Part shown: piece after piece, positions 1 through 64,000 of the stretch | Layout of the letters: each line of letters starts with the position of its first letter | How positions within the stretch are numbered: the first letter of the stretch is position 1 | The notes under the pieces: generated by a model | The model's input: only the letters and a program-made list of their open reading frames with translations | Databases searched by the model: none | Told to the model about the DNA's origin: nothing | Assembly: GCA_965215515.1 (NCBI GenBank) | Contig: OZ244057.1 | Location: 1,120,001 to 1,184,000, forward strand | Source of the DNA: Oligoflexales bacterium | GTDB taxonomy: Bacteria; Bdellovibrionota_B; Oligoflexia; Oligoflexales; JAPPIL01 | DNA: 64,000 bases | Reading direction: 5' to 3' | Made by a program: the position numbers and the translations under genes

Positions 1-1
1 T

Positions 2-1516
2 AACCAGCTTATCTTTGAAAACCTCCTCAATGGCTATAACGGTAGCCTTAACGAAGTTTATCGCCACGTGCAGGTTGAGCGGTTTTATTTTTCTAAACAA
101 TATCGAGTAGGTATTGCAACTGTTGAACCGCAGATGTCTATCGATGCCCATGAAAAACAACTAACGATGGAACGTTATGTTGCAAGTCTACCGTCAGTGT
201 TACAAAATTTTCGTTTGCATGAATCGTTTGGTGAGCTTGTGGAAGCAAACAGAGGATTTTTAGAATTTTCTGACTTGCTGAAGCGTCCTCTAGAAACTTT
301 CAAGTACTTGTTATCGACCATTGAAAAATCTATCTTAAATCTACAAGCAAGCACTATCCCTCTTGACTTGGTTTTTTTTGCCACCAGCAACGAAAAACAT
401 CTCGATGCTTTCAAAACCAATCCTGATTTCAGTTCCTTTCGTGAACGTTTCAATCTTATCACTGTTCCCTATCTTTTAAGCCCCTCTCGTGAAAAACAAA
501 TTTACCAGCGTGATTTAGAAATGCTTAGTAATACATTTAAAATTGCCCCTCATGCCATTGAAATGTTGTGCCTATGGGGCGTGATGACAAGACTGAAACA
601 ACCTGACACAAAAAATTACGACAAACAACATCACGACTTGCTTGCACGTCTCGATCCCCGCAACAAAGTTAGATTGTATGAACAGGATAAGCTCGATGAA
701 AAATTTACCGCCACCGAAGCTGCTTCCTTACGAGGATTACGTAAAAAAATAAAAAATGAAACCCAAGGCTCAATTGTTTTTGAAGGCCGCTTCGGCATCT
801 CGCCACGAGAAATGAAATCCGTCATCTATCGCGCCGCACAGCATGCCCAACAGAAAATGCTGACCGCGGTGGAAATTTTTACTGAACTGGAACGTATGGT
901 CAAGGAGCGTAGTGTCTATGAGTTTTTACAGTTTGAGCCGCGTGAAAAATATCACGATGCCGAGTTTTTTCTTACTGTAGTTAAAGATGAGTTCTGCCAC
1001 ATCTTTTATCACCAACTGCTAGAAGCAATGACCCTGATCGATCATCAGGCCTACGCTAGGCTTATCGCCAGCTACGTTGAAAATGTTGCAGGCGACATCA
1101 AAAAAGAAAAAATTCTTGACCGCACGACAGGGGAAACAAACCCACCTTCGCAGCACATTATGAGTAATGTTGAAAAAATTATTGGCGTAAAAGATAATCA
1201 ACGCCGTCATCGCGAGTCAGTCTTGAATAGGCTGGCTGCTTTCAAGCTAGATCATCCTGATAAAAAGGTTAATCTACAAGAAATTTTTAGTGATTTTGTC
1301 GAAAAAATTCGCACTTACTACTTTAAGGAGAACGAAAAACAGGTTGAATCAAACTTCAAGGCAATGCTATCACTCCCCCCAGACAAACATAGCCTGACAA
1401 AGGAAGAAGCTGAACTAGCGGCAGCAACTTTTTCCAACCTCAAAGAGAAATATGGCTACTGCGAAGAGATGGTGCTCACACAGCTTAAGTTTTTAATTAA
1501 GCGTATGAAAAAATGA
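2..1516 (+). CDS. prkA: PrkA/YeaG-family AAA serine protein kinase, 5'-truncated by window edge
   Basis: Frame is open from base 2. Motifs ELVEANRGFLEFSDLLKRPLE, FATSNE, EGRFGISPRE are typical of the PrkA AAA and C-terminal domains. Confidence 0.8.
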   Translation, partial: NQLIFENLLNGYNGSLNEVYRHVQVERFYFSKQYRVGIATVEPQMSIDAHEKQLTMERYVASLPSVLQNFRLHESFGELVEANRGFLEFSDLLKRPLETFKYLLSTIEKSILNLQASTIPLDLVFFATSNEKHLDAFKTNPDFSSFRERFNLITVPYLLSPSREKQIYQRDLEMLSNTFKIAPHAIEMLCLWGVMTRLKQPDTKNYDKQHHDLLARLDPRNKVRLYEQDKLDEKFTATEAASLRGLRKKIKNETQGSIVFEGRFGISPREMKSVIYRAAQHAQQKMLTAVEIFTELERMVKERSVYEFLQFEPREKYHDAEFFLTVVKDEFCHIFYHQLLEAMTLIDHQAYARLIASYVENVAGDIKKEKILDRTTGETNPPSQHIMSNVEKIIGVKDNQRRHRESVLNRLAAFKLDHPDKKVNLQEIFSDFVEKIRTYYFKENEKQVESNFKAMLSLPPDKHSLTKEEAELAAATFSNLKEKYGYCEEMVLTQLKFLIKRMKK

Positions 1517-1585
1517 TTTTTTGTTAAGAAAGAGGACACGCTAATTTCAGCTTATAGAAAGGATTTGATAGAATAGAGATAGAGA

Positions 1586-2032
1586 TTGTCTGACGAGAGT
1601 ATGCCCGTGCCCGCACGAGCCGACATCGCTTTCGAATTGTTAGAACTATGCGAAGCTTTGTTAGTGAATATCGAGCAGCAGCTGCTCTATTATCGTGCCA
1701 GCGTTTACAAAGAAGAAACCGCCCGCAACGTCGAAGCTGGTGTTGTCAGGTTGCAAAATATCTTAGAAATGTTTAATGACAACACGTTACTTGAACCGCT
1801 GGCAGATTATCGTGCGCTGCAATTGCACGATCTTAAACTCACCCCTGGAGAATGTTCCTTCTCTCGCAAGGTATCGTTGCTAGTAGTTGCGGCCCGCGGG
1901 CAACTGCGCCTTTATCGTCGAGCCATGCCGCCTGACGTTGATCTACGTTCCCAAATCCAACATAAACGTCAACAGGTGCTGTCTCTCTGTCGGCAAGGCT
2001 CACGGCAATGGAGCTTTTTTCGCTCTCTATAG
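1586..2032 (+). CDS. hypothetical protein (148 aa)
   Basis: ORF directly downstream of and co-oriented with prkA; no recognisable motif. Confidence 0.6.
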   Translation: MSDESMPVPARADIAFELLELCEALLVNIEQQLLYYRASVYKEETARNVEAGVVRLQNILEMFNDNTLLEPLADYRALQLHDLKLTPGECSFSRKVSLLVVAARGQLRLYRRAMPPDVDLRSQIQHKRQQVLSLCRQGSRQWSFFRSL

Positions 2033-2061
2033 CGTGCAGCTTTTCCGCAAATTGCTGTTCT

Positions 2062-2101
2062 GAAAGCGATAGAGTGTCCGCTTTTTACGGGGGCATCTAC
2101 A
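2062..2101 (-). mobile_element. solo IS3-family left end (IRL) fragment
   Basis: Reverse complement TGTAGATGCCCCCGTAAAAAGCGGACAC matches the terminus of the full element at 46732. Confidence 0.85.
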
Positions 2102-2229
2102 GATGTGCGTAAGCGTGTGCTAATGCCCTCGCGATACACTTGCTCGATGGTGGCGCTAGTGCGCAATTCGGCCTTGTGGTCGATGATCTTGCCGCCGACC
2201 CGACGCGTGCCGTAAGCTAGCCTAGAGCC
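2102..2229 (-). pseudogene. serine recombinase-family fragment
   Basis: Translates as LAYGTRRVGGKIIDHKAELRTSATIEQVYREGIS, resembling the start of a Recombinase domain. HKAELR matches HEGELR at about 33545-33562. Confidence 0.55.
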
Positions 2230-2235
2230 GCGGTA

Positions 2236-2257
2236 TTCGAATCGCTCCGAGTATGCT
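2236..2257 (+). repeat. degenerate copy of tRNA-Arg 3' end (att-like)
   Basis: TTCGAATCGCTCCGAGTATGCT versus tRNA TTCGAATCGCTCCGGGTGCGCT at 41778-41799 (19/22 identical). Confidence 0.6.
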
Positions 2258-2350
2258 GCAGCGAGCTCGCCGCACTAGCAGGGTCTTGCGAAGATATTTA
2301 CCGTGCGGCGGAGAAAGAACCATCCACCGCACACCGACAAACGTCGAGAA

Positions 2351-2929
2351 TTAATGGGGGCGATGCACGAACACACGTTTGAAGTCTTCCATCCAAGTGA
2401 ACTTCAGCCCCTCGGCTTCAGTCCCCATCGATCCTGTGGAAGCAAGCCGAAAGTTGCCGTGCTCATCCGTATAACTGCGATAATGCTGCAAGCCATAATG
2501 CCCATTGCCCGCCTTGTAGTCTAAATACATAGAACTACCTACCGAATACCCCCAACCGCTTTTGTGATAGGCAGTAAGATCGACCACCTCATGCTCAGCA
2601 ACCGCACTCTCACGCTCCTCGTTCGGCACATAAATACTAAAGAAACCATTGTCCTCAACCTGTGCGACGAAATGCGGATGCCTCTCATACGTGTCAAACA
2701 TAACGCGATGCTGAAAGAGAATAGCATGATTGCCGAGATTGCGCATCGTCAGCGAAATAAGAAAAGAATCTTTTCTGCCCCTAGGAGCGGTGGCCATCGT
2801 ACCCTCGCCATGCCAATAAATAAAACCCTCAGGCTTGCCCGCGTTCTCCTCCGCAGCAAACTCAGTCAAAGAAAATGAAAAAACTGGCCAAGACCACAAC
2901 ATAATCAAAACAGTAGCTAAAAACTTCAT
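2351..2929 (-). CDS. hypothetical secreted protein
   Basis: Likely start MKFLATVLIMLWSWPVFS (signal peptide) within ORF 2351..3004. Confidence 0.65.
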   Translation of the reverse strand: MKFLATVLIMLWSWPVFSFSLTEFAAEENAGKPEGFIYWHGEGTMATAPRGRKDSFLISLTMRNLGNHAILFQHRVMFDTYERHPHFVAQVEDNGFFSIYVPNEERESAVAEHEVVDLTAYHKSGWGYSVGSSMYLDYKAGNGHYGLQHYRSYTDEHGNFRLASTGSMGTEAEGLKFTWMEDFKRVFVHRPH

Positions 2930-3035
2930 ACCAAAACCCTCCCAAAAAAGAAAATGACAACATAACGCAGTGTACAAGATAGCACCACATCTCGCAACGC
3001 ACAACCATGATTAAGCTAAAATTGTGCGCCGCCCC

Positions 3036-3389
3036 TCAGGGCATAGAGACGATAACAGAGCGCAGTCTTTCTTCGGCCGCGAGCCACTGCGCGGCACTGC
3101 GGGCATCGATGTGAAACTGGCTAAAAAGCTCACGCAACATCACCTGGCGGCGGTTGAAATGTGCATGACGGATAGGCAACGGTTGGTGCAGCTGAGCGAG
3201 CGTCCGCCCGCGGTAAGCCTGAGGACCACCGAGCATGCCGATAGAAAAAGCCAGCTGACCCGCAAGCAAGCGAGCATGGTCGTGTCGAAAGAAGAAATGA
3301 CCTATGATAGGATCGCACTCCGCACGCTGATAAAACTCGGTGATAACGGCGGTAATTTTCTCCGCGCCGAGCCTGTGATAAACGTTCAT
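3036..3389 (-). CDS. group 1 truncated (2/2) haemoglobin
   Basis: YHRLG, FYQR..DPIIGHFF, LGGPQAYRGR..AQLH..L.I...HF motifs; 117 aa. Confidence 0.85.
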   Translation of the reverse strand: MNVYHRLGAEKITAVITEFYQRAECDPIIGHFFFRHDHARLLAGQLAFSIGMLGGPQAYRGRTLAQLHQPLPIRHAHFNRRQVMLRELFSQFHIDARSAAQWLAAEERLRSVIVSMP

Positions 3390-3703
3390 GCGCCGTGCGG
3401 CAAAATATCGCCCAGCTTGCCGTCGCGATGCAGACGCATGACAATATCACACCCACCGATGAACTCCCCCTTGACGTAAAGCTGAGGCACCGTCGGCCAG
3501 TTAGTGAAAACCTTGATCCCCTCGCGCAGATCCTCGTCGGACAACACATCGACATCATGAAACACCACCCGATGCTCACGCAAAACCTGCACTACCTGCG
3601 CGGAAAATCCACACTGCGGCTCATCCTTCGTGCCCTTCATGAACAACACCGTGTCATGGCTGGCAATAGTATCCCGAATCTGCCGCTCGATATCCGTGTG
3701 CAT
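3386..3703 (-). CDS. grxD: monothiol glutaredoxin Grx4
   Basis: LFMKGT..PQCGFS, WPTVPQLYVKGEFIGGCDI. Confidence 0.95.
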   Translation of the reverse strand: MHTDIERQIRDTIASHDTVLFMKGTKDEPQCGFSAQVVQVLREHRVVFHDVDVLSDEDLREGIKVFTNWPTVPQLYVKGEFIGGCDIVMRLHRDGKLGDILPHGA

Positions 3704-3866
3704 ATCATCTCCCCTCACTTATCCACCGCCCGCGATGGTAGACGTACCGCGCAGAAATGGCAAGAAGATTGCAAAAGTTTTACCTCCGTGATAGCGTGAA
3801 GATGGCCGCGTTGTTCGTCAGCACCTGACAGGCGGCGTTTCACGACGACAGAGCAAGAGGTGAGCT

Positions 3867-4541
3867 GTGCCCCAGAGAACGACAGGGAGAAGAAGAGATA
3901 AAATAAATCACGTCGGTTACCTGTGTGAAGCACACGAGAAGATTCTGTTGGTAATCGACATCCTCCTCAGAGATAAACCAGACAGCAGTATCATCTTCTG
4001 CAACACAGGCGAGTGCGTCACCTTCGTGCGCAAGTACCTACAACGCTGCGGCTTCATCGTCCCCGCAGCACGCCCACAACGCAGCGTAGTCGTGGCCAGC
4101 GACGAGGCGGCGCGCGGCGTACAGCAACGCTACCACTGCGTCATCAATTTCGACATGCCCTTCGCCGTGCGCAACTACACCGCTCGCCTGGATCTGCTGG
4201 CACGCAACACAGGAGGACCTTGCATCAGCTTCCTGTGCGACCACTACAGCGACTTCGCCCCCCCCATAATCGCCCGCTACCGTCTGCAATGCAGCTGGCC
4301 CGCCGCCAACTTCAACAACTACCACCTCCCCGACCGCCAAGCGGTGAAGAATTGGTTGGCACTGAGCGACAACAGGAAACAAGCACATGACCAAGAACGA
4401 ACGCACCACAAAGGACGACAGGCTAGCAAATCGCCCCAACCTAGAGTAAGTTACGCGAGCAGAAAGGCTAACCAGATAGTCGCGGCGAAATCGCGGCGCA
4501 AATCAGTATGGGAAAGGATTCTTTCATTTTTGACAAAGTAG
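3867..4541 (+). CDS. degenerate stand-alone DEAD-box helicase C-terminal (RhlB-like) domain protein
   Basis: SIIFCNT (motif IV), VVASDEAARG (V), VINFDMP; motif VI eroded (YTARLDLLAR); no N-terminal ATPase domain. Confidence 0.65.
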   Translation: MPQRTTGRRRDKINHVGYLCEAHEKILLVIDILLRDKPDSSIIFCNTGECVTFVRKYLQRCGFIVPAARPQRSVVVASDEAARGVQQRYHCVINFDMPFAVRNYTARLDLLARNTGGPCISFLCDHYSDFAPPIIARYRLQCSWPAANFNNYHLPDRQAVKNWLALSDNRKQAHDQERTHHKGRQASKSPQPRVSYASRKANQIVAAKSRRKSVWERILSFLTK

Positions 4542-4547
4542 AAAAGG

Positions 4548-6008
4548 ATGCTTAACTACTTAGCAAAATTACGCCAACATCGCCAGCAGGCCGAGACTAT
4601 CGGTCTCTCGGATAAGGTGCTCAGGAAGTTTCTCGCTGTCGACAAACAGCTAGGACGGGCGATCGTGATGGCGTACGAAAACAGCCAGAGCGAGCTGTGG
4701 CAAGATTTTGTGCGGCATGCACCACCCTCGGAGGTGGAACAAGTGCGCTACGCCCAGGCACGGCTGTTTAACTTTTACGTAGACGAGACCGTCAACCCCT
4801 ATATCCCCCTCGGTGCCGCGGGGCCGTGGGTAGTAACTGCTTTCGGGGCGGTGTTGCACGATTCGGGGGGCTACGGCATGCTCGGTTTCGGGCATTGCGT
4901 TCCCACAACACAAAAAATTCTCGGCGCAAACCACATCATGGCTAACGTCATGACCGCCAGCCCCAGCCATCGTCGTATCTGTGCCGCACTCGACGCGGAA
5001 ATAGGACATACCCGCCCAACACAGACCCATATTTATGGACGTTACATGTTCCTCAACTCTGGCTCGGAAGCGGTCTCGTTGGCCGCCCGCATCGTCGACG
5101 TGAACACCAAGAACCGCATTACCGACCGCCACCGACAGGTGGCTTCGTTGAGTGTGGCACACAGTTTTCACGGTCGCACCGAACGTCCCGCCCGACTGTC
5201 GGACAGCAGCCGTCCTGCCTATCGCCAGCACCTGCACAGCTTCGCCGCCCTCGACGATGTTATTACGCTCCCGCATAACGATGGACAAGGTTTGCGACAA
5301 GCATTCGAGCAAGCCACACGCACCAAAACATTCATCGACGCAGTATACCTCGAGCCGATCAGCGGCGAAGGCGATACAGGTCGTGCCATGTCGCCAGAGT
5401 TTTACAGCCTAGCACGAGAACTGACGAGCACACACGGTGCACTGTTAGTTATCGACTCGGTGCAAGCAGGAATCCGTTGCCACGGGGTGTTGAGCGTGGT
5501 CGATTACCCTGGTTTTCAGGAACTGCCTCCGCCCGACATCGAAACCTTCTCCAAATCTATCCACATGGGGCACACACCCCTGTCGGTAATCGCCGTGTCG
5601 GCCAAGACCGCGGCTTTCCTCCCGCACGGCGTATACGGGAACAGCTTGGGTGCCAATCCTCGCGCTCTGGAAGTCGGCTGCCACACGCTAGCGCTGTTGA
5701 CCCCAGAACTGCGTCGTAACATCGTGGCGCGCGGCGCAGAATTTCTTCAGCAATTCGACAAGCTACGTAACGAATTCCCGCACCTCATCACACATGTGCA
5801 AGGCACAGGCTTGCTGCTCTGCCTCGGCATTAACCCTGCCCTCGCCGTTGTCGGTGCAGACGGTCTGGAGATGCGGCTGCGTAAACAAGGACTGGGAGTA
5901 ATTCATGCAGGCAGAAACCTGCTGCGCTTCTCACCCGTGTTCAACATTACTTCCGAAGAAATTTCCCTGATCGTCAGCGTGCTCAGGTCGGTGCTGCGTA
6001 AAATCTGA
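4548..6008 (+). CDS. class III PLP-dependent aminotransferase (ArgD/lysine 6-aminotransferase-like)
   Basis: NSGSEA, FHGRT, LEPISGEG, IDSVQAG, FSKS (PLP lysine). Confidence 0.9.
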   Translation: MLNYLAKLRQHRQQAETIGLSDKVLRKFLAVDKQLGRAIVMAYENSQSELWQDFVRHAPPSEVEQVRYAQARLFNFYVDETVNPYIPLGAAGPWVVTAFGAVLHDSGGYGMLGFGHCVPTTQKILGANHIMANVMTASPSHRRICAALDAEIGHTRPTQTHIYGRYMFLNSGSEAVSLAARIVDVNTKNRITDRHRQVASLSVAHSFHGRTERPARLSDSSRPAYRQHLHSFAALDDVITLPHNDGQGLRQAFEQATRTKTFIDAVYLEPISGEGDTGRAMSPEFYSLARELTSTHGALLVIDSVQAGIRCHGVLSVVDYPGFQELPPPDIETFSKSIHMGHTPLSVIAVSAKTAAFLPHGVYGNSLGANPRALEVGCHTLALLTPELRRNIVARGAEFLQQFDKLRNEFPHLITHVQGTGLLLCLGINPALAVVGADGLEMRLRKQGLGVIHAGRNLLRFSPVFNITSEEISLIVSVLRSVLRKI

Positions 6009-6040
6009 AACCACCCCAGCGCAATCCCGCCACACTTCCT

Positions 6041-7015
6041 CTAATTGAGATGACAGGCCGACAGATGTCCGTCACCCACGTCCTTGAGGCGTGGTTCGTG
6101 CTGGTAACACCTGTCGATCGCCTTAGGGCAGCGCGTGTTAAAACGACAACCACGCGGCGGCCGTGTCGGGTCGGGGAGGTCGTTACGCAACAAAATCCGC
6201 TGCCGCTGCCGTTCGTGTCGAGGGTCGGGATGAGGCACAGCACTGAGCAGTGCTTGCGTGTAAGGATGTTGTGGCTGGCGAAATAACTCATCGCACTCCG
6301 CCAACTCGACAATCTTACCGAGATACATCACCGCAATGTCATGCGAAATATGCTTCACCGCCGACAGATCGTGCGAGATAAACAAGTAAGAAAGGCTGAA
6401 CTCCTTCTTTAAATCGACGAGCAAATTTAAAATTTGCGACTGGATCGAAACATCTAACGCCGAAACAGGCTCATCGCAAATGATGAGCTGGGGTTTTAAG
6501 GCCAATGCCCTAGCAATAGCGATACGTTGGCGCTGCCCGCCAGAAAATTCGTGTGGATAACGACGAATAAATTTGCGCGCCAAAGACACACTATCCATCA
6601 ATTCCAACACATTGCGCGTGATGATACGGCGGTCTTTGCGTCCCCACGCGGTGTATAGTGGCTCGGCGATAATATCAAACACCGTCATCCGTGGGTTAAG
6701 CGAGGCATACGGGTCTTGGAAAATCATCTGAAAACCCGCACGCTTTTGTTTGAGCTCGTTAACCCCCATCGTCGCTATATCCTCGCCGTCGATGACGACC
6801 TGTCCGCTGACAGGATGATACAGACGGATGATGCCACGTCCCAAGGTCGATTTCCCGCACCCAGACTCGCCTACCAAACCGAGCGTCTTGCCCGCTTGTA
6901 GCTCGAACGACACGCCATCGACCGCCTTCAACACCGCTACACAGCGCGGTAAGATAACACCCCGATAGATAGGGAAATGCACCCGCAAGTCTTTAACCTG
7001 TAACAACACGCTCAC
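6041..7015 (-). CDS. oppF: oligopeptide ABC transporter ATP-binding subunit
   Basis: GESGCGKST, YPHEFSGGQRQR, CDEPVSALD, C-terminal GCRFNTRC; GTG start at 7015. Confidence 0.93.
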   Translation of the reverse strand: MSVLLQVKDLRVHFPIYRGVILPRCVAVLKAVDGVSFELQAGKTLGLVGESGCGKSTLGRGIIRLYHPVSGQVVIDGEDIATMGVNELKQKRAGFQMIFQDPYASLNPRMTVFDIIAEPLYTAWGRKDRRIITRNVLELMDSVSLARKFIRRYPHEFSGGQRQRIAIARALALKPQLIICDEPVSALDVSIQSQILNLLVDLKKEFSLSYLFISHDLSAVKHISHDIAVMYLGKIVELAECDELFRQPQHPYTQALLSAVPHPDPRHERQRQRILLRNDLPDPTRPPRGCRFNTRCPKAIDRCYQHEPRLKDVGDGHLSACHLN

Positions 7016-7985
7016 GCTGCACACTCCAGTAACATTTAGCCGTATGCCGTGCCGCAGCACGCTTGACCACAGGCAACGGACGGTCTTCGCCACATACAGG
7101 CTGACGATGTGGGCAGCGCGGCGCAAACACACAACCCTGGTGCAGCTTTACCAAATCAGGCGGCGAACCCGTGATCGAAGGCAACTCCTCATGCTCGACA
7201 TCCAGCCGCGGGAGCGATGCCAACAAACCGATCGTATAAGGATGCAAAGGGCGATAGAAAATATCGTCGGCATCACCCTCCTCGACTTTATTGCCCGCAT
7301 ACATGATCAACACCCGATCGCTCAGACGTGCGATGACACCGAGATCGTGGGTAATGATAATGACCGACATCTTTATCTCACGCTGTAACTTGACCAACAG
7401 ATCGAGGATCTGCGCCTGAATAGTCACGTCGAGCGCGGTGGTCGGCTCGTCGGCGATCAACACATCAGGGTCGGTGATCAAAGCCATCGCAATCATTACC
7501 CGCTGCCGCATACCACCTGAAAACTGATGCGGGTAATCATGAATGCGTTTTTCCGCGTGAGGGATACCGACCAGGTTCATACACTCGAGCGCACGTGCTA
7601 GCCGTTGAGAAAGACTCAGATCGGTATGGGTCGCCAACACCTCCGTGAGTTGAGTGGAGATGCGTAGGTAAGGGTTGAGCGAAGTCATCGGATCTTGAAA
7701 AATCATGGCGATCTTTTTACCTCGCACACGGCGCAACTGCGCTTCACTCATCTGGAGCAAGTCGTCGCCGCGATACAGTGCCCGCCCCGCCACGATACGA
7801 CCTGGCGGTTGAGGAATCAAGCCGAGCAGCGAACAGACCGCGACCGATTTGCCCGAGCCCGATTCTCCCACGATACCCAGCGTCATGCCCATCTCCAGTG
7901 CAAAACTGAGATCATCGACTGCCTTCACCACGCCTTCACGCGTATAAAAGTAGGTCTTTAAGTTTTTGACCTCCAGTACCGCCAT
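6993..7985 (-). CDS. oppD: oligopeptide ABC transporter ATP-binding subunit
   Basis: GESGSGKS, YPHQFSGGMRQR, ADEPTTALD. Confidence 0.93.
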   Translation of the reverse strand: MAVLEVKNLKTYFYTREGVVKAVDDLSFALEMGMTLGIVGESGSGKSVAVCSLLGLIPQPPGRIVAGRALYRGDDLLQMSEAQLRRVRGKKIAMIFQDPMTSLNPYLRISTQLTEVLATHTDLSLSQRLARALECMNLVGIPHAEKRIHDYPHQFSGGMRQRVMIAMALITDPDVLIADEPTTALDVTIQAQILDLLVKLQREIKMSVIIITHDLGVIARLSDRVLIMYAGNKVEEGDADDIFYRPLHPYTIGLLASLPRLDVEHEELPSITGSPPDLVKLHQGCVFAPRCPHRQPVCGEDRPLPVVKRAAARHTAKCYWSVQRERVVTG

Positions 7986-8872
7986 CAGTGTTTACTCACC
8001 TTGGGGTCGAGAGCATCACGTAACCCATCACCGATGAAATTTAACGCCAGCAAAGTTAACACCAACGTCGAGCAAGGAAAAATCAACATCCAGGGGTAGA
8101 CTTCCATCGCGGCAACCCCATCGTTGATCAATGTGCCCCAACTCGACATCGGTTCTTGTACTCCAAGACCGAGAAAACTTAAGAACGCTTCTTCGAGGAT
8201 TACCGCGGGAATTGTCAAGGTCGTGTAGATAATCACGGGACCCATCACATTCGGCACTAGATGGCGAAAGATAATGGCCAGATTACCCACCCCGATAGCG
8301 CGGGCAGCATCGACATACTCCATGCGTTTCAAGGAAATCACCTGCCCTCGCACGATCCGTGCCATCGATAACCACTGGATAGCCCCGAGCGCAATAAACA
8401 TCACATAGATATTGCGCCCTGCCATGACCATCAAAATAATCACAAACAACATGAAGGGCATCGCGTACAGAATTTCCAGCAGACGCTGCATAACATAATC
8501 AGTACGCCCCCCACTAAAACCAGAGACTGCTCCGTAGGCAATGCCGATCACGACGCTGACGAAAGCGGCCAACACACCGATCGCTAACGATACCCGCGCC
8601 CCGTAAAGCGTGCGGGTGAATAAATCACGGCCGAGATCATCCGTGCCAAACCAATGGACGGTATCGGGAGGAACTGCACCGAGAATAAGGTCGGTCTCTT
8701 CGTAAGAAAACTGCGCCAGCAGCGGGGCAAAGAGCGCAGCCGCCGCTTGCAGGAGCAAATAGAAAAACGACACCACCGCCACTTTGTTTTTTTTTAGGCG
8801 ATAGTAGCTGTCCATCCATAGGCTGATGCCTTTTTCTTCTTTTGACCTACCTGAGCAGGTGGTGTCAGTCAT
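7985..8872 (-). CDS. oppC: oligopeptide ABC transporter permease
   Basis: HWFGTDDLGRDLF, EAA loop YVDAARAIG, GDGLRDALDPK. Confidence 0.93.
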   Translation of the reverse strand: MTDTTCSGRSKEEKGISLWMDSYYRLKKNKVAVVSFFYLLLQAAAALFAPLLAQFSYEETDLILGAVPPDTVHWFGTDDLGRDLFTRTLYGARVSLAIGVLAAFVSVVIGIAYGAVSGFSGGRTDYVMQRLLEILYAMPFMLFVIILMVMAGRNIYVMFIALGAIQWLSMARIVRGQVISLKRMEYVDAARAIGVGNLAIIFRHLVPNVMGPVIIYTTLTIPAVILEEAFLSFLGLGVQEPMSSWGTLINDGVAAMEVYPWMLIFPCSTLVLTLLALNFIGDGLRDALDPKVSKH

Positions 8873-9782
8873 GCCGCACCCGTGGGTCGAGATAGACATA
8901 AGCGATATCGACCAGCAGGTTCATAATCAGCAACATCGTCGCGTACAGGAGCGCAGTGCCGATAACTAGAGTATAATCACGGTTCAAGGCTGATTGCACG
9001 AAAAACCGCCCCAAACCAGGGATGTTGAAGATCGTCTCCACTACCAGTGAGCCGCACACGATACCACTCATCGCTAACCCCCCGAAAGTAGTGGCAGGCA
9101 ACACACCCCCCTTAAACGAATGGCGAAAAAAAATCTTAGCCGCGGACAAACCTTTGGCTTTCGCGGTCTTGATAAAGTCTTGGTGCAAAATATCGAGAAA
9201 GCCGACCCGCACCAGCCGCGAAAAATAGGCCGCATACATGATCCCGAGCGTTAACGCAGGCAATACCCTGTCCTTCGCCTCTTCCCAGCCAGAGGTGTTG
9301 AACCAACCCAGCCACAGGGAGAACACCAGTACCAGCAACGGCCCGATAACGAACGAAGGCATGCAGACACCGAACAACGACATCCCCATAGGCACATAAT
9401 CGCGGAGCGAATTGGGTTTACTCGCGGCTAACATACCCGAGGTCAAACCGATCAACAGGGCGAACACGAAGCCCAGTAAACCGAGTTGTGCCGAGACAGG
9501 CAAGGTTTCGATGATAATTTCATTGACCGAGCGGTTAGCGTAACGAAAGGAAGGGCCGAGATCGCCACGCACCAGACCCGCGAGGTAGTAGCCGTACTGC
9601 ACCAGCAAGGGTTTATCGAGATGGTACTTGGCTTGAATGTTTTTGAGAATATCGGGAGAGATCGCCTTATCCGTATCGAACGGCCCGCCTGGAGCACACC
9701 TGACCATGAAGAAGGTGATGGTTGCCAGTATCCACAATACGGGCAACATCCCCACTACTCTTCTGAAGGCATACTTCAGCAA
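8865..9782 (-). CDS. oppB: oligopeptide ABC transporter permease
   Basis: APGGPF, GDLGPSF, TAKAKGLS, VETIFNIPGLG, YLDPR. Confidence 0.93.
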   Translation of the reverse strand: MLKYAFRRVVGMLPVLWILATITFFMVRCAPGGPFDTDKAISPDILKNIQAKYHLDKPLLVQYGYYLAGLVRGDLGPSFRYANRSVNEIIIETLPVSAQLGLLGFVFALLIGLTSGMLAASKPNSLRDYVPMGMSLFGVCMPSFVIGPLLVLVFSLWLGWFNTSGWEEAKDRVLPALTLGIMYAAYFSRLVRVGFLDILHQDFIKTAKAKGLSAAKIFFRHSFKGGVLPATTFGGLAMSGIVCGSLVVETIFNIPGLGRFFVQSALNRDYTLVIGTALLYATMLLIMNLLVDIAYVYLDPRVRHD

Positions 9783-9802
9783 TGATCAACCCGAAGTAAG
9801 GG

Positions 9803-11446
9803 TTATTTGGCGATCGCGTAGTACTTGAGCAGAATACGATCGGAGACATTGCCCGCCCAGTTCTGCAATTTACCATCGACACTATACATCTTCACCTTCG
9901 GCGAAATAAGACTGTTGTTAGTGTAAAAATATATCGGCATGATCGCCATCTCTTCCATCAAAATATCCTCCGCCTGACGAAAGTACTGGAGACGTTTGGC
10001 ATGCACCTTTTCTGCCGCCGCCATCTTGATATACTTGTCGTAGCCCTTATGAGAAAAACCTAGATCATTGTTGCCACCTCCTGTGACGTACATGTCGAGG
10101 AAGGTATTAGGGTCGGGGTAATCACCGATCCAACCAGCACGTGAGATACTGTAGTTGAGATCTCTGACCGTGTTTAAGAAAACTTTCCACTCTTGGTTGA
10201 GGATGCCGATCTCGATGCCGAGATGTTTTTTCCACATCTGCTGAATAGCGACGGCGATCTTCTTATGTCCTTCGCTGGTGTTGTAGAGCAGGTCGATTTT
10301 GGGAAACCCTTTTCCGTCAGGATAACCCGCCTCCTTCAGCAAACGCTGTGCGGTGGCGATGTCCTGCTTACTGGGCGAATCATTGATGAAGGTGCGCGGA
10401 TAGGTATAGCCCGCCGTGTCAGGAGGTACAAACGACCACGCGGGGATCTGATCGCCTTTGGCAATCCTGTCAACGATTAGACGACGATCGATTGTCAGCG
10501 CCAACGCCCGTCGCACCCGCTTATCGTCGGTGGGTTTCTTGGTGACGTTGAAACGGTAGTAATAAGTGCCCAACATCGGGGATGATCGGTACACGGCGTT
10601 TTGGGGGTCGCGCTGCTTGAGTTTTTTGTAGTGCGGAATCTTGAGCGACGGCACAGTACCAGTCATGTGCAGTTGCCCGCTGAGGAAAGCCTTCTCCTCG
10701 GTGTTTTCGTTTTCAATCGGCATGAAGTAAGCGGCGGTTATCTTCACCCTGTCCTTATCCCAATAGTGCTCGTTGGGGACGAGCTTGATGTGTTTGTTCA
10801 GCCGCCACTCGGCAAGCTTGAACGGACCGTTGCTGACCATTTTGCCTTCCTTCGTCCACTCCTTCTGGTGTTTTGCGATAACATGGCGTGGCACGGGGTA
10901 GAGGGTGTGAAACGAGGTCAAGTTAAGAAAATACGGAGTCGGTTGTGCGAGGGTCACTACCAGCGTGTGTGCGTCCCGTGCGACGACACCTAGTTGCTGT
11001 GCGTCTTTGAGTTTCCCTTTATTGTAGGCCTCGCCATTTTTGATGTAGTAGAGCTGATAGGCGTACTCTGAGGCGGTCTCGGGGGCGAGGGTACGTCGCC
11101 ACGAGTAGACGAAATCGTGTGCGTCGAGCTTCCTGCCATCCGACCACTTGAGGTTTTTACGCAGTTTGAAGGTGTAGACCTTGCCATCAGCAGAAATCTG
11201 CCACGACTCCGCCGCCCCTGGCAGCGGCTGCAGCGTGAACGGATCGTAAGAACACAGCCCCTCAAACAGATTGTCCTCGATGTGCGATTCGGGCACTCCC
11301 GTGGAAGTGGCAGGATCGAGTTCGCGTGGCTCAGTACCGTTGCCGATGCGGATCTCTTGCTTGTCGGCGAGATTCACTGCTGTGGCAGACAGGGTGAACG
11401 ATAGGCAGATGAGCAGAGTACTGAGGGTAACAAGTAATCCTTTCAC
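9803..11446 (-). CDS. oppA: oligopeptide ABC transporter substrate-binding protein
   Basis: GTG start after GGAGAGG RBS, signal peptide, EPRELDP, LFEGL, SNGPFKL, RAGWIGDYPDP. The upstream part of the 768-aa ORF is antisense to truA. Confidence 0.92.
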   Translation of the reverse strand: MKGLLVTLSTLLICLSFTLSATAVNLADKQEIRIGNGTEPRELDPATSTGVPESHIEDNLFEGLCSYDPFTLQPLPGAAESWQISADGKVYTFKLRKNLKWSDGRKLDAHDFVYSWRRTLAPETASEYAYQLYYIKNGEAYNKGKLKDAQQLGVVARDAHTLVVTLAQPTPYFLNLTSFHTLYPVPRHVIAKHQKEWTKEGKMVSNGPFKLAEWRLNKHIKLVPNEHYWDKDRVKITAAYFMPIENENTEEKAFLSGQLHMTGTVPSLKIPHYKKLKQRDPQNAVYRSSPMLGTYYYRFNVTKKPTDDKRVRRALALTIDRRLIVDRIAKGDQIPAWSFVPPDTAGYTYPRTFINDSPSKQDIATAQRLLKEAGYPDGKGFPKIDLLYNTSEGHKKIAVAIQQMWKKHLGIEIGILNQEWKVFLNTVRDLNYSISRAGWIGDYPDPNTFLDMYVTGGGNNDLGFSHKGYDKYIKMAAAEKVHAKRLQYFRQAEDILMEEMAIMPIYFYTNNSLISPKVKMYSVDGKLQNWAGNVSDRILLKYYAIAK

Positions 11447-11575
11447 GGCAAATCCTCTCCAGATCAAGGTTGACAGGTCGAGCCTTTTACGGACAGTAGA
11501 GCGAGGAACAACTGCCCTCGCCAAACCATCGAGTATAGTCGAGGTCGTTGTTCTCCGCAAGTAGCAGGTGACAAC

Positions 11576-12319
11576 ATGTACAAATATCGCCTCCGTCTGG
11601 CCTACGATGGCACCGATTTCTGTGGCTGGCAACGGCAGCCGCACGGTAATAGCGTGCAACAAACAATCAGCAGTGCACTCGGTAAGATTCTCGCGGGGGA
11701 CACGGTACGACTGCTCGCCGCGGGGCGTACCGACCGTGGGGTACATGCAGAAGGACAGGTGGCGGTGTTCGACAGCGCACGGGTGCTCGATCCTTTGAGA
11801 GTACAGCGCAGTCTCAATGCCATGCTCGCGCCGCGCATTTGCGTGCGTGCCTGTGACACAGTGCCCGCACACTTTCACCCGATCTACGACGCACAAGCAA
11901 AAATCTATCGCTATCGTGTGCGCACCACCCCCCAACATTGCCCCTTCACCTGTGCCTACGAATGGCATGTACCCCGCCCGCTCGCCGTGTCTGCCATGCG
12001 CCGTGCCGCCGCACCGCTGGTGGGTAAACATGACTTCACTTCGTTCTGTGCCACCGATAGCCACGCCCGCACTAAGGTACGCACCCTGCACGAACTGCGC
12101 GTTGTGCACGATGCGGAAACGATCGAGCTGTGGTTCACAGGTGATGGGTTTTTGAAACAGATGGTGCGCACCATCACAGGCACGCTGGTCGCTATCGGCT
12201 CAGGACGAGCACTCGACTGCGCCGCCATCCTACAACGCCGTGCCCGCCAGGCCGCCGCAGCTACCGCCCCCGCCCGCGGCTTGACCCTGATGCAAGTGGT
12301 GTATCGTGGGTGCGTGTAA
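11576..12319 (+). CDS. truA: tRNA pseudouridine(38-40) synthase
   Basis: AYDGTDFCGWQRQ, AGRTDRGVHA, GKHDFTSF, GFLKQMVR, TAPARGL. Confidence 0.97.
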   Translation: MYKYRLRLAYDGTDFCGWQRQPHGNSVQQTISSALGKILAGDTVRLLAAGRTDRGVHAEGQVAVFDSARVLDPLRVQRSLNAMLAPRICVRACDTVPAHFHPIYDAQAKIYRYRVRTTPQHCPFTCAYEWHVPRPLAVSAMRRAAAPLVGKHDFTSFCATDSHARTKVRTLHELRVVHDAETIELWFTGDGFLKQMVRTITGTLVAIGSGRALDCAAILQRRARQAAAATAPARGLTLMQVVYRGCV

Positions 12320-12350
12320 CGCATTATCATTATTAACAAAGATAAAATAT

Positions 12351-12378
12351 TGACATAAAATTTAAAACTCTATACAAG
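12351..12378 (+). promoter_or_regulatory. putative sigma70 promoter of the 12406 gene
   Basis: Perfect TTGACA in an AT-rich intergenic stretch, weak -10 (TACAAG), then GGAGG RBS. Confidence 0.35.
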
Positions 12379-12405
12379 GGGCGTGGATGATATTTGGAGG
12401 TAACG

Positions 12406-13827
12406 ATGAAAATTGTTGTGTTGCTCATTGCGGTAGGGTTGGCTTTAGGTGGTGTAGTCGAGGCTAAACGTCTTAAAAGCACTCCCATCACGGACAAAGC
12501 TGTGCGAGACTTAATGCGCGCGCAAGCGTCACCCGTGCTCGCTGCTTTGCGGGAAGGGAACGTGGTTGTCGCCGCGGTAGGTGCTGCCTCTTCTCTTCGA
12601 TCTGGCTTCGCTTTACACCCGCTGCCCGTCATCGGTGACAGGCAGAGTATCATCGATACTTTGAAGACAGTAGTGAACAGACGGGAGGACAATATCGGTT
12701 ACGTCTTTGTGCCCACGGCAAGCGGTGGCATAGAGCAATACGAATATTCTTATTACACCAGCACCCTCCTCGAATGGGTGGAAATTGCAGGTGAAAAGAT
12801 AAACATACCACTCACACCTGCTGATGTTTTGTTGCTATCTGATAGTTATACACTAAAAGGAGTGAAAGATGCTTTACGGGAAAACCACTTCTACATGGAG
12901 CATTACGACTGGTATGGAAAAGCATCGGTGCGTTACTTAAAAGAGCTGAACGAGTTGCGTGCTGAGTCAGAGAGCGAGTTCCCCGCGCGGTTACGGAATA
13001 GATTGCACCGTCATATGCGCGGCGAGAAAGTTCTCACCGCTGCAGATTTAAGAAAAATTGATGCTCTTATCGAACCTAGTCATTTTAAACAGTGGCGAAG
13101 ATGGCAGGCTAGCTTAGCGGCGCTAAAAGCAGAGCTGACGGCAGAGACGTTGCTGGATGGCCTGCTGAGCGGCAAGCTGGCGAGAGACAATTTTACCGCC
13201 GCGCAAGTCGAGATGGCTGAGCGCATCGTAAGGCTGAAGAACGCCAAAATTGCCAACATAAAAAAGACCATCGAGGGTGGCTTAAACCGTGGAGATAGCA
13301 TTATTATCGACGATGCAAAGATTCTCGCTTACTTCAAAAAACATCAAGACACATTGCGGCACAAAGGCATCGTGATCGCGGTGATGGCAAAGGAATTTAT
13401 CCCCGATAGTGAGACCCTCGACCTTGACGAAAACTATGTGATCGCTGTCGGTGTCCGATTGGGGAAGAGAATAGGCATTATGAAGAAAAACTTAGCAAAT
13501 GATACCGAACACTTCATACATAAAATCATCCCCGCACAAAGTCATATCGATGGCAAGTCAACCGCTGTCTACACCCTGCGCGATCCTGATATTAACGACA
13601 AAATACTTACCTACTTCGAAGAACACCGCGCCGCGCTGCGGGGAGAGGGCATTGCGATCACGGCGATGGCCAAAGAACTCGGCCTTAGGAGCGGGAACAT
13701 GTTGGGGGCGATAATAAGAGCTATGCGGCAAGACCTCAAACACGATAAGGAACACCTTATCAACAGGATTATCTCACAACGAAAGTCGCGTGGAGATGAA
13801 ACGATCTCCTTCTACCGCTTGCCTTGA
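12406..13827 (+). CDS. hypothetical secreted protein with two C-terminal repeats
   Basis: Signal peptide MKIVVLLIAVGLALGGVVEA; duplicated KILxYFxxHxxxLRxxGIxIxxMAKE unit. Confidence 0.75.
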   Translation: MKIVVLLIAVGLALGGVVEAKRLKSTPITDKAVRDLMRAQASPVLAALREGNVVVAAVGAASSLRSGFALHPLPVIGDRQSIIDTLKTVVNRREDNIGYVFVPTASGGIEQYEYSYYTSTLLEWVEIAGEKINIPLTPADVLLLSDSYTLKGVKDALRENHFYMEHYDWYGKASVRYLKELNELRAESESEFPARLRNRLHRHMRGEKVLTAADLRKIDALIEPSHFKQWRRWQASLAALKAELTAETLLDGLLSGKLARDNFTAAQVEMAERIVRLKNAKIANIKKTIEGGLNRGDSIIIDDAKILAYFKKHQDTLRHKGIVIAVMAKEFIPDSETLDLDENYVIAVGVRLGKRIGIMKKNLANDTEHFIHKIIPAQSHIDGKSTAVYTLRDPDINDKILTYFEEHRAALRGEGIAITAMAKELGLRSGNMLGAIIRAMRQDLKHDKEHLINRIISQRKSRGDETISFYRLP

Positions 13828-13864
13828 TACTGCCACGCCGCGCACACCACCTGCACAGCCTGTC

Positions 13865-15313
13865 TCAACGCAGCAGCAGTGCACGAATGCCCTCGATCAC
13901 TAAGCGCGGCTCGTAGATTGCGGGAGCGAGATACGGCATGGCATACCGCCCTAACCCGCCGCTGATGACGATTGTCGGTCTATGCAGGCGGGTGGCTAGA
14001 TGGCGGATATACTCGACCTGACTGTGCAAGATACCGCGCGCAATCGCCGCGGCGGTCGTGCGACCGCAGGCGGGGCTGGCCGTGCTGAAGAGCTGGCGTG
14101 GGGCTAGTTCGGTGTAATCACACAAGGCTTGTCGCGCAGTTTCAAGACCAGGCAAGATATAGCCGCCCTCGTGGTAACCTGCCTTCACAACATCGATAGT
14201 GGTTGCCGTGCCGAAGTTAACCACCAAGCCTGTCTCGTGGCGGCGAGTGGCAAGGTAAGCTTCGAGTGCCGCGAGACGATCGCAACCGAGTTGCTCAACA
14301 GCATAGGCGGAGCGCACCCGAAAGGGCCTGTGGTGCAGTGCTACCACTTCTAAATCCTGCCGTACCGCTTGTTCTCGCAACAGAGCACAGTGTGCATGAT
14401 TGACCACCGCAGCGTAAATCACCCACTTGCCTTCACCGTCCAACAAGGCACGCAGTGCACGCAAGGCGGCCGCGAGATCGCGCACGCGCGGCGGGGAAGT
14501 TACCTCCCGCACGATCTTATCGTGCTTGAACAACACCAGCTTGAGGGTAGAGTTGCCCACATCGGCGACCAGCAAAGGGCTGCGCGCTGGTTGTTGATAA
14601 GCGAGACGATAAGCGGGTGATGAAGATAACAGTTCTTCCGTCTTTCCTGTCCGTAAACTCATGAGCCGCAAGTACCCCCACGCGTGCGGTTGACGCAAAA
14701 AAAATTCTGTGTCGCGCCGCCACAGTTCGGGCGCGGCAGAAGTAAAACGCTCCTGACGGGCGAGAGCCGCATCTTCTGTCAGCGACTCAGCCAGCTGTGC
14801 GGTACAATAGTGCGCCAGTTGTTCGCCATACACCGCGACATCGCCTTCATCGCCGCTGATTTCTCGCATACTGGTCGCCTGTGCTTGCAATTCCAGCGGC
14901 ACAACATTGACGTTGAGACCGATGCCGATAATGACATAACGCCACCGTTCACCCTGCCACGCCCCTTCGCACAGGATACCGCCGAGTTTTTTCCCGTGGT
15001 AAAGAATATCATTCGGCCATTTGCAACTCGCAACAATCCCTTGCGTCTGTAGCCACTCACAGACCAGTGCGGCCACCAACAATGCGAGCCCGTGCCGCAG
15101 ACGAGGCTGTATCGCTAACGAGAGGTAGAGGTTGCCGCGCGGACTCAACCACACCCGTCCTCCCTGCCCTTTCCCCGCACTCTGCACGGCAGCTAACACA
15201 GCAAAGGGCAACGCACGCCCCTGCTGTACTTCTTGCCAGGCTAACGCTACCGTCGAAACCGTATGCTCGACACGTATTATCGATAATGTACGTTGTCGCT
15301 CACTCGCTCGGAT
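13865..15313 (-). CDS. birA-coaX: bifunctional biotin-protein ligase / type III pantothenate kinase fusion
   Basis: BirA: QSAGKGQGGRVWLSP, KWPNDI, KKLGGILCE. CoaX: DVGNS, LGCDR, FGTATTID, GGYILPG. First canonical start is TTG 15211, but the frame and homology extend to about 15313. Confidence 0.88.
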   Translation of the reverse strand: MRASERQRTLSIIRVEHTVSTVALAWQEVQQGRALPFAVLAAVQSAGKGQGGRVWLSPRGNLYLSLAIQPRLRHGLALLVAALVCEWLQTQGIVASCKWPNDILYHGKKLGGILCEGAWQGERWRYVIIGIGLNVNVVPLELQAQATSMREISGDEGDVAVYGEQLAHYCTAQLAESLTEDAALARQERFTSAAPELWRRDTEFFLRQPHAWGYLRLMSLRTGKTEELLSSSPAYRLAYQQPARSPLLVADVGNSTLKLVLFKHDKIVREVTSPPRVRDLAAALRALRALLDGEGKWVIYAAVVNHAHCALLREQAVRQDLEVVALHHRPFRVRSAYAVEQLGCDRLAALEAYLATRRHETGLVVNFGTATTIDVVKAGYHEGGYILPGLETARQALCDYTELAPRQLFSTASPACGRTTAAAIARGILHSQVEYIRHLATRLHRPTIVISGGLGRYAMPYLAPAIYEPRLVIEGIRALLLR

Positions 15314-16076
15314 ACCTTTCCTCCCCCCAGGTAAAGGTAAGCGCTAGTCGATGATCCTTGCCGCGCAACTCGCGATCGTTGCAGTCTTTCGGGCTAATAG
15401 TCACCTCAGGTCTGGCGGAATCTTTGTCAGAGCCTAAGTTGAGGAACAGGGGGTCTTCTTCGGTGACCACACACAGGTGCTGTGCCCGAACAATGCCCTT
15501 GCTCACGCGCAGCTCGGCACTGTGCTGGTAGTCAAACCACCATCCTCTGGGGCGCTTGAAGGTGCATTTAAGTTTTATCTCACCCAGATCACGCACCGTT
15601 TTATCCCCGCTACCACACAACGATCTGTAGTCAGTGTTACCCGACACCGTAAGATTTTTTACAAAAGTGAAACCAGCGGAGCACCCCTTGATCTCGCAGC
15701 TCAATTCGACCGCAGCCCCTCCTGTATACAGACAAGCGTGGCACTGCGCATGAACATTGATGTCGCTCAATGCACGCTCGTCGCGCAAGGCGGGGGGCTG
15801 AACGGTTAATGTTCCTCCTTCGGTGCCCGAATCATGCGTGATACCGTCTGTATCGCTGTTGTCGGTTGGATCTGCATCAGGATCAGAACGCTCAGAGTCA
15901 GAGGGTGGGGGAGATTCCTCATAAGACATCCCCGTGTTGCCAGCTCCTACACCTACTACCAGCGGCACGTCAGTGTGAGTTGGCGTAGGTGTCCCATCGG
16001 CATCAGGCTCCTCGATCCCGCGGGATGACTGGAGGCAGGAACTCAGGATGCACAAAAAACATAGACAGCGCATCAT
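15300..16076 (-). CDS. orphan lipoprotein, acidic linker and Cys-rich C-terminus
   Basis: Lipobox-like ILSSC; start overlaps the stop of the upstream gene. Confidence 0.65.
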   Translation of the reverse strand: MMRCLCFLCILSSCLQSSRGIEEPDADGTPTPTHTDVPLVVGVGAGNTGMSYEESPPPSDSERSDPDADPTDNSDTDGITHDSGTEGGTLTVQPPALRDERALSDINVHAQCHACLYTGGAAVELSCEIKGCSAGFTFVKNLTVSGNTDYRSLCGSGDKTVRDLGEIKLKCTFKRPRGWWFDYQHSAELRVSKGIVRAQHLCVVTEEDPLFLNLGSDKDSARPEVTISPKDCNDRELRGKDHRLALTFTWGEERYPSE

Positions 16077-17014
16077 CGTTGTTTTGGCGCGAAAGTTATT
16101 TTGATGTACTGATTTTGCGTGGTACACGCGGCGAGTGTATCTGTCGCAGCTTCTGCGTTAGCAGCGACACATATCCCAGGCGGTCGCCACTTATGGCTAT
16201 CATCCCCGTCATCATAATATGTATCTGTCATTGTTATACCATCATGAGCACAGCTGAATACTGCGGAAAAAGACCCTACCGTGCCATTAAAAGCAGTGTA
16301 GCTGTTAGATACATCAACAAGTGCACTACCATCAGCAAATTTTTCTCCAGTGCCCCCCGCACTACAGGTCACTTCTCCATCCAACTTCCATTCGGCCATG
16401 ATCTTCACCTCAGACAGATTGGTGTTCTTGTCAATGCCACCGATAACGCACTCACCCTCGTCAAAACAGGTTGAAGAAATTTCGACATCATCTCTGCGAC
16501 AAGCGAATGTTTTCAGGTCATCTCCCTCTCCCGCGACGAGAGACCAGTCTTCCTCTGCAACACAGGCGGAGGCGAACTGCTGCACGATAGAAGCCCTACC
16601 TCCTTGAGAAGCTCCACCTCCTTGCGACGCATATCCGCCCCCATTGTCTGGCGCATAGCAATACTTACCACCGTCGTCTCTCCGCCACAGCAAGGTCATC
16701 TTACCTAAGGGCACGCTCCGCCGCAAGCAAGTGTAGGTGTTTTCCTCTAACCGAAAAGACACGTGCAGATCAGAGAATTGCAACATACCCGTGATCTCCT
16801 GTTCTGTGTGCAGCGCTACTTGGTGCAGGATATAGGGGATGGCTGTCGCTTGGTGACAGTTTGTATCTTGACAGAGCTTGACCGCGGTTTTGCTAACGTC
16901 TGTGGCATCAAAGACCACATCGCCCACCTGCAAAACTTCTTTTGCTTGCTGTACCGACTCTTCCTGCAAACAGCTGACATGCAACAACAGCAGCGCGATC
17001 ATCCAGCTGTACAT
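16073..17014 (-). CDS. orphan Cys-rich lipoprotein
   Basis: Lipobox-like LHVSC; many Cys residues; part of a coupled array. Confidence 0.7.
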   Translation of the reverse strand: MYSWMIALLLLHVSCLQEESVQQAKEVLQVGDVVFDATDVSKTAVKLCQDTNCHQATAIPYILHQVALHTEQEITGMLQFSDLHVSFRLEENTYTCLRRSVPLGKMTLLWRRDDGGKYCYAPDNGGGYASQGGGASQGGRASIVQQFASACVAEEDWSLVAGEGDDLKTFACRRDDVEISSTCFDEGECVIGGIDKNTNLSEVKIMAEWKLDGEVTCSAGGTGEKFADGSALVDVSNSYTAFNGTVGSFSAVFSCAHDGITMTDTYYDDGDDSHKWRPPGICVAANAEAATDTLAACTTQNQYIKITFAPKQR

Positions 17015-17529
17015 AGCCGCAAGCCCCCTTCTTGTTGCTCGAGCGTACCCTCGTGAGTGCTTACATCTAGCGGCGGGGTTTTAGCTTGCAATAGTGCTTG
17101 TTTGAGTACCGCGGGGTTTACACCCCGTGGCCACCGCAAGACCTCCGTCAGCGGGGTCGCGGTACAATAACTCTCTCCCCCTACCGCAAAAGCCAATAGC
17201 AAGTTAGTCTCCGTGCCGATGGCTTGCGGTGTTGTGCTGAAAGCTTGCGGCGTAGCGGCAGCAAAAATACCGTCAGCACTGTAAGCCTTGCTTACCAGCA
17301 TCAGCATCGGCACACCCTGCGCGGAAAGGCGCAACACCTGCGGCTGGTAGCCATGCGCATCGTGCTGCAAAACATGATAAAACCTCTCCCCCTGTGCGAC
17401 AACCTGATCGCCAGCACTAGACGCATCTTGCTTGTGTTCCTTATTGTACACCGTGGGGGCTCGCTGGCGCGGCTTACCGGTGCAAGCAAACAACGACAGG
17501 GCGATAACGAACAGTAGACCGTGCCACAT
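16999..17529 (-). CDS. orphan lipoprotein
   Basis: Lipobox LFAC. Confidence 0.7.
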   Translation of the reverse strand: MWHGLLFVIALSLFACTGKPRQRAPTVYNKEHKQDASSAGDQVVAQGERFYHVLQHDAHGYQPQVLRLSAQGVPMLMLVSKAYSADGIFAAATPQAFSTTPQAIGTETNLLLAFAVGGESYCTATPLTEVLRWPRGVNPAVLKQALLQAKTPPLDVSTHEGTLEQQEGGLRLCTAG

Positions 17530-17581
17530 TGCTTATCTCTTAACTTTAATGTTAATTTTCAGCACCGTTGTCCGTACCTAT

Positions 17582-18376
17582 TTATTTTTCTAGACACGCA
17601 CGGATACCACCAGGATCCGTGGTTTGCAGCGCAAGAACCTCCGACGCTTCATCAATCCGCGGGCCGCTATCGCCATCGCCATTGGCGGTCATGCGTTCTT
17701 TAAACACGGTGATGAAGTCAGCAAACTCGCTTGCCTGCTGCACACACTCACGCACCTTGCCATCGAGACATTTTTCGTTGTTGTTGTCAGCGCCTTCCAC
17801 CAAGCAAGAGGCGCGCAGCTCCACCTTACTATCATTACTATCGTTCGTCTCGCTGAGATCGCAGGCAAAATCCTTCCCCTCCAGAAAGATAAACCTACTC
17901 TCACCATCCCCAGTTGCTGTGACACAGTGCTTAGCCAGCTGGCGCACATAATCATTTGTGCCTTCTTCGACAAAACAATCGGGATTGTCTTTTGTTAGTG
18001 CACTGATGGTATGTTGTGCACCGAGATGGACATCGTACAGATGACAGGTGAAGATAAGATTGCTGCTATCACTAGCTTTTTTCCACGCCAAGACGATATG
18101 CTCGAAGCTAAGAGACGGGTTGAGCTGCACACTCCTACCTTGCAACTGTAAATTTTGTACCTCATGTCCCTCATATTCTAGGGCATATATTAGCGCGGGC
18201 ATCGCCTCATCCCTCCAACGTGGCACATCTTGCATCACCTTTGCTCCTGCAAGCTCCATCTGCAGATAGATACGCCTGTCCCCGCTTACACCAGACGCGA
18301 GGTCAGCTGTCGTATCGCTTGGCGGTTGACAGGCGATCAGCGACAACAGCACCCCTACCCGCATTATTGGCCGCAT
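17582..18376 (-). CDS. orphan Cys-rich lipoprotein
   Basis: Lipobox LIAC. Confidence 0.7.
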   Translation of the reverse strand: MRPIMRVGVLLSLIACQPPSDTTADLASGVSGDRRIYLQMELAGAKVMQDVPRWRDEAMPALIYALEYEGHEVQNLQLQGRSVQLNPSLSFEHIVLAWKKASDSSNLIFTCHLYDVHLGAQHTISALTKDNPDCFVEEGTNDYVRQLAKHCVTATGDGESRFIFLEGKDFACDLSETNDSNDSKVELRASCLVEGADNNNEKCLDGKVRECVQQASEFADFITVFKERMTANGDGDSGPRIDEASEVLALQTTDPGGIRACLEK

Positions 18377-19062
18377 TCCGCCACCTCCATAACTGTCCTG
18401 CCCTGCTCGTAGCGGTGATTTATCTCCGTAGTAGCACAGTAAGTTTTTCTATCAAACTCGAAGCTTAACTCGACAGGAATTTTCACCGCCGAGAGCCCCA
18501 TCTTACTCTTGGTGAAATCTTCCCCGAAGTCGAACACCAGTGACTGACCTTCTCCACCGTAGGTTAATCTGCCAAGTTGTACCTCTTCAACGTGCCCAAA
18601 GGTGAAGTTAAGGCGCACCCCCTGCCATTTTTTGTTGGGCAGATCATGATTCACCGCGGGCACTGTGCCGATATCAACCTCCTCCTGCGTGTCCCCACCA
18701 ATCGTCTGTCCTACCCGCTCCAGAGCCATCTCAAGAACACTATGCCGTTGCCGTTGTGCAGCATTAGCCTGACCTGCTCTTATCTGTGCGTAGAGTCGCT
18801 CACTTTCTGCTTTTAACCCTGCCACCTCTTGTTGCGCTGCGGCGGTATCTTGTTGTGTGATTCTCCTGACGATCGCCCCCGCGTCGTCATGATAGCTGAC
18901 CGCGTTTTCCTCCCTGAGACAGGTGCCTGTGACAGGGTCTGGATGTGCGCAAGTAACGCCCTGCTTCTCCTTGGCGCAGCCGCTGACTAGCAGTGCCACT
19001 GCAAATAATTTTCCTGCCACACCTATCCCCACAGCAAAAACCCCCGCCTCCGAGCCACGCAT
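18364..19062 (-). CDS. orphan lipoprotein with short coiled coil
   Basis: Lipobox VSGC. Confidence 0.7.
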   Translation of the reverse strand: MRGSEAGVFAVGIGVAGKLFAVALLVSGCAKEKQGVTCAHPDPVTGTCLREENAVSYHDDAGAIVRRITQQDTAAAQQEVAGLKAESERLYAQIRAGQANAAQRQRHSVLEMALERVGQTIGGDTQEEVDIGTVPAVNHDLPNKKWQGVRLNFTFGHVEEVQLGRLTYGGEGQSLVFDFGEDFTKSKMGLSAVKIPVELSFEFDRKTYCATTEINHRYEQGRTVMEVAECGQ

Positions 19063-19128
19063 CGGTGCATTGGGACATTGACTTTAGCTTTTTAAAAAAT
19101 TTCCGCGGTATCGCCCCTGACCCTTGCC

Positions 19129-19476
19129 CTAAATCGGCTGGGGACGCGTCAGGTAAAGTAAAAATCCGCCGACGAGTGCCACACCACCCCAGATAACTAG
19201 CAGTCCACGCAGGCCTTCCCGTTGCAAAAAAACTGTTATTGCCATAACATCATCTACTGTCCGCTCGATGCTCGCCATTTCTTCGACATTGAGCTTGCGA
19301 TCATCCTGTGTTTCTTTGCCTAGCTCGGTAAACTTGGCCAACAGTACCTCGCGGATCTCTCCCGCGGGCGTGTCCTTGAGACTATGAGCTGCACCTGCCA
19401 GTGCGAGCATCACAAGATTGAACAGGACAAACAACAACAGGACAATTTTTCCCAGCGCATCTCTGCCAGTCTGCAT
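19129..19476 (-). CDS. small two-TM membrane protein
   Basis: GAGGAGG RBS; hydrophobic N- and C-terminal segments. Confidence 0.65.
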   Translation of the reverse strand: MQTGRDALGKIVLLLFVLFNLVMLALAGAAHSLKDTPAGEIREVLLAKFTELGKETQDDRKLNVEEMASIERTVDDVMAITVFLQREGLRGLLVIWGGVALVGGFLLYLTRPQPI

Positions 19477-19713
19477 ATCAGTCCTCCTCGAGTAAACACA
19501 CCCATCACTGTCAAATCATAGTCGCGACCTGAGTTCTGTACTATTATGACATGTTCTTAGCCACAAGGGACAACCTTCTTCTACGCGGCAAAATTTTCCT
19601 CCCCTGACCTCCGCACTCACGACGCTAGGCACGCGTTTTTTGTCTGTATGCGGTGAGGCGTTCCCCCTCAACAAAGACGAACAACACTGCTATAATGAGC
19701 GCGGGGGTGGAGT

Positions 19714-20256
19714 ATGCCCAGGAGCGACACAGGTTACACGGCGCGGCTGCGTGTTGCACTCGTCTCCTTGCTGTGCGATGACAACAAGCTGTATCGACAA
19801 TTGCTCGCACTTGTGCCGCTGGCGGTGGTGCAACTCGGCGTATTGCCCGCGTTGACGTGCGGCTATGTTGTCGGCAATGTGTTTACCGTCTGGGTAGTAC
19901 TCAATGCTGTGTTATTGCGCCTCCCGAAAGCATTGCTGCTTGCCATGCTTTCGGGACTGCTGCTGGAGACACACAACACTGCACCTCGTGGTCTGTATCT
20001 GTGTGCCTATGGCACGCTTGTCGTAGCTCTGCACCTGGTCAAGGGTCTGGTGACTTGGAATAGGGGAGGTGCATGGCTCGCCGTGCTCGTGACCGCGGAA
20101 CTGTGGTTGCTGGTGTTGGAGAACGCCGCCGTAGCGATACCGCTGACCGATATGTGGTCGCACCACAGCAGATACCTGTTGCGTCTCGTGGGCACTTGTC
20201 TGATAGGCTACGCACTGTACAAGTACAGCGCGATGACAACGCACAAAATTCGTTAG
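19714..20256 (+). CDS. MreD-like membrane protein
   Basis: Multi-TM, about 180 aa, abuts mrdA; identity rests mainly on position. Confidence 0.55.
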   Translation: MPRSDTGYTARLRVALVSLLCDDNKLYRQLLALVPLAVVQLGVLPALTCGYVVGNVFTVWVVLNAVLLRLPKALLLAMLSGLLLETHNTAPRGLYLCAYGTLVVALHLVKGLVTWNRGGAWLAVLVTAELWLLVLENAAVAIPLTDMWSHHSRYLLRLVGTCLIGYALYKYSAMTTHKIR

Positions 20257-22128
20257 ATGCTGAAGACACTGCCACCCTCCGCGGTCATTGGGGAACGTAA
20301 ATTCAAGCTTGCCGCGTTGGCGGTATTGGCGGTCGCCCTTATCTTGGTGATAAGGCTGTGGTACGTGCAGATTTACCGCGGTGCTTATTACAGTCGTATC
20401 GCCGAGCACAATCGCATGCGCAAAATCGCCATCCCCGCGCCGCGCGGTCTTATCTACGATCGGCACGGTCGTCTGCTCCTCGGCAACCGCCCTTCTTTCA
20501 ACCTGCTTTATGTTCCGCAGGACGCACGGCAACGGGAACACACTTTGCAGCTGCTGGCCGAACTGGTGCAGGTGCCTGCTACCGCTTTGGCACAGCGCAT
20601 TGCGGCGGGACGTGGTCGACCAGCGTTTCTACCTCTCGTGCTCAAACGTGATCTCTCGCAGCACGAGGTAGCGCTGCTGAACATCAACCGCATGTACTTG
20701 CCAGGCATCGACACAGGCATGTTTCCCCAGCGCCACTATCCCGAAGGCTCGCCCGCCCATCTGCTCGGCTATCTCGGACAGAACGATGCCGACACCTTGC
20801 GCACCTATCGTCGTCGCTACCCGCGCAAAAACTATCAGCCTGGCGATCTTGTCGGCAAACAGGGATTGGAACTGCGTTGGGAATCCTATCTGCGTGGGAT
20901 ACGGGGCTACGAAGTCGTGCAGGTCGATGCCTTCGGGCGGCGTGTCCCGCGCACCCGACGGCTCGACTTGCGTTTGCCGCGCCAAGCGGCTGTGCCAGGG
21001 GCAAACCTCGAACTGACGCTCGACTACGAGTTACAGCGGAGTGTCGCCGCGGCCTTCAAAGACAAGCAGGGGGCGGTGATTGCCATCAACCCTCGCAACG
21101 GTGCGATTCTTGCGCTGTTAAGTATGCCACAGTTCGACCCACGGATGTATCTCCGTAGGCTATCGCAGCAACGCTGGCAGGCACTGTTGGCTAATCCCTT
21201 TCATCCGCTGCTCGATAAAACGACGGGAGGTGAATACGCCCCAGGTAGTATCTACAAAGTCGTCACTGCCCTCGCCGCGCTGGGCGATAGGATTATCACA
21301 CCGCAAACCCAGTTTGCGTGCCGCGGCAGACTTGCGGTAGGACGGGATACTTTCCACTGCCACCAAAGACGAGGGCATGGTGTAGTCAACCTCAAGCAGG
21401 CACTGGTACGGTCATGCGATGTGTTTTTTTATCATCTCGGCCTGACTTTAGGAGTCGATCGTATCGCCCACTATGCTCACCGTTTCGCTTTAGGGCGCAA
21501 GCTCGGTCTCAATCTCAACGCCGAACGGCAGGGTTTGATTCCCACCCGTGCGTGGAAACGAAGACGGCACGGGCATAAGTGGCAGCGGGGAGAGAACACA
21601 GGCATTGCCATCGGACAGAGTTATAATCTGCTCACACCCCTGCAGATGGTCAGCCTCTACGCGGCCATCGCGAACGGCGGTAAGATTTGGCGACCCTGGT
21701 TGGTACGGCGGATCGTCGATCACTACGGTAAACCTCTCGCACACTATGAGGCAAGCCTACTGCAACACAGCGGCAACGATGCCCGACACTTACAACTGCT
21801 CAGAAACTATCTACGTGCTGTCGTCACTGATCCGCAAGGCACAGGACGGCGTGCTGACCTCGCGGGGGTGGAGATTGCGGGCAAGACAGGCTCAGTGCAG
21901 ACAATCAGCCTACACAGGTACCAGAAAAACGCTGAGGTCAGCACTAAATGGCGCGAGCATGCCATCTTTGCCGCCTTCTCTCCGCAGGAGAATGCCGACA
22001 TCGCCGTTATCGTCGTCAGCGAAAACGATCGCATCGGAGGCGGAGGCACGGCCGCGGCACCGATCGCCGCGCAAATCATCGCCGTCTGGCGACAACTACA
22101 ACGCAACAAACGCACCGCGCAACGGTAG
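20257..22128 (+). CDS. mrdA: penicillin-binding protein 2
   Basis: APRGLIYDR, PGSIYK (SxxK), SCDVFFY, AGKTGS. Confidence 0.95.
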   Translation: MLKTLPPSAVIGERKFKLAALAVLAVALILVIRLWYVQIYRGAYYSRIAEHNRMRKIAIPAPRGLIYDRHGRLLLGNRPSFNLLYVPQDARQREHTLQLLAELVQVPATALAQRIAAGRGRPAFLPLVLKRDLSQHEVALLNINRMYLPGIDTGMFPQRHYPEGSPAHLLGYLGQNDADTLRTYRRRYPRKNYQPGDLVGKQGLELRWESYLRGIRGYEVVQVDAFGRRVPRTRRLDLRLPRQAAVPGANLELTLDYELQRSVAAAFKDKQGAVIAINPRNGAILALLSMPQFDPRMYLRRLSQQRWQALLANPFHPLLDKTTGGEYAPGSIYKVVTALAALGDRIITPQTQFACRGRLAVGRDTFHCHQRRGHGVVNLKQALVRSCDVFFYHLGLTLGVDRIAHYAHRFALGRKLGLNLNAERQGLIPTRAWKRRRHGHKWQRGENTGIAIGQSYNLLTPLQMVSLYAAIANGGKIWRPWLVRRIVDHYGKPLAHYEASLLQHSGNDARHLQLLRNYLRAVVTDPQGTGRRADLAGVEIAGKTGSVQTISLHRYQKNAEVSTKWREHAIFAAFSPQENADIAVIVVSENDRIGGGGTAAAPIAAQIIAVWRQLQRNKRTAQR

Positions 22129-22165
22129 AGAGGGGCTCACGCAGAAAGTTACCGCCTTAAAGCCC

Positions 22166-23134
22166 CTAGGCGACGGTGCGGGAGGACGCGGATTGCACGC
22201 GGGTAGCGACGAATCCCTGATAGATGTCCTGCCCATCACGGATGTTTTCTTGTTCCGCTGCAACTGCGTCTGACTGCACTAGATACTTCAGCACCGCCTG
22301 TCGCGGGTAGCGGATACGACAAGCTTCGAGAATCAAATAACAATCATATAGCATTTGATGTGCGCTCGCATAGCGTTTGGAAGCTTCATAGCTGAGTGCT
22401 TTTCTGAGCATTTTGACCAGCAGTCGCCGTATTTTGTTGTCGGAGCAGGGAACGTCGAATGTGATGCGCCGCATGAGAGAAGAAACCAGCTTGCGATCTT
22501 TGCTCGCGGTTACGGCTCGTCGTCCGTTGATCAGTTCGTAGAGGATCAAACCTACGCAATAGGTATCGGAGGCGTAGCCGAGAGCACTGCTGTCGATATG
22601 TTCGGGGGAGTAGTAGCCTGGTGTGCCGATGAGGTAATTTTTGTGATTTTCATACTTGCTCGATAAACCGAAATCAGTCAACACGATACGCCCTGTGCGT
22701 TCCACCAAAAAATTACCCGCCGACAGGTCGTAGTGCATAAAATCACGCACGTGCAGATGATCGAGGCCCTGTAAAATCTGAAAAACGATGGACAGTGCCA
22801 CCAACGGCGGCAGTTCCCCGTGGCGTTTGATGAACTCCATCCCCGACCAGCCGTCGATGAATTCGGTCGCGATGTAGCAACGCGGTGGCTTGAAACAACT
22901 GTCGTAATAACGCACGATGTTGCGATGCTGCAAACTGGAGTGCACAATTATTTCCTGATGAAACTTGCCGATGAACTTTCTGTTGCAGTAGAGACTGTCG
23001 CGGATAACCTTCAACGCGACGGTAACGTGGTTGCGAAGATGCACCGCCCTGAACACCTGCCCCAACCCGCCCACTCCGATTTCGGAGATAATGCGATAGT
23101 CACCGATTACCGTTCCTGTCTTCAGCGAACGCAT
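22166..23134 (-). CDS. Hanks-type Ser/Thr protein kinase, soluble
   Basis: IGVGGLGQV, VALK, HYDLSAGN, TDFG, GTPGYYSPE. Confidence 0.9.
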   Translation of the reverse strand: MRSLKTGTVIGDYRIISEIGVGGLGQVFRAVHLRNHVTVALKVIRDSLYCNRKFIGKFHQEIIVHSSLQHRNIVRYYDSCFKPPRCYIATEFIDGWSGMEFIKRHGELPPLVALSIVFQILQGLDHLHVRDFMHYDLSAGNFLVERTGRIVLTDFGLSSKYENHKNYLIGTPGYYSPEHIDSSALGYASDTYCVGLILYELINGRRAVTASKDRKLVSSLMRRITFDVPCSDNKIRRLLVKMLRKALSYEASKRYASAHQMLYDCYLILEACRIRYPRQAVLKYLVQSDAVAAEQENIRDGQDIYQGFVATRVQSASSRTVA

Positions 23135-23197
23135 GCTGCCTCAGCTCCGTATCCGTCCCCACGGCATAGCTGTCCATCGGCGCGTTGGCAAAAACCT

Positions 23198-23980
23198 CTA
23201 AGGGCGACGAGCGAGAAATTCCTGCAACGTGCGTGGGTAGTCGGTGATAAAACCATCGACCCCCGCCCGTAACAATCTTTCCCACTCCTGCGGGCTGTTG
23301 ACGGTATACGCCACGACACGCTTGCCCGCAAATTGTAACCAAGCCACACGGCGCGGGGTCAGGAGGGAAGCGGGCGCGGGCACGATGTCGGTGATGAGGG
23401 CAATTTCTTGCCACAGAGACATTTTCTTGAGCATGCCAACGATACGCAGATCGGCGGATTGCAGATTGATACGATGACTCAAACCGCTGTCTGCAACAAC
23501 AGCAAGCACCGCCCGCACGAAGGTGGGTAACTTACGCCAGCTGACTCGCTTGAGTTCAAACATCAGCTCGACCTGAGCAGCGTGCCCCGCAATGATCTCC
23601 AGTACTTCCCGCAGCGTAAGGATATGGTGTGGGACCGCGCGCTGAGCGGGGAAACGCGGGTTGACTCGCACACCGCAGCGCAGTGCCTTGATCTCCGCCA
23701 GCGACAACGCCGCGACAGACAGAGCCGCGGGTATGGTACTGCCATCCCGTCGTACACACAGATGGGGGTCGATGTGGGCATCGTGATAGACGACAGGGAC
23801 CTCATCGGCGCTGAGACGCAGGTCTAATTCGATAAAATCCACCCCGAGGGCTAGACTATGCGCTATCGCCGCGGGGCTGGCTTGGGGAAAATCCCCCATG
23901 CCAGCACGGTGACTCATGACGAGCGGCGTAGCCTGCAACCCGCCACCCAACAGGCACAAAAACAGTACACCGCGTCCCAT
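23198..23980 (-). CDS. glycerophosphodiester phosphodiesterase
   Basis: SHRAG, IELDLRLSAD..VVYHD, YTVN, GVDGFITDYP. Confidence 0.9.
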   Translation of the reverse strand: MGRGVLFLCLLGGGLQATPLVMSHRAGMGDFPQASPAAIAHSLALGVDFIELDLRLSADEVPVVYHDAHIDPHLCVRRDGSTIPAALSVAALSLAEIKALRCGVRVNPRFPAQRAVPHHILTLREVLEIIAGHAAQVELMFELKRVSWRKLPTFVRAVLAVVADSGLSHRINLQSADLRIVGMLKKMSLWQEIALITDIVPAPASLLTPRRVAWLQFAGKRVVAYTVNSPQEWERLLRAGVDGFITDYPRTLQEFLARRP

Positions 23981-24110
23981 GATATAAAGCATCCTCGTTG
24001 CACGACAGCCTATAATAGAGTATCGTCGCGCCAGCGCGGCTGTGTGTAAATCAGTTTTGCCCGACCGTTCTTTGGTGATCACGCAAAAATCCAGTTAAGA
24101 TGTTGGAATT

Positions 24111-25289
24111 GTGAAACTATTATTTAAACTGATCGCTACTTGCCCCACCGAGAGCAGAACATTACTGGCGGAAGAGCTGCGGCAGATGGGGGCGACTGAC
24201 ATCATGGCAGATTTTCGTTCCGTCTACTTCAGTGCCGATGTGTCCGTGTACTACGAAGTGCATCTCCGCTTGCGCACCGCTAGCGGTCTCTTCCGTATCC
24301 TCAAGACGGTGCGTGCCCCGACGGAAGAAATGCTGAGCAATCAGAGTGCACGCATCGCGTGGCCACAGCTGTTCGATGGTGAGCATTCATTCCGCGTCGA
24401 TGGTATCGATGCCGATCGTAGCGGATGCGGGATGGCGGGTAACGTCATCAGTAAAAAAATAAAAGAAGGTATCTTGCGCAGCTTTCGCCAGAAAAATAGC
24501 CCCCCGCCCGCGGTCGCGCTGAAAAACCCGCGGGTGTTAGTTATCGGCTACAACCAACGTTACAAGTGCACCATCAGTGTCGATACCGCGGGTCAGAGCC
24601 TGCACAAGCGCGGCTACCGCGGTGCAGGCACACATCCCGCCCCGCTGAAGGAAACGCTAGCCGCGGCCATCTTGCAGCAGATCGGCTATCGCGGGCGCAA
24701 ACCGCTGCTCGATATGATGTGCGGCAGCGGCACTATCGCCATCGAAGCGGCGATGATCGCTTTACGGCAGGCTCCGCTGCTACAACGCCCCGCGGGGGTG
24801 TTCGGCTTCGAGCGGTTATTGGATTTCAACCCTGAGCTATGGCGTGCGACGAGGGAACGACTGCAACGCGAGACTCGCCCCAAGCTCAGTGCTCCGATTT
24901 TCGCGTCGGACATCGAAGACAACTACGTACAATTGGCACGTGCCAATGCTGCCCGTGCGGGCGTGGCGCAGTTCATCGCATTCTCCACCTGCCCTTTCGC
25001 CGAAGTGCGGGTGGATTGTGCTCCTGGCATCGTTATCGCCAACCTTCCCTACGGCGATCGCATGGCTGCGGGAGACGGTTTGACGGAGTTGTATGGCAGG
25101 ATGGGCGACTTCCTGAAACGCAATTTCTCTGGCTGGGAGGCCGTGCTGATTACCGCGACCTACAGTCCGTGGCGCAGTATAGGCCTCCATCCGCGCAAAA
25201 AATTCAAGTTTTTCAACGGCAAGATAGAAATCACCGTGCTGGTCTTTGAGCTTTACGCGGGCAGTCGCAGGAGAATCGTTCGTAGCTAG
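24111..25289 (+). CDS. rlmL: THUMP-domain rRNA methyltransferase (RlmL-like, m2G2445)
   Basis: SLHKRGYR, APLKETLAA, DMMCGSGTIAIEAA, NLPYG. Confidence 0.85.
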   Translation: MKLLFKLIATCPTESRTLLAEELRQMGATDIMADFRSVYFSADVSVYYEVHLRLRTASGLFRILKTVRAPTEEMLSNQSARIAWPQLFDGEHSFRVDGIDADRSGCGMAGNVISKKIKEGILRSFRQKNSPPPAVALKNPRVLVIGYNQRYKCTISVDTAGQSLHKRGYRGAGTHPAPLKETLAAAILQQIGYRGRKPLLDMMCGSGTIAIEAAMIALRQAPLLQRPAGVFGFERLLDFNPELWRATRERLQRETRPKLSAPIFASDIEDNYVQLARANAARAGVAQFIAFSTCPFAEVRVDCAPGIVIANLPYGDRMAAGDGLTELYGRMGDFLKRNFSGWEAVLITATYSPWRSIGLHPRKKFKFFNGKIEITVLVFELYAGSRRRIVRS

Positions 25290-27487
25290 GCAGAATCCTG
25301 TTCCGTAGTGCTGCCCTCGCTGCCACTGAGGGGCAGTTCGACGACGAACTCCGTGCCCTCGGCAAGACGTTCCAGTCTGATCACACCGCGGTGTTTGGCC
25401 ACGATGTCGTGCGAGAGTGATAGACCGAGCCCCGTGCCTTTGTCGGTGGGTTTGGTGGTGAAGAAGGGGTCGAAGACCTTCTTCACGAGTTTTTCAGGGA
25501 TACCCAAACCGTTGTCTCGTACCCTGATCTCCGCCAGCGGAGAGTGGTCATCGCCTGTTTTTTTGGTTGTTACCCAAACTGTCGGGCGGTAGTCGCTACC
25601 TGCCTCGCCCCTGAGTCTTTTTTCGTCTACCGCATCACAGGCGTTGGTCACCAGATTGAGGATAACACGCGAGATGTCCTGCGGATTTATCCTAACTTTG
25701 TCGATGCGCTCATCGTAAGATTTTTTGATGTCAACGTTAAACTCCTTGCTCGATGTGCGTTTCCCCTGATAGGCGAGATTGATCGTGCTATCGAGGAAAC
25801 GGCTGAAGACAACCTCCTCGGTCGCTCCCGAATCCCCGCCCCGTGAATGCTGCAACATACCTTTCACGATATCGTTAGCACGCTGCCCGTGGAAGTTGAT
25901 CTTCTCCATATTGCCGTAGAGATCACGCAGCACCTCCTCGATGAAGGACTTGTTTGCGGGAGGTAACTTGTCCCCTGCCTCAGTGACCTCACGGGAAATA
26001 TCTTCCAGTAACTCTCGTGATACGAGCGAAAAGTTAGTGATGAAATTCAGCGGATTCTTGATCTCGTGGGCAATACCAGAGGTTAGCTGCCCTAGCGATG
26101 CGAGTTTCTCCTGCATAATCATCTGCTGCTGTGCGTTTCTGAGCTTGAGGATGGTGCTCTCCAACGCGACATTTTTTTCTTGGTTTTCTTTGGCCAGACG
26201 CTCGACCAGTTCCAGCTTCTGTGCTTCGTAGGCATGCTGGCGAAATACCTCCAGCGAGCGACTCATGTCGGTGATCTCGTCGTTGCCGCGAATGGTTAGC
26301 GGGGTACGCAAATTGCCTTGCGATAGCGTAATCATGGTATTCGATAGGTTCTTGATTCTGCCAATTAAATTTTTGCGCACCAGAAAATTACCCACCAGAA
26401 CGGCGATAATTACTGAAATGATGTTGAGGGCAAAGAACTCGTTACGGCGATGCATTATCGCTTGAGCGAAAATATCCGAAGTGCCGCTGCTCGCATTTTG
26501 AATGCCGCTGATTAGTTTCTCGGTTTGTTGCGACAGTCCTCCGACGATGCTGTCATTGCCAGCTAGATAAGCGCTCTGACGAGCTTCTTCCTGAAACACG
26601 GCTTCCATCATCTGGAACAAACCACCTTCGGGGTCATTGTCGTTGTCGGCATCACCTAACCCCAAAGATCTGATAACCTCGTAGCTTCCGCGTGCTTGCT
26701 GTTGCAGCTCACCGTCGGTAATGTGCAACAGCATATGTGCACAGGTATCGACTGCGGCACGAAAACGTTCTCGCAGAGGCTGAATCAGGTCGCCGTTACT
26801 GACCTGCACCGTTTCACCGAGCAGGTTGGCCGCACGTTGTGACTGCGAGCGCAGCGTCATCAAACTACGGTAGTAGCTGACCGCATCGCCGCGCAAACGC
26901 CGCGCAGGAGGAACAGGCCGCGGTTGGTTAATTGTCTTCCAGCCTGTGTTGAGGAAGAAGGTCTGGTTGTCGATTCCCATGAGGAGAAAATTGTCTAGGG
27001 TTCGTGCTTCTTGTAATGCTTTCTCGGTGGCTGCTTTTATCTTCCTGCGGATACCGATGGTGGTGTAGACGGACTTTTCCAGCAATGCCAAGTTGTTGAG
27101 CAGATCTGCGGAAAAACCCTTGAACTTGGTGAGCACGGCGACGTTGCTATCCGCATCGGGGTTGATCTTTGCTAGTTCTTGCAGTTCCTCATCGAGACGC
27201 TCGGCATGTGTATCGACGGTGGCTCTTACTGCACGTACCTCCCCCTCCGAGGTTGCACTGCGCAAGCGTGCCGCGGCATTCGCGAGGGCAACGCTTTCCT
27301 GCCCCATGCCGATGGCGATAGAAAGTTCAGGAATATGGTGACCAGTGATGTTTTTTTGAATGTCGTTCATCTGCAGCAACGACACTCGTCCCAGCAAACT
27401 GGTCAGCATGATCAGGGCGACGAACACGCCGAGGATCACGTACAGTTGCAACCCGATTGAAAATCTGAATTTTTTCTTTTCACCCAA
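25286..27487 (-). CDS. membrane sensor histidine kinase (large periplasmic helical domain, HAMP)
   Basis: Two TMs, GNDEITDM (HAMP), AHEIKNPL, NLVTNACDA, DNGLGI, PFFTTK, GTGLGL. Confidence 0.93.
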   Translation of the reverse strand: MGEKKKFRFSIGLQLYVILGVFVALIMLTSLLGRVSLLQMNDIQKNITGHHIPELSIAIGMGQESVALANAAARLRSATSEGEVRAVRATVDTHAERLDEELQELAKINPDADSNVAVLTKFKGFSADLLNNLALLEKSVYTTIGIRRKIKAATEKALQEARTLDNFLLMGIDNQTFFLNTGWKTINQPRPVPPARRLRGDAVSYYRSLMTLRSQSQRAANLLGETVQVSNGDLIQPLRERFRAAVDTCAHMLLHITDGELQQQARGSYEVIRSLGLGDADNDNDPEGGLFQMMEAVFQEEARQSAYLAGNDSIVGGLSQQTEKLISGIQNASSGTSDIFAQAIMHRRNEFFALNIISVIIAVLVGNFLVRKNLIGRIKNLSNTMITLSQGNLRTPLTIRGNDEITDMSRSLEVFRQHAYEAQKLELVERLAKENQEKNVALESTILKLRNAQQQMIMQEKLASLGQLTSGIAHEIKNPLNFITNFSLVSRELLEDISREVTEAGDKLPPANKSFIEEVLRDLYGNMEKINFHGQRANDIVKGMLQHSRGGDSGATEEVVFSRFLDSTINLAYQGKRTSSKEFNVDIKKSYDERIDKVRINPQDISRVILNLVTNACDAVDEKRLRGEAGSDYRPTVWVTTKKTGDDHSPLAEIRVRDNGLGIPEKLVKKVFDPFFTTKPTDKGTGLGLSLSHDIVAKHRGVIRLERLAEGTEFVVELPLSGSEGSTTEQDSA

Positions 27488-27516
27488 AATCAGCTGTCCT
27501 CCCTCCTCGCCTTACT

Positions 27517-28716
27517 TCACTTTTTTTTGCGCAGCCCGACAAGGCGGCGCACTGGCGTTATCTTACCGCGATAAACACGGGTCAGAAAGACGCTATCCGA
27601 ACCTTGATTGTCCTCCTTGTCGTAGGTAAGCTGCAAGTCATCGATAGCAAACGTGGTTAACGTATGTTTGAAAGATTGCAAAAAACTGCTGTGATCGACA
27701 TCCGCCCCCGCCTTCTCTAGAGCCGCGCTCACCAGACGGCCGACGACGTAGCCCTCCAACGAGATAAAACCAGGCTTCGCCTTGGGGGCGACTGCCTGCA
27801 GTGCCTTACGGTAGTTGGCTACCAGCGGGCTGCGTAGGTTGTCGGGGGGTGGCACGACCTGTGTTACATACACGCGTGAGCGGTTTTTTTGCAGTTGGGC
27901 GGCCATCGGCGTAACCCCCGTGAACGACACGGCCATGAACACCGTCGTGCGCATACCTATCTTGTTAGCCCACTTGATGAAGGTGGCGACGGGCAGGTAC
28001 GAACCGATGGAGATGATCGCCTGTGGCTTGCCGCGTTTGATGTCGAGCAAAGCGGTTTTGACGGCGAGTGTATTGCGGCGATAAGAACCAGACGAGACGA
28101 GTTCGGTGCCCTTGACCTCCTTCACCGCAGCCTGTACCCCGCGCAATCCGTCCAAACCGTACGAATCGTTCTGATAGAGCACGGCGATGCGCCTGATGTT
28201 TAAATCCTTGCGCAATCTGATCACCATCTCTTTGGTCTCTTGGGCGTAGGAAGCACGCACGTTAATCACCGTGTTCACATGCGACGTGCGCAGGAAGGAA
28301 GCACCCGTGAACGGGCCGATGTAGAGCAGGGCGGTTTTAGCGACAATCGGCAACGCCGCTTTAGAAGTCGGTGTGCCCACACCTCCGACTAGGGTAAAAA
28401 CTTTTTCTTTCTTGATCAACTCGTGGATATTGGTGATCGTCTGTTCTGGTTCGTAGCCGTCGTCTTTGCTAATCAGACGTAGCTTGCGTCCGTGTACACC
28501 ACCGTCAGCATTCACCGCTTCGAAGGCGGCGAGAATACCGAGCCGCATATTGATGCCCAACCCTTTGGCGACACCCGTCAGTGCGGCTGTCTGCCCGATC
28601 AAAATCTCGCTATCGCTGATGCCTTGGCGAGGGTCGATCGTCATGCCCTCGCCCGTCTCCCCCCGCGCGGGGAGGACTACCAAAAACCACAGGACTGCCA
28701 CACGCCAAACCGTCAC
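27517..28716 (-). CDS. periplasmic ligand-binding protein (LivJ/AmiC-like)
   Basis: IGQTAALTG, GGVHGRKL, DDGYEP, GVGTPT, NVRASY. Confidence 0.88.
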   Translation of the reverse strand: MTVWRVAVLWFLVVLPARGETGEGMTIDPRQGISDSEILIGQTAALTGVAKGLGINMRLGILAAFEAVNADGGVHGRKLRLISKDDGYEPEQTITNIHELIKKEKVFTLVGGVGTPTSKAALPIVAKTALLYIGPFTGASFLRTSHVNTVINVRASYAQETKEMVIRLRKDLNIRRIAVLYQNDSYGLDGLRGVQAAVKEVKGTELVSSGSYRRNTLAVKTALLDIKRGKPQAIISIGSYLPVATFIKWANKIGMRTTVFMAVSFTGVTPMAAQLQKNRSRVYVTQVVPPPDNLRSPLVANYRKALQAVAPKAKPGFISLEGYVVGRLVSAALEKAGADVDHSSFLQSFKHTLTTFAIDDLQLTYDKEDNQGSDSVFLTRVYRGKITPVRRLVGLRKKK

Positions 28717-29876
28717 CGTCGTGCCCCCAGGTAACGTAACGACAGATAGGTAAGATCATCGAATTGCTGCACACCCGCGGCGAATTCTAGCACTTTACGG
28801 TAAACATGCTCATCGTGTTCTGGTAGCGACCTGCCCGCCTGACCTGCTAGCTCAGCGATCAGTCGTTCTTCGCCATATTCCTCGCCGTCGGCGTTCATCG
28901 CTTCGGTAACACCGTCGGTGTAGACAAAAATGGTATCCTGTGGCTGCATGACGGTACTCCGCTCGGAAAATTTCTCCCCCTCCGAGATACCGAGGGGGAC
29001 ATCCTCGGTAAGCGGCAGCAGTTTGCACTTCCCGTCGCGGTCGATGAAGATAGGCGGCGTATGTCCTGCGTTGGTGTAGACCATTTCGCCTGAGGCGGTG
29101 TTCAAGATACCGAGAAAGATGGTGATGAACATGCAGTTTTCGTTGTTTTCGCAGCACTTCTCGTTGATTTTGCTGAGCAGCTCACCTGTGGAGATACTCA
29201 AACCCGAAGCCATGCCCCTGATCAGGGCCTGATTGGCCATCGCAAACAACGAGGCGGGAACACCTTTGCCCGACACATCCGCGACCAGAAAGGCGGTGTG
29301 TTCCGTGTCGAGTTGGAAAAAATCATAAAAATCCCCCCCCACCTCCTTCGCGGGGGTCATGAAAGCGTGGATGTCGCAACTTTTGTGGACGTTGAAGCCG
29401 TGCGGCAGAATGGATTTCTGAATCTTGTGTGCGAGGTTCAGTTCCTTCTTCAGCACCAGCAGGTCGTCGCGGGAACGCAGCGCTTCCCGTGTCTGATTGA
29501 GATTGCGATAGCTGCGCTGGATAGTCAGCTCCATATCCTGAAAATTGATCGGTTTGGTGATAAAGTCGAACGCTCCGTTGTTCATCGCCGTGCGAATATT
29601 GTCGATATCGCTGTAAGCGGAGACGACAATCGTGCGCAGGTCGAAACCCTCCTCGCCGATCTTCTGCAAGAGTGTCAACCCGTCCATCTTGGGCATATTG
29701 ATGTCGGACAACACGATGTCGATGATTGAGTGGTTCTCACGCAACACCTCCAGCGCCTCTTCCCCGTTGCGGCTGAAGGTAAATTCCCACTCCTTGCGAT
29801 GCACTTTGCGGCGGAATTTCTGCATGATGAGGGTTTCGACATCGACCTCGTCATCCACCACCAGAATCTTTACCAT
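28713..29876 (-). CDS. response regulator receiver - PP2C (SpoIIE/RsbU) phosphatase
   Basis: ILVVDDE, SDINMPKMDG; EVGGDFYD, ADVSGKG, YTDGVTEA, QFDD. Confidence 0.93.
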   Translation of the reverse strand: MVKILVVDDEVDVETLIMQKFRRKVHRKEWEFTFSRNGEEALEVLRENHSIIDIVLSDINMPKMDGLTLLQKIGEEGFDLRTIVVSAYSDIDNIRTAMNNGAFDFITKPINFQDMELTIQRSYRNLNQTREALRSRDDLLVLKKELNLAHKIQKSILPHGFNVHKSCDIHAFMTPAKEVGGDFYDFFQLDTEHTAFLVADVSGKGVPASLFAMANQALIRGMASGLSISTGELLSKINEKCCENNENCMFITIFLGILNTASGEMVYTNAGHTPPIFIDRDGKCKLLPLTEDVPLGISEGEKFSERSTVMQPQDTIFVYTDGVTEAMNADGEEYGEERLIAELAGQAGRSLPEHDEHVYRKVLEFAAGVQQFDDLTYLSLRYLGARR

Positions 29877-29891
29877 GGCTGCTTCTCCAAT

Positions 29892-30326
29892 TTAAACGCT
29901 GGTTCTCTTGCTCAACGTGACCTTGTTGTGGCCGTTTTTTAACTGTTCATAGGCCAGCCCATCGGTTAAATTTTTGACCAGGTGAATACCCACCCCACCG
30001 ACGGGGCGGTCTTCCAGGTCGGACTGAAAATAGACTCCACTCTCCGTTTCAACGATGTTGAACGGGATCGCGTTGTCCTCGACGGTGGCGACGATCATGC
30101 CGTCTTCACCGCCGCTGAGGGCGATGTCGATCTCGATAGCCCTCTTATCCCCCCCCTGACCGTGCTTGAAAATATTGACAACCACCTCTTCGAGGCAGAT
30201 CTTGAGATCGAAGTAGACCTTGTAGTCGAGATCGTGTGTGTCACGAAATCCGTCCAGCGCTTCCATGAACGAGTCCAGCTCCTCCTTTCGTCTGAGCTTG
30301 AACAGCAGGTCATTTTTTTGTTTCAT
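29892..30326 (-). CDS. RsbW-like anti-sigma factor / Ser kinase (HATPase)
   Basis: LEEVVVNIFKHG, VEDNAIPFN, RPVGGVGIHLV. Confidence 0.85.
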   Translation of the reverse strand: MKQKNDLLFKLRRKEELDSFMEALDGFRDTHDLDYKVYFDLKICLEEVVVNIFKHGQGGDKRAIEIDIALSGGEDGMIVATVEDNAIPFNIVETESGVYFQSDLEDRPVGGVGIHLVKNLTDGLAYEQLKNGHNKVTLSKRTSV

Positions 30327-30461
30327 TATTTTCCCAACTCCTTTATCTAATAGTATAAGGACTCTTCTGGTACGGTTGCCTGACGAACTAGCGGTCAGCT
30401 TATGAAAATGTCACATGTGAGTTAGGAAAGCAAGCGCACATTTCTTCTAACCGCAGGAGGG

Positions 30462-31880
30462 TTGGTGTCTAAACGTAAACATGAGGGGGCAGTAGTCGTG
30501 GCTAAATTGAGAAGCGTAATGCAGTCGTTAGTCGTGTTGTTGGTAGGCTGGGGGGGAGTTTCCGGTTTCGCGCTGGCGGCTGACCCTGCGGCGGTGTCTC
30601 CTCAAACCCAATATATCCTGAATAACCTGCTGCTGTTCTTTTCCGCCGCCCTGGTGATGTGGATGGCCGCGGGTTTTTGCATGCTGGAGAGCGGGCTGGT
30701 GCGGGCGAAAAGCACCGCTATCGTGTGCCTGAAAAACCTGATGCTCTACGCGGTGGCATGTCTGGCGTATTTTATCGTCGGTTACAACATTATGTACGCG
30801 GAGTTTGGCATTTTCGTGTCGCCAGAGGCGTTCGAATTGGGGCTGATCAGCTCCCCTGAGAATGCCGCCCACCTGTCGGCAACCATTGGCCGCAGCACGT
30901 TTTCGATGACAGAGGTGTTTTTTCAGATGGTGTTCGTCGCCACCACCGCATCGATCGTTTCAGGTTCGTTGGCCGAACGTGTACGGCTGTGGTCTTTTTT
31001 GATCTTCGTTTTCATCCTGTCGGCGATCGTCTATCCGATCATCGGGGAATGGACGTGGGGCGGCGGTTGGTTAAGCGATATGGGCTTCAAAGACTTTGCG
31101 GGCTCGACGATCGTCCACTCGGTCGGTGGTTGGGCGGCGTTAGCTGGTGTTCTGCTCATCGGACCGCGGGTCGGAAAGTTCAAGTCCGACGGCACCGTCA
31201 TGCCCACGCCCGCATCTAACGTGCCGCTGGCAACGCTGGGAACCTTCATTCTCTGGCTCGGCTGGCTCGGCTTTAACGGCGGGTCGCAATTGGCACTCGG
31301 CAGTGCCGCCGATGCCGCCGCCGTCGGGCTGGTACTCTTCAACACCAACATCGCGGCCGCAGGGGGAGTGGTCACCGCAATGTTGCTCGGTGTCGTTATC
31401 CACAACCGCGTGCAGGTGCTGTGGATTTTGAACGGTGCAATCAGCGGCTTGGTTGCCATCACCGCGGGGCCTGACATCACCAACCCCATCTACGCGCTGA
31501 TCATCGGAGCTATCGGGGGATTGGTGGCAACTCTGTCCGTGCCTGTGTTTGAAAAACTTAAAATAGACGATGTCGTCGGGGCAATCCCCGCTCACCTCGT
31601 CGCGGGTATCTGGGGCACACTGGCGGTGGGGATTTTTTCCGATGACGCGACGGTGATCAACCAACTGATCGGGGTCGCCGCGATCGGCGGTTTTGTCTTC
31701 GCCTGCAGTCTCGTCGTCTGGGCGGTGCTGAAATATACGCTGGGCTTGCGCGTCTCCAAAGATAGCGAGTTTCTCGGTCAGGACATCATGGAACTCGGCA
31801 TCGAAGCTTATCCAGAGTTCCTGAGCCTCGAAGGTATCCAGTCGGAAGCGGAAGGGACTGTGGACGACAAGAAGAAGTAG
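30462..31880 (+). CDS. amtB: ammonium transporter (true start possibly 30498)
   Basis: AGFCMLESG, FFQMVF, DFAGSTIVH, GWLGFNGGS, GLVAITAG, DDVVGAIPAH; twin His intact. Confidence 0.95.
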   Translation: MVSKRKHEGAVVVAKLRSVMQSLVVLLVGWGGVSGFALAADPAAVSPQTQYILNNLLLFFSAALVMWMAAGFCMLESGLVRAKSTAIVCLKNLMLYAVACLAYFIVGYNIMYAEFGIFVSPEAFELGLISSPENAAHLSATIGRSTFSMTEVFFQMVFVATTASIVSGSLAERVRLWSFLIFVFILSAIVYPIIGEWTWGGGWLSDMGFKDFAGSTIVHSVGGWAALAGVLLIGPRVGKFKSDGTVMPTPASNVPLATLGTFILWLGWLGFNGGSQLALGSAADAAAVGLVLFNTNIAAAGGVVTAMLLGVVIHNRVQVLWILNGAISGLVAITAGPDITNPIYALIIGAIGGLVATLSVPVFEKLKIDDVVGAIPAHLVAGIWGTLAVGIFSDDATVINQLIGVAAIGGFVFACSLVVWAVLKYTLGLRVSKDSEFLGQDIMELGIEAYPEFLSLEGIQSEAEGTVDDKKK

Positions 31881-31897
31881 CTCCGAGCCACCTCCCG

Positions 31898-33256
31898 CTA
31901 GAGGGATGGTGGGGAAAGCTGCAAGGCGCGAGGATTGACGACAAAACCAAACTCGTCGGCTAATGCTCGCAGGATTACGCCGATGTCGTGCACAGGATGT
32001 GCCGCCGCGAAGTCGTCGTCAACGACGAAGATTTGATGCCAATAGCGGCTGAGCTGTCGCTCGGCATAACCCCAGATAGATTTGTCGATAGCACTGAGGA
32101 TGGCGGCACCTAGCCCGCCGCCACCCAGAGCGTACATACTGGCATTGCGCCGTGCCTCGGCCGTGGTTTGCAGCAGTTCAACCGACAGACGCAGCGCATC
32201 GTCCTCGTTGGCAAGCAACTCAGCCTGCTTGCTGACGAACTCGCTATTCACCTGTTTGACGAGACGATAGTATTCACTGGCATCCTTTCCCATCAAAACG
32301 GTAGACTTGGCATATAGCTCTTCATAGCGCGGGAGACCTTCGCCGTAAGCCTGTGCGGCCTCATGCAACTCTCGCGCCAGAACTTTCATCTCAGCCAGCG
32401 ACTTCCCTTCGGCAGTCACCGCGGCGATAAGCTCTCGGTAGCGTTTCTTATGTGCAAAAAAACTTTCAGTGAACGTGCCCTCCTCACCGAACCCCATGCT
32501 GCCATTATGCTCTATGATTTCCTTCTCCAACTTCCCCAAACGAGCCTCCACCTTGTCCGTCGGCATGGTTCTAATCTCTTCGAGAATGCGCTTGCTATCC
32601 CCCAGCGTTTTCAGTTCAACGGCATTTTCAAACACCTTGGTCAGAGCACCGAAGGCCTCCACTTCTGCCCGTATCGCCTCGCTGCCTGTGCTGTGTGCGA
32701 TTCTAGCAAAAATCTCCGTGGTGCGCATGCGCCACGCGGCACGATAGAACAGCATACCACTGCTACCCATCCCATCATCGATAAGCTTGCGGGTAAATTT
32801 ACCCTCGGCAAAATCTTTGAGCTCCAGACCAGTATCCTCCCTCTTTGCCAGCCGCATAATCTTCCATCTCCCCGCCAGCCTCCCGACCAAAGCCAACGGC
32901 ACGACCGCCAAGGCCGCGATCGCCGCATGCTTGACGTAACCCTCGTACTTGCTGGCAAAATCGCGGCGAAAATCGTTCGGCCAAAAGACAACCTCAGCAC
33001 GGTCACCGTCGCGTAGAGCCACCCGACAATGATCGTCGTCGGCAAGCAACTGCGGCGAGTAGACCGCCACCCGCTTGCACACCAGCAGACGATAGGCACG
33101 CATGTCATCATCCCTGTGAATCGGCACGAGACCCAACGTGAGCGTGGCATCGCTGATCGCATGCACCTCGCCGTGCAGCGGCCGTATCAGCGCTTTGCAA
33201 GCTATGCCGATAACCGCGATGCAACACAAGCCGCCCTGCCACAATAAATTGCGCAT
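31898..33256 (-). CDS. orphan lipoprotein with helical body and hydrophobic segments
   Basis: Lipobox-like GIAC; long ORF; no known motif. Confidence 0.7.
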   Translation of the reverse strand: MRNLLWQGGLCCIAVIGIACKALIRPLHGEVHAISDATLTLGLVPIHRDDDMRAYRLLVCKRVAVYSPQLLADDDHCRVALRDGDRAEVVFWPNDFRRDFASKYEGYVKHAAIAALAVVPLALVGRLAGRWKIMRLAKREDTGLELKDFAEGKFTRKLIDDGMGSSGMLFYRAAWRMRTTEIFARIAHSTGSEAIRAEVEAFGALTKVFENAVELKTLGDSKRILEEIRTMPTDKVEARLGKLEKEIIEHNGSMGFGEEGTFTESFFAHKKRYRELIAAVTAEGKSLAEMKVLARELHEAAQAYGEGLPRYEELYAKSTVLMGKDASEYYRLVKQVNSEFVSKQAELLANEDDALRLSVELLQTTAEARRNASMYALGGGGLGAAILSAIDKSIWGYAERQLSRYWHQIFVVDDDFAAAHPVHDIGVILRALADEFGFVVNPRALQLSPPSL

Positions 33257-33284
33257 TACCAGCCCTCCCCCCACGCCGCCGCTA

Positions 33285-33565
33285 TGCAAAAAATCTGCTC
33301 ATTCCACAATTTTCAATGACATCAGAGACCTACATGCCTTTTAGGCCAATACCTAAAGATGTACTCATACAGAAATATATCAGAAAACGCCTCTCAATAC
33401 GAGCTATCGCCTATCAATTTTCTTGTTCAAAAACATACGTCAGAGGCCTGCTCCTCAACCACAAAATCCCCTTGAGAAAGACGAGTAGCAAGCCCACAAG
33501 GTCAATCCGAGCAGGAAAGGCGAGCGACAAGGCGGTAATGAAGGCATGAGGGCGAGTTGAGGAAG
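33285..33565 (+). pseudogene. HTH/recombinase-family remnant marking the left island boundary
   Basis: QKYIRKRLSIRAIAYQFSCSKTYVRGLL (HTH), frameshifted, ends HEGELR; homologous to the 2102-2229 fragment. Confidence 0.55.
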
Positions 33566-33708
33566 TTGTCTAGCCCCATCTTCAACCTCTAGGAGCATCT
33601 CATAGGCCGCGGGCGGGGGTATTGGCATCTAGCGATCTGTAGTGCCTATTCCTGTCTAGATCAAGCCGCCTTGCGAGGCGATCTCTTAGCCACTGACAGC
33701 CTGAGGTC

Positions 33709-33723
33709 TGTAGATGCCCCCGT
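33709..33723 (+). mobile_element. 15-bp IS3 IRL tip fused to an IS5 copy
   Basis: TGTAGATGCCCCCGT joins IS5 sequence through shared TGCCCCCGT. Confidence 0.7.
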
Positions 33724-34374
33724 TATTTTTGGCTGTTTCTCTTATCTTATCATCATCGTAGCCTTTATCAGCAATGACGTTGCCAGCTTGAGGCAAATTC
33801 TCAAGCAATTCTTCGGCCATCACAGCGTCATGCACCTGCCCTTCGGTAATGACAAAATCAACAGGTCGAGCCATATTGTCTGCTACCATACTAATCTTCG
33901 TCGTGTGGCCACCAACTGACTTGCCAATAGCGGCCTCTTCACCTTTGCGAGCACCACTGCTGTGTTGATGTGCCTTGACGATCGTAGCGTCTATGGACAC
34001 GCTGCCCAGATCACAATGTACCAGATAGCTGTCAAAGACAGATTGCAGCTTACCGCTCTTTCCTCAGTCCGTAAAGCGTTTGTGCAGTGCTCGCCAGTCG
34101 CCGTATTTTTCAGGCACACATCGCCACGGACACCCTGACTTTAGCTTAAATAAAATACCACGCACAGTCAGATGCAGCCTCTTCTTGCGATACACGCCCG
34201 CCTCCAACAGTTTGTTTTTAAGTATTGACCATTGTTCATCTGTGAGTATAATGCCTCTCATGGGTGAACCTCTGGAAATTATTGTTGTATCTTTCCATAT
34301 GATGCAGGTTTGCCCTACTAATTACAAGTGATTAGCACACACAAAAAATCATTAAACAAAACGGCGACACGCCC
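33716..34374 (-). mobile_element. IS5-family element, copy A (3'-truncated, broken transposase)
   Basis: TIR GGGCGTGTCGCCGTTT; LTDEQW, GCPWR, IDATIVKAHQH, ADKGYD. Confidence 0.9.
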
Positions 34375-35405
34375 TAGATAAATCACTTTCAACAATTTTA
34401 TGATGCAGCACCTTTCTTTCTGCAAAAATTTCATCTTCTCTCTCCGCGAGAATTTTTTTATTGCGCCGCACTAAATAAGGGCTGTCTGGTCTCCATTGCT
34501 GCAAATGTTCACTTAAATAAAATTTTGGATCAAGCAATTGCACAAGACTGTTGAACTGCTCTTGATCGCCAGTAAAGGGAGTTGCTGATAGCATTAATAA
34601 CGCTGGACTGTTGTAAACAATTTGTTCTGCTAGCTCACGCAGCCTCTTTGTGGCTTTGTTTTTATCTCGCACAAAATGATGACATTCATCAATAACGATA
34701 CAATCCCAACTTATATTTTGCAACGGCTTTAAATTTTCCCACCGCTTAACGAAATCACGCGACACAATTACCCGTTCCACCACCTGCCACGGATTTTTTA
34801 CGCCTCTGCTGCTTAAACGTTCCCGTGTGCCACGACCATATACTTCAAATGCTAAACCAAATCGCTCGTAAAGTTCTGTTTGCCACTTTTCGCAAAGATG
34901 TTGCGGGATAATAATTAACACCCGTTCAGCCCGCCTACGCCGTGTTAGCTCAGCCAGAATTATCGCGGCCTCGGTAGGCTTGCCTAGTCCAACGTCATCA
35001 CAAGCAATAGACGCGGGAACGGCAACGCATCAACCACCCTACGCCATGGCTCAAATTGCCACGGCTTAACCTCAATAGCACAACGCCTCGCCGTCTGTGG
35101 CTCTTTAGAATCCCTTCTGTCGGCTAACACCCTCTCCTTGCGCATTGCTAAAAACGGCTGATAAAGTTCCCGCCGCTGCACTTTTGCTTTATGCACAGCT
35201 GGAATTGCTCCCTCATGCGGTGGCAACACACGCAAGGTACTTGACTCAAGTTGCGGAATTGCCCACACACCTGCACTACTTCTTCGGCATAATTTGCCCC
35301 TTGCCGCAAAAGCTCAAGCTGCCAAAAATCCCTCTCTGCCTTCACAAAACGCCACACTCCACCACGACACTCAACTAATTGCCCTGGTGCTGGTTTGCTA
35401 ACCAT
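34375..35405 (-). pseudogene. SNF2-family helicase (DrmD-like) N-terminal remnant
   Basis: PGQLVECRG, PWQFEP, frameshifted Walker A (LGKPTEA), IPQHLCEKWQ, IDECHH, LSATP; cut by IS5. Confidence 0.8.
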
Positions 35406-35471
35406 AACTGAACTCCTCTACGTGATTGTTAGAAGCCGATAGGGTGTCCGCTTTTTACGGGGGCATCTACA
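35398..35471 (-). mobile_element. solo IS3 left end including orfA RBS and ATG
   Basis: 74 bp nearly identical to the element end at 46658-46732. Confidence 0.9.
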
Positions 35472-35633
35472 AACTCCCTGTATTTGTGTACATAAGCACC
35501 ATCGACCGTTTAGTGTGCTCGCTTTAGCTCCATCTCCCCACGTGCCAAAACTTCGGGTTAAACTGGGGGGTAATTTGTAACAATCTGTTTTTTTATCACA
35601 ATCTGCTATCTGGAGGACAAGAGAGGCTGTTGT

Positions 35634-36191
35634 CTACCCGCTAGGGGTGCGTTTTTGTCTCAAAATTTTCTTGTTGGCGGTCAAGACCGGTAATGTCTGT
35701 CCTGCAAAATCTCCATCGTGCGTGACCAGTGTCAACCCTTGACTAAGACACAACTTAGCAAATATTTGGTCATTGAAATCAAACTTACCTGTGGCGTAGC
35801 TTGCAAATAAACTACGATGTTGCAGTTGCGAAAAGCCGCTTTCCAATACCTGACACATGCTCGTGATTTTCTTGGCAGCAATGGCAATTTGTTTAGCCAC
35901 TGGCTTGAAGTACTCGCTCTGACGATAAGTTTTAAAACTATTGCTGGGTGCGGTGTTTTTCCACTTTGTTCTCGCATAGGTATTGACAAACTCAGAGATG
36001 ACCAGAACATCGGTAAACAGCTGGCTTTTGGCTGTCAGCATGCTGTTAAACGCTGCTGAATACACTTCCTGCATTCTGTCGCCCTTGGTCTCTCTTGGAG
36101 AATAAATATAGAGCCATATATTGGCATCTAGGAACAGCTGTTCGGAGTCAGTGAACTTGTAGTTGTTTATGTTATGTGGTGGCAAACTCAA
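35634..36191 (-). CDS. PIN-domain ribonuclease
   Basis: LFLDANIW, ISEFVN, DFND, LVTHDGDF: acidic PIN residues intact. Confidence 0.88.
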   Translation of the reverse strand: MSLPPHNINNYKFTDSEQLFLDANIWLYIYSPRETKGDRMQEVYSAAFNSMLTAKSQLFTDVLVISEFVNTYARTKWKNTAPSNSFKTYRQSEYFKPVAKQIAIAAKKITSMCQVLESGFSQLQHRSLFASYATGKFDFNDQIFAKLCLSQGLTLVTHDGDFAGQTLPVLTANKKILRQKRTPSG

Positions 36192-36538
36192 CCCTCTTCA
36201 GCCGCCTTGACCGCTTGTCTGTGTTTCTCTGGGTCTTTGAAATACTGCTTGGCATTCTCAACAACAGCATCTATCAGTTCCTTGTCGTCGGGTTCAATGT
36301 CAGTATAGCTTAGGCGTGCCTCGATATCTTCTGCGGTAAACTCGCCATACAGACAACCTATCGCACGGTTCAGGAAGGCAGAAGTCAATATGGTCACATT
36401 GAGGAGCGAGAGATTGACATAGTAGCCCGCGTTAAAAGCCTCGACAATACGCTCGTAGAGCCTATCTCCGTCGCGAGTAGCTACGCACATAGGGCTGCCT
36501 ACCACCGAGATCACTGAAACCTTGACTTCGTTTGCCAT
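36188..36538 (-). CDS. STAS-like domain protein (DUF4325-type)
   Basis: DGDRLYERI, VNLSLLNVTILTSAFLNRAIGCLY; GAGG RBS. Confidence 0.8.
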   Translation of the reverse strand: MANEVKVSVISVVGSPMCVATRDGDRLYERIVEAFNAGYYVNLSLLNVTILTSAFLNRAIGCLYGEFTAEDIEARLSYTDIEPDDKELIDAVVENAKQYFKDPEKHRQAVKAAEEG

Positions 36539-36592
36539 GACCTACCTCACCAAAAAATCAACTAGTACCCGACCAAAACATGACAATACCCA

Positions 36593-37438
36593 CTATCCAA
36601 CGACGTTAACCTCTAGGCTCACCACTGTGCCAGGCAAGGTAAATGCCAAAGACGCATCATTTACTCGCCCCCCGCGCTTTTCCCAATAACCATTACCCGA
36701 TACGGTTCTAACACACCCTGCGTTGGAATCAAAGAAGCGATTGAGGTGCTGCAGCCCCATTCCTCCAGGTGCCCCTTGCCTAGTGGTATTTCCCTCCACC
36801 GCCCACCTGATTGCGTCAACTGCCGTTATGTCTTCTCGCCGAAAGTTCTTCACGCTCTGGTGTATGCCGATGCCCATGTCTGCTACGGTGAAGACGAGGC
36901 TCTTCTTTTTGAGGAAGAACTGCCCGCAGCTGAAAACATCCAGCTGTGTGTGGGCGTGCTGGGAGACGTTGTTGAAAATTTCCGAGACGTTCTTGGTGAA
37001 GTCCTTCTGCGCCTTGCCCTCCATGCTAACGACTTTGGGGTGGCGCAGCAACTCATTGAATACATAACTCGAAAAAGCGACTTCGTTCTCAGTAGCAAAT
37101 CTGCGATATGCGATAGTGGTGTCCCAGTTGTCCGCAACTTTCTCTCCTCCGTGATAGGAAAGGAAGCCGTTTCTCATCAGAATATATTCGAGTTTGTCAT
37201 CCGCAGTCACAAACTTAAATTGGTTTAGCCTTTGTTCTAGTAGGCAGACAATCCCGCCTAGCGGTGCGCACATATCGGCATCAATCCATTTAGTTCTCCG
37301 CATATCAATAACGATGTTGCTGGGTGAGCAGGCATGAACCCGTGCATACAAGCAAGCTAACGCCTCAAATCCATCTTGATTATGACCTATACTAGGCAAA
37401 GTAAGTGTAAACGTTTGCACCCTTGTGTCCTCAGCCAT
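36593..37438 (-). CDS. STAS-like + HATPase (anti-sigma kinase-like) protein
   Basis: N-terminal IVIDMRRTKWIDA; N-box SEIFNNVSQHA, G1 ADMGIGI, G2 GGMGL; start 37438 or 37420. Confidence 0.82.
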   Translation of the reverse strand: MAEDTRVQTFTLTLPSIGHNQDGFEALACLYARVHACSPSNIVIDMRRTKWIDADMCAPLGGIVCLLEQRLNQFKFVTADDKLEYILMRNGFLSYHGGEKVADNWDTTIAYRRFATENEVAFSSYVFNELLRHPKVVSMEGKAQKDFTKNVSEIFNNVSQHAHTQLDVFSCGQFFLKKKSLVFTVADMGIGIHQSVKNFRREDITAVDAIRWAVEGNTTRQGAPGGMGLQHLNRFFDSNAGCVRTVSGNGYWEKRGGRVNDASLAFTLPGTVVSLEVNVVG

Positions 37439-37559
37439 CTGTGTCGACGGATTCAAACAACTGGCACTCCATTTGTCAACCCCTACAATTAGCACTTTAA
37501 CACCGCCATCTATTCGCCGATGCGCCCTCTGAAGGAGGGGTATAGGTGCGGGCGACAGC

Positions 37560-40369
37560 GCAAACAATGCACTGCAAGGCTTTGAGATCCATAGCAGTTT
37601 TGTTGACCCTGAAACACTGCTTGGTATTGCTCACAGCGATAATTTTCACAGCATTCAAGCTACATACTGCAATGAACACATGCGAGCCTGGCGCGATTTT
37701 TACCGTGAGCTAGACCAAAAAAGCAAAAGATACTTTAACAAAAACAAACTAAAAGAACTCTATGACCAATGGTTTATCAAAACAATTGCTTATTTTGGCT
37801 ACCAAGATTTTAAACTACAATCAGAGGGCTTTATTTTTCCTGTCATCGACGGTTTATTCAAGCAAAATTTTCACCAGCACGGCAATCGTATCGGGGCATT
37901 GCTGCTGTACCCCATGAACGCATTGGTTGAAGATCAGTTCTTTCGTATTCTCAAGTATGCTAAGGGCACGGGTATCAGAGCAGGAATTTACAACGGCACA
38001 TTTAAAAATCCCTCCCGCTCTTTTCGTGAGAGGATAAACAAAAAAATACAAGGTGAAATTGATCCTGACATAAACCCTGACAGTGTATATGTTGATCCTA
38101 CTAAGCCTGAAACTGTGCCGCACATTTTATTAACTAACTACAAGATGCTTGAATATATGCTGCTACGTTCTTCCGATCAATCTCTGTTTAAAGACATTGA
38201 CCTACAGTATCTTGTGCTCGACGAAGCACATATCTATACAGGCACACTTGGCTTAGAGATAGCTTGTCTGCTAGCCCGCTTGCGAGTGCATCTCGATACA
38301 GGAGGTGAGAATTTTCTGCCTATTGCTACTTCGGCAACCTTAGTGCAAAAGCCATCACAAAGCGATGAAGCTAGCAATGGCAAGCAAGATAACAAAATGC
38401 GAGACTTCTTTACGCAACTGTTTGGTAAAGAATTCCCTGACAATAACAATTGGTTGCTTGAAGATGAGTATCAAGAGCTAGAAGATTATCAACAAGAGGC
38501 TTTTGCTAGATTTTTACAGGTGCGGTCGGCTGATATAGGTGCAGAGTTGAAGAAAAGTTTTCCTGATTCATTGCTCAGCTTAGCGAAGCTGTTCTTTGCT
38601 ATCAACTTAGAAGATACTGTGCCTAAAGGCAGCCAAGAAGCATACGAGCAGTGGGGTAAACTTATCTTTCCTCACGTTGAGCAGATGGCACGAGCATTGC
38701 CGAAAATTTTGCTAGATGATAATAGAGCTACTGTTATCAAGTGGCAAGATGCTATTGAGAAGTTTCACCGCGTATTACAAGGCTCGGCATCGCACCTAGA
38801 AGCTTTGCTGATACTGGCTAGCCATGCGTTTGTGGGAAATTTTAAATTTCCAACCTTAGGGCTGCGGGTGCATGTTTTCACTAAACCTGAACCATGTGTT
38901 TACTGGAGTCTTGATAAGCAAAGGCTAGCACGTCAGCCACAGGGTGATATGCTTGATTCCGTTTCCTGTCGCAACTGTGGGCATCAAGCCTGGGCAGCAC
39001 TCTATGAACCGCTTAACGAAGATGGCGGCACTTCTGGCAGGCTGTTACCCTTGCCAGATTTCTACGAAGAACATGACTATGCTAGTGGGCAAGAATTTGT
39101 CGTTTTTCATAACGTTGATGATATCGACGAAACTAGGGCGTGTCGCCGTTTTGATTCTATTATTTTAACAACTCCCTAGTGTTGCATGGCATAGCGTGGA
39201 TGACCAGACAACAATGCATCCAAGTAAAAGCATGCCTTCGTAGTTTCTTTTCAGCTTTTCATATCGTGTGGCAATAGACCTGAAGTGTTTTAGCCTTGCA
39301 AATAAATTCTCAACCTTAGGCCTGAGTTTATATGCTTCTTTACAGAAAGACTCGTTCTTTTTACTAGAATTACTCCTTCTTGGTATGACAGGATTGCCCA
39401 GATCACAATGTAGCAAATAGCTATCAAAGACAGATTGCAGCTTACCGCTCTTTACCCAGGCCGTAAAGCGTTTGTGCAGTGCTCGCCAGTCGCCGTATTT
39501 TTCAGGCACACATCGCCACGGACACCCTGACTTTAGCTTAAAAAAATACCATGCACAGTCAGATGCAGCCTCTTCTTGCGATACACGCCCGCCTCCAACA
39601 GTTTGTTTTTAAGTATTGACCATTGTTCATCTGTGAATATAATGCCTCTCATAGGTAAATCTCTGGAAATTATTGTTATGTCTTTCCATATGATGCAGGT
39701 TTGCCCTATTAATTACAAGTGATTAGCACACACAAAAAATTATTAAACGAAACGGCGACACACCCTAGCAAAAACAACATTAAGCCTGTATTTAAGGAAA
39801 TGGTAGAAAGCAACATGTTCAGTGTAAAGTTAAGTGTCAACGAGCAAGAAGTCTCTAACTACGAACCGTTTATTCCCACAGTATTTGGCAAGGGACAAGC
39901 AATTACCTTGACTATGCCACTTGGTGTGGTGCTACCTTATCTTACCAAGAGAGATGTCAGTGACGAAGATTTCTACACCACTTTTGGAGAATTTTTTATC
40001 AGAGCTACCCATCGTGTTTTACGTCTATGCAAGCGCGGTAATAGTTTGAAAATAGTGCTTGATAAGATCCATGCCCGTGCTGCAGCTGGCAGTGATAAGC
40101 AATATGATAAGGTAGATGTTATGCTGCTTGACACCGAAGAAGGTGGTAGCGGGATAATAGAGTTGATATGGGGTTATTGGGATGACATTTTGATAGAGGC
40201 AAAACGGCTTGTTGAGAAGGATTGCTGCAAGAACGCTTGTTATCACTGTGTGTGGAGCTATGACAATCAGAAGTTACATAATTTGATCAACAAAAGTATC
40301 TTTGCCTGCCAAAAAGCTCGTGCCACAGTTAGATTATGCTTTGCTCAAGGAGATTGTAAGTTCTTTTGA
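37560..40369 (+). pseudogene. DEAD/DEAH helicase with DUF1998-like C-terminus, internally deleted and split by IS5
   Basis: LYPMNALVEDQ, LTNYKMLEYMLLR, LDEAH, TSATL; C-terminal DTEEGGSG..CKNACYHC..SYDNQ. Walker A is lost. Removing the IS5 and one TA restores the frame (DETSKNN). Confidence 0.85.
39136..39765 (-). mobile_element. IS5-family element, copy B (both TIRs, internal deletion of about 290 bp)
   Basis: TIRs at both ends, TA duplication within a CTAG target. Confidence 0.92.
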
Positions 40370-40420
40370 AAAAGTTGCGTCACGGGTTGAGTTGCAAATC
40401 ACAAAAAGCGAGCATAGACA

Positions 40421-40690
40421 GGTGAAGAGAAATACAGCTGCTTCAAGATTGCGTTCAAGTCCTGTGTCCGTGAACTCCCTCCCCGACAAAGAGACATCAT
40501 TTCTGCTCGCTATGAGAATAACAAAACGATTACAGAGATCGCCGCTGATATGAGGATTAGCAGGCAAGCAGTGTTCAAAAGCATGAAAATTGCTCTGTCA
40601 AAATTGAAGGAAAGTTTGACCAGCGGCACGATACAAAGACGGGTTATCGCGGTGAAAGAACTGCTGCCTCTGACATTGACAAAAGGTTGA
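40421..40690 (+). pseudogene. sigma-70 region 4 / HTH remnant
   Basis: Unlisted frame reads RELPPRQRDIISARYENNKTITEIAADMRISRQAVFKSMKIALSKLK; stop just upstream. Confidence 0.7.
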
Positions 40691-40858
40691 TAAGAGGTTG
40701 ACACTTTCAGCAGATAGTTAGGTTTCTCCAATTAGTGGCAAACACCGCAGTTATCAAAGGAGTTGCAGCATACACATAGATTTATGGCGACAAGAAATAA
40801 CAGATAATGAGGTTGACATATCCCCTTCTTAATTGAAGTCGATTCAAAAGTTGGAACA

Positions 40859-41130
40859 TTGAACTTGGCTATTGAATTCGATGCCACGCACAAAAGCCAT
40901 CGCAGCCATAGGTGCAAGCTCAATGCCTATTATGTCCAAGATAAAATTGACAGAGTGCTTTATGTGTGTGCGAGCAAATACATTTTGCACACCCTACTTA
41001 AGCTAGATGCGGAGGCAGCCGAACGACATGCGTGCCAGTCTAAATTTTACTTCGCCTTGTTTAACGATGTCACTGAAGCAAAAAACGAAATGACATTTAA
41101 AAATACGCACGGGGACATCTACACATGCAA
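40859..41130 (+). pseudogene. possible replication-relaxation (PD-D/ExK-like) C-terminal remnant
   Basis: LAIEFDATHKS...KLNAYY...VLYVC pattern; context of an integrative element. Confidence 0.35.
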
Positions 41131-41153
41131 AGCAGAAAAACGTTGCTATTGGG

Positions 41154-41605
41154 GTGGTTGCAAGGAAAATTGTAGAAATCGACACGAGCCTAGCAAAGGT
41201 GGCCAGTCAGCGGGAAAGCATCGACAAACGCTTAAGCTTCTTGCTTGAGGGTGACGATCTGGAGATGGCACAATCGTTCAGAGACGAGTATGGCAAGCAG
41301 TTTATGAGTTTGAGGGACAAGGAACGGGAGCTTGACAGCACGAAGAGAGAACTTCAACTGCTGCACAAACACCTCTTGGAGGCTCGCCCTTCCCCGCAAA
41401 GCTGGAGGGTTGGATCTTGCTAGCGAGGCTATCAGCCACATTAAGAAGGATGATTTGACCTCGCTCAAGTCTGTATACCGAAGGATGTTTGAGAAAATTA
41501 TTATCCGTCCACTGGAGGGCAAGAAAGTTCAACTGGAGTTCATTTTCAAAGATGCGATCACACCACCTAGCGGGGGTGTGGTCATGTTTTGCACAGCGGT
41601 GGGCA
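41154..41605 (+). pseudogene. large serine recombinase C-terminal remnant (frameshifted)
   Basis: Coiled coil then LKSVYRRMFEKIIIRPLEGKKVQLEFIFK. Confidence 0.6.
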
Positions 41606-41681
41606 GCCCTCCCCCCAACTGTTGCCTTCCCCAGACCACACTCCCCTATTCTACGGCCTCAATACCGATAAAGCAAAACGG

Positions 41682-41709
41682 TTGCAAACCCTGGTCATTG
41701 CGCTATAAC
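41682..41709 (+). promoter_or_regulatory. putative tRNA promoter
   Basis: TTGCAA-N16-TATAAC, 14 bp upstream of the tRNA. Confidence 0.45.
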
Positions 41710-41723
41710 ACGGGGGTGCACCA

Positions 41724-41797
41724 GCACCCGTAGCTCAGTCGGATAGAGCAGCAGGCTTCGAACCTGAAGGTCGGGCGTTCGAATCGCTCCGGGTGCG
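41724..41797 (+). tRNA. tRNA-Arg (anticodon TCG), CCA not encoded
   Basis: Cloverleaf GCACCCG/CGGGTGC, D arm GCTC/GAGC, loop CT-TCG-AA, T loop TTCGAAT. Confidence 0.93.
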
Positions 41798-41940
41798 CTC
41801 TGCATATCGGCACGCGGAATCCGTCCTCGCCAGTATTCGGCGGGGACGGGTTGTTGAAGACGAATTGCAAGCGGACTTCTGCTTCGTCCACGCGTCTAAC
41901 GGTAATCTTTGCAAATATCCGCCGATAGGTAGACCTAAGC
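41798..41940 (-). pseudogene. second serine recombinase C-terminal remnant reading into the tRNA 3' end
   Basis: LRSTYRRIFAKITVRRVDEAEVRLQFVFN is homologous to the 41154-41605 remnant; cut by an IS3 end. Confidence 0.65.
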
Positions 41941-41985
41941 TGTAGATGCCCCCGTAAAAAGCGGACACCCTATCGGCTTCTAACA
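41941..41985 (+). mobile_element. solo IS3 left end
   Basis: 45-bp exact match to IRL. Confidence 0.9.
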
Positions 41986-42127
41986 GGGGAACACTGCAAG
42001 TGTTTTGAAAAATGGGGCATCGTAGAATTATAATCAATTTGTATAAATCATACTGTTGTCTATTTTTATGTTTTCTTAAAATTGTTTCCTTAAAAAATTA
42101 GAAACAAAATTAAATTAACTAAAACAA

Positions 42128-42491
42128 GTGGCCGATGTCAGAGATGAAATCAGGTTGTTACTATGTAGGTGTAATATGGCTCGAAGGGCAAAAGAGTTAC
42201 GTCTCACCCAGCTTGAGGAGTTTTTGGGCAAGGTTGATGCCTGTGGGGCAAAATTTTCTCAACGACAAAAGAAGGAGATAGGTAAGTTCTTCCTTGAAGA
42301 TGTCATGGGCTTTACCAAGGGTGAATTTGTGTCCTGTAAACAGGGCAAAGAAACACCTGATTTTGAACCTCGCAGTGAAGATTTGTGCCCATGGGCGTTG
42401 TTTATCACTGATAAAGCTGGTGAAGAATTCCATGTTGTTATCACCAACGGCAAAGAACTTTGTGTCTTCGGTTTTAATCACGAGGTAGCTA
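42128..42491 (+). pseudogene. possible restriction-enzyme N-terminal remnant truncated by IS5
   Basis: FLEDVMGF..PDF..VVITNGKELCVF resembles HsdR_N/type IIG nuclease segments. Confidence 0.35.
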
Positions 42492-42648
42492 GGGCGTGTC
42501 GCCGTTTCGTTTAATAATTTTTTGTGTGTGCTAATCACTTGTAATTAGTAGGGCAAGCCTGTATCACATGGAAAGATATGACAATAATTTCCGGAGGTTT
42601 ACCCACGGGAGGCATTATACTCACAGATGAACAATGGTCAATACTTAA
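42492..42648 (+). mobile_element. IS5-family element, copy C (left-end fragment)
   Basis: TIR plus about 155 bp matching the other copies. Confidence 0.88.
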
Positions 42649-42795
42649 GTGCAGCTGCCGCATACCGCGAATTGCGGGGGTTGATAGCATGTGGCAGGCT
42701 GATTGATTTGGGCTAACAGATTCTCGCGTGGGAGAGGCGGGGTAGCGACACCTTCGCTACCCCGCGATACAACAATGAGGACTATGGAGGATGTT

Positions 42796-43170
42796 ATGTA
42801 TAGGCTTTTAGTGCTAACAGTATTTCAGGTGGCGCATGGTTGCGCCACAATGTTCGTCCAGACGAGCGACCGTATTACGGTTCGGAGCGAAACAAAGAGG
42901 GCGGAACTGTATCTCAACGACCGCTACCTCGGGTAGGGGCACGCCAGCGTGCGCGTGCCGAAGTATGGCGATTATGTGTTAACAGTAAAGAAGCGGGGGT
43001 GTGGAAGCATCAGCCGTCACATTGACAAGCAGTATTACCTAGGTTGGTTTTTTGCTGGGAATTGTTTATTCAGCTTCTGCTTGGGAATTTTAGTTGATCT
43101 GATGACAGGTGCGTGGATAGGACTGCATCAAAACAACTATGTCCTAGACCCAAACTGCGATGACGGCTAG
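42796..43170 (+). pseudogene. PEGA-like lipoprotein with in-frame TAG at 42934
   Basis: GCATMF lipoprotein start, LYLNDRYLG*GHASVRV continues in frame to VDLMTGAW. Confidence 0.7.
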
Positions 43171-43186
43171 TTTTAGGAGGGCGTAA

Positions 43187-43690
43187 ATGTTTGACGTGCG
43201 TATGACAATTTTTGTGTGGCTCTTTTGTTTAACTCCGTCCTCTTGTGGGACGGAGGATCCAAGAAGTCTTCTACCAGGATTGCAGGAAACTGAAAGCCAA
43301 ACAAGCAAAGAAAACCTCAATACAAAACGGAAAATGCAAGAAGAGCAAGAAGAACAGGAAGAGCAGGAAGAGGAAAAAATTGTTGCATGCTATGGCAAAT
43401 GTTATACCCGCGAGGAATTTATCGACTATTGCATGGAAGCGTTCTGCGACAGTGACGGTTGTTTTTCGCTACCCGCCTGTCAGGGGCCTGCTGGTTGGGA
43501 AGAATCGCCGTCGCTAGCTATGTGCGAATACCATCAATGCCGGTTAGGAGGCTGCGATTATTGGGGACGAGAATGTGTACCTCGGAGTGATCCCCAACAA
43601 AAACAACCGTCATTAGAATTGTGCAAATACCACCAGTGCGAATTGGATGGTTGTGACCATTGGGGGGATTGTGTGCCTCGGAGTGAGTGA
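43187..43690 (+). CDS. Cys-rich putative lipoprotein with EEQ tract and duplicated Cys motif
   Basis: AGGAGG RBS, SSC, repeat PSLxxCxYHQCxLxGCDxWG. Confidence 0.7.
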   Translation: MFDVRMTIFVWLFCLTPSSCGTEDPRSLLPGLQETESQTSKENLNTKRKMQEEQEEQEEQEEEKIVACYGKCYTREEFIDYCMEAFCDSDGCFSLPACQGPAGWEESPSLAMCEYHQCRLGGCDYWGRECVPRSDPQQKQPSLELCKYHQCELDGCDHWGDCVPRSE

Positions 43691-43917
43691 AAAATGAAAG
43701 CCAGCCCGAAAATATCCCTACTTCACTGGGAGAAATCCGTGTGTATGAATTAGTAGAGGCAGGTATGGTACTGATCACACGCGATAGCCAGTGCCTGGTT
43801 TATGCTGCAAAACAGGGGGCGTTGGGAGATTACAAAATCTCTACTGGAGCAGATGTCCCCGCACACGTACAGAATGCGGTTGCCGGGGCATGGGCATTAC
43901 GTCAAAGGGCGTGCTAA
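43687..43917 (+). CDS. small hypothetical protein
   Basis: GTGA overlap with the previous gene. Confidence 0.45.
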   Translation: MKNESQPENIPTSLGEIRVYELVEAGMVLITRDSQCLVYAAKQGALGDYKISTGADVPAHVQNAVAGAWALRQRAC

Positions 43918-44090
43918 TTTCTTTCCTCGCCCCCACGACAGCCTAATCCACCGCGATGGCAGACATAGATAACTGTCCCTATACCCGCTATACCTATCCA
44001 CAACACGGTATTGTTGCGCCTGCCGAGGCGTTTCTTTATTCCCTCTGCGATTAGTTTGACCGTCCGCTGGTCGCTCCCCATGCGGGAAGC

Positions 44091-45001
44091 CCTGAGTTCC
44101 GTGGGTAGGGCGCTTAATTTAATTTTTTGGGCGACGGAAGGCCTGATTTTGCGGTGTTTTGTCAGTCTTCCTTTTTGTAGTGCCTGACCAACTTTTTCTA
44201 TTGGCAGAGGTTGTGGGGGGTGCTACGATGAGGGCATGTTTGTACGTAAGAAAACATCCCCCAGATCTAGCAGCATTGCAGTGCAAATCGTCGAGAACAG
44301 GCGGACGGGGAGGAAAAAAAATGACACACCCAAACAGAAAGTCCTGCGACACGTCGGCACTGCTGAGCATCCCCGCGCACTATACCAGATCTTCTCGCCT
44401 TCGCCGCAACGATCATGCAGCGCATGGAGCATGACAGCTCCCCCCTCTTCAGCGATCAGCCGTTCACTCCTTCGTCCCACAAGGGGCGACGCAACGAAGA
44501 TTTTGTCGATAAGATATATCGCGTGCTGGATCAGCTGGACAGCGGTAGAGTCAAAGATCTGATCCGCAGAGCAACGCTGGGCATTATGCAGGAGAAGGTC
44601 AGTGTTTGTTTTACGATGTTACCACGCTACATTGGGATGGCATCAGCGGGTATATTACCAATTCCAAGCAGCCCGAGGGGAAGGTAATAGCCTCTTACCG
44701 TCGCCTGTGGGAAATCGAAGAAGCTTTTCGCATTTCCAAACACGATCTCAAAATGCGTCCCATATTCCACCGCAAAGGCGATCGTATCAGGGCACATCAA
44801 GACAGGAGAGCTGTGCGGCACGCCTAACATAAAAGACTCCCCGCGGGCCAAAAACCTCTGCCGCATCGTCGGACTGAAATGCTCCTCTGCACCCTTTAAG
44901 CTCTAAATTACTGCGCAAAACTTGCGCACATGTAGTGCCCTACACAGGAAGCACATCCCTGTAATTACAGTATGTTGGGAAATTTACCCGCGGAACTCAG
45001 G
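44091..45001 (+). mobile_element. IS1634-family element, internally deleted
   Basis: TIRs CCTGAGTTCCG(T/C)GGGTA; fragments MFVRKK..VQIVE..QKVLRHVG, FYDVTTL, YRRLWEIEEAFRISKHDLKMRPIFH. Confidence 0.85.
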
Positions 45002-45042
45002 ACAACATCGATGTTTCAGTTGCTAGGTGACAGGGTATACTA

Positions 45043-47158
45043 GGGCGTGTCGCCGTTTTGATTCTATTATTTTAACAACTCCCTAGTGTTGCGTGGCATA
45101 GCGTGGATGACCAGACAACAATGCATCCAAGTAAGAGCATGCCTTCGTAGTTTCTTTTCAGCTTTTCATATCGTGTGGCAATAGACCTGAAGTGTTTTAG
45201 CCTTGCAAATAAATTCTCAACCTTAGGCCTGAGTTTATATGCTTCTTTACAGAAAGACTCGTTCTTTTTACTAGAATTACTCCTTCTTGGTATGACAGGA
45301 TTGCCCCCGTTATTTTTGGTTATTTCTCTTATCTTATCATCATCGTAGCATTTATCAGCTCGGTAATGACAAAATCAACAGGTCGAGCCATACTGTCTGC
45401 TACCATACTAAAATGACGTTGCCAGCTTGAGGCAAATTCTCAAGCAATTCTTCGGCCATCACAGCGTCATGCACCTGCCCTTCGGTAATGACAAAATCAA
45501 CAGGTCGAGCCATACTGTCTGCTACCATACTAATCTTCGTCGTGTGGCCACCAACTGACTTGCCAATAGCGGCCTCTTCGCCTTTGCGAGTGGAGTTGCT
45601 CCCAAAAAGCGGACAGTCTACCCAGCCTGTTGAAACTCCATGTACATCCTAGGTGACATCATGCCAAGTGCTTTGTGTGGTGCAACGTTGTTGTATTCAT
45701 CAAACCAGACATGCAATTTTTGCTTGACCACATCTGCTGAACTCAAGTTACTGACATAGGCATAGTCTCGTTTAAAAGTTTTCACGAACGCCTCCGCCAT
45801 ACCATTGCTTGCGGGGCTGTATGGTCTCGTAGTACAAACATCAAAGCCCAGATACTTGGCAAACGTTGTCGTCTGCCTAGCAACGTAACAGGGCCATTAT
45901 CCGATAGCCACTGTATTCTGTGCGGCAATTCATCGCCAAAACGTGCACCTACACAGTCAACCATCAAGTCTCTAACGAGACCACCATCAACGCCGCATGT
46001 CGAGCACGCCCAGCTGATTACCTCACGATCGTGGCAATCCATGGCAAACACAACCTCGAGACACTCCCCGTTATCGCACTGGATTCTGAAAGTATCCGAA
46101 CACCATCGAGTGTTGCTCCTCAACGTGGCCACCTTACCTTCGTGAACCCTTGTTGGCCTCGACGCATGCCTTCTCAACAGAAGATTATTGCGCTTCATGA
46201 TCCTGTAAACACGTTTATGATTGACCGCTGAAACAGCAAGGTCTCGTCGCAGCATGGCAGTCACCCGACGATACCCATAGGTGACCTTCGTGCGGATGAT
46301 CGCTAAAATACGCCGCAGAACGCTGCTGTCGCTCTTTTTCTGCCGCGAGAGCCTCTCCGAGTTACCCCTCATCTGCTTGTAGTAGTTAGACCTCGATGCC
46401 CCTAAAGCACGACAAATAGCCTTCACTGGAAACCTTCCACCCCTTGCAATGGTTTGTACGAAATCAACTTTTTTTTTCTGGCCACGAGCGAGACCGACAT
46501 GCCTGGTTGATAGGTTTCCATGACTATGGCCTGCTTTTCCGCTGGCCCCCACATCCGCCTTTTCCTGGTTAGAGAAAGCGGAACATCACCTTGCCGTTGC
46601 TCTGCAACAACGGCCGCTCCCTCTCTATCGGGTGCCTCCGAACTTACGAAACGATCACTAACCATAACTGAACTCCTCTACGTGAATTGTTAGAAGCCGA
46701 TAGGGTGTCCGCTTTTTACGGGGGCATCTACAGCGAGCACCGCTGCTGTGTTGATGTGCCTTGACGATCGTAGCGTCTATGGACACGTTGCCCAGATCAC
46801 AATGTACCAGATAGCTGTCAAAGACAGATTGCAGCTTACCGCTCTTTCCTCAGTCCGTAAAGCGTTTGTGCAGTGCTCGCCAGTCGCCGTATTTTTCAGG
46901 CACACATCGCCACGGACACCCTGACTTTAGCTTAAAAAATACCACGCACAGTCAGACGCAGCCTCTTCTTGCGATACACGCCCGCCTCCAACAGTTTGTT
47001 TTTAAGTATTGACCATTGTTCATCTGTGAGTACAATGCCTCTCATGGGCAGACCTCTGGAAATTATTGTCATGTCTTTCCATATGATGCAGGTTTGCCCT
47101 ACTAATTACAAGTGATTAGCACACACAAAAAATTATTAAACGAAACGGCGACACGCCC
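45043..47158 (-). mobile_element. IS5-family element, copy D, interrupted by IS3
   Basis: Both TIRs, TA duplication in CTAG; carries the IS3 and a 52-bp insertion. Confidence 0.92.
45591..46732 (-). mobile_element. IS3-family (IS2-like) element, defective, nested in IS5
   Basis: TG...CA ends, imperfect IRs, 5-bp target duplication GCGAG; orfA 46423..46665 shortened, A9G slippery site; orfB YGYRR, WCSD, SDNG, frameshift before MAEAFVKTFKRDY. Confidence 0.93.
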
Positions 47159-47211
47159 TAGTCAGGCCTTCTAAAGGCATTATCTTGGCATCACCAACTC
47201 CAACATCTATA

Positions 47212-47274
47212 TGAACTCCTATACGTGATTGTGAGAAACCGATAGGGTGTCCGTTTTTTACGGGAGCATCTGCA
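47212..47274 (-). mobile_element. diverged solo IS3 left end
   Basis: About 63 bp with several substitutions; supplies the stop codon of ORF 47258..48508. Confidence 0.8.
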
Positions 47275-48508
47275 CGATGTCGCGGTAGATATGGCGGTAA
47301 TCGTTTTCGTCGTCAATCGAACCGAGATAATCTACCAAGCGTTGTCCGCCACCGTCGATGGCGTAGTTTTCAAAATCCGACCAATCTACTCGTATCTTCA
47401 TCGTCTTTTCCCTAAGTTCAGCATATCTTTCGTGATACATACCAACAGTTGAATCCGCGGGAATCAGTAAAGGTTTGAGTTCTGTTGCCGATGCCCTTTC
47501 GGATCGGAAAACATAGTCCGGATACGGATATCGAAACAGATCACCATCCGTAGATGTTAAGCCGTAGAGACGATAACGGCGTTCAAGGGTAGCGCGTTGA
47601 CCGTGCAGATAACCTAAATCTCGCAAAATTTGTTCAATATCGGGCATGGTGCACAGATGGCTGACCACACAGAGCGTTGAGGGTAGTGAGGCGAGAACTA
47701 CGACAACCAGGAACGCATCTTCTCTGAGCCAAGATTGGCCACATTTCACTTTGCTAGCAGCATCGTAGGAATGTGTTGAAATTAAACCGTTTTTCATTTT
47801 CCGGTATTGGACGAACAGCTTACCGTCTATGTCTAGCCGGACGGCACCGTCTGCTAGCTCTACATAGCTGAAATCACGACCTGATTGATCAGTGTAGTTG
47901 CTCGTCCCCGGTTCGGGAAGTGTCGCCTTCAAACTCAAATCAGAAGTATGAAAATCGGTCAGCGCGGTCGTTATCCTGTTCAGAGGGCGTTGGTAATATC
48001 CGCCCGGCACACCGCGGCCGGGACCATGATACTTGCCGTCTCTTGCTAGGAGGCGTTCTAGGATCGTCTGTTCAAAAGCTGCTTCTAGTGCGGTCACCGG
48101 ATCTGGGGTCGAGTTTTTGGTAATGACGGGTTGAATGCAGTAATCACCGATCAACGCGATTTGGTAGTTGCTACCTGCAATCTGATCGGGTAGTTCTCTC
48201 AGCAAAGCGAGCATTTTTTCTGTCTGCTTTTTATCTCTCTGGGCGTAAAGACCCTGCGGGCTATAGCGATGTTGTAAAGAAGGGTCGACAACTAGCAACA
48301 CGTCTAGCGGGGGTAACTCAACTTGAGCTGTTGCCTCTTGAGCTGTTGCCTCTTGAGCTGTTGCCTCTTGAGCTGTTGCCTCTTGAGCTGCTGCCTCTTG
48401 AGCTGCTGTTTTCTGGTCAGTGACCAGTCCACTCACTTGACACGCGATCGCAGCCGATAACAAACCGGTACCGACCAATCTCGATTTCATAATCCCATCC
48501 CCAATCAT
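47258..48508 (-). CDS. putative lipoprotein with QEATA repeats and degenerate vWA-like domain
   Basis: AIAC lipobox-like; LDVLLVVDPS and WLREDAFLVVVVL resemble vWA strands; 3' end formed by an IS remnant. Confidence 0.6.
   Translation of the reverse strand: MIGDGIMKSRLVGTGLLSAAIACQVSGLVTDQKTAAQEAAAQEATAQEATAQEATAQEATAQVELPPLDVLLVVDPSLQHRYSPQGLYAQRDKKQTEKMLALLRELPDQIAGSNYQIALIGDYCIQPVITKNSTPDPVTALEAAFEQTILERLLARDGKYHGPGRGVPGGYYQRPLNRITTALTDFHTSDLSLKATLPEPGTSNYTDQSGRDFSYVELADGAVRLDIDGKLFVQYRKMKNGLISTHSYDAASKVKCGQSWLREDAFLVVVVLASLPSTLCVVSHLCTMPDIEQILRDLGYLHGQRATLERRYRLYGLTSTDGDLFRYPYPDYVFRSERASATELKPLLIPADSTVGMYHERYAELREKTMKIRVDWSDFENYAIDGGGQRLVDYLGSIDDENDYRHIYRDIVQMLP
48323..48410 (-). repeat. 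15-bp coding tandem repeat (QEATA, about 6 copies)
   Basis: TTGAGCTGTTGCCTC repeated. Confidence 0.9.
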
Positions 48509-48591
48509 TGTTTACCCCCAAGGTCGATTTGGTTATCGGTCGTATTTTGTATTTTTTTAGTTTTTTCTGAGTTCCGTGGCATTGTTGTCTG

Positions 48592-48673
48592 TGTAGATGC
48601 CCCCGCAAAAAGCGGACACCCTATCGGCTTTTAACAATCACGTAGAGGAGTTCAGTTATGGTTAGTGATCGTT
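48592..48673 (+). mobile_element. solo IS3 left end
   Basis: 82 bp including RBS and ATGGTTAGTGATCGTT. Confidence 0.9.
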
Positions 48674-49330
48674 CCGCATCTGGATGTGTTGCAAGGCACG
48701 TTCAAGCAGAGTGAATTTGCTGCCGACTTGACCCAAGTTGGGCATGGCACAGCCACACCTGAGTATAGCGAAGCACAAAAATTGCTAGGTTTGTGCATGC
48801 CCAACCATACTATTGCTAACTACGAGGATGTGCTAAAGAGTTGCGTCTCACTCATCTTGAGGAGTTATACTCGTGGGCTTTGTTCGTCACAAACAAAGAA
48901 GATTTGCGAGAAGAGTATGACCAAAGAGCTAGCTCTTACCTACATCCTGATAAGGCTGGAACCTGTATCACTACTGAAAAGAATTATCAAGATGGCCTGC
49001 CCACCAAAGGGATTATCTGCTGATTTCTTTGCAGGGTGTGCCAGTACTATTAGTGCAGCACATGAACTTAATTACAAGTGGCTTGGCTGCGATGTCTCTA
49101 AAGATGCTATTGCTGTTATTCGCAAGCGTATGGTCAAAGAGCATAAACTGAGAGTTGACGTAATCAGGGTTGGTACTTTGTCTAGAAAAGAAATCTATAA
49201 GCTTAGTCCCTTTGAGTTTGAAAAGAAAATGGTATCATTATTGCAAAAAGCTTTGCTAAAACTGCTTATGAAGAGGTTGATCGCTTATTTAATGAAGAAA
49301 GGTTGTCAATTGATCTTGTTCCTAGCGACG
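48665..49330 (+). pseudogene. chimeric remnant: DUF499-type ATPase N-terminus + N6/N4 DNA methyltransferase C-terminus
   Basis: VPHLDVLQGTFKQSEFAADL..TPEY; PVSLLKRIIKMACPPKG..ADFFAGC..AAHELNYKWLGCD; LSPFEFE. Confidence 0.7.
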
Positions 49331-49364
49331 ACATCATACGAGATGCGGCATAGACCCAAAACCC

Positions 49365-49751
49365 TCAAACCAAAATACTTTTAGTATAGACAATGCCTTT
49401 CTTGCCCCAAAAAGTAACAGGTGGGTCGATAACTTTAACAATCTCAACATGCCAACCCCATTTTGGTTTCTTCCATGCCCAGGGTGAGTTTTTATCTGTG
49501 CGGTGGTAATGATAATCGGCATAGAAAGTTTTGCGGTTGGGGTATTTTAAGCACTTGGTGAATTTGATGATAGCTGTAGCACGAGACTTGAACTTACCTC
49601 TTTGGCCTGGGGTTTCGATAAGTAGCATCTCCTTGTTAAGATAATGTGGTGGGAGAGGATAAGTGCGAGTTTCAATGATTTTTTTGCCTGCAATGATTTC
49701 TCTGGAGATAGGCCATTGAATGTTGATACCTGTGTAGGTTTTTTTAGTCAT
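49365..49751 (-). CDS. ASCH-domain protein
   Basis: INIQWP...IIAGKKIIETR (GxKxxExR motif). Confidence 0.8.
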   Translation of the reverse strand: MTKKTYTGINIQWPISREIIAGKKIIETRTYPLPPHYLNKEMLLIETPGQRGKFKSRATAIIKFTKCLKYPNRKTFYADYHYHRTDKNSPWAWKKPKWGWHVEIVKVIDPPVTFWGKKGIVYTKSILV

Positions 49752-51132
49752 GATGGTTGAGGGGGCGATGCAAAGTGCTTTTGTCGTAAGGCTTGAGGCA
49801 CTTGTTGTTAGTGTGTTTCATGCGCACATCCCAAGTTATATCACGCGCGGTTTTGGTTTTAGCAAACTTCTCGACGCGATCTATGGCATTGCAACAATCC
49901 TTCTTATTAGACCACAGGTCTTGATCTTGCCAAAAATGACTTTCGCCATTGCCGATGTAACAGGTGGTGAATTGCATGCCTCTTTGTTTACACTTGGCAT
50001 GAATGCGTTCATAGTAGGCTCTGATCTCGGCATCGCTATAGTGAAAGTCTCGTGATTTTTTCTCGGTGAAGATCGCCGTCTTTTTAGTATCGTCGCGGTA
50101 AAATTCTCGCAAATTTCGCCCGCTAGCCTTTTCTATTTGATTGAGAGAAAAACTCGAAAGTCTGACGATACCCGCTAAAATCGCTGGCACGCCGTGTTCA
50201 GCAACAGCATCAACTATCTCAAAACTGGAATAGTGGAAAGGCTCAGGCATATTGTTACGATCAAAGTTAGGATCAGTGAAATAACCATCGGGATAGATAG
50301 GAAAGAAGGGGTTAAGCCTTGCCGTTGTCCAAAAGCCATTGCGCACCAGCTTTTGTAAAGCCAGCAATCGCCGCTTAGCGCTGGGTGCACCTGGCTCTAT
50401 CTGACGGTTCATGGCATCGTCAATCGAAGCAATACTCATCTGTATTGAACAAAGATCAGCACGTAGCAACTGCATATATTCATCGTGGGCAATCAAATCG
50501 GAACGCGTAAAGATGATATAAGGATAATCGTAGTAGTTGAGAATTTTGAGCAGTTCTTGTGTGACTTGGTATTTCTTATCTATAAACATGAAAGAATCAG
50601 ACATCGAGCCGATGCGCAGTGGCACACGCATCTTAAGCATTTCTCGCCAGCGAGACATGTTATCGGTCTCAAAGGCATAGTAAAAAGTTTTCCAGATTTC
50701 AGTAATATCGACAGGCATGGGGAAAGGACGATTCCAGTAGGCATGCACGGTAAGTTCAGCCTTGGCATAGCAGTAGACACAGTTGTGAATACAGCCCCGC
50801 CCATAAGTATCGACTTCAAAAGCATAGAGGCATTGCTGGCAAGTGTTGTGACTGTTGACCAGCTTAAAGGGACTTTGAAACACCACCCCGCCGCGTGGTG
50901 GACGAGCCGCAAACCTAGTTTCTAGCCGTTTATAGATCTCAAAATCGAATTCACAAGGATAGTTAGACAGCTTGGCAAGCTTCGTTGCTCGCTCAGCAAT
51001 CCTATCGAACTTGGGTGTCGCAGGCTGTGGCGGCCTGTCCACACGAGGGAAGGGGATAACATTACTGACACTGCTGGGGGTAAGCGTATCCATAACGATA
51101 CCAACGTATGCCTCAACAGCCCCTGCTGTCAA
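49744..51132 (-). CDS. radical SAM protein, spore-photoproduct-lyase-like (start possibly 51093)
   Basis: DTYGRGCIHNCVYCYA (CxxxCxxC), RIGSMSDSF, IFTRS, IEPGAPSAKRRL, RLNPFFP. Confidence 0.88.
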   Translation of the reverse strand: MTAGAVEAYVGIVMDTLTPSSVSNVIPFPRVDRPPQPATPKFDRIAERATKLAKLSNYPCEFDFEIYKRLETRFAARPPRGGVVFQSPFKLVNSHNTCQQCLYAFEVDTYGRGCIHNCVYCYAKAELTVHAYWNRPFPMPVDITEIWKTFYYAFETDNMSRWREMLKMRVPLRIGSMSDSFMFIDKKYQVTQELLKILNYYDYPYIIFTRSDLIAHDEYMQLLRADLCSIQMSIASIDDAMNRQIEPGAPSAKRRLLALQKLVRNGFWTTARLNPFFPIYPDGYFTDPNFDRNNMPEPFHYSSFEIVDAVAEHGVPAILAGIVRLSSFSLNQIEKASGRNLREFYRDDTKKTAIFTEKKSRDFHYSDAEIRAYYERIHAKCKQRGMQFTTCYIGNGESHFWQDQDLWSNKKDCCNAIDRVEKFAKTKTARDITWDVRMKHTNNKCLKPYDKSTLHRPLNHHD

Positions 51133-51208
51133 GGAGAGGGGAGTTGTATAGGTATATTATCTCCAGTATGGAGCATAACTAGCTGACATTAATAGATTTA
51201 TACACAGA

Positions 51209-51260
51209 CGTAAAAAGCGGACACCCTATCGGCTTCTAACAATCACGTAGAGGAGTTCAG
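51209..51260 (+). mobile_element. IS3 left-end internal fragment near the right island boundary
   Basis: 52-bp match lacking the terminal 12 bp. Confidence 0.85.
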
Positions 51261-51317
51261 GTACAACTTACCTGTTCAAATAGTTTATTTTTCTGCGTAA
51301 GATATGCTCACCCACTG

Positions 51318-52400
51318 GTGTCGAGTTTCTCGGTAGGGCTGCACCGTGTCAGGAAGGAGCGGGACGCATTGACGGAAGTTTTGCACCGCGCACTGCAGAC
51401 GAAGACTCTTACCCATGTTTACGCGTCCTGCGGATTTTTGCCGCAATCCCAGCCACGCTACCGCTTCACCCACCTGCCCGCGGCGCGTAGCGTTTTCGAC
51501 CTGGCCAGCCTCACGAAGGCGTTGGTAACCCTCCCCCTCTATACACACGCAGCACTGTCGGGAAAACTGTCCTTCGCATCTCCCGTCGCCTCTTTGCTAC
51601 AAGACAGCGAGCACGAGCTGTGCGACGCACTGGCACAGCTACGTATCGCTGACCTACTCGCCCATCGCAGCGGGTTACCCGCGTGGCGCAATTTCTGGAT
51701 CGGAATGCTGGGGAAAACACAGACCCTCACCACAGCAGACACCATCGCGCTGCTCAATCGCAGTGCAACCCACCTGCAGAACAGGCAACCACACTACAGC
51801 GATCTCAATTATATCCTGGCGGGTATCTGCTTGGAAATTTGGCAAAAAAAATCGCTCGCTACCCTATTCAGCGAATTTTACCGCACTCAGCTGCATTATG
51901 CCCCCCGCCTTTGTTTCGGTTTCTGTCCCGTTGCCCGTGAACGCACCGTGCCCAGTGCCTATTGCCAGATCAGAAAACGTCTCTTGCAAGGCGAGGTACA
52001 TGACGAAAATTGCGCTGCGCACGGCGGCGTAAGTGGACATGCAGGCCTCTTCGCGAGCGGCGATGATCTCGTCGCCTATCTGCGCACACTGTTCACCCAC
52101 GCAGTCGGTCGAGAAATTTTGCGCCACAACAAAAACCTGCTCGCTAGCACTACCTCCCCTCAGCTGCTGGGTATGCAGCGCGGGGCGAACGGCGTACTGT
52201 CCGCACAAGGCACGCTGCTCGGACATCTCGGTTTCACAGGTGTTTCTTTTTGGCTCGACCTGCGGCAAGACAGCTATCAGGTGTTGCTGAGCAACCGCAC
52301 GATCAACGCACGCCTCGTCCCCCACTTCCATACCCTCCGCCAACAAGTGTACCGCACACTGCAGGAAAAATTGGCTGACAGTTCAGCCGCCACTAAATAA
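51318..52400 (+). CDS. serine hydrolase, beta-lactamase class C-like family
   Basis: FDLASLTK, LLAHRSGL, YSDLNY, GEVHDEN, GHAGLF, GHLGFTG. Confidence 0.9.
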   Translation: MSSFSVGLHRVRKERDALTEVLHRALQTKTLTHVYASCGFLPQSQPRYRFTHLPAARSVFDLASLTKALVTLPLYTHAALSGKLSFASPVASLLQDSEHELCDALAQLRIADLLAHRSGLPAWRNFWIGMLGKTQTLTTADTIALLNRSATHLQNRQPHYSDLNYILAGICLEIWQKKSLATLFSEFYRTQLHYAPRLCFGFCPVARERTVPSAYCQIRKRLLQGEVHDENCAAHGGVSGHAGLFASGDDLVAYLRTLFTHAVGREILRHNKNLLASTTSPQLLGMQRGANGVLSAQGTLLGHLGFTGVSFWLDLRQDSYQVLLSNRTINARLVPHFHTLRQQVYRTLQEKLADSSAATK

Positions 52401-52490
52401 CTAAATTTATTGATAAAAAAATGAATAACCTAACGAGTAGGCTAAAATTTACCGATGGAAGGGTGCTGGCGGTTAAGCGAGTGTGCGAAC

Positions 52491-53900
52491 ATGAGACAAC
52501 GTGTAGTAACTCTTATCCTCGTCGTTTTAGCAGTAGTGGCTTGTGGTGAGGATACACAACATTCGACTCCATCGTTTATCTCCAACGACCACCACTTCGG
52601 TGAGGGTAATCAGTATGTGCGCATGTTCACCGAGCATGTGCACGACGAAACCTGGCACATAACCTACACGGCGGAAGTGGAACGAGATTTTGAAGCGGCG
52701 CTTACTATCGCTTTGCAGACCTGGTTGCAACCTCTACGTGAGATAGAGCTGAATAGAGATATCGTCGATGATTTCGAATTTTATCGCAGCAACGCTATCG
52801 ATACGCTCGGCACTAACACCATCGCCTGGGACGATGTTCTCTTCAGATCTCGGTTTACTGCAGGCAGCGGTGGCGACAAAGCGGGACTTTACGAATCAAC
52901 ATACTTTCCACCACAAGGGGTTTTTTTCCCACCGATACCCGACCTACCCCGCGACTTACCACTGCTCACCGTGTTCGAGGTCGATGAAACTGCCACCGAT
53001 ATTACCACGGATTCCTACTTCATGTTCGTCCTCATGCACGAGGTGGGACACGGTTTCGGTTTAGCCGACACCTACGCAAGTTTCAACGCTGACGGCACTG
53101 TAAATAGACAGGGCAATCAACCTGTATCGGTGATGGCAGGTGACTACGTAGCATTCGCTTACCCGCCCATCCTCGCCGCGGACGAAAGAGTAGAACTGGC
53201 TAGCGATGACATCAGAGGCTTGCTGTGGACGTACAAACGCGTCACGGGAGATGTCGATGACATAACCGACTGCGGCGAAGACTACGAATACGAGAACTCG
53301 CCGCGCGGCTGCATCCCCAGCACGCCTCCCGAACCTCCGCCCCCTGAACCACCGCCTCCCGAACCTCCGACTCCCGAACCTCCGCCTCCCGAACCACCGC
53401 CTCCCGAGCCTCCGACTCCCGAGCCTCCGACTCCCGAGCCTCCGACTCCCGAGCCTCCGACTCCCGAACCACCGACCACTTGTGCCGCTAACCCTTGTGC
53501 TGACACTTGCTTGGTAGGGTGCATCTATCGCAGCTGCGGTCGCAGTTACGCCAACCCCGACACACGCTACCGCACTTCCTGCTATAGCAAGAATACCCGA
53601 CAGTGGTGTGGCAGTGCGGGGCGAGGACGCAACGATGTTTGCCGCAAAAAACTACCCGCACAAGAACCACCATCCACCAAACCACGCCCACCTGCCAGCG
53701 ACGACAGACATGCCGTCCAGTGCTGTGAGGAGGAGTTCAGTTGCACCGCCTGGCCTGGCAGGGCAGACATCTTTCTATGTCGCGCGGCCCAGGAAGATGA
53801 GATACTGCCCATTCACCCGTCACCCTGCTGCCAACCCTATGCCTACGAGTGCGACAGCTGGCCAGGGCGAGCGAGTGCCGCGCTATGTTTTGGTCTCTGA
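52491..53900 (+). CDS. lipoprotein zinc metalloprotease with Pro-rich linker and Cys-rich tail
   Basis: VVAC lipobox; HEVGHGFGLAD followed by SVM (Met-turn-like). Confidence 0.8.
   Translation: MRQRVVTLILVVLAVVACGEDTQHSTPSFISNDHHFGEGNQYVRMFTEHVHDETWHITYTAEVERDFEAALTIALQTWLQPLREIELNRDIVDDFEFYRSNAIDTLGTNTIAWDDVLFRSRFTAGSGGDKAGLYESTYFPPQGVFFPPIPDLPRDLPLLTVFEVDETATDITTDSYFMFVLMHEVGHGFGLADTYASFNADGTVNRQGNQPVSVMAGDYVAFAYPPILAADERVELASDDIRGLLWTYKRVTGDVDDITDCGEDYEYENSPRGCIPSTPPEPPPPEPPPPEPPTPEPPPPEPPPPEPPTPEPPTPEPPTPEPPTPEPPTTCAANPCADTCLVGCIYRSCGRSYANPDTRYRTSCYSKNTRQWCGSAGRGRNDVCRKKLPAQEPPSTKPRPPASDDRHAVQCCEEEFSCTAWPGRADIFLCRAAQEDEILPIHPSPCCQPYAYECDSWPGRASAALCFGL
53325..53478 (+). repeat. 15-bp coding tandem repeat (PEPPP/PEPPT, about 10 copies)
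   Basis: CCCGAGCCTCCGACT-like units. Confidence 0.9.
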
Positions 53901-53925
53901 AAAATTGCTGCCCACGACCGCCTTG

Positions 53926-56247
53926 TCAGTGCGGCACCGCGATGCCTGTAGCCCCCCATATCCGCAGAGGGACACGTAACTTGTCGCATACGGCACGCAT
54001 GTCCTGTGCTGGCGCGGGGACGGCGATGACCTCCGTAGCGCGTCCTAACAACAAGCGACACCAGGCACAGGTGCGCAGCCACTCCACTGCGGTAGTGTGT
54101 GGCGCGGCGAGCACCCACACGCGCGGAGGTTGCTCCCCCTCTCGCCAAGATAGCAGACGTGTCATAAGCTGCCCTCGCTGTTCCATGTCGTCAAAGTTTT
54201 CCACCTGCAACGTCGCTACGGTGCTGACCTCGGCAGTACAGTTGCGCAAGCTGGTTGCACACAAGTTGTCGCGCCGCAGACGCACGGCCAAGTCCAGCAA
54301 GCTGCTGAGTGCGAGTTCTCTGAGGTGTGCTTGTTCGATAGGCAGATTGCATGGAGCAGGTTGGGTGGTAACACGCAAAGACTCGTAGAGCGAATCGCGT
54401 TCCACCGCCGTCTTCCCAGCCGCCGCGATCATTGCCGTTAGGCGTTGTTCAGGCAAAACTCTGCCTGCACGTCCCCCCGCCATGTGCGAAATTTTTTCGT
54501 CTTCCACCGTGCCGTCAAGATCGTTCGCTCCCCCATGCAAGGCGAGCTGGGCAATTTCCGCCCCTAGCATTACCCAATAAGCCTTGATGTGGCGAAAGTT
54601 GTGCAGCAACAAGCGTGCGATGGCCACAGTTTTCAAGTCATCGCCCCCACACGTGTAGTTGTCGATGCCCATGTCGTTGCCTTGCGGTTGAAAGGCCAGC
54701 GGAATAAAAACGTTGAACCCTCCTGTCTCCTCTTGTAGCGTGCGCAGCCGCAGCATGTGGTCGACCCGCTGGGTGTAGGTTTCGATGTGGCCGTACAGCA
54801 TGGTGGCATTGGAGCGCAGACCTAATCTGTGCGCGGTGCGGTGCACATGCAGCCAGGTCTCAGCATCGACTTTTGTGTCGCAAATTTTGCTACGCACTTC
54901 GGGGTGGAAAATTTCCGCCCCTCCGCCAGGCAACGATCCTAACCCCGCGGCCTGCAAATCACGCAACACCTTCTCGATGCTCTTGCGTCCTCGCCGTGCC
55001 ATCCATTCCACTTCGACCGCGGTGTAGGCTTTGATGTGCAGGGCGGGGGCTGCTTGTTTGACTGCTGCCACCAAGTTAAGCATGTCGTCGTAACGCCAGC
55101 GCGGGTGCAGACCGCCGACGAGGTGCACCTCGGTCGCTCCCTGTGCTGATGCCTGTTGTGCGCGCCGTTTAATTTCGTCTTGCGACAGGGCGAACGCACC
55201 TTCCTCGTTAGGTTTACGAGAGAAAGAGCAGAACTTGCAGCGCAACACACAGATGTTGGTAGGATTGATGTGACGGTTGACGTTGTAGTAAACCTGCTCA
55301 CCGTTGCGCATGCGGTTAATTTCATCGGCTAAACGCATAACTGCGAGCAACTCGGCTTGTTCGAATAAATAAACTGCCTCTTCTCGCGTCAATATCCCTC
55401 CCGCGCGCAGTTTAGCGGTGATCGCGGACGTTTCTAACCTAGGCTGGCCATGCCACAGAAACTCCAGACCTTGCCTCGTTCTGTCATCGAGTTGCAGGGT
55501 CTGAGCGTTGACATAGCGTGCGATATAGACATCGCCCAAGGTGGTGTCGAGGCGCGTCGCAGCTTTCTCCGTCGCGGCGCGCACAGTTTCTTGGCGATGT
55601 GCCAATCCGTACTCGATACTGGTTCGCAACAAGGCCGTGATCCGCTGTCGTGTGCCCCATGGCAGGCGTTGCGCGATGACGTTGACCCCCAAGGGTAGGG
55701 GCAATTCATACCGTTCTTGCCATACCGCACCGAGATCGAGCAGACATGTCAGACCGTGCTGGGCGTAGGTGAGCTGTAGTTCATGAATGACCACCCCCGC
55801 CTCGGCTTCGCCTTCCAACACCGCGGCTACGATATGCAGAGAAGGCCGTGGCAGCGCGTCAAATTCGGGCAAGATGCGCCGCAAGGCCAGGTAGGCTGTG
55901 GTCTGCAGGCCTGGCACGGCGACACGTTTGCCGCGCAGCTGTCGCCAATCGGATTTATTCTTTTTGGCGATGACGATCGGCCCCGTAGTTTCAGCCACGC
56001 TTGTGCCGACATCGAGCAATTGGTAATGATGCGAGACACGGGGGTAAGACGCAGCGCTGATTGCACTGACATCGAATGTGCCTTGCACGGCCCTGTCGTT
56101 AAGTTCCTGAATGTCGCCGCGGTAGAAAGTAAACACGAAGTTTTCCCACGCGATTTTTTGGTTTTCCAGTGCCCACAGCATGAAAGCATCATCGCTGTCT
56201 GCGCTGTAGGCAATGCTGAGATGTTTGGGGTCAGAGGATGATCTCAT
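53926..56247 (-). CDS. mqnD-mqnE: fused 1,4-dihydroxy-6-naphthoate synthase (MqnD) - aminofutalosine synthase (MqnE) with extra C-terminal domain
   Basis: YSADSDDAFM, VAVPG..TTA, VIHE, LPLPLG; NPTNICVLRCKFCSF, LPGGGAEIF, NATMLYGHIE, HIKAYWVM; ATG at 56247. Confidence 0.88.
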   Translation of the reverse strand: MRSSSDPKHLSIAYSADSDDAFMLWALENQKIAWENFVFTFYRGDIQELNDRAVQGTFDVSAISAASYPRVSHHYQLLDVGTSVAETTGPIVIAKKNKSDWRQLRGKRVAVPGLQTTAYLALRRILPEFDALPRPSLHIVAAVLEGEAEAGVVIHELQLTYAQHGLTCLLDLGAVWQERYELPLPLGVNVIAQRLPWGTRQRITALLRTSIEYGLAHRQETVRAATEKAATRLDTTLGDVYIARYVNAQTLQLDDRTRQGLEFLWHGQPRLETSAITAKLRAGGILTREEAVYLFEQAELLAVMRLADEINRMRNGEQVYYNVNRHINPTNICVLRCKFCSFSRKPNEEGAFALSQDEIKRRAQQASAQGATEVHLVGGLHPRWRYDDMLNLVAAVKQAAPALHIKAYTAVEVEWMARRGRKSIEKVLRDLQAAGLGSLPGGGAEIFHPEVRSKICDTKVDAETWLHVHRTAHRLGLRSNATMLYGHIETYTQRVDHMLRLRTLQEETGGFNVFIPLAFQPQGNDMGIDNYTCGGDDLKTVAIARLLLHNFRHIKAYWVMLGAEIAQLALHGGANDLDGTVEDEKISHMAGGRAGRVLPEQRLTAMIAAAGKTAVERDSLYESLRVTTQPAPCNLPIEQAHLRELALSSLLDLAVRLRRDNLCATSLRNCTAEVSTVATLQVENFDDMEQRGQLMTRLLSWREGEQPPRVWVLAAPHTTAVEWLRTCAWCRLLLGRATEVIAVPAPAQDMRAVCDKLRVPLRIWGATGIAVPH

Positions 56248-57196
56248 GTACACGCTCCGTGCCGTAGAGGTTTTTGATTTTGTGCAGCTGTGTCTGTGCT
56301 TGTAGGGGGTGTAACAACGACAACACACACCCTCCACCCCCCGCTCCTGTCGATTTGGCCGCGGGGACACCCAGGGCTTTGACGGTTTCGATAATCTCAA
56401 TCAAGTGTGCAGTGGTAATGCCCGCGGCACGCAGCATCACGTCTACCTTGTTCATCGCGAGTGCTACGGGTTCGAGTTTACCCCGTGTCAAGGCGCTAGC
56501 GACGGTGCGGGCATGTTGCGAAAATTTTCTCAAACTGCCTCGCTCCCGCTGAAACCACGGCAAGGCACGGTTAATCATCGCGAGGGTTGAAGCACGCACC
56601 CCGCTGTCGATCAGCACAAACCGCCACGGGTGACGACCGCCTGCGAGGGGGGTGATGTTTATCCTGTAGGGGGCGTGATTTTTCTGAAAGAGAAGCGGTG
56701 CTGCACATGCGGCGACGGCGGTGTCCAGCCCTGAAGGGCTACCGTGAAAACGCAGTTCGAGGTAGTTAGCCAGCCGTGCGACTTGCAGGTCGGTTAGTTT
56801 GCGTCCTGCCCAGCCGCCCAGCAAACGAATCAGAGCCACACTCAAAGCTGCCGATGACCCGAGACCCGCGCCGATCAGCGAGTTGGAGCGAAACTTGATG
56901 GCTAGGGGGAACGGGTTAATTTGTAAAACTTTAAACGCATCGCACACGACATCCTTCAGGTGTTGTAGACGTTGGCGGCTGAGCGGTAGCGAGCCGAGCT
57001 GGAGACGGCAATCTGGTCGGTGACTGGGGGTCATGGTCAACTCGGTGACCAGCGATTTAACGGGGATCGCGACTGCTTGTGCTCCGTAGACGACGGCATG
57101 TTCGCCGACGATGATCGCTTTGCCACAAGCTGCGTGCCTTGTCCGTGTTGCCGCGGTGGAGGGGCTGACGTTAGCGGCGGTGTTGGGGTCGTTCAT
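56231..57196 (-). CDS. mvk: mevalonate kinase
   Basis: GKAIIVGEHAVVYG, GAGLGSSAA, HGSPSGLD, AKSTGAGGGG. Confidence 0.92.
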   Translation of the reverse strand: MNDPNTAANVSPSTAATRTRHAACGKAIIVGEHAVVYGAQAVAIPVKSLVTELTMTPSHRPDCRLQLGSLPLSRQRLQHLKDVVCDAFKVLQINPFPLAIKFRSNSLIGAGLGSSAALSVALIRLLGGWAGRKLTDLQVARLANYLELRFHGSPSGLDTAVAACAAPLLFQKNHAPYRINITPLAGGRHPWRFVLIDSGVRASTLAMINRALPWFQRERGSLRKFSQHARTVASALTRGKLEPVALAMNKVDVMLRAAGITTAHLIEIIETVKALGVPAAKSTGAGGGGCVLSLLHPLQAQTQLHKIKNLYGTERVHEIIL

Positions 57197-58230
57197 TGTG
57201 GCGCTCCGTTCAAAAGCGGCCCGCGACCGATACGGTCGGTGATCATTCCGTAGTGCGGGTATGCGCTACGGATGGCTGTGACAACGCGCTCCGCCGTGTC
57301 GGCCGCGCACAACACGTGCACGCTCGCACCCGCATCGACAGTGAAGTATGCCACAAAATCTCCGCGTTGCCGAGCTTGTCGTAGCCAAGTCATGAAGGCG
57401 AGGGTCTCTTTGTCGGCGTAGAACAGTGGCGGGGTACTGGTGCTCATTATGTGCTGAAACTCCATCGCCTCTTGCTCAACCAAACTGCCGAGTTGTGCTA
57501 CGTCATGGCAGGCCAAGGCTGCCAGCAGGGCGCGCTGGCGCTCCTGCAACCCCGCGACGCGCAGGGCGAACAGCGGGCTACTGTGTGCTCGCACGTGCCC
57601 CGCACTCGAACTCACTGCCTTCGTTGCCTGTGCGGGGGTTACGATAATATCACATAAACGCAGATAATTCTCGTCTTCAAGTTGGTAAACACGTTGTCGG
57701 GTGGGTGCTGTGCTGCGCTGCCAGTGCACCAGTCCTCCCCAGAAACTGCGGCACGCACTGCCCGATCCTTGCCGTGCTAGGGCTGCAATCCGTGGGCGTG
57801 TCCAACCTGCCGTGGCCAAACCCGTCCAGCTGTGTCGCCCTGTCCAGCAAGCGAGTGCTGCCAAGGTCAGAGCTGCCATGCCGCTAGCACTGCTGGCGAT
57901 ACCGCAGGCGAGCGGGAAGGTGTTGTGGGTTGTGACGCGCAATTTCTGTGTGAAACCACCTGTGGTGCGCAAAAAATCGAGTTGCCTGAAAATTTTTGCG
58001 CCGTGCGGGGCGGTGCTGGGTAAACGTTCCCCTTGCAGATAGACGACATCATCGTCGCCGTCACTCGCTTGCGCTGTCGTAACAGTACGGCAGTGTGTCA
58101 AGGTCATTGAGATGGAGTCGTTGCTCGGCCATTGCTGCACAGGGTCGTCCTTGCCCCAATACTTGAGCAAAGCTATGTTGGCGGGTGCCTCCGCGGTGAT
58201 AGGATTAGCTGTGAGTCCGTGTGTTGCCAT
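57193..58230 (-). CDS. mvaD: diphosphomevalonate decarboxylase
   Basis: ANIALLKYWGK, GIASSASG, ARQGSGSACRS, TVDAG. Confidence 0.93.
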   Translation of the reverse strand: MATHGLTANPITAEAPANIALLKYWGKDDPVQQWPSNDSISMTLTHCRTVTTAQASDGDDDVVYLQGERLPSTAPHGAKIFRQLDFLRTTGGFTQKLRVTTHNTFPLACGIASSASGMAALTLAALACWTGRHSWTGLATAGWTRPRIAALARQGSGSACRSFWGGLVHWQRSTAPTRQRVYQLEDENYLRLCDIIVTPAQATKAVSSSAGHVRAHSSPLFALRVAGLQERQRALLAALACHDVAQLGSLVEQEAMEFQHIMSTSTPPLFYADKETLAFMTWLRQARQRGDFVAYFTVDAGASVHVLCAADTAERVVTAIRSAYPHYGMITDRIGRGPLLNGAPQ

Positions 58231-58296
58231 GCCCCTATGCTACCATCAGGGGGAGGACGTGCCCAACTAAATAAATATCCCTTTGTTTTTTGTCGC

Positions 58297-58390
58297 TTGC
58301 CGCTTCCTAGCTCCGCCAGGCTTGTTTGCCGCTTCCTAGCTCCTTGCCGCTTCCTAGCTCCTTGCCGCTTCCTAGCTCCGCCAGGCTTGC
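58297..58390. repeat. intergenic 18-bp repeat, 4 copies
   Basis: TTGCCGCTTCCTAGCTCC at 58297, 58326, 58344, 58362; copies 1 and 4 are followed by GCCAGGCTTG. Confidence 0.95.
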
Positions 58391-58463
58391 TTGTAATATC
58401 CTGAATTTACAATGAAAAACATCAAAGAAGAGATCTCCATGTTGCGTAAGATAAACGTCTGGC

Positions 58464-58492
58464 TTGACTTTTCTATAAAATAATGTTACAAG
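58464..58492 (+). promoter_or_regulatory. putative sigma70 promoter of carD
   Basis: TTGACT-N17-TACAAG with TGn extension. Confidence 0.35.
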
Positions 58493-58597
58493 AGACCCAC
58501 AAGGCAGAGAGGGGTGTGATATTCTTTCGGGTTTTATGTGACATGGGCGGTTCTTATGTTCCTGGCTTTGGGGTAGCGCTAGTTTTGGAGGCGGGCG

Positions 58598-59083
58598 TTG
58601 ATGGAGTTTAAGGTCGGTGATAAGGCGGTGTTCCCCGCCCACGGGGTGGGGGTGGTGAAGAGTGTGGAGTCGCGTGAGATCGGTGGCTCGAAGCAGGACT
58701 TTTACGTGTTGCACATCGTTTCTTCGGGAGCGCGCTTGATGGTGCCCGTCACAGGTTGTTCGCGTGCGGGGATGCGCGGTCTGGTATCAGACGAGGGCAT
58801 CAAGGGCATCTACGATATCTTGAAGACAAGAAGAAAAATCAATCAAACCACGTGGAATCGGCGTTTTCGGGAGTACAACGACAAGCTACGCACGGGGGCG
58901 GTTAACGATGTGGCCGAAGTTTATCGTGATCTGCACTACCTGAAGTCCGACAAGGATTTATCGTGGGGCGAGAAACGCATGCTTGAACGTGCACGGGAGT
59001 TGGTGGTCAGCGAGATAAGCGCGGCCAGCAACCGTGCAACGGTCGAAGTCGAAGAAGAAATAGATCAAGTCTTGCTCGTCTAG
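58598..59083 (+). CDS. carD: CarD/CdnL family transcription regulator
   Basis: FKVGDKAVFPAHGVG, TWNRRFREY, LSWGEKRML. Confidence 0.93.
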   Translation: MMEFKVGDKAVFPAHGVGVVKSVESREIGGSKQDFYVLHIVSSGARLMVPVTGCSRAGMRGLVSDEGIKGIYDILKTRRKINQTTWNRRFREYNDKLRTGAVNDVAEVYRDLHYLKSDKDLSWGEKRMLERARELVVSEISAASNRATVEVEEEIDQVLLV

Positions 59084-59120
59084 CAAGCTTGTTAGCTGTA
59101 ATTTTTCCCTCTGACAAGCC

Positions 59121-59750
59121 TTGAACATTACCAACGTCATGGCCGCCAGCATCGACGGCCACATCGCCGCTGCCCCCGCCGAGAAAGACCCTGAGCGCGT
59201 CGCCAGCGGTTTCGTTACCCCCGCCGACCAGCAGCACGTGCGCGAGGAGCTGTCACGCAGTGATGCCGTAGTGCTCGGTGCTGATACCGTGCGGGCATCA
59301 CCCCGCTTGCTTTCCTGCCGCAACGAGCGCGGGCGTTACCCGATCTGGGTGGTGCTGACGACGCGCGGTATCGTGCGAACTTCACCTTTCTGGAAACTAC
59401 ACCACATCGAACGCTGGTTAATCGCCCCGTCCCAGACGGTAGTGCATGACACGACCAACACCCGCACCTTCGTCTGTCCGCGGCAGGATGCGGCCTCCTT
59501 CGTCGTGACACAACTGCGCCAACACGATTGTCACAGAGTAATATTGTTCGGCGGCGGTGCAATCAACCATCTCTTCTACCGCCAACAACTCGTCGATGAG
59601 CTGAGCCTGACCATCGCACCGACTATCGTCGCCCGTGACGACGCACCACGTCTCGTCAAACCCTCACTACCCGCCGCGGTACGTCTGCAACTGCTCGCCG
59701 TGCGCCGTGTCGATGATCATCTGTTTCTGCGCTATCGCGTGCTGTGCTGA
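59121..59750 (+). CDS. RibD C-terminal (DHFR-like) reductase domain protein
   Basis: AASIDGHI, DAVVLGADT, FGGG, LVDELSLTIAP. Confidence 0.85.
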   Translation: MNITNVMAASIDGHIAAAPAEKDPERVASGFVTPADQQHVREELSRSDAVVLGADTVRASPRLLSCRNERGRYPIWVVLTTRGIVRTSPFWKLHHIERWLIAPSQTVVHDTTNTRTFVCPRQDAASFVVTQLRQHDCHRVILFGGGAINHLFYRQQLVDELSLTIAPTIVARDDAPRLVKPSLPAAVRLQLLAVRRVDDHLFLRYRVLC

Positions 59751-60967
59751 TGGCGATGCCAGTTTACATCGCAGGCGGCGGCATAGTGAGCGCAGCGGGT
59801 GCAGGACTGGCAGCTAACTGGCAGGCACTGCGACGCGGGCGCGCTTGTTTCACCTGGCATGAAGACAGGTGGCAAGGCCTCCTACCACCAGAAGCAGAAG
59901 AGGAAGTGAGTCGCATGCGCCACACCAAATTGTTCAGCAAAGCCGATCGTGTGACACTGCTGGCTGCGGTGGCGACCGCACAGCTGCTGGACATCCTGCC
60001 CCCAGAACGCAGCCAACTGGCGGTTATGGCGGCTTCGGCACGAGGCGCGACAGAGCTACTGGAACAAGAACACACCCGTTTTCTACAATACGGCACAACT
60101 TCCGTCACCGCCAGTCCTCACACCACCGCGGGTATGCTCGCCGCCCATCTCAGCAGCTTCATCGCCAGTACAGGTTTAAGTTGCACACTCTCCGCCACCT
60201 GTGCCAGCGGCATGCACGCGCTCGGCAACGCCCTCTTCTACCTCAGGGGCGGCGGCAGCAAACAGGTATTGTGTGTCGCCAGCGAAGCTCCGCTCACCCC
60301 TTTCGTCATGCACATGCTGCGTGCCGCACGCGTGCTCAGCGATGCACCCCGCACCCAAAATTTCCCTCAGCGTCCGCTGCATCAGGAGCGTGACGGCCTG
60401 GTGCTGGCAGAAGGAGCGGCAGCACTGTACCTGTCATGCACAGCGCACCCTCAGGCAGTGCGATTGGCTGGCTACGGCGCGGCACACGAGCAGGGTGTAT
60501 CGCTGACAGGCATTAGCGACAACGGAGACGGCTTAGCGCTAGCCATCACCCGTGCCCTGCAAGATGCTCAGCTGCGTCCCTCCGACATAGACTTGATCAT
60601 CGGGCACGGTGCAGCAACAAGGCGCGGTGACGCGGCTGAACTGCGCGGTCTGGAAAAAGTTTTCGCGGCACACCTACCACCCCTGCGTTTCCACAAATGG
60701 TGTGTCGGACACACCCTAGGCAGCTCGACACTGCTCTCGGTGGTGCTTGCCTGCCAGCAGATGCAAACGGGCGAACACTTCGCCCTGCCCTATCTGCCTC
60801 CTGCGGCACACCCAGCCCTGCACGCTACCCCTCCCTCCCCACCCCAGCATGTGCTCGTGTGCGGACTGGGTTTCGGAGGTAACTGTGCAGCACTGGTGCT
60901 GGCGGGCGATGCCACAAACAAAATTGCATTACCGCCACGTTCGTGCGAGAATAAGACACATGACTAG
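59744..60967 (+). CDS. beta-ketoacyl-ACP synthase (FabF/FabB-like)
   Basis: ATCASG, LAEGAAA, GHGAAT, KWCVGHTLG, GFGGN. Confidence 0.88.
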   Translation: MLMAMPVYIAGGGIVSAAGAGLAANWQALRRGRACFTWHEDRWQGLLPPEAEEEVSRMRHTKLFSKADRVTLLAAVATAQLLDILPPERSQLAVMAASARGATELLEQEHTRFLQYGTTSVTASPHTTAGMLAAHLSSFIASTGLSCTLSATCASGMHALGNALFYLRGGGSKQVLCVASEAPLTPFVMHMLRAARVLSDAPRTQNFPQRPLHQERDGLVLAEGAAALYLSCTAHPQAVRLAGYGAAHEQGVSLTGISDNGDGLALAITRALQDAQLRPSDIDLIIGHGAATRRGDAAELRGLEKVFAAHLPPLRFHKWCVGHTLGSSTLLSVVLACQQMQTGEHFALPYLPPAAHPALHATPPSPPQHVLVCGLGFGGNCAALVLAGDATNKIALPPRSCENKTHD

Positions 60968-61160
60968 CCCACACGATAACCCCGCCCTAAACCCGACCGA
61001 CAACAAGCGCAAACTGCCGCTGTCCCGTGACAAACGCGCCCAAAAACTGCGTAAACTCAAGCAACAGATCGAGGACGGTACTTACCGCGTAGACTCCGAT
61101 GCCGTCGCGGAGAAAATAGCTTGCAAACACTTTTCCGCTGACGACAAGGATCAGCATTGA
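60960..61160 (+). CDS. flgM: FlgM-like anti-sigma-28 factor (short)
   Basis: RAQKLRKLKQQIEDGTYRVDSDAVAEKI. Confidence 0.75.
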   Translation: MTSPHDNPALNPTDNKRKLPLSRDKRAQKLRKLKQQIEDGTYRVDSDAVAEKIACKHFSADDKDQH

Positions 61161-61263
61161 CCGCACGAGAACAGCGACGGTCGGCTGACGAGACTTAACC
61201 TCAGTGCGAAAAAGTTTCGTAGACAGGTGTATGGTGGGTTGCTTTTTGCTTATGACGTTGTTA

Positions 61264-61302
61264 GGCTGCGCCCTGTCTTAAGGTGAAAGGACAGGCGGTA
61301 GC
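61264..61302 (+). promoter_or_regulatory. RBS-sequestering hairpin upstream of rpsO (candidate S15 leader)
   Basis: CGCCCTGTCTT...AAGGACAGGCG stem covers AAAGGA. Confidence 0.45.
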
Positions 61303-61572
61303 GTGGCTTTATCAGGCGAAGACAGAAGCTCTATCATCGGCAAATTTCAGCGGCGAACTTACGACACGGCTTCGCCCGCGGTGCAGATAGCGCTGCTGAC
61401 AGCCAGATTGCAGTACCTGAACGAGCATTTCAAGAAACACGCACGCGACCACCATTCCCGTCGCGGCCTGCTGAAGATGGTAGGTAAGAGGCGACGGTTG
61501 TTGGCGTATTTGCGTCGCACGGACAGCGAACGTTATCGTGCCGTGCTGTCCGAGTTGGGCTTGCGCAAGTAG
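61303..61572 (+). CDS. rpsO: 30S ribosomal protein S15
   Basis: [32 protein letters not shown]. Confidence 0.98.
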
Positions 61573-61634
61573 CGGTCGCGGCTGGTAGTGGCGTTTCTCC
61601 TCGACAAGCAACAAACACACATGGAGGTCTTAAG

Positions 61635-63716
61635 GTGTCAGGTGTTATCGAAAAAGTAGAGGTTGGCGACAGACAGATCGAAATTGAAGCGGAGAAGTTC
61701 GCTTGCCAAGCCGACGGTGCAGTGATGGTCACAGGTGGTGGCACACAGGTATTAGTCACCGCGTGTGGCGAGGACGAAGATGCAGACAACGATTTTTTTC
61801 CATTGACGGTCGATTATATCGAAAAATATTATTCTGCAGGGCGCATCCCTGGCGGCTACAACAAACGTGAAGCACGTCCTTCATCGTTGGAGATGGTGAC
61901 GGCAAGAGTCATCGACCGCACGCTGCGTCCCAACTTTCCGCAGGGGTTCATGCGCAACACACAGGTTATCTGCACCGTGTTGTCGTTCGATCCCGCCTAC
62001 GATCCCGCGGTGCTGTCGCTGCTCGGTGCTAGTACCGCCCTGACCATCAGCGGCATCCCCTTCCTAGAACCTGTAGCGGGTTTGCGGATCGGGGTAAATG
62101 ACGCGGGTGAGTTCACTATTTTCCCCCGCGCAGAGGAAATGAAAACCCTCGATCTCTTCCTGTCAGCCAAAGAGAAGGCACTGGTGATGGTGGAAGCCAC
62201 GGCTAACTTTCTCGACGAACAAAAAATTCTGGATGCGATGAGCTTCGGACACGATACCCTGCAACCGCTGTTGACCGCCCAGCAGCGACTGCGAGAGCGC
62301 TGCGGCAAAGAAAAACAACAGTTCTCCGCTCCAGAGAGCGATGCGCAACTGAAAAACGAGATCAAAGCACAACACTTCGATGCCATCGTTGCCGCCCTGC
62401 AGATCAAAGAGAAGACGGCACGGCGTAAAAAACTGAAGATGGTTAAAAAAGACCTTCTCGCCGCTTACGAAGAAAATGCACGCCGCGCGGCAGCGGCTGA
62501 AGTTTACGAGGAGCTGGTCTACGAACACGTGCGCAGCTTGATTCTGCGGGAAAAAACCCGCATCGATGGGCGTGCCCCCGCCGACATTCGCCCCCTCAGC
62601 TGCGAGGTCGGTGTGTTGAAAACGCCGCACGGCTCAGCACTGTTCACCCGCGGCGAAACACAAGCATTGGCAACCGTGACCCTCGGTTCTGGCGATGACG
62701 AACAGCGCTATGAGACACTCAACTCACAAAACAGTAGCCGTCACTTCATGCTACACTACAACTTTCCGCCCTTCAGTGTCGGCGAAACACGGCGCTTGAT
62801 GGGATTGAGCCGTCGCGAGATCGGACATGGCTATCTCGCCGAACGCGCCCTCTCCCACGTTATCCCCGACCAAAGCGACTTCGGCTATACCGTGCGCGTG
62901 GTCTCGGATGTGCTCGCCTCGAACGGCAGTTCTTCGATGGCTTCCGTCTGTGCAGGCACGATGGCCCTGCTCTGTGCTGGTGTACCGATCAAACGACATG
63001 TCGCAGGCGTGGCGATGGGGCTGGTCAGCGATGGCGATGAACCCGTGGTGCTGTCCGATATTCTCGGCGATGAAGATCATCTCGGTGACATGGACTTCAA
63101 AGTCTGCGGCGACGAACAAGGGATCAGTGCCTTACAGATGGATATCAAGATCGCGGGACTCAACCGCGAAACACTGCGCAAAGCACTCGCCCAAGCACGC
63201 CAGGGACGCTTGACCATTCTGCGCAAATTGCAGGAAACCATCAGCAAGCCGCGTGACCTGCCGCTGAACGCACCGCGCATCATGTCCATCAAGATCAACG
63301 AGAGCAAAATTCGTGACCTCATCGGCCCTGGCGGTAAAATGATCAAAAAACTCACGGCCGAAACTGGTACTAAAATAGACATCGAAGACAACGGCGTAGT
63401 TAGAGTCGCATCACCTGATCTCGCACGTGCCGAAGCTGCCAAGACGATGATCCTCGCCATCGTCACCGATCCAGAAATCGGCAGCGTGCATCTCGGCACA
63501 GTGAAAAAGACAACCGAATTCGGCGCGTTCGTTGAAATCAAGCCAGGAGTGGAAGGCCTGTGCCACATTTCCCAACTCGAAGACCGCCGTGTCGAAAAAG
63601 TTACCGACGTTATCAAAGAAGGTGATGAGGTGATGGTTAAGGTGATCGAAATAGATCGGCAAGGCCGCTTGAAACTCAGCCGCAAAGAAGCCTTTGGGCA
63701 AAATCCCGTGTCCTGA
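61635..63716 (+). CDS. pnp: polyribonucleotide nucleotidyltransferase
   Basis: FFPLTVDY, HGSALFTRGETQ, SNGSSSMASVC, GDMDFK, KH and S1 domains. Confidence 0.98.
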   Translation: MSGVIEKVEVGDRQIEIEAEKFACQADGAVMVTGGGTQVLVTACGEDEDADNDFFPLTVDYIEKYYSAGRIPGGYNKREARPSSLEMVTARVIDRTLRPNFPQGFMRNTQVICTVLSFDPAYDPAVLSLLGASTALTISGIPFLEPVAGLRIGVNDAGEFTIFPRAEEMKTLDLFLSAKEKALVMVEATANFLDEQKILDAMSFGHDTLQPLLTAQQRLRERCGKEKQQFSAPESDAQLKNEIKAQHFDAIVAALQIKEKTARRKKLKMVKKDLLAAYEENARRAAAAEVYEELVYEHVRSLILREKTRIDGRAPADIRPLSCEVGVLKTPHGSALFTRGETQALATVTLGSGDDEQRYETLNSQNSSRHFMLHYNFPPFSVGETRRLMGLSRREIGHGYLAERALSHVIPDQSDFGYTVRVVSDVLASNGSSSMASVCAGTMALLCAGVPIKRHVAGVAMGLVSDGDEPVVLSDILGDEDHLGDMDFKVCGDEQGISALQMDIKIAGLNRETLRKALAQARQGRLTILRKLQETISKPRDLPLNAPRIMSIKINESKIRDLIGPGGKMIKKLTAETGTKIDIEDNGVVRVASPDLARAEAAKTMILAIVTDPEIGSVHLGTVKKTTEFGAFVEIKPGVEGLCHISQLEDRRVEKVTDVIKEGDEVMVKVIEIDRQGRLKLSRKEAFGQNPVS

Positions 63717-63745
63717 CCCGCGCACCTACCCGCTGGCCCGCGTTC

Positions 63746-63832
63746 GGAGAGATGGCTGAGTGGTCGAAAGCGCACGCTTGGAAAGCGTGTGTGCCTCCAG
63801 GGGCACCGAGGGTTCAAATCCCTCTCTCTCCG
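63746..63832 (+). tRNA. tRNA-Ser (GGA), CCA not encoded
   Basis: GGAGAGA/TCTCTCC acceptor, CACGC-TTGGAAA-GCGTG, long variable arm, TTCAAAT. Confidence 0.95.
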
Positions 63833-63915
63833 CTCACGTTTTGGCAGGGTTCTTGCATTCCTTCTGCCGTGAGGTAGAAATACCTCCCGCTGAGATCATC
63901 TGTGGAGAGCTGTTC

Positions 63916-64000
63916 ATGGTCAAGAAGTTCCTCGTTATCGTGTTTTGTGCAGCCCTTAACGGCGACTGTTCCCCTCCCCGACGCAAACTCCTCTTCGACC
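63916..64000 (+). CDS. start of a possible exported protein (truncated by window edge)
   Basis: GGAGAG RBS, MVKKFLVIVFCAAL. Confidence 0.35.
   Translation, partial: MVKKFLVIVFCAALNGDCSPPRRKLLFD

Follow-up and report, generated by a model that had tools for sequence, protein, structure and literature searches.

The closest described relatives of the locus reported here are the vapKSC operons, a system named, crystallised and assayed against phages in 2026 (Chambers et al., EMBO J 2026, PMC13373217). Such an operon comprises three genes encoding a STAS-GHKL kinase (VapK), a STAS protein with a short C-terminal region (VapS) and a PIN nuclease (VapC); the available text of that paper counts 289 instances, of which 103 (36%) lie near other defence genes. 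According to the same text, Escherichia VapC is toxic and is bound and neutralised by VapS, the two forming a 2:2 complex of known crystal structure (PDB 9Z7O), while either the S48E substitution in VapS or deletion of its C-terminal region leads to loss of VapC binding and rescue. The Escherichia operon provides about 2-log protection against phage Bas42, which requires D28, S48 and F54, and this protection is called weak in the authors' reply (under 2 logs, 5 of BASEL phages 14-69). ssDNA-activated phosphorylation is described there as demonstrated only for CapK, the Escherichia VapK being insoluble (PMC13373217, available text). Apart from these operons, a PIN.4 cluster of PIN genes coupled to DUF4325 genes has been listed (Matelska et al., 2017, PMC5499597), whose row, in the accessible part of the source, carries neither a function nor a mention of a kinase; assignment of the present PIN to this cluster rests on gene pairing and not on a profile test. 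In a prophage, Fhv_0046-0048 (PMC7924643, as far as the accessible text describes them) encode a 293-aa protein and a DUF4325 protein, followed by a membrane protein gene and not by PIN, possibly representing a kinase-STAS switch with another output.

The locus analysed here lies in a 64,000-nucleotide stretch (the window) of contig OZ244057.1 from an Oligoflexales bacterium, with all three genes on the minus strand. These are vapK (36593..37438), encoding an N-terminal STAS plus GHKL (SpoIIAB-like) kinase supported by Pfam, homology and a structural model; vapS (36188..36538), encoding a 116-aa DUF4325 STAS-like protein; and vapC (35634..36191), encoding a PIN-domain RNase toxin, the latter two supported by Pfam and PDB matches. 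Both the PIN protein (PF01850, E 9e-10) and the STAS protein (DUF4325, E 8e-13) exceed the Pfam cut-offs, while the kinase retrieves HATPase_c_2 only (E 0.011, under the cut-off). Its N-terminal STAS region is recognised from the secondary-structure pattern and a weak STAS match (E 0.12), and the AlphaFold2 model built on a 42-row alignment (pLDDT 88.9) has SpoIIAB among its best Foldseek matches. Thus, frames, Pfam and model agree with the three co-oriented genes (STAS+HATPase, STAS and PIN) described in the earlier note, and the TSAFL segment corresponds to residues 52-56 of the STAS protein.

The gene starts required closer attention. Counted from the ATG, the vapK frame has 281 aa; a GTG at 37420, with a purine-rich stretch at the usual spacing and giving 275 aa as in the nearest homologues, is the more likely kinase start. 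Counted from TTG 36191, the vapC frame has 185 aa, and this codon does overlap the STAS stop, as first described; the real start, however, is probably TTG 36185, which has no overlap with vapS, since it is preceded, at a distance of 6 nt, by a purine-rich stretch and coincides with the starts of the nearest homologues. The public gene call P0005 (window 35634-36074) misses the TTG and begins the PIN protein at M40, with loss of the first catalytic Asp; the PIN start of the relative P0008 is miscalled in the same manner. The close relative P0052 is a 249-aa STAS-PIN fusion whose PIN part ends out of register and is likely a frameshift artefact. The letters of the triad are identical in the contigs of 4/4 public runs (one study, possibly the source itself, hence not independent), and to that extent an assembly error behind the kinase stop or residue D167 was rejected. 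Scans of the locus for promoters (four promoter-like sites against 3.3 expected) and terminators (two terminator-like sites against 2.8 expected) yielded nothing usable, and the search of the window genome for a second copy of the triad found just the one.

On sequence grounds, the triad belongs almost certainly to the VapKSC family, and hence constitutes one more copy, from another lineage, of a system that is itself already published. The sole PDB match of vapS at E<=1 is Escherichia VapS (9Z7O chain A, E 2e-9), with S53 aligning to the tested S48, and the short C-terminal region (residues 99-116) is present as in relatives. The best PDB match of vapC is Escherichia VapC (9Z7O chain C, E 6.6e-6), with D22 aligning to the tested D28 and with E67, D141, D159 and D161 aligned as well; a PIN family profile retrieves 9Z7O only (E 2e-12), that is, 1 of 177,635 PDB sequences at E<=0.01. 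The kinase shares 29, 45 and 40% identity with those of D. gobiensis I-0, Poribacteria WGA-3G and Zetaproteobacteria CG_4_9_14_3, respectively (pairwise E 2e-43 to 5e-79), three genomes matched to Dataset EV3 of PMC13373217 (as available) by genome name and not by IMG id. W51, N157 and K177/K178 correspond to F54, N160 and K180/K181 of Escherichia VapK by eye on the sequence printed in the accessible text, where hand-counted positions fall 5 below the paper's numbers for all four residues. N157 and W51 are invariant in 42/42 rows of the kinase alignment (A2), Trp being the commonest residue of this branch at the ssDNA-site aromatic (50/54 full kinases), and the vapK-vapS-vapC order is that of the D. 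gobiensis locus listed for VapKSC.

This membership settles several earlier suppositions. The triad had been put forward as a system without known experimental characterisation; the homologous Escherichia operon, however, is already characterised (PMC13373217, available text), and a match of this kind was among the grounds for refutation that the note itself had listed. The idea of a kinase phosphorylating a STAS protein to gate a PIN RNase of defence value, on the other hand, is the very model published for that operon (PMC13373217, available text). The operon indeed contains no DNA-binding antitoxin or sigma factor, as had been remarked, but none is needed: the STAS protein is itself the antitoxin, so that the absence no longer calls for explanation. 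The proposed PADLOC check was run and returned no system match in PADLOC-DB 2.0 (2023 library; a stray Cas11 at E 9e-4 and the N-terminal part of one DrmA model at E 2e-5), and NCBIfam gave no system-level match (VapC models at 13 bits against cut-offs of 74-80); novelty nevertheless fails, VapKSC having been found in the literature.

To assess conservation, PIN relatives were sought in the species-genome collection; 358 were confirmed, and the loci of the 80 best were retained. Among these best 80 of 358, STAS lies directly upstream of PIN in 80/80, with a full kinase upstream in 49/80, a split or partial one in 7/80, a full kinase downstream of PIN in 3/80 and none at the locus in 21/80; the neighbourhood search proposed for the triad thereby supported its conservation. 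Since the kinase-STAS-PIN order recurs across many phyla, the triad is not a chance arrangement. The order vapS-vapC-vapK occurs in three Thermodesulfobacteriota loci (L026:1588-2460, L067:8752-9621 and L070:8648-9514), while vapK is split by insertion, frameshifted or partial beside whole vapS and vapC in L008:5205-7635, L018, L019, L027, L033, L054 and L081. A STAS query added two further full triads, one on a Deinococcus plasmid and one on an unverified phage scaffold; in the former (D. gobiensis) vapK is immediately preceded by a gene for an HTH regulator (L082:2563-3024), and the latter (L083:1444-3183, MT837343.1) is a 7-kb unverified 'bacteriophage' scaffold. The one weak match among viral contigs, L001, was not retrieved by the PIN profile at E<=1e-5 and is excluded from every count. 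Metagenome contigs contained three distant kinases (31%), and no tail-less kinase relative with DNA was found among them. The kinase was matched in 2/60 related genomes; such a scattered distribution is what one would expect of a defence locus that is mobile. Serine or threonine occupies VapS position 53 in 51/51 full triads, 7/7 partial and 3/3 rearranged loci. Against L002, dN was much lower than dS in each of the three genes (0.34/1.8, 0.26/2.1 and 0.43/2.8), with dS near saturation.

The kinase is the gene that deviates from its relatives. The earlier note held all three genes to be full length with motifs intact; the catalytic residues are indeed kept, including E153, N157, H161, D187, G189 and G191 of the catalytic and nucleotide (N/D/G) boxes of the kinase, but the latter lacks the C-terminal tail of related loci. 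It stops 3 residues after N278, where 12-20 residues follow in 54/54 full kinases of related loci, and is thus without the 16-residue tail of most VapK, which Escherichia VapK possesses (as printed in the accessible text of PMC13373217). The spacer after the kinase stop (36539-36595, minus strand) has roughly the length of the sequence that encodes the tail in L002, to which it is similar close to the STAS start; it is probably a decayed kinase tail. Six database kinases of 59-93% identity, all whole open frames, end equally early and cluster together with the window kinase (100/100), on a long stem (0.79); because these six relatives share the short end in a single group, the tail loss is old and not a fresh lesion. 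Furthermore, the kinase departs from 34 columns conserved at >=90% in related loci, mostly in common with the tail-less group. D167 for G and T245 for I, however, fall at near-invariant columns and occur in none of the six nearest relatives, and drift of the A115 and K135/E140 type is seen at other kinase columns. The PIN protein deviates at just 5 well-conserved columns, all of them non-catalytic, and kinase and PIN identities in four tail-less relatives (presumptive kinase-PIN pairs) are 93/87, 80/75, 76/76 and 61/68%. As the kinase falls in this tail-less subclade, we can only infer the activity of the present copy. CapK, as printed in the Appendix (PMC13373217, accessible part), also ends without such a tail, yet is active.

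Decay of the kinase is common in the VapKSC family, given the 7/80 split or partial kinases and the 21/80 loci without one (best 80 of 358). The 21 kinase-less vapS-vapC pairs among these best 80 of 358 loci (L004, L005, L006, L011, L015-L017, L020, L021, L035, L040, L048, L051, L057, L062, L063, L065, L066, L072, L075 and L077) retain the PIN catalytic residues and belong to a Poribacteria clade, two Caldilineaceae and two further bacteria; they are not independent, as a quick tree places 17 of them in a single group of Poribacteria, alongside two pairs. A divergent kinase upstream was ruled out in 18/21 loci, where the upstream frame belongs to another Pfam family (SDR, methylase, MFS, HNH and debranching enzyme; of 24 scanned frames, 3 had no match). 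When whole genomes were searched with the kinase alignment, no VapK was found in 8/8 kinase-less genomes (of unstated completeness), whereas 2/2 controls were matched. Position 53 of VapS is S/T in 15/21 of these loci and Gly, Ala, Pro or Trp in the other six. That Ser/Thr is lost nowhere but in kinase-less loci agrees with a link from kinase to serine, although the cases behind it amount to about three related groups and are not independent. Such pairs would be missing from the published survey because its search was seeded with vapK (PMC13373217, available text), and no other treatment of them was found in the literature searched, where subscription papers or supplements could still bear on the matter. 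It might be speculated, as a rather doubtful generalisation, that VapKSC repeatedly sheds its kinase, that the window locus is an intermediate in which a tail-less and rapidly evolving VapK responds to a changed trigger or to none, and that the kinase-less pairs represent a kinase-independent STAS-PIN type of toxin-antitoxin system. If so, activation of these pairs would take a different path, for which proteolysis, a foreign kinase or a protein of phage origin would be candidates.

The surroundings of the triad are in a different state. As initially noticed, the helicase, methylase, recombinase and transposase neighbours are broken, with fragments and IS5-like interruptions on both sides. Just downstream of vapC, as context only, lies a 74-bp IS3-family remnant (35398..35471) that matches an element end, being 98.7% identical to 46658-46732 and to many other genome sites; an IS3-family element with IS3-type domains occupies 45590-46732, one end of which matches the remnant. 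Also downstream, family matches identify a broken SNF2/DrmD-like helicase gene (34355..35405, minus strand), the piece aligning with positions 144-369 of the 1040 in the model and terminating at an IS5-like repeat; two N-terminal pieces without a family match presumably belong to this gene. On the other side, family matches identify a broken DruE/DrmA-like DEAD-box helicase gene with an MZB domain (37680..40369, plus strand), the continuity of which is broken by an IS5-like repeat (39132-39776), and a methylase fragment lies at 48635-49381. The stretches 40418-40687 and 40817-41730 (plus strand) hold a Sigma70 region-4 type HTH, a repeated protein fragment and serine-recombinase fragments; those at 41094-41730 are C-terminal parts of a large serine recombinase, of which whole paralogues exist elsewhere in the window genome. 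The 15 PF07508 matches in this genome suggest a resident family of integrative elements. A fixed link of the triad to the flanking helicases was rejected, four flank pieces having no homologue in any related locus examined. A frame at 43187-43690 (plus strand) encodes a Cys-rich, lipoprotein-like product of 167 aa that contains an internal repeat and has no Pfam match. At 28713-30326 (minus strand), 5 kb from the triad, an RsbW-like HATPase (PF13581, E 3e-16) adjoins a receiver-SpoIIE phosphatase and an ammonium-transporter-like gene; this is an ordinary, separate partner-switch pair, and the triad was dropped as its regulator, the locus being separate and the partners of the triad already explained.

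Taken together, the analysis favours the reading that a working vapKSC toxin-antitoxin/anti-phage operon has probably been left in a decayed, IS-riddled defence island. In such an operon, VapS would keep VapC inactive in a 2:2 assembly whose interface buries the serine. The ssDNA that arises when DNA is damaged or a phage infects would bind VapK between its STAS and GHKL domains (W51), and the activated kinase would phosphorylate S53 of VapS. Phosphorylated VapS would then release VapC, and the freed toxin would cleave RNA, resulting in growth arrest. The loss of the tail, the long stem and the private D167 and T245 could instead indicate that the VapS-VapC pair works beside a crippled or decaying kinase, as a plain addiction module heading to the kinase-less form. 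The kinase-less pairs with intact PIN catalytic residues (21/80 loci, best 80 of 358), the lack of VapK in 8/8 kinase-less genomes searched (2/2 positive controls matched) and the breakage of every flanking defence gene point the same way. Nevertheless, this is unlikely, as the kinase catalytic and nucleotide-box residues, W51 and VapS S53 are all kept, the six tail-less kinases of one group (100/100) remain whole frames at identities as low as 59%, and in the four presumptively paired relatives the identity of the kinase follows that of PIN.

Alternatively, a single loss of a tail that kinases from Escherichia to Deinococcus otherwise retain, along with the many substitutions common to the subclade, could mean that the tail-less VapK is active but rewired to a trigger or threshold other than ssDNA, the tail having once been a regulatory or assembly element; retention of W51, the aromatic predicted to bind ssDNA, and of the basic residues K177/K178, and the ability of CapK to sense ssDNA without a tail (PMC13373217, available text), render this improbable. 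Least credible is a neutral, inactive passenger that IS elements or frameshifts have simply missed so far: although the triad spans only 1.8 kb in an IS-rich region, is present in 2/60 related genomes and has dN/dS values that, against a distant relative, reflect old and not current selection, its three genes are without a stop or frameshift while all larger neighbours are broken, and the five well-conserved columns at which PIN is off include no catalytic position. The value of the probably working operon is mainly comparative, as alone it adds little beyond one more lineage; its tail-less kinase and the kinase-less relatives are natural variants for the questions of VapS phosphorylation by VapK and of VapC release (PMC13373217, available text).

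In comparison with the known systems, the locus shares with VapKSC the kinase-STAS-PIN order, domain content, VapS length (116 aa) and place among defence genes, as well as the residue pairs S48/S53, D28/D22, F54/W51, N160/N157 and K180-K181/K177-K178. It differs in lacking the C-terminal tail of Escherichia VapK, in having Trp instead of Phe at the ssDNA site and in its roughly 30% identity to the assayed Escherichia proteins. With CapK/CapS it has in common a STAS-GHKL kinase with the conserved aromatic and a STAS serine as target, whereas its kinase is without the N-terminal HTH, its STAS protein without a wHTH and its output a PIN toxin instead of transcription; membership was rejected, as the kinase begins with the STAS region and the 116-aa STAS protein has no match to CapS structures. 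The GHKL fold (SpoIIAB 1L0O and 1TIL, E ~2e-5) and the serine in a STAS helix are shared with SpoIIAB/SpoIIAA and RsbW/RsbV, but the kinase here carries an extra STAS domain, the operon has no sigma factor and the gated partner is a nuclease. As in type II VapBC, a PIN RNase toxin is held by a protein antitoxin encoded directly upstream. Membership of VapBC was nevertheless rejected, the upstream gene being DUF4325 and no VapB-type family occurring among the flanking frames scanned; the antitoxin here is a STAS protein released by phosphorylation, and not a DNA-binding VapB.

Follow-up and report, generated by a model that had tools for sequence, protein, structure and literature searches.

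What does a radical SAM enzyme resembling spore photoproduct lyase (SPL) do beside a small ASCH-fold protein, amid the remains of restriction-modification genes? The two genes in question lie on the minus strand of the window (the whole 64,000-nt stretch of DNA that was analyzed), at 49744..51132 for the enzyme and at 49365..49751 for the ASCH-fold protein, and overlap by 8 bp, exactly as originally predicted. The explanation that we favor, at a probability of roughly 35%, is that the pair comprises a reader and a radical enzyme, and that it would serve adenine-methylating restriction as an accessory by undoing or rewriting a mark on a DNA base; this reading draws on genomic context and fold. 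Both genes are real and not chance open reading frames, because they have 883 (enzyme) and 255 (small protein) homologue clusters and show low dN/dS between paralogues. The radical SAM module is present in at least 174 metagenome stretches. Eleven runs contain this stretch or part of it, and no RNA run is among them.

The radical SAM gene had been described as encoding 462 residues. This is indeed the maximal open reading frame, opening at a TTG, but the protein is probably 449 residues long, from the ATG at 51093, because the TTG falls within a conserved TTGACA hexamer and this ATG is itself conserved. The hexamer (51127..51132, minus strand) lies about 35 nt 5' of the ATG and is kept in the three intact paralogues, according to a by-eye alignment of the upstream regions. 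It is possible that it serves as the -35 box of a promoter belonging to the cassette; a consensus promoter scan did not call TTGACA as a promoter, and a good -10 element downstream of it is absent. The protein is matched by the Pfam model PF04055 (32 bits versus a gathering score of 29.5). Its cysteines follow the pattern first read from the sequence, with the cluster motif CxxxCxxC at C114, C118 and C121, the CQQC motif at C98 and C101, and, toward the C-terminus, C391, C413 and C414. An alignment of 22 diverse homologues keeps all eight without exception and has no invariant cysteine between C121 and C391.

The 128-residue small protein (AF2 pLDDT 89) was originally called an ASCH protein with a GKKxxETR motif. 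The motif is present, as GKKIIETR, and the predicted fold is that of ASCH, but no sequence model detects it as such: no Pfam family, including ASCH (PF04266), matches up to E 10, and there is no match in NCBIfam, PHROGs or PADLOC at E 0.01. The ASCH identity is visible solely in the predicted structure, for which Foldseek returns E values of 2e-4 to 3e-3 and a probability of 1.00 to 2dp9, 5guq, 5y7d and 6kir. The top matches are TTHA0113 (2dp9), the Zymomonas ASCH protein (5guq), EOLA1 and the ASCH domain of TRIP4 (8yfi), and the best PDB fold matches have TM scores of 0.59-0.69. By this model the protein is a member of the ASCH structural family, with a PUA-like beta-barrel and a motif of the GxKxxExR type, which we take to be the motif named for ASCH. 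More specifically, K24, E27, T28 and R29 do not vary among 33 homologues, and a Trp-rich stretch, SPWAW..KPKWGW, is conserved in the family. A PDB sequence search with the ASCH profile gave a chance match only (Patched-1, E 1.5). A search for fused forms, in which the ASCH part is contained in a longer protein, found none, which is weak evidence, and one look-alike cluster in the Atlas carries PF04266 on 20% of its members, a lead only. The modeled likeness to YqfB is weak; this protein (9kyf) is found at rank 26 among the fold matches (E 0.11, TMq 0.46), and the small-protein motif has a Glu at the position compared, where in YqfB-type N4-acylcytidine amidohydrolases a Thr presumably replaces the motif Glu in the catalytic set.

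At the junction of the two genes, CATCATGACTAA, the ASCH gene begins before the radical SAM gene has ended, within the overlap ATGACTAA (49744..49751, minus strand), and a comparison of this junction in the intact copies A, B and C of the same genome finds a GTG as the ASCH start in B and C. Judged by this arrangement, the ASCH gene is translationally coupled to the radical SAM gene. Among metagenome loci an ASCH gene adjoins the enzyme in 67 of 80; in 11 of the 13 others the contig stops at the enzyme gene, leaving 69 testable loci, 67 of which have the ASCH gene with the enzyme. The pair is likewise adjacent in 16 of 17 genome loci, in 3 of which the order is swapped and the adjacency kept. 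Where both open reading frames were called (61 metagenome loci), 38 overlap and 19 are separated by 0-40 nt (57 of 61). Conservation of the neighborhood, the test set by the original prediction, was thus found both for the ASCH partner and for the linked restriction and defense genes described below. In 47 of the 69 testable loci the pair has a small RHH-like gene at its head; this gene is absent in this position from the window's own genome. Prediction of a complex between the enzyme and the ASCH protein scored 0.00 in two runs, which is evidence neither way.

In many uncultured bacteria the pair directly adjoins restriction systems that methylate DNA. DNA methylase domains occur in 30 of 51 immediate downstream neighbors, and restriction-type helicase or nuclease domains in another 10. 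Neighbor HMMs seeded from neighbors already seen, whose counts measure recurrence and are not an unbiased census, find a methylase in 25 of the 28 loci whose flanks reach 8 kb or more, place 37 of 43 methylases no farther than 200 nt from the pair, and find none of the five modeled neighbor families in 12 of the 55 loci flanked by 2 kb or more. The methylases belong to two unrelated families, with DPPF or NPPY as motif IV, both of which we take to denote N6-adenine enzymes, and the link holds across these two families and across 45-70% identity. The link to restriction-modification and defense also extends to the window's own genome and to relatives in its phylum. The pair usually converges on the methylase, tail-to-tail and in many loci with gaps of 0-15 nt, and therefore does not form one operon with it. 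In PADLOC-DB 2.0.0 at E 0.01, no family matches either protein of the pair, and the neighbors alone match. By its recurrent adjacency across distant homologues the pair falls, as a working class, among the accessory modules of restriction-modification-like systems. The literature searched yielded no description of a radical SAM and ASCH pair, and the conserved pair is apparently undescribed so far; an article by Iyer et al. in NAR in 2013 reportedly discusses ASCH in DNA-modification systems and may bear on this novelty.

In the window itself the convergent neighbor is a chimeric remnant (48665..49384, plus strand) that joins an HmaC-like N-terminus to C-terminal pieces of an N6_N4 methylase-Mrr protein. 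It had been read as a methylase/DUF499 remnant. The methylase part of this reading stands, with Pfam N6_N4_Mtase over residues 100-152 and a C-terminal methylase end at about 99-160; for DUF499 there is no Pfam match in this open reading frame, and residues 2-40 (39 residues) match the PADLOC HmaC model at E 1e-13. A tblastn search with the paralogous methylase-Mrr proteins matches at 48959-49237 and 49231-49350. The same kind of search locates a detached N-terminal fragment at 42128..42514 (plus strand), which is 66.7% identical to copy E's intact methylase-Mrr protein over residues 1-140 of the latter. This fragment and the C-terminal remnant are on the same strand, about 6.3 kb apart, with an IS integrase remnant (45782-46552) between them, and it looks as if the methylase-Mrr gene of the window was split by inserted DNA. 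A matching of pairs to methylases by type within the genome was dropped, the methylase fragments of the window resembling different paralogues at their two ends.

The window's own genome contains six copies of the pair, three of which are intact (A, B and C). Comparison of the paralogues gives a dN/dS of 0.04-0.06 for the enzyme, at a dS of 0.6-1.35, and of 0.13-0.23 for the small protein, and the three intact copies are under strong purifying selection. Intact pairs occur beside broken methylases (copies A and C) or without an adjacent methylase (copy B). Reciprocally, the sole intact methylase-Mrr gene, in copy E, adjoins a destroyed radical SAM gene; neither the pair nor the methylase, therefore, depends on its partner in cis. 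The original picture of a pair preserved amid restriction-modification debris is upheld in this genome, where the adjacent methylases are mostly broken. The duplicated unit consists of the two genes only, and all copies are found in islands with recombinases, AbiE, ThsB-TIR and IS elements. Of the 15 methylase-HMM pieces in this genome of 2.18 Mb, 7 adjoin copies of the pair. According to blastn, the cassette is also bracketed by two copies, in the same orientation, of a dispersed repeat of about 85 nt that occurs in at least 25 places in the genome; one copy (48592..48676) lies beyond the methylase remnant and the other (51209..51263) just upstream of the radical SAM gene.

Relatives of the enzyme are also encoded by 11 viral contigs, as proteins of about 282 residues that correspond to the enzyme core only. 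Next to these lie a B12-binding radical SAM gene, a PAPS-reductase-like gene and, as a weak match (E 0.003), a methylase, and the surroundings have the look of DNA-modification clusters. The Atlas look-alike clusters are largely viral. A tblastn search of the ASCH protein against 50,697 phage records returned no match. Nearby phage proteins of 180-200 residues with a K-x-I-E-T-R motif were considered as ASCH relatives and rejected (profile-profile probability 0.6%; no Pfam match).

How might such a module work? In the reading that we favor, it would consist of the radical SAM and ASCH proteins, with the RHH-like gene in front in most other lineages. The ASCH protein would recognize a modified base on DNA through its PUA-like fold, GxKxxETR motif and Trp-rich loop. 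The SPL-like enzyme would then cleave S-adenosylmethionine at the [4Fe-4S] cluster held by CxxxCxxC, and the resulting 5'-deoxyadenosyl radical would abstract a hydrogen from the base or its substituent, so that the mark is reversed or removed by direct reversal of the SPL kind; C98, C101, C391, C413 and C414 possibly form a putative second metal site. The enzyme might act on the cell's own DNA, against methylation that is aberrant or unwanted, or on invading DNA, against protective modifications whose removal would re-expose that DNA to the neighboring restriction enzymes. We infer that the substrate is DNA, as well as which base is attacked and which way the reaction runs; an RNA substrate finds no support in the genomic context. 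In favor of reversal, the nearest named relatives of the enzyme, PA0069 and Rv2578c, are SOS-linked and of repair type. Against it, the association with restriction is by neighborhood only, the SPL catalytic cysteine has no obvious counterpart, the extra cysteines could equally serve the chemistry of a writer, and the viral look-alikes in apparent DNA-modification clusters fit a writer at least as well.

Alternatively, the enzyme may be a second-step writer, a tentative reading that is the best placed of the rivals. The methylase would make N6-methyladenine and the enzyme, aimed by the ASCH protein, would abstract a hydrogen from the methyl group or base, turning it into a more elaborate self mark, one that would be read differently by restriction enzymes or phage counter-measures. 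Consistent with this are the closeness of the pair to methylases of two families, both with an adenine-type motif IV, and the five extra invariant cysteines, which could form an auxiliary cluster as in group-inserting or oxidizing radical SAM enzymes. The company kept by the viral core relatives and the largely viral make-up of the Atlas look-alike clusters point the same way. However, in the window's own genome pairs stay intact next to methylases that are broken, and an intact methylase-nuclease has a destroyed radical SAM gene for a neighbor, so that neither needs the other in cis, and the nearest characterized or regulated relatives (SPL, PA0069 and Rv2578c) point to repair. A further tentative reading is a DNA mark editor in the service of restriction systems, in which the ASCH protein presents the base and the enzyme strips or rewrites N6-methyladenine or a phage hypermodification in an oxygen-free reaction.

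The tail-to-tail layout with the methylase, its short gaps and the RHH-like gene at the head of the unit also recall convergent restriction-modification pairs with a control protein, and the pair could accordingly be imagined as a restriction-type effector that, under RHH control, damages DNA lacking or carrying a mark, with the convergent methylase protecting the host. PUA-like domains sense marks in modification-dependent nucleases, and the weak fold matches of the small protein include VcaM4I and the McrB N-domain. This is unlikely, given that three intact pairs in the window's own genome reside beside broken or absent cognate methylases with no evident harm, and that neither gene matches a PADLOC model.

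Similarly improbable is an independent passenger, with a function apart from restriction (repair of DNA lesions, or RNA or nucleotide chemistry), that accumulates in mobile, methylase-rich defense islands. The island setting of all own-genome copies, the duplication of two genes only and the presence of housekeeping neighbors at some loci (sigma-54 regulators, a PLP enzyme, an MFS transporter) would fit such a passenger, as would the fact that some ASCH proteins act on RNA or nucleosides (PDB titles 5guq and 9kyf). Against this, the frequency of methylases among downstream neighbors and within 200 nt is far above the approximately 15 pieces per 2.18 Mb of the methylase-rich own genome, and the link is kept over wide divergence and both methylase families. 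An ordinary SPL repairing UV lesions, the outcome contrary to the original prediction, is very improbable: SPL does come first among the structural matches and shares the YCY and EPG motifs, but the identity is 14-17% with no significant sequence match (profile E 0.029), and the near-obligate ASCH partner, the extra invariant cysteines, the C-terminal extension of about 70 residues, the multiple copies in restriction islands and the relatives in Oligoflexales and Bacteriovoracaceae all speak against it.

In the usual view, restriction needs two activities: self DNA is marked by a methylase, and DNA lacking the mark is cut by a nuclease. A widespread, repair-like third component found with several unrelated methylase and nuclease architectures would imply an unrecognized step, which could be the editing, proof-reading or erasing of DNA marks; the module is compact (two or three genes) and is therefore testable in a laboratory host. 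For the SPL-like radical SAM proteins of COG1533 type in organisms other than spore formers, PA0069 and Rv2578c among them, we know of no substrate, and a defined genomic partner and context offer a concrete way in. An enzyme that demethylates DNA or removes hypermodifications would be useful for epigenetic analysis. Were the mark-editor reading true, no radical SAM enzyme before this one would have been shown to erase a base modification in DNA, and the arms race would gain a new layer, with modified phage DNA re-exposed to neighboring nucleases.

The pair can be compared with several known systems. For standalone ASCH or EVE proteins beside restriction-modification genes, binding to modified DNA and a part in aiming or tuning restriction have been predicted (PMC7641849; Bell, Wolf and Koonin 2020), and the contexts given in the available portion of that work are Type I restriction-modification, GNAT/PIN and DUF499, as well as toxin-antitoxin systems. 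The sole radical SAM protein in that portion is cobalamin-dependent and accompanies EVE in Alteromonadales, and no SPL-like partner appears there. The small protein shares the common beta-barrel of the solved ASCH proteins, among which, by PDB entry titles, the TRIP4 domain was solved with double-stranded DNA; it differs in its own invariant Trp-rich loop and has no PDB sequence match. Protein B of the 'Radical SAM mobile pair' (TIGR04470), from another SPL-like radical SAM subfamily, by its family name also belongs to a two-gene unit on mobile DNA, but the enzyme scores 47.7 bits against its cut-off of 410, and the TIGR04470 partner is another radical SAM protein, not ASCH.

The best named sequence relatives of the enzyme are PA0069 (NF033668, E 8e-23) and Rv2578c (NF038135, E 1e-17), which match over core residues 93-282. 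The enzyme does not reach the cut-off of any named NCBIfam family, including these two (81 versus 360 bits for PA0069 and 63.9 versus 430 for Rv2578c), and a plasmid search with it gave only distant matches of the PA0069/Rv2578c type at 23-28% identity. In the literature examined, these families have no described function, ASCH partner or restriction link. As far as the accessible parts of the sources go, Rv2578c has a LexA site (PMC3381160) and PA0069 is listed among SOS genes (bioRxiv 10.1101/2022.03.14.484287), ties which suggest that both work on damaged DNA.

Structure prediction, the comparison with SPL that had been proposed at the outset, gave an SPL-like enzyme: SPL is its best structural match (PDB 4FHC, 4FHF and 4K9R), with the SPL fold over the whole chain. 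At the sequence level a phmmer search against the PDB finds no match at E 1, and the enzyme profile aligns with SPL over two short stretches only, which contain the shared motifs GC..C.YCY and EPG..S...RL; the YCY is invariant in the enzyme. In SPL the H-donor cysteine, as we understand it, follows the cluster motif, with a Tyr pair around the third cluster cysteine; no invariant cysteine of the enzyme is found at the H-donor place, and C98 or C101, upstream, might substitute for it. Unlike SPL, the enzyme has five extra invariant cysteines (C98, C101, C391, C413 and C414), and its C-terminal extension, beyond residue 393, is outside the SPL match. The named Oligoflexales and Bacteriovoracaceae in which its relatives are found are presumably not endospore formers. 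SPL is a stand-alone enzyme of endospore formers, whereas this enzyme has a near-obligate ASCH partner and a restriction-island context.

The 462-aa radical SAM ORF and the 128-aa ORF of the original prediction are both present, at 49744-51132 and 49365-49751 on the minus strand, and overlap by 8 bp (junction sequence CATCATGACTAA). The TTG start of the longer ORF makes up the first half of a TTGACA hexamer; the three intact paralogues of the same genome all share this hexamer along with about 45 nt upstream. Because paralogue comparison reveals a conserved ATG at 51093, the radical SAM protein is probably 449 aa long. Since a consensus promoter scan called no promoter at the upstream TTGACA, we can only infer it to be a candidate promoter element.

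The two genes are rarely found apart. In protein searches the enzyme has 883 homologue clusters and the small protein 255, and many contigs are apparently common to both lists. Across the phylum and the named MAGs the genes are adjacent at 16 of 17 loci; three of these 16 (L043, L044 and L050) have the gene order swapped with adjacency kept. The ASCH gene was found in 67 of 80 enzyme-bearing metagenome loci, and 11 of the 13 misses are contigs ending at or just past the enzyme gene, so that the real misses are 2 of 69. The neighbourhood conservation proposed earlier as a check on the pair therefore holds in 67 of 69 testable metagenome loci. Where both ORFs were called (61 metagenome loci), they overlap in 38, by 4 nt in 17 and by 8 nt in 5, and are separated by 0-40 nt in 19. 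A search for fused enzyme-ASCH proteins or longer ASCH proteins found none, a result of little weight.

The longer ORF scores 32 bits with the Pfam radical SAM model, above the gathering score of 29.5. Its best named relatives are the NCBIfam families PA0069 and Rv2578c, with scores of 81 and 64 bits that are far under the respective cut-offs of 360 and 430. Both families are tied to the SOS response, as the accessible text of two sources describes a LexA site at Rv2578c (PMC3381160) and includes PA0069 among listed SOS genes (bioRxiv 10.1101/2022.03.14.484287). Some homologues carry the UniRef label 'SPL family radical SAM protein' or the JGI label 'DNA repair photolyase'. When the suggested structural comparison with spore photoproduct lyase (SPL) was run, all six top Foldseek matches of the model (pLDDT 86, built on 22 homologues) were spore photoproduct lyase. 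The enzyme profile matches the SPL sequence weakly (E 0.029), with GC..C.YCY and EPG..S...RL aligned. Invariant residues include the cluster cysteines C114, C118 and C121 and five further cysteines (C98, C101, C391, C413 and C414), of which C413 and C414 lie within a tail of about 70 residues outside the SPL match; a second metal site formed by the extra cysteines is offered as a proposal only.

Pfam gave no match to the small ORF at a threshold as loose as E 10, nor did NCBIfam, PHROGs and PADLOC at E 0.01, and a profile of the ORF found nothing meaningful in the PDB. The AlphaFold model of the small protein (mean pLDDT 89, from 33 homologues) has as top PDB match the ASCH protein TTHA0113 (2dp9; E 2e-4, TM 0.66-0.68). 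Other best fold matches are Zymomonas ASCH, EOLA1/CXorf40A and the TRIP4 ASCH domain, whose structure was solved with double-stranded DNA. YqfB is a weak match, ranking only 26th by fold. K24, E27, T28 and R29 of the motif GKKIIETR are invariant, and the Trp-rich stretch SPWAW..KPKWGW is largely so.

Viral contigs (L135:3401-5976, L139:7971-10537, and L137, L138 and L141) encode a mini version of the enzyme core of about 282 aa, adjoining a second radical SAM protein of 374 aa, or of 411 aa with a B12-binding domain. Nearby lies a protein of 180-200 aa that contains a K-x-I-E-T-R stretch; its kinship with the ASCH partner is unsupported (hhalign probability 0.6%).

The genome of the window, searched as a single contig of 2,180,710 bp, contains six matches to the enzyme (copies A-F, copy A being the pair in the window) and five to ASCH. 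The copies are homologous, with 82-91% nucleotide identity, only across the two genes and a short stretch, a few tens of bases long, upstream of them. From the high dS between enzyme copies (0.58-1.35) and the low dN/dS (enzyme 0.037-0.062, ASCH 0.13-0.23), the copies appear to be old and kept by selection. Copy A was accurately described as intact among restriction-modification debris: its pair is whole and its methylase fragmented into an N-terminal piece (42128-42514) and C-terminal pieces (48959-49350), with roughly 6.3 kb of DNA, part of it IS, in between. The pair is also intact in copy B, which has no adjacent methylase and lies among serine recombinase, ThsB-TIR and AbiE genes, and in copy C, beside which a 496-aa methylase-Mrr ORF (L013:7086-8576) lacks the region of the DPPF motif, its N-terminal domain being in a different frame. 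Copy D combines an N-truncated enzyme containing an in-frame TAG, an intact ASCH and a methylase remnant, while copy E retains the last 100 enzyme codons, an intact ASCH and the sole fully intact methylase-Mrr fusion among these copies (610 aa, DPPF). Copy F is an enzyme fragment without ASCH, beside a methylase-Mrr (L016:11008-11595) whose N-terminal domain was lost through insertion of an IS integrase. The methylase-Mrr genes of copies C and F, intact-looking as ORFs, are probably defective. None of the six loci retains enzyme, ASCH and methylase all whole; whole triplets occur in close relatives, at L020 (603-aa methylase-Mrr) and L048 (632-aa methylase-HNH). In the genome of the window, the pair and the methylase-nuclease each persist without needing the other in cis.

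Among 51 immediate downstream neighbours in the metagenome loci, Pfam places DNA methylase domains on 30 (28 of Eco57I type or its TaqI_C end, two of N6_N4 type) and restriction-type helicase or nuclease domains on 10 (DEAD+MZB, MZB, ResIII, four SNF2/helicase C-terminal including two with PLD, two McrBC, and Uma2), and finds no match on 11. Local HMMs were seeded from neighbours already seen, so that their counts measure recurrence and do not amount to an unbiased census. They detected a methylase in 43 of the 80 metagenome loci; among loci flanked by 4 kb or more the figure is 34 of 43, and among those flanked by 8 kb or more it is 25 of 28. No more than 200 nt separates the pair from 37 of the 43 methylases. 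The same HMMs found 15 methylase pieces across the 2.18-Mb genome of the window, seven of them beside copies of the pair. Six of the seven N6_N4-type neighbours checked have DPPF as motif IV, which is absent from the defective copy C ORF; in Eco57I-type neighbours the motif reads NPPY. We take these motifs to mark both types as N6-adenine and not N4-cytosine enzymes. The pair is found beside methylases of two unrelated families, both presumed from motif IV to act on adenine, and also adjoins several different nuclease/helicase sets.

In other lineages a conserved small ORF (about 60-80 aa) lies upstream of the enzyme, ending at or just within the start of the enzyme gene, in 47 of 69 metagenome loci having enough upstream sequence and also at two other loci, L021 and L041. 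Its pattern, (K/R)xVRF...EE..I..FL..NP..DFS.LAR.AI..FI.NP, may be read as that of a ribbon-helix-helix regulator. The window's genome has no credible copy of it, the best match (E 0.033) lying elsewhere in the genome.

A decayed defence island at 33686-44600 (G+C 0.42-0.49 vs about 0.55) contains DDE transposase fragments, an SNF2 fragment, a PIN and DUF4325 (STAS-like) pair, and a 499-aa DEAD helicase with a separate MZB/DUF1998 fragment, resembling DISARM- or Druantia-type helicase pieces. A dispersed repeat of about 85 nt (core ...AAAAAGCGGACACCCTATCGGCTT...), located by blastn at 48592-48676, 51209-51263, about 46647-46732 and 47212-47275, is present at 25 or more sites of the 2.18-Mb genome and may be a MITE or IS end; two same-orientation copies flank the radical SAM-ASCH cassette and methylase remnant. 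An ORF at 47258-48508 (minus strand) has a signal-like start, AQEAT repeats and no family match. The 481-aa protein at 52455-53900 (plus strand) matches no Pfam family; it combines a zinc-protease-like motif (HEVGH) with a long PEPPPPEPPT repeat and a tail rich in Cys. At 53926-56400 (minus strand) a single 824-aa ORF fuses VitK2_biosynth (menaquinone, futalosine-route) with radical SAM and CofH/MqnC C-terminal parts, normally separate enzymes.

The small protein, of a reader-type fold, and the radical enzyme, of DNA-lesion-lyase type, nearly always occur together and are maintained by selection. Independence from cis partners is easier to reconcile with a helper than with a toxic arm or an essential step of self-marking. 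Because this independence suits a helper, the nearest named relatives are SOS-tied and SPL reverses a lesion, the reading placed first, tentatively and with a probability of about 0.35, is that the pair reverses or 'erases' a modified DNA base. The target would be either aberrant methylation of the cell's own DNA or marks that protect invading DNA. Ranked close behind, and itself doubtful, is a second-step writer, which is favored by the extra invariant cysteines and by the location of viral relatives in modification-like clusters; as an essential self-marking step, however, it is disfavored by the lack of need for a cis partner. The same observation counts against a toxic arm, and a restriction-type effector is accordingly improbable, as is, to the same degree, an unrelated passenger carried beside these genes. 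An ordinary SPL is very unlikely. A minor share, short of the writer's and above the effector's, is left to other readings.

The literature searched describes no SPL-like radical SAM enzyme paired with ASCH; Iyer et al. 2013, possibly relevant, lies outside its coverage. Kaur et al. 2024, in its accessible text, presents only an ASCH-nuclease fusion. The closest treatment is that of Bell et al. 2020 (PMC7641849), in which standalone ASCH and EVE proteins lie beside Type I restriction-modification and other systems; unlike the pair described here, those systems include no SPL-like radical SAM enzyme in the accessible part of that paper. The pair is read as a restriction-modification accessory assembled from known folds, with a fair chance of concealing new chemistry.
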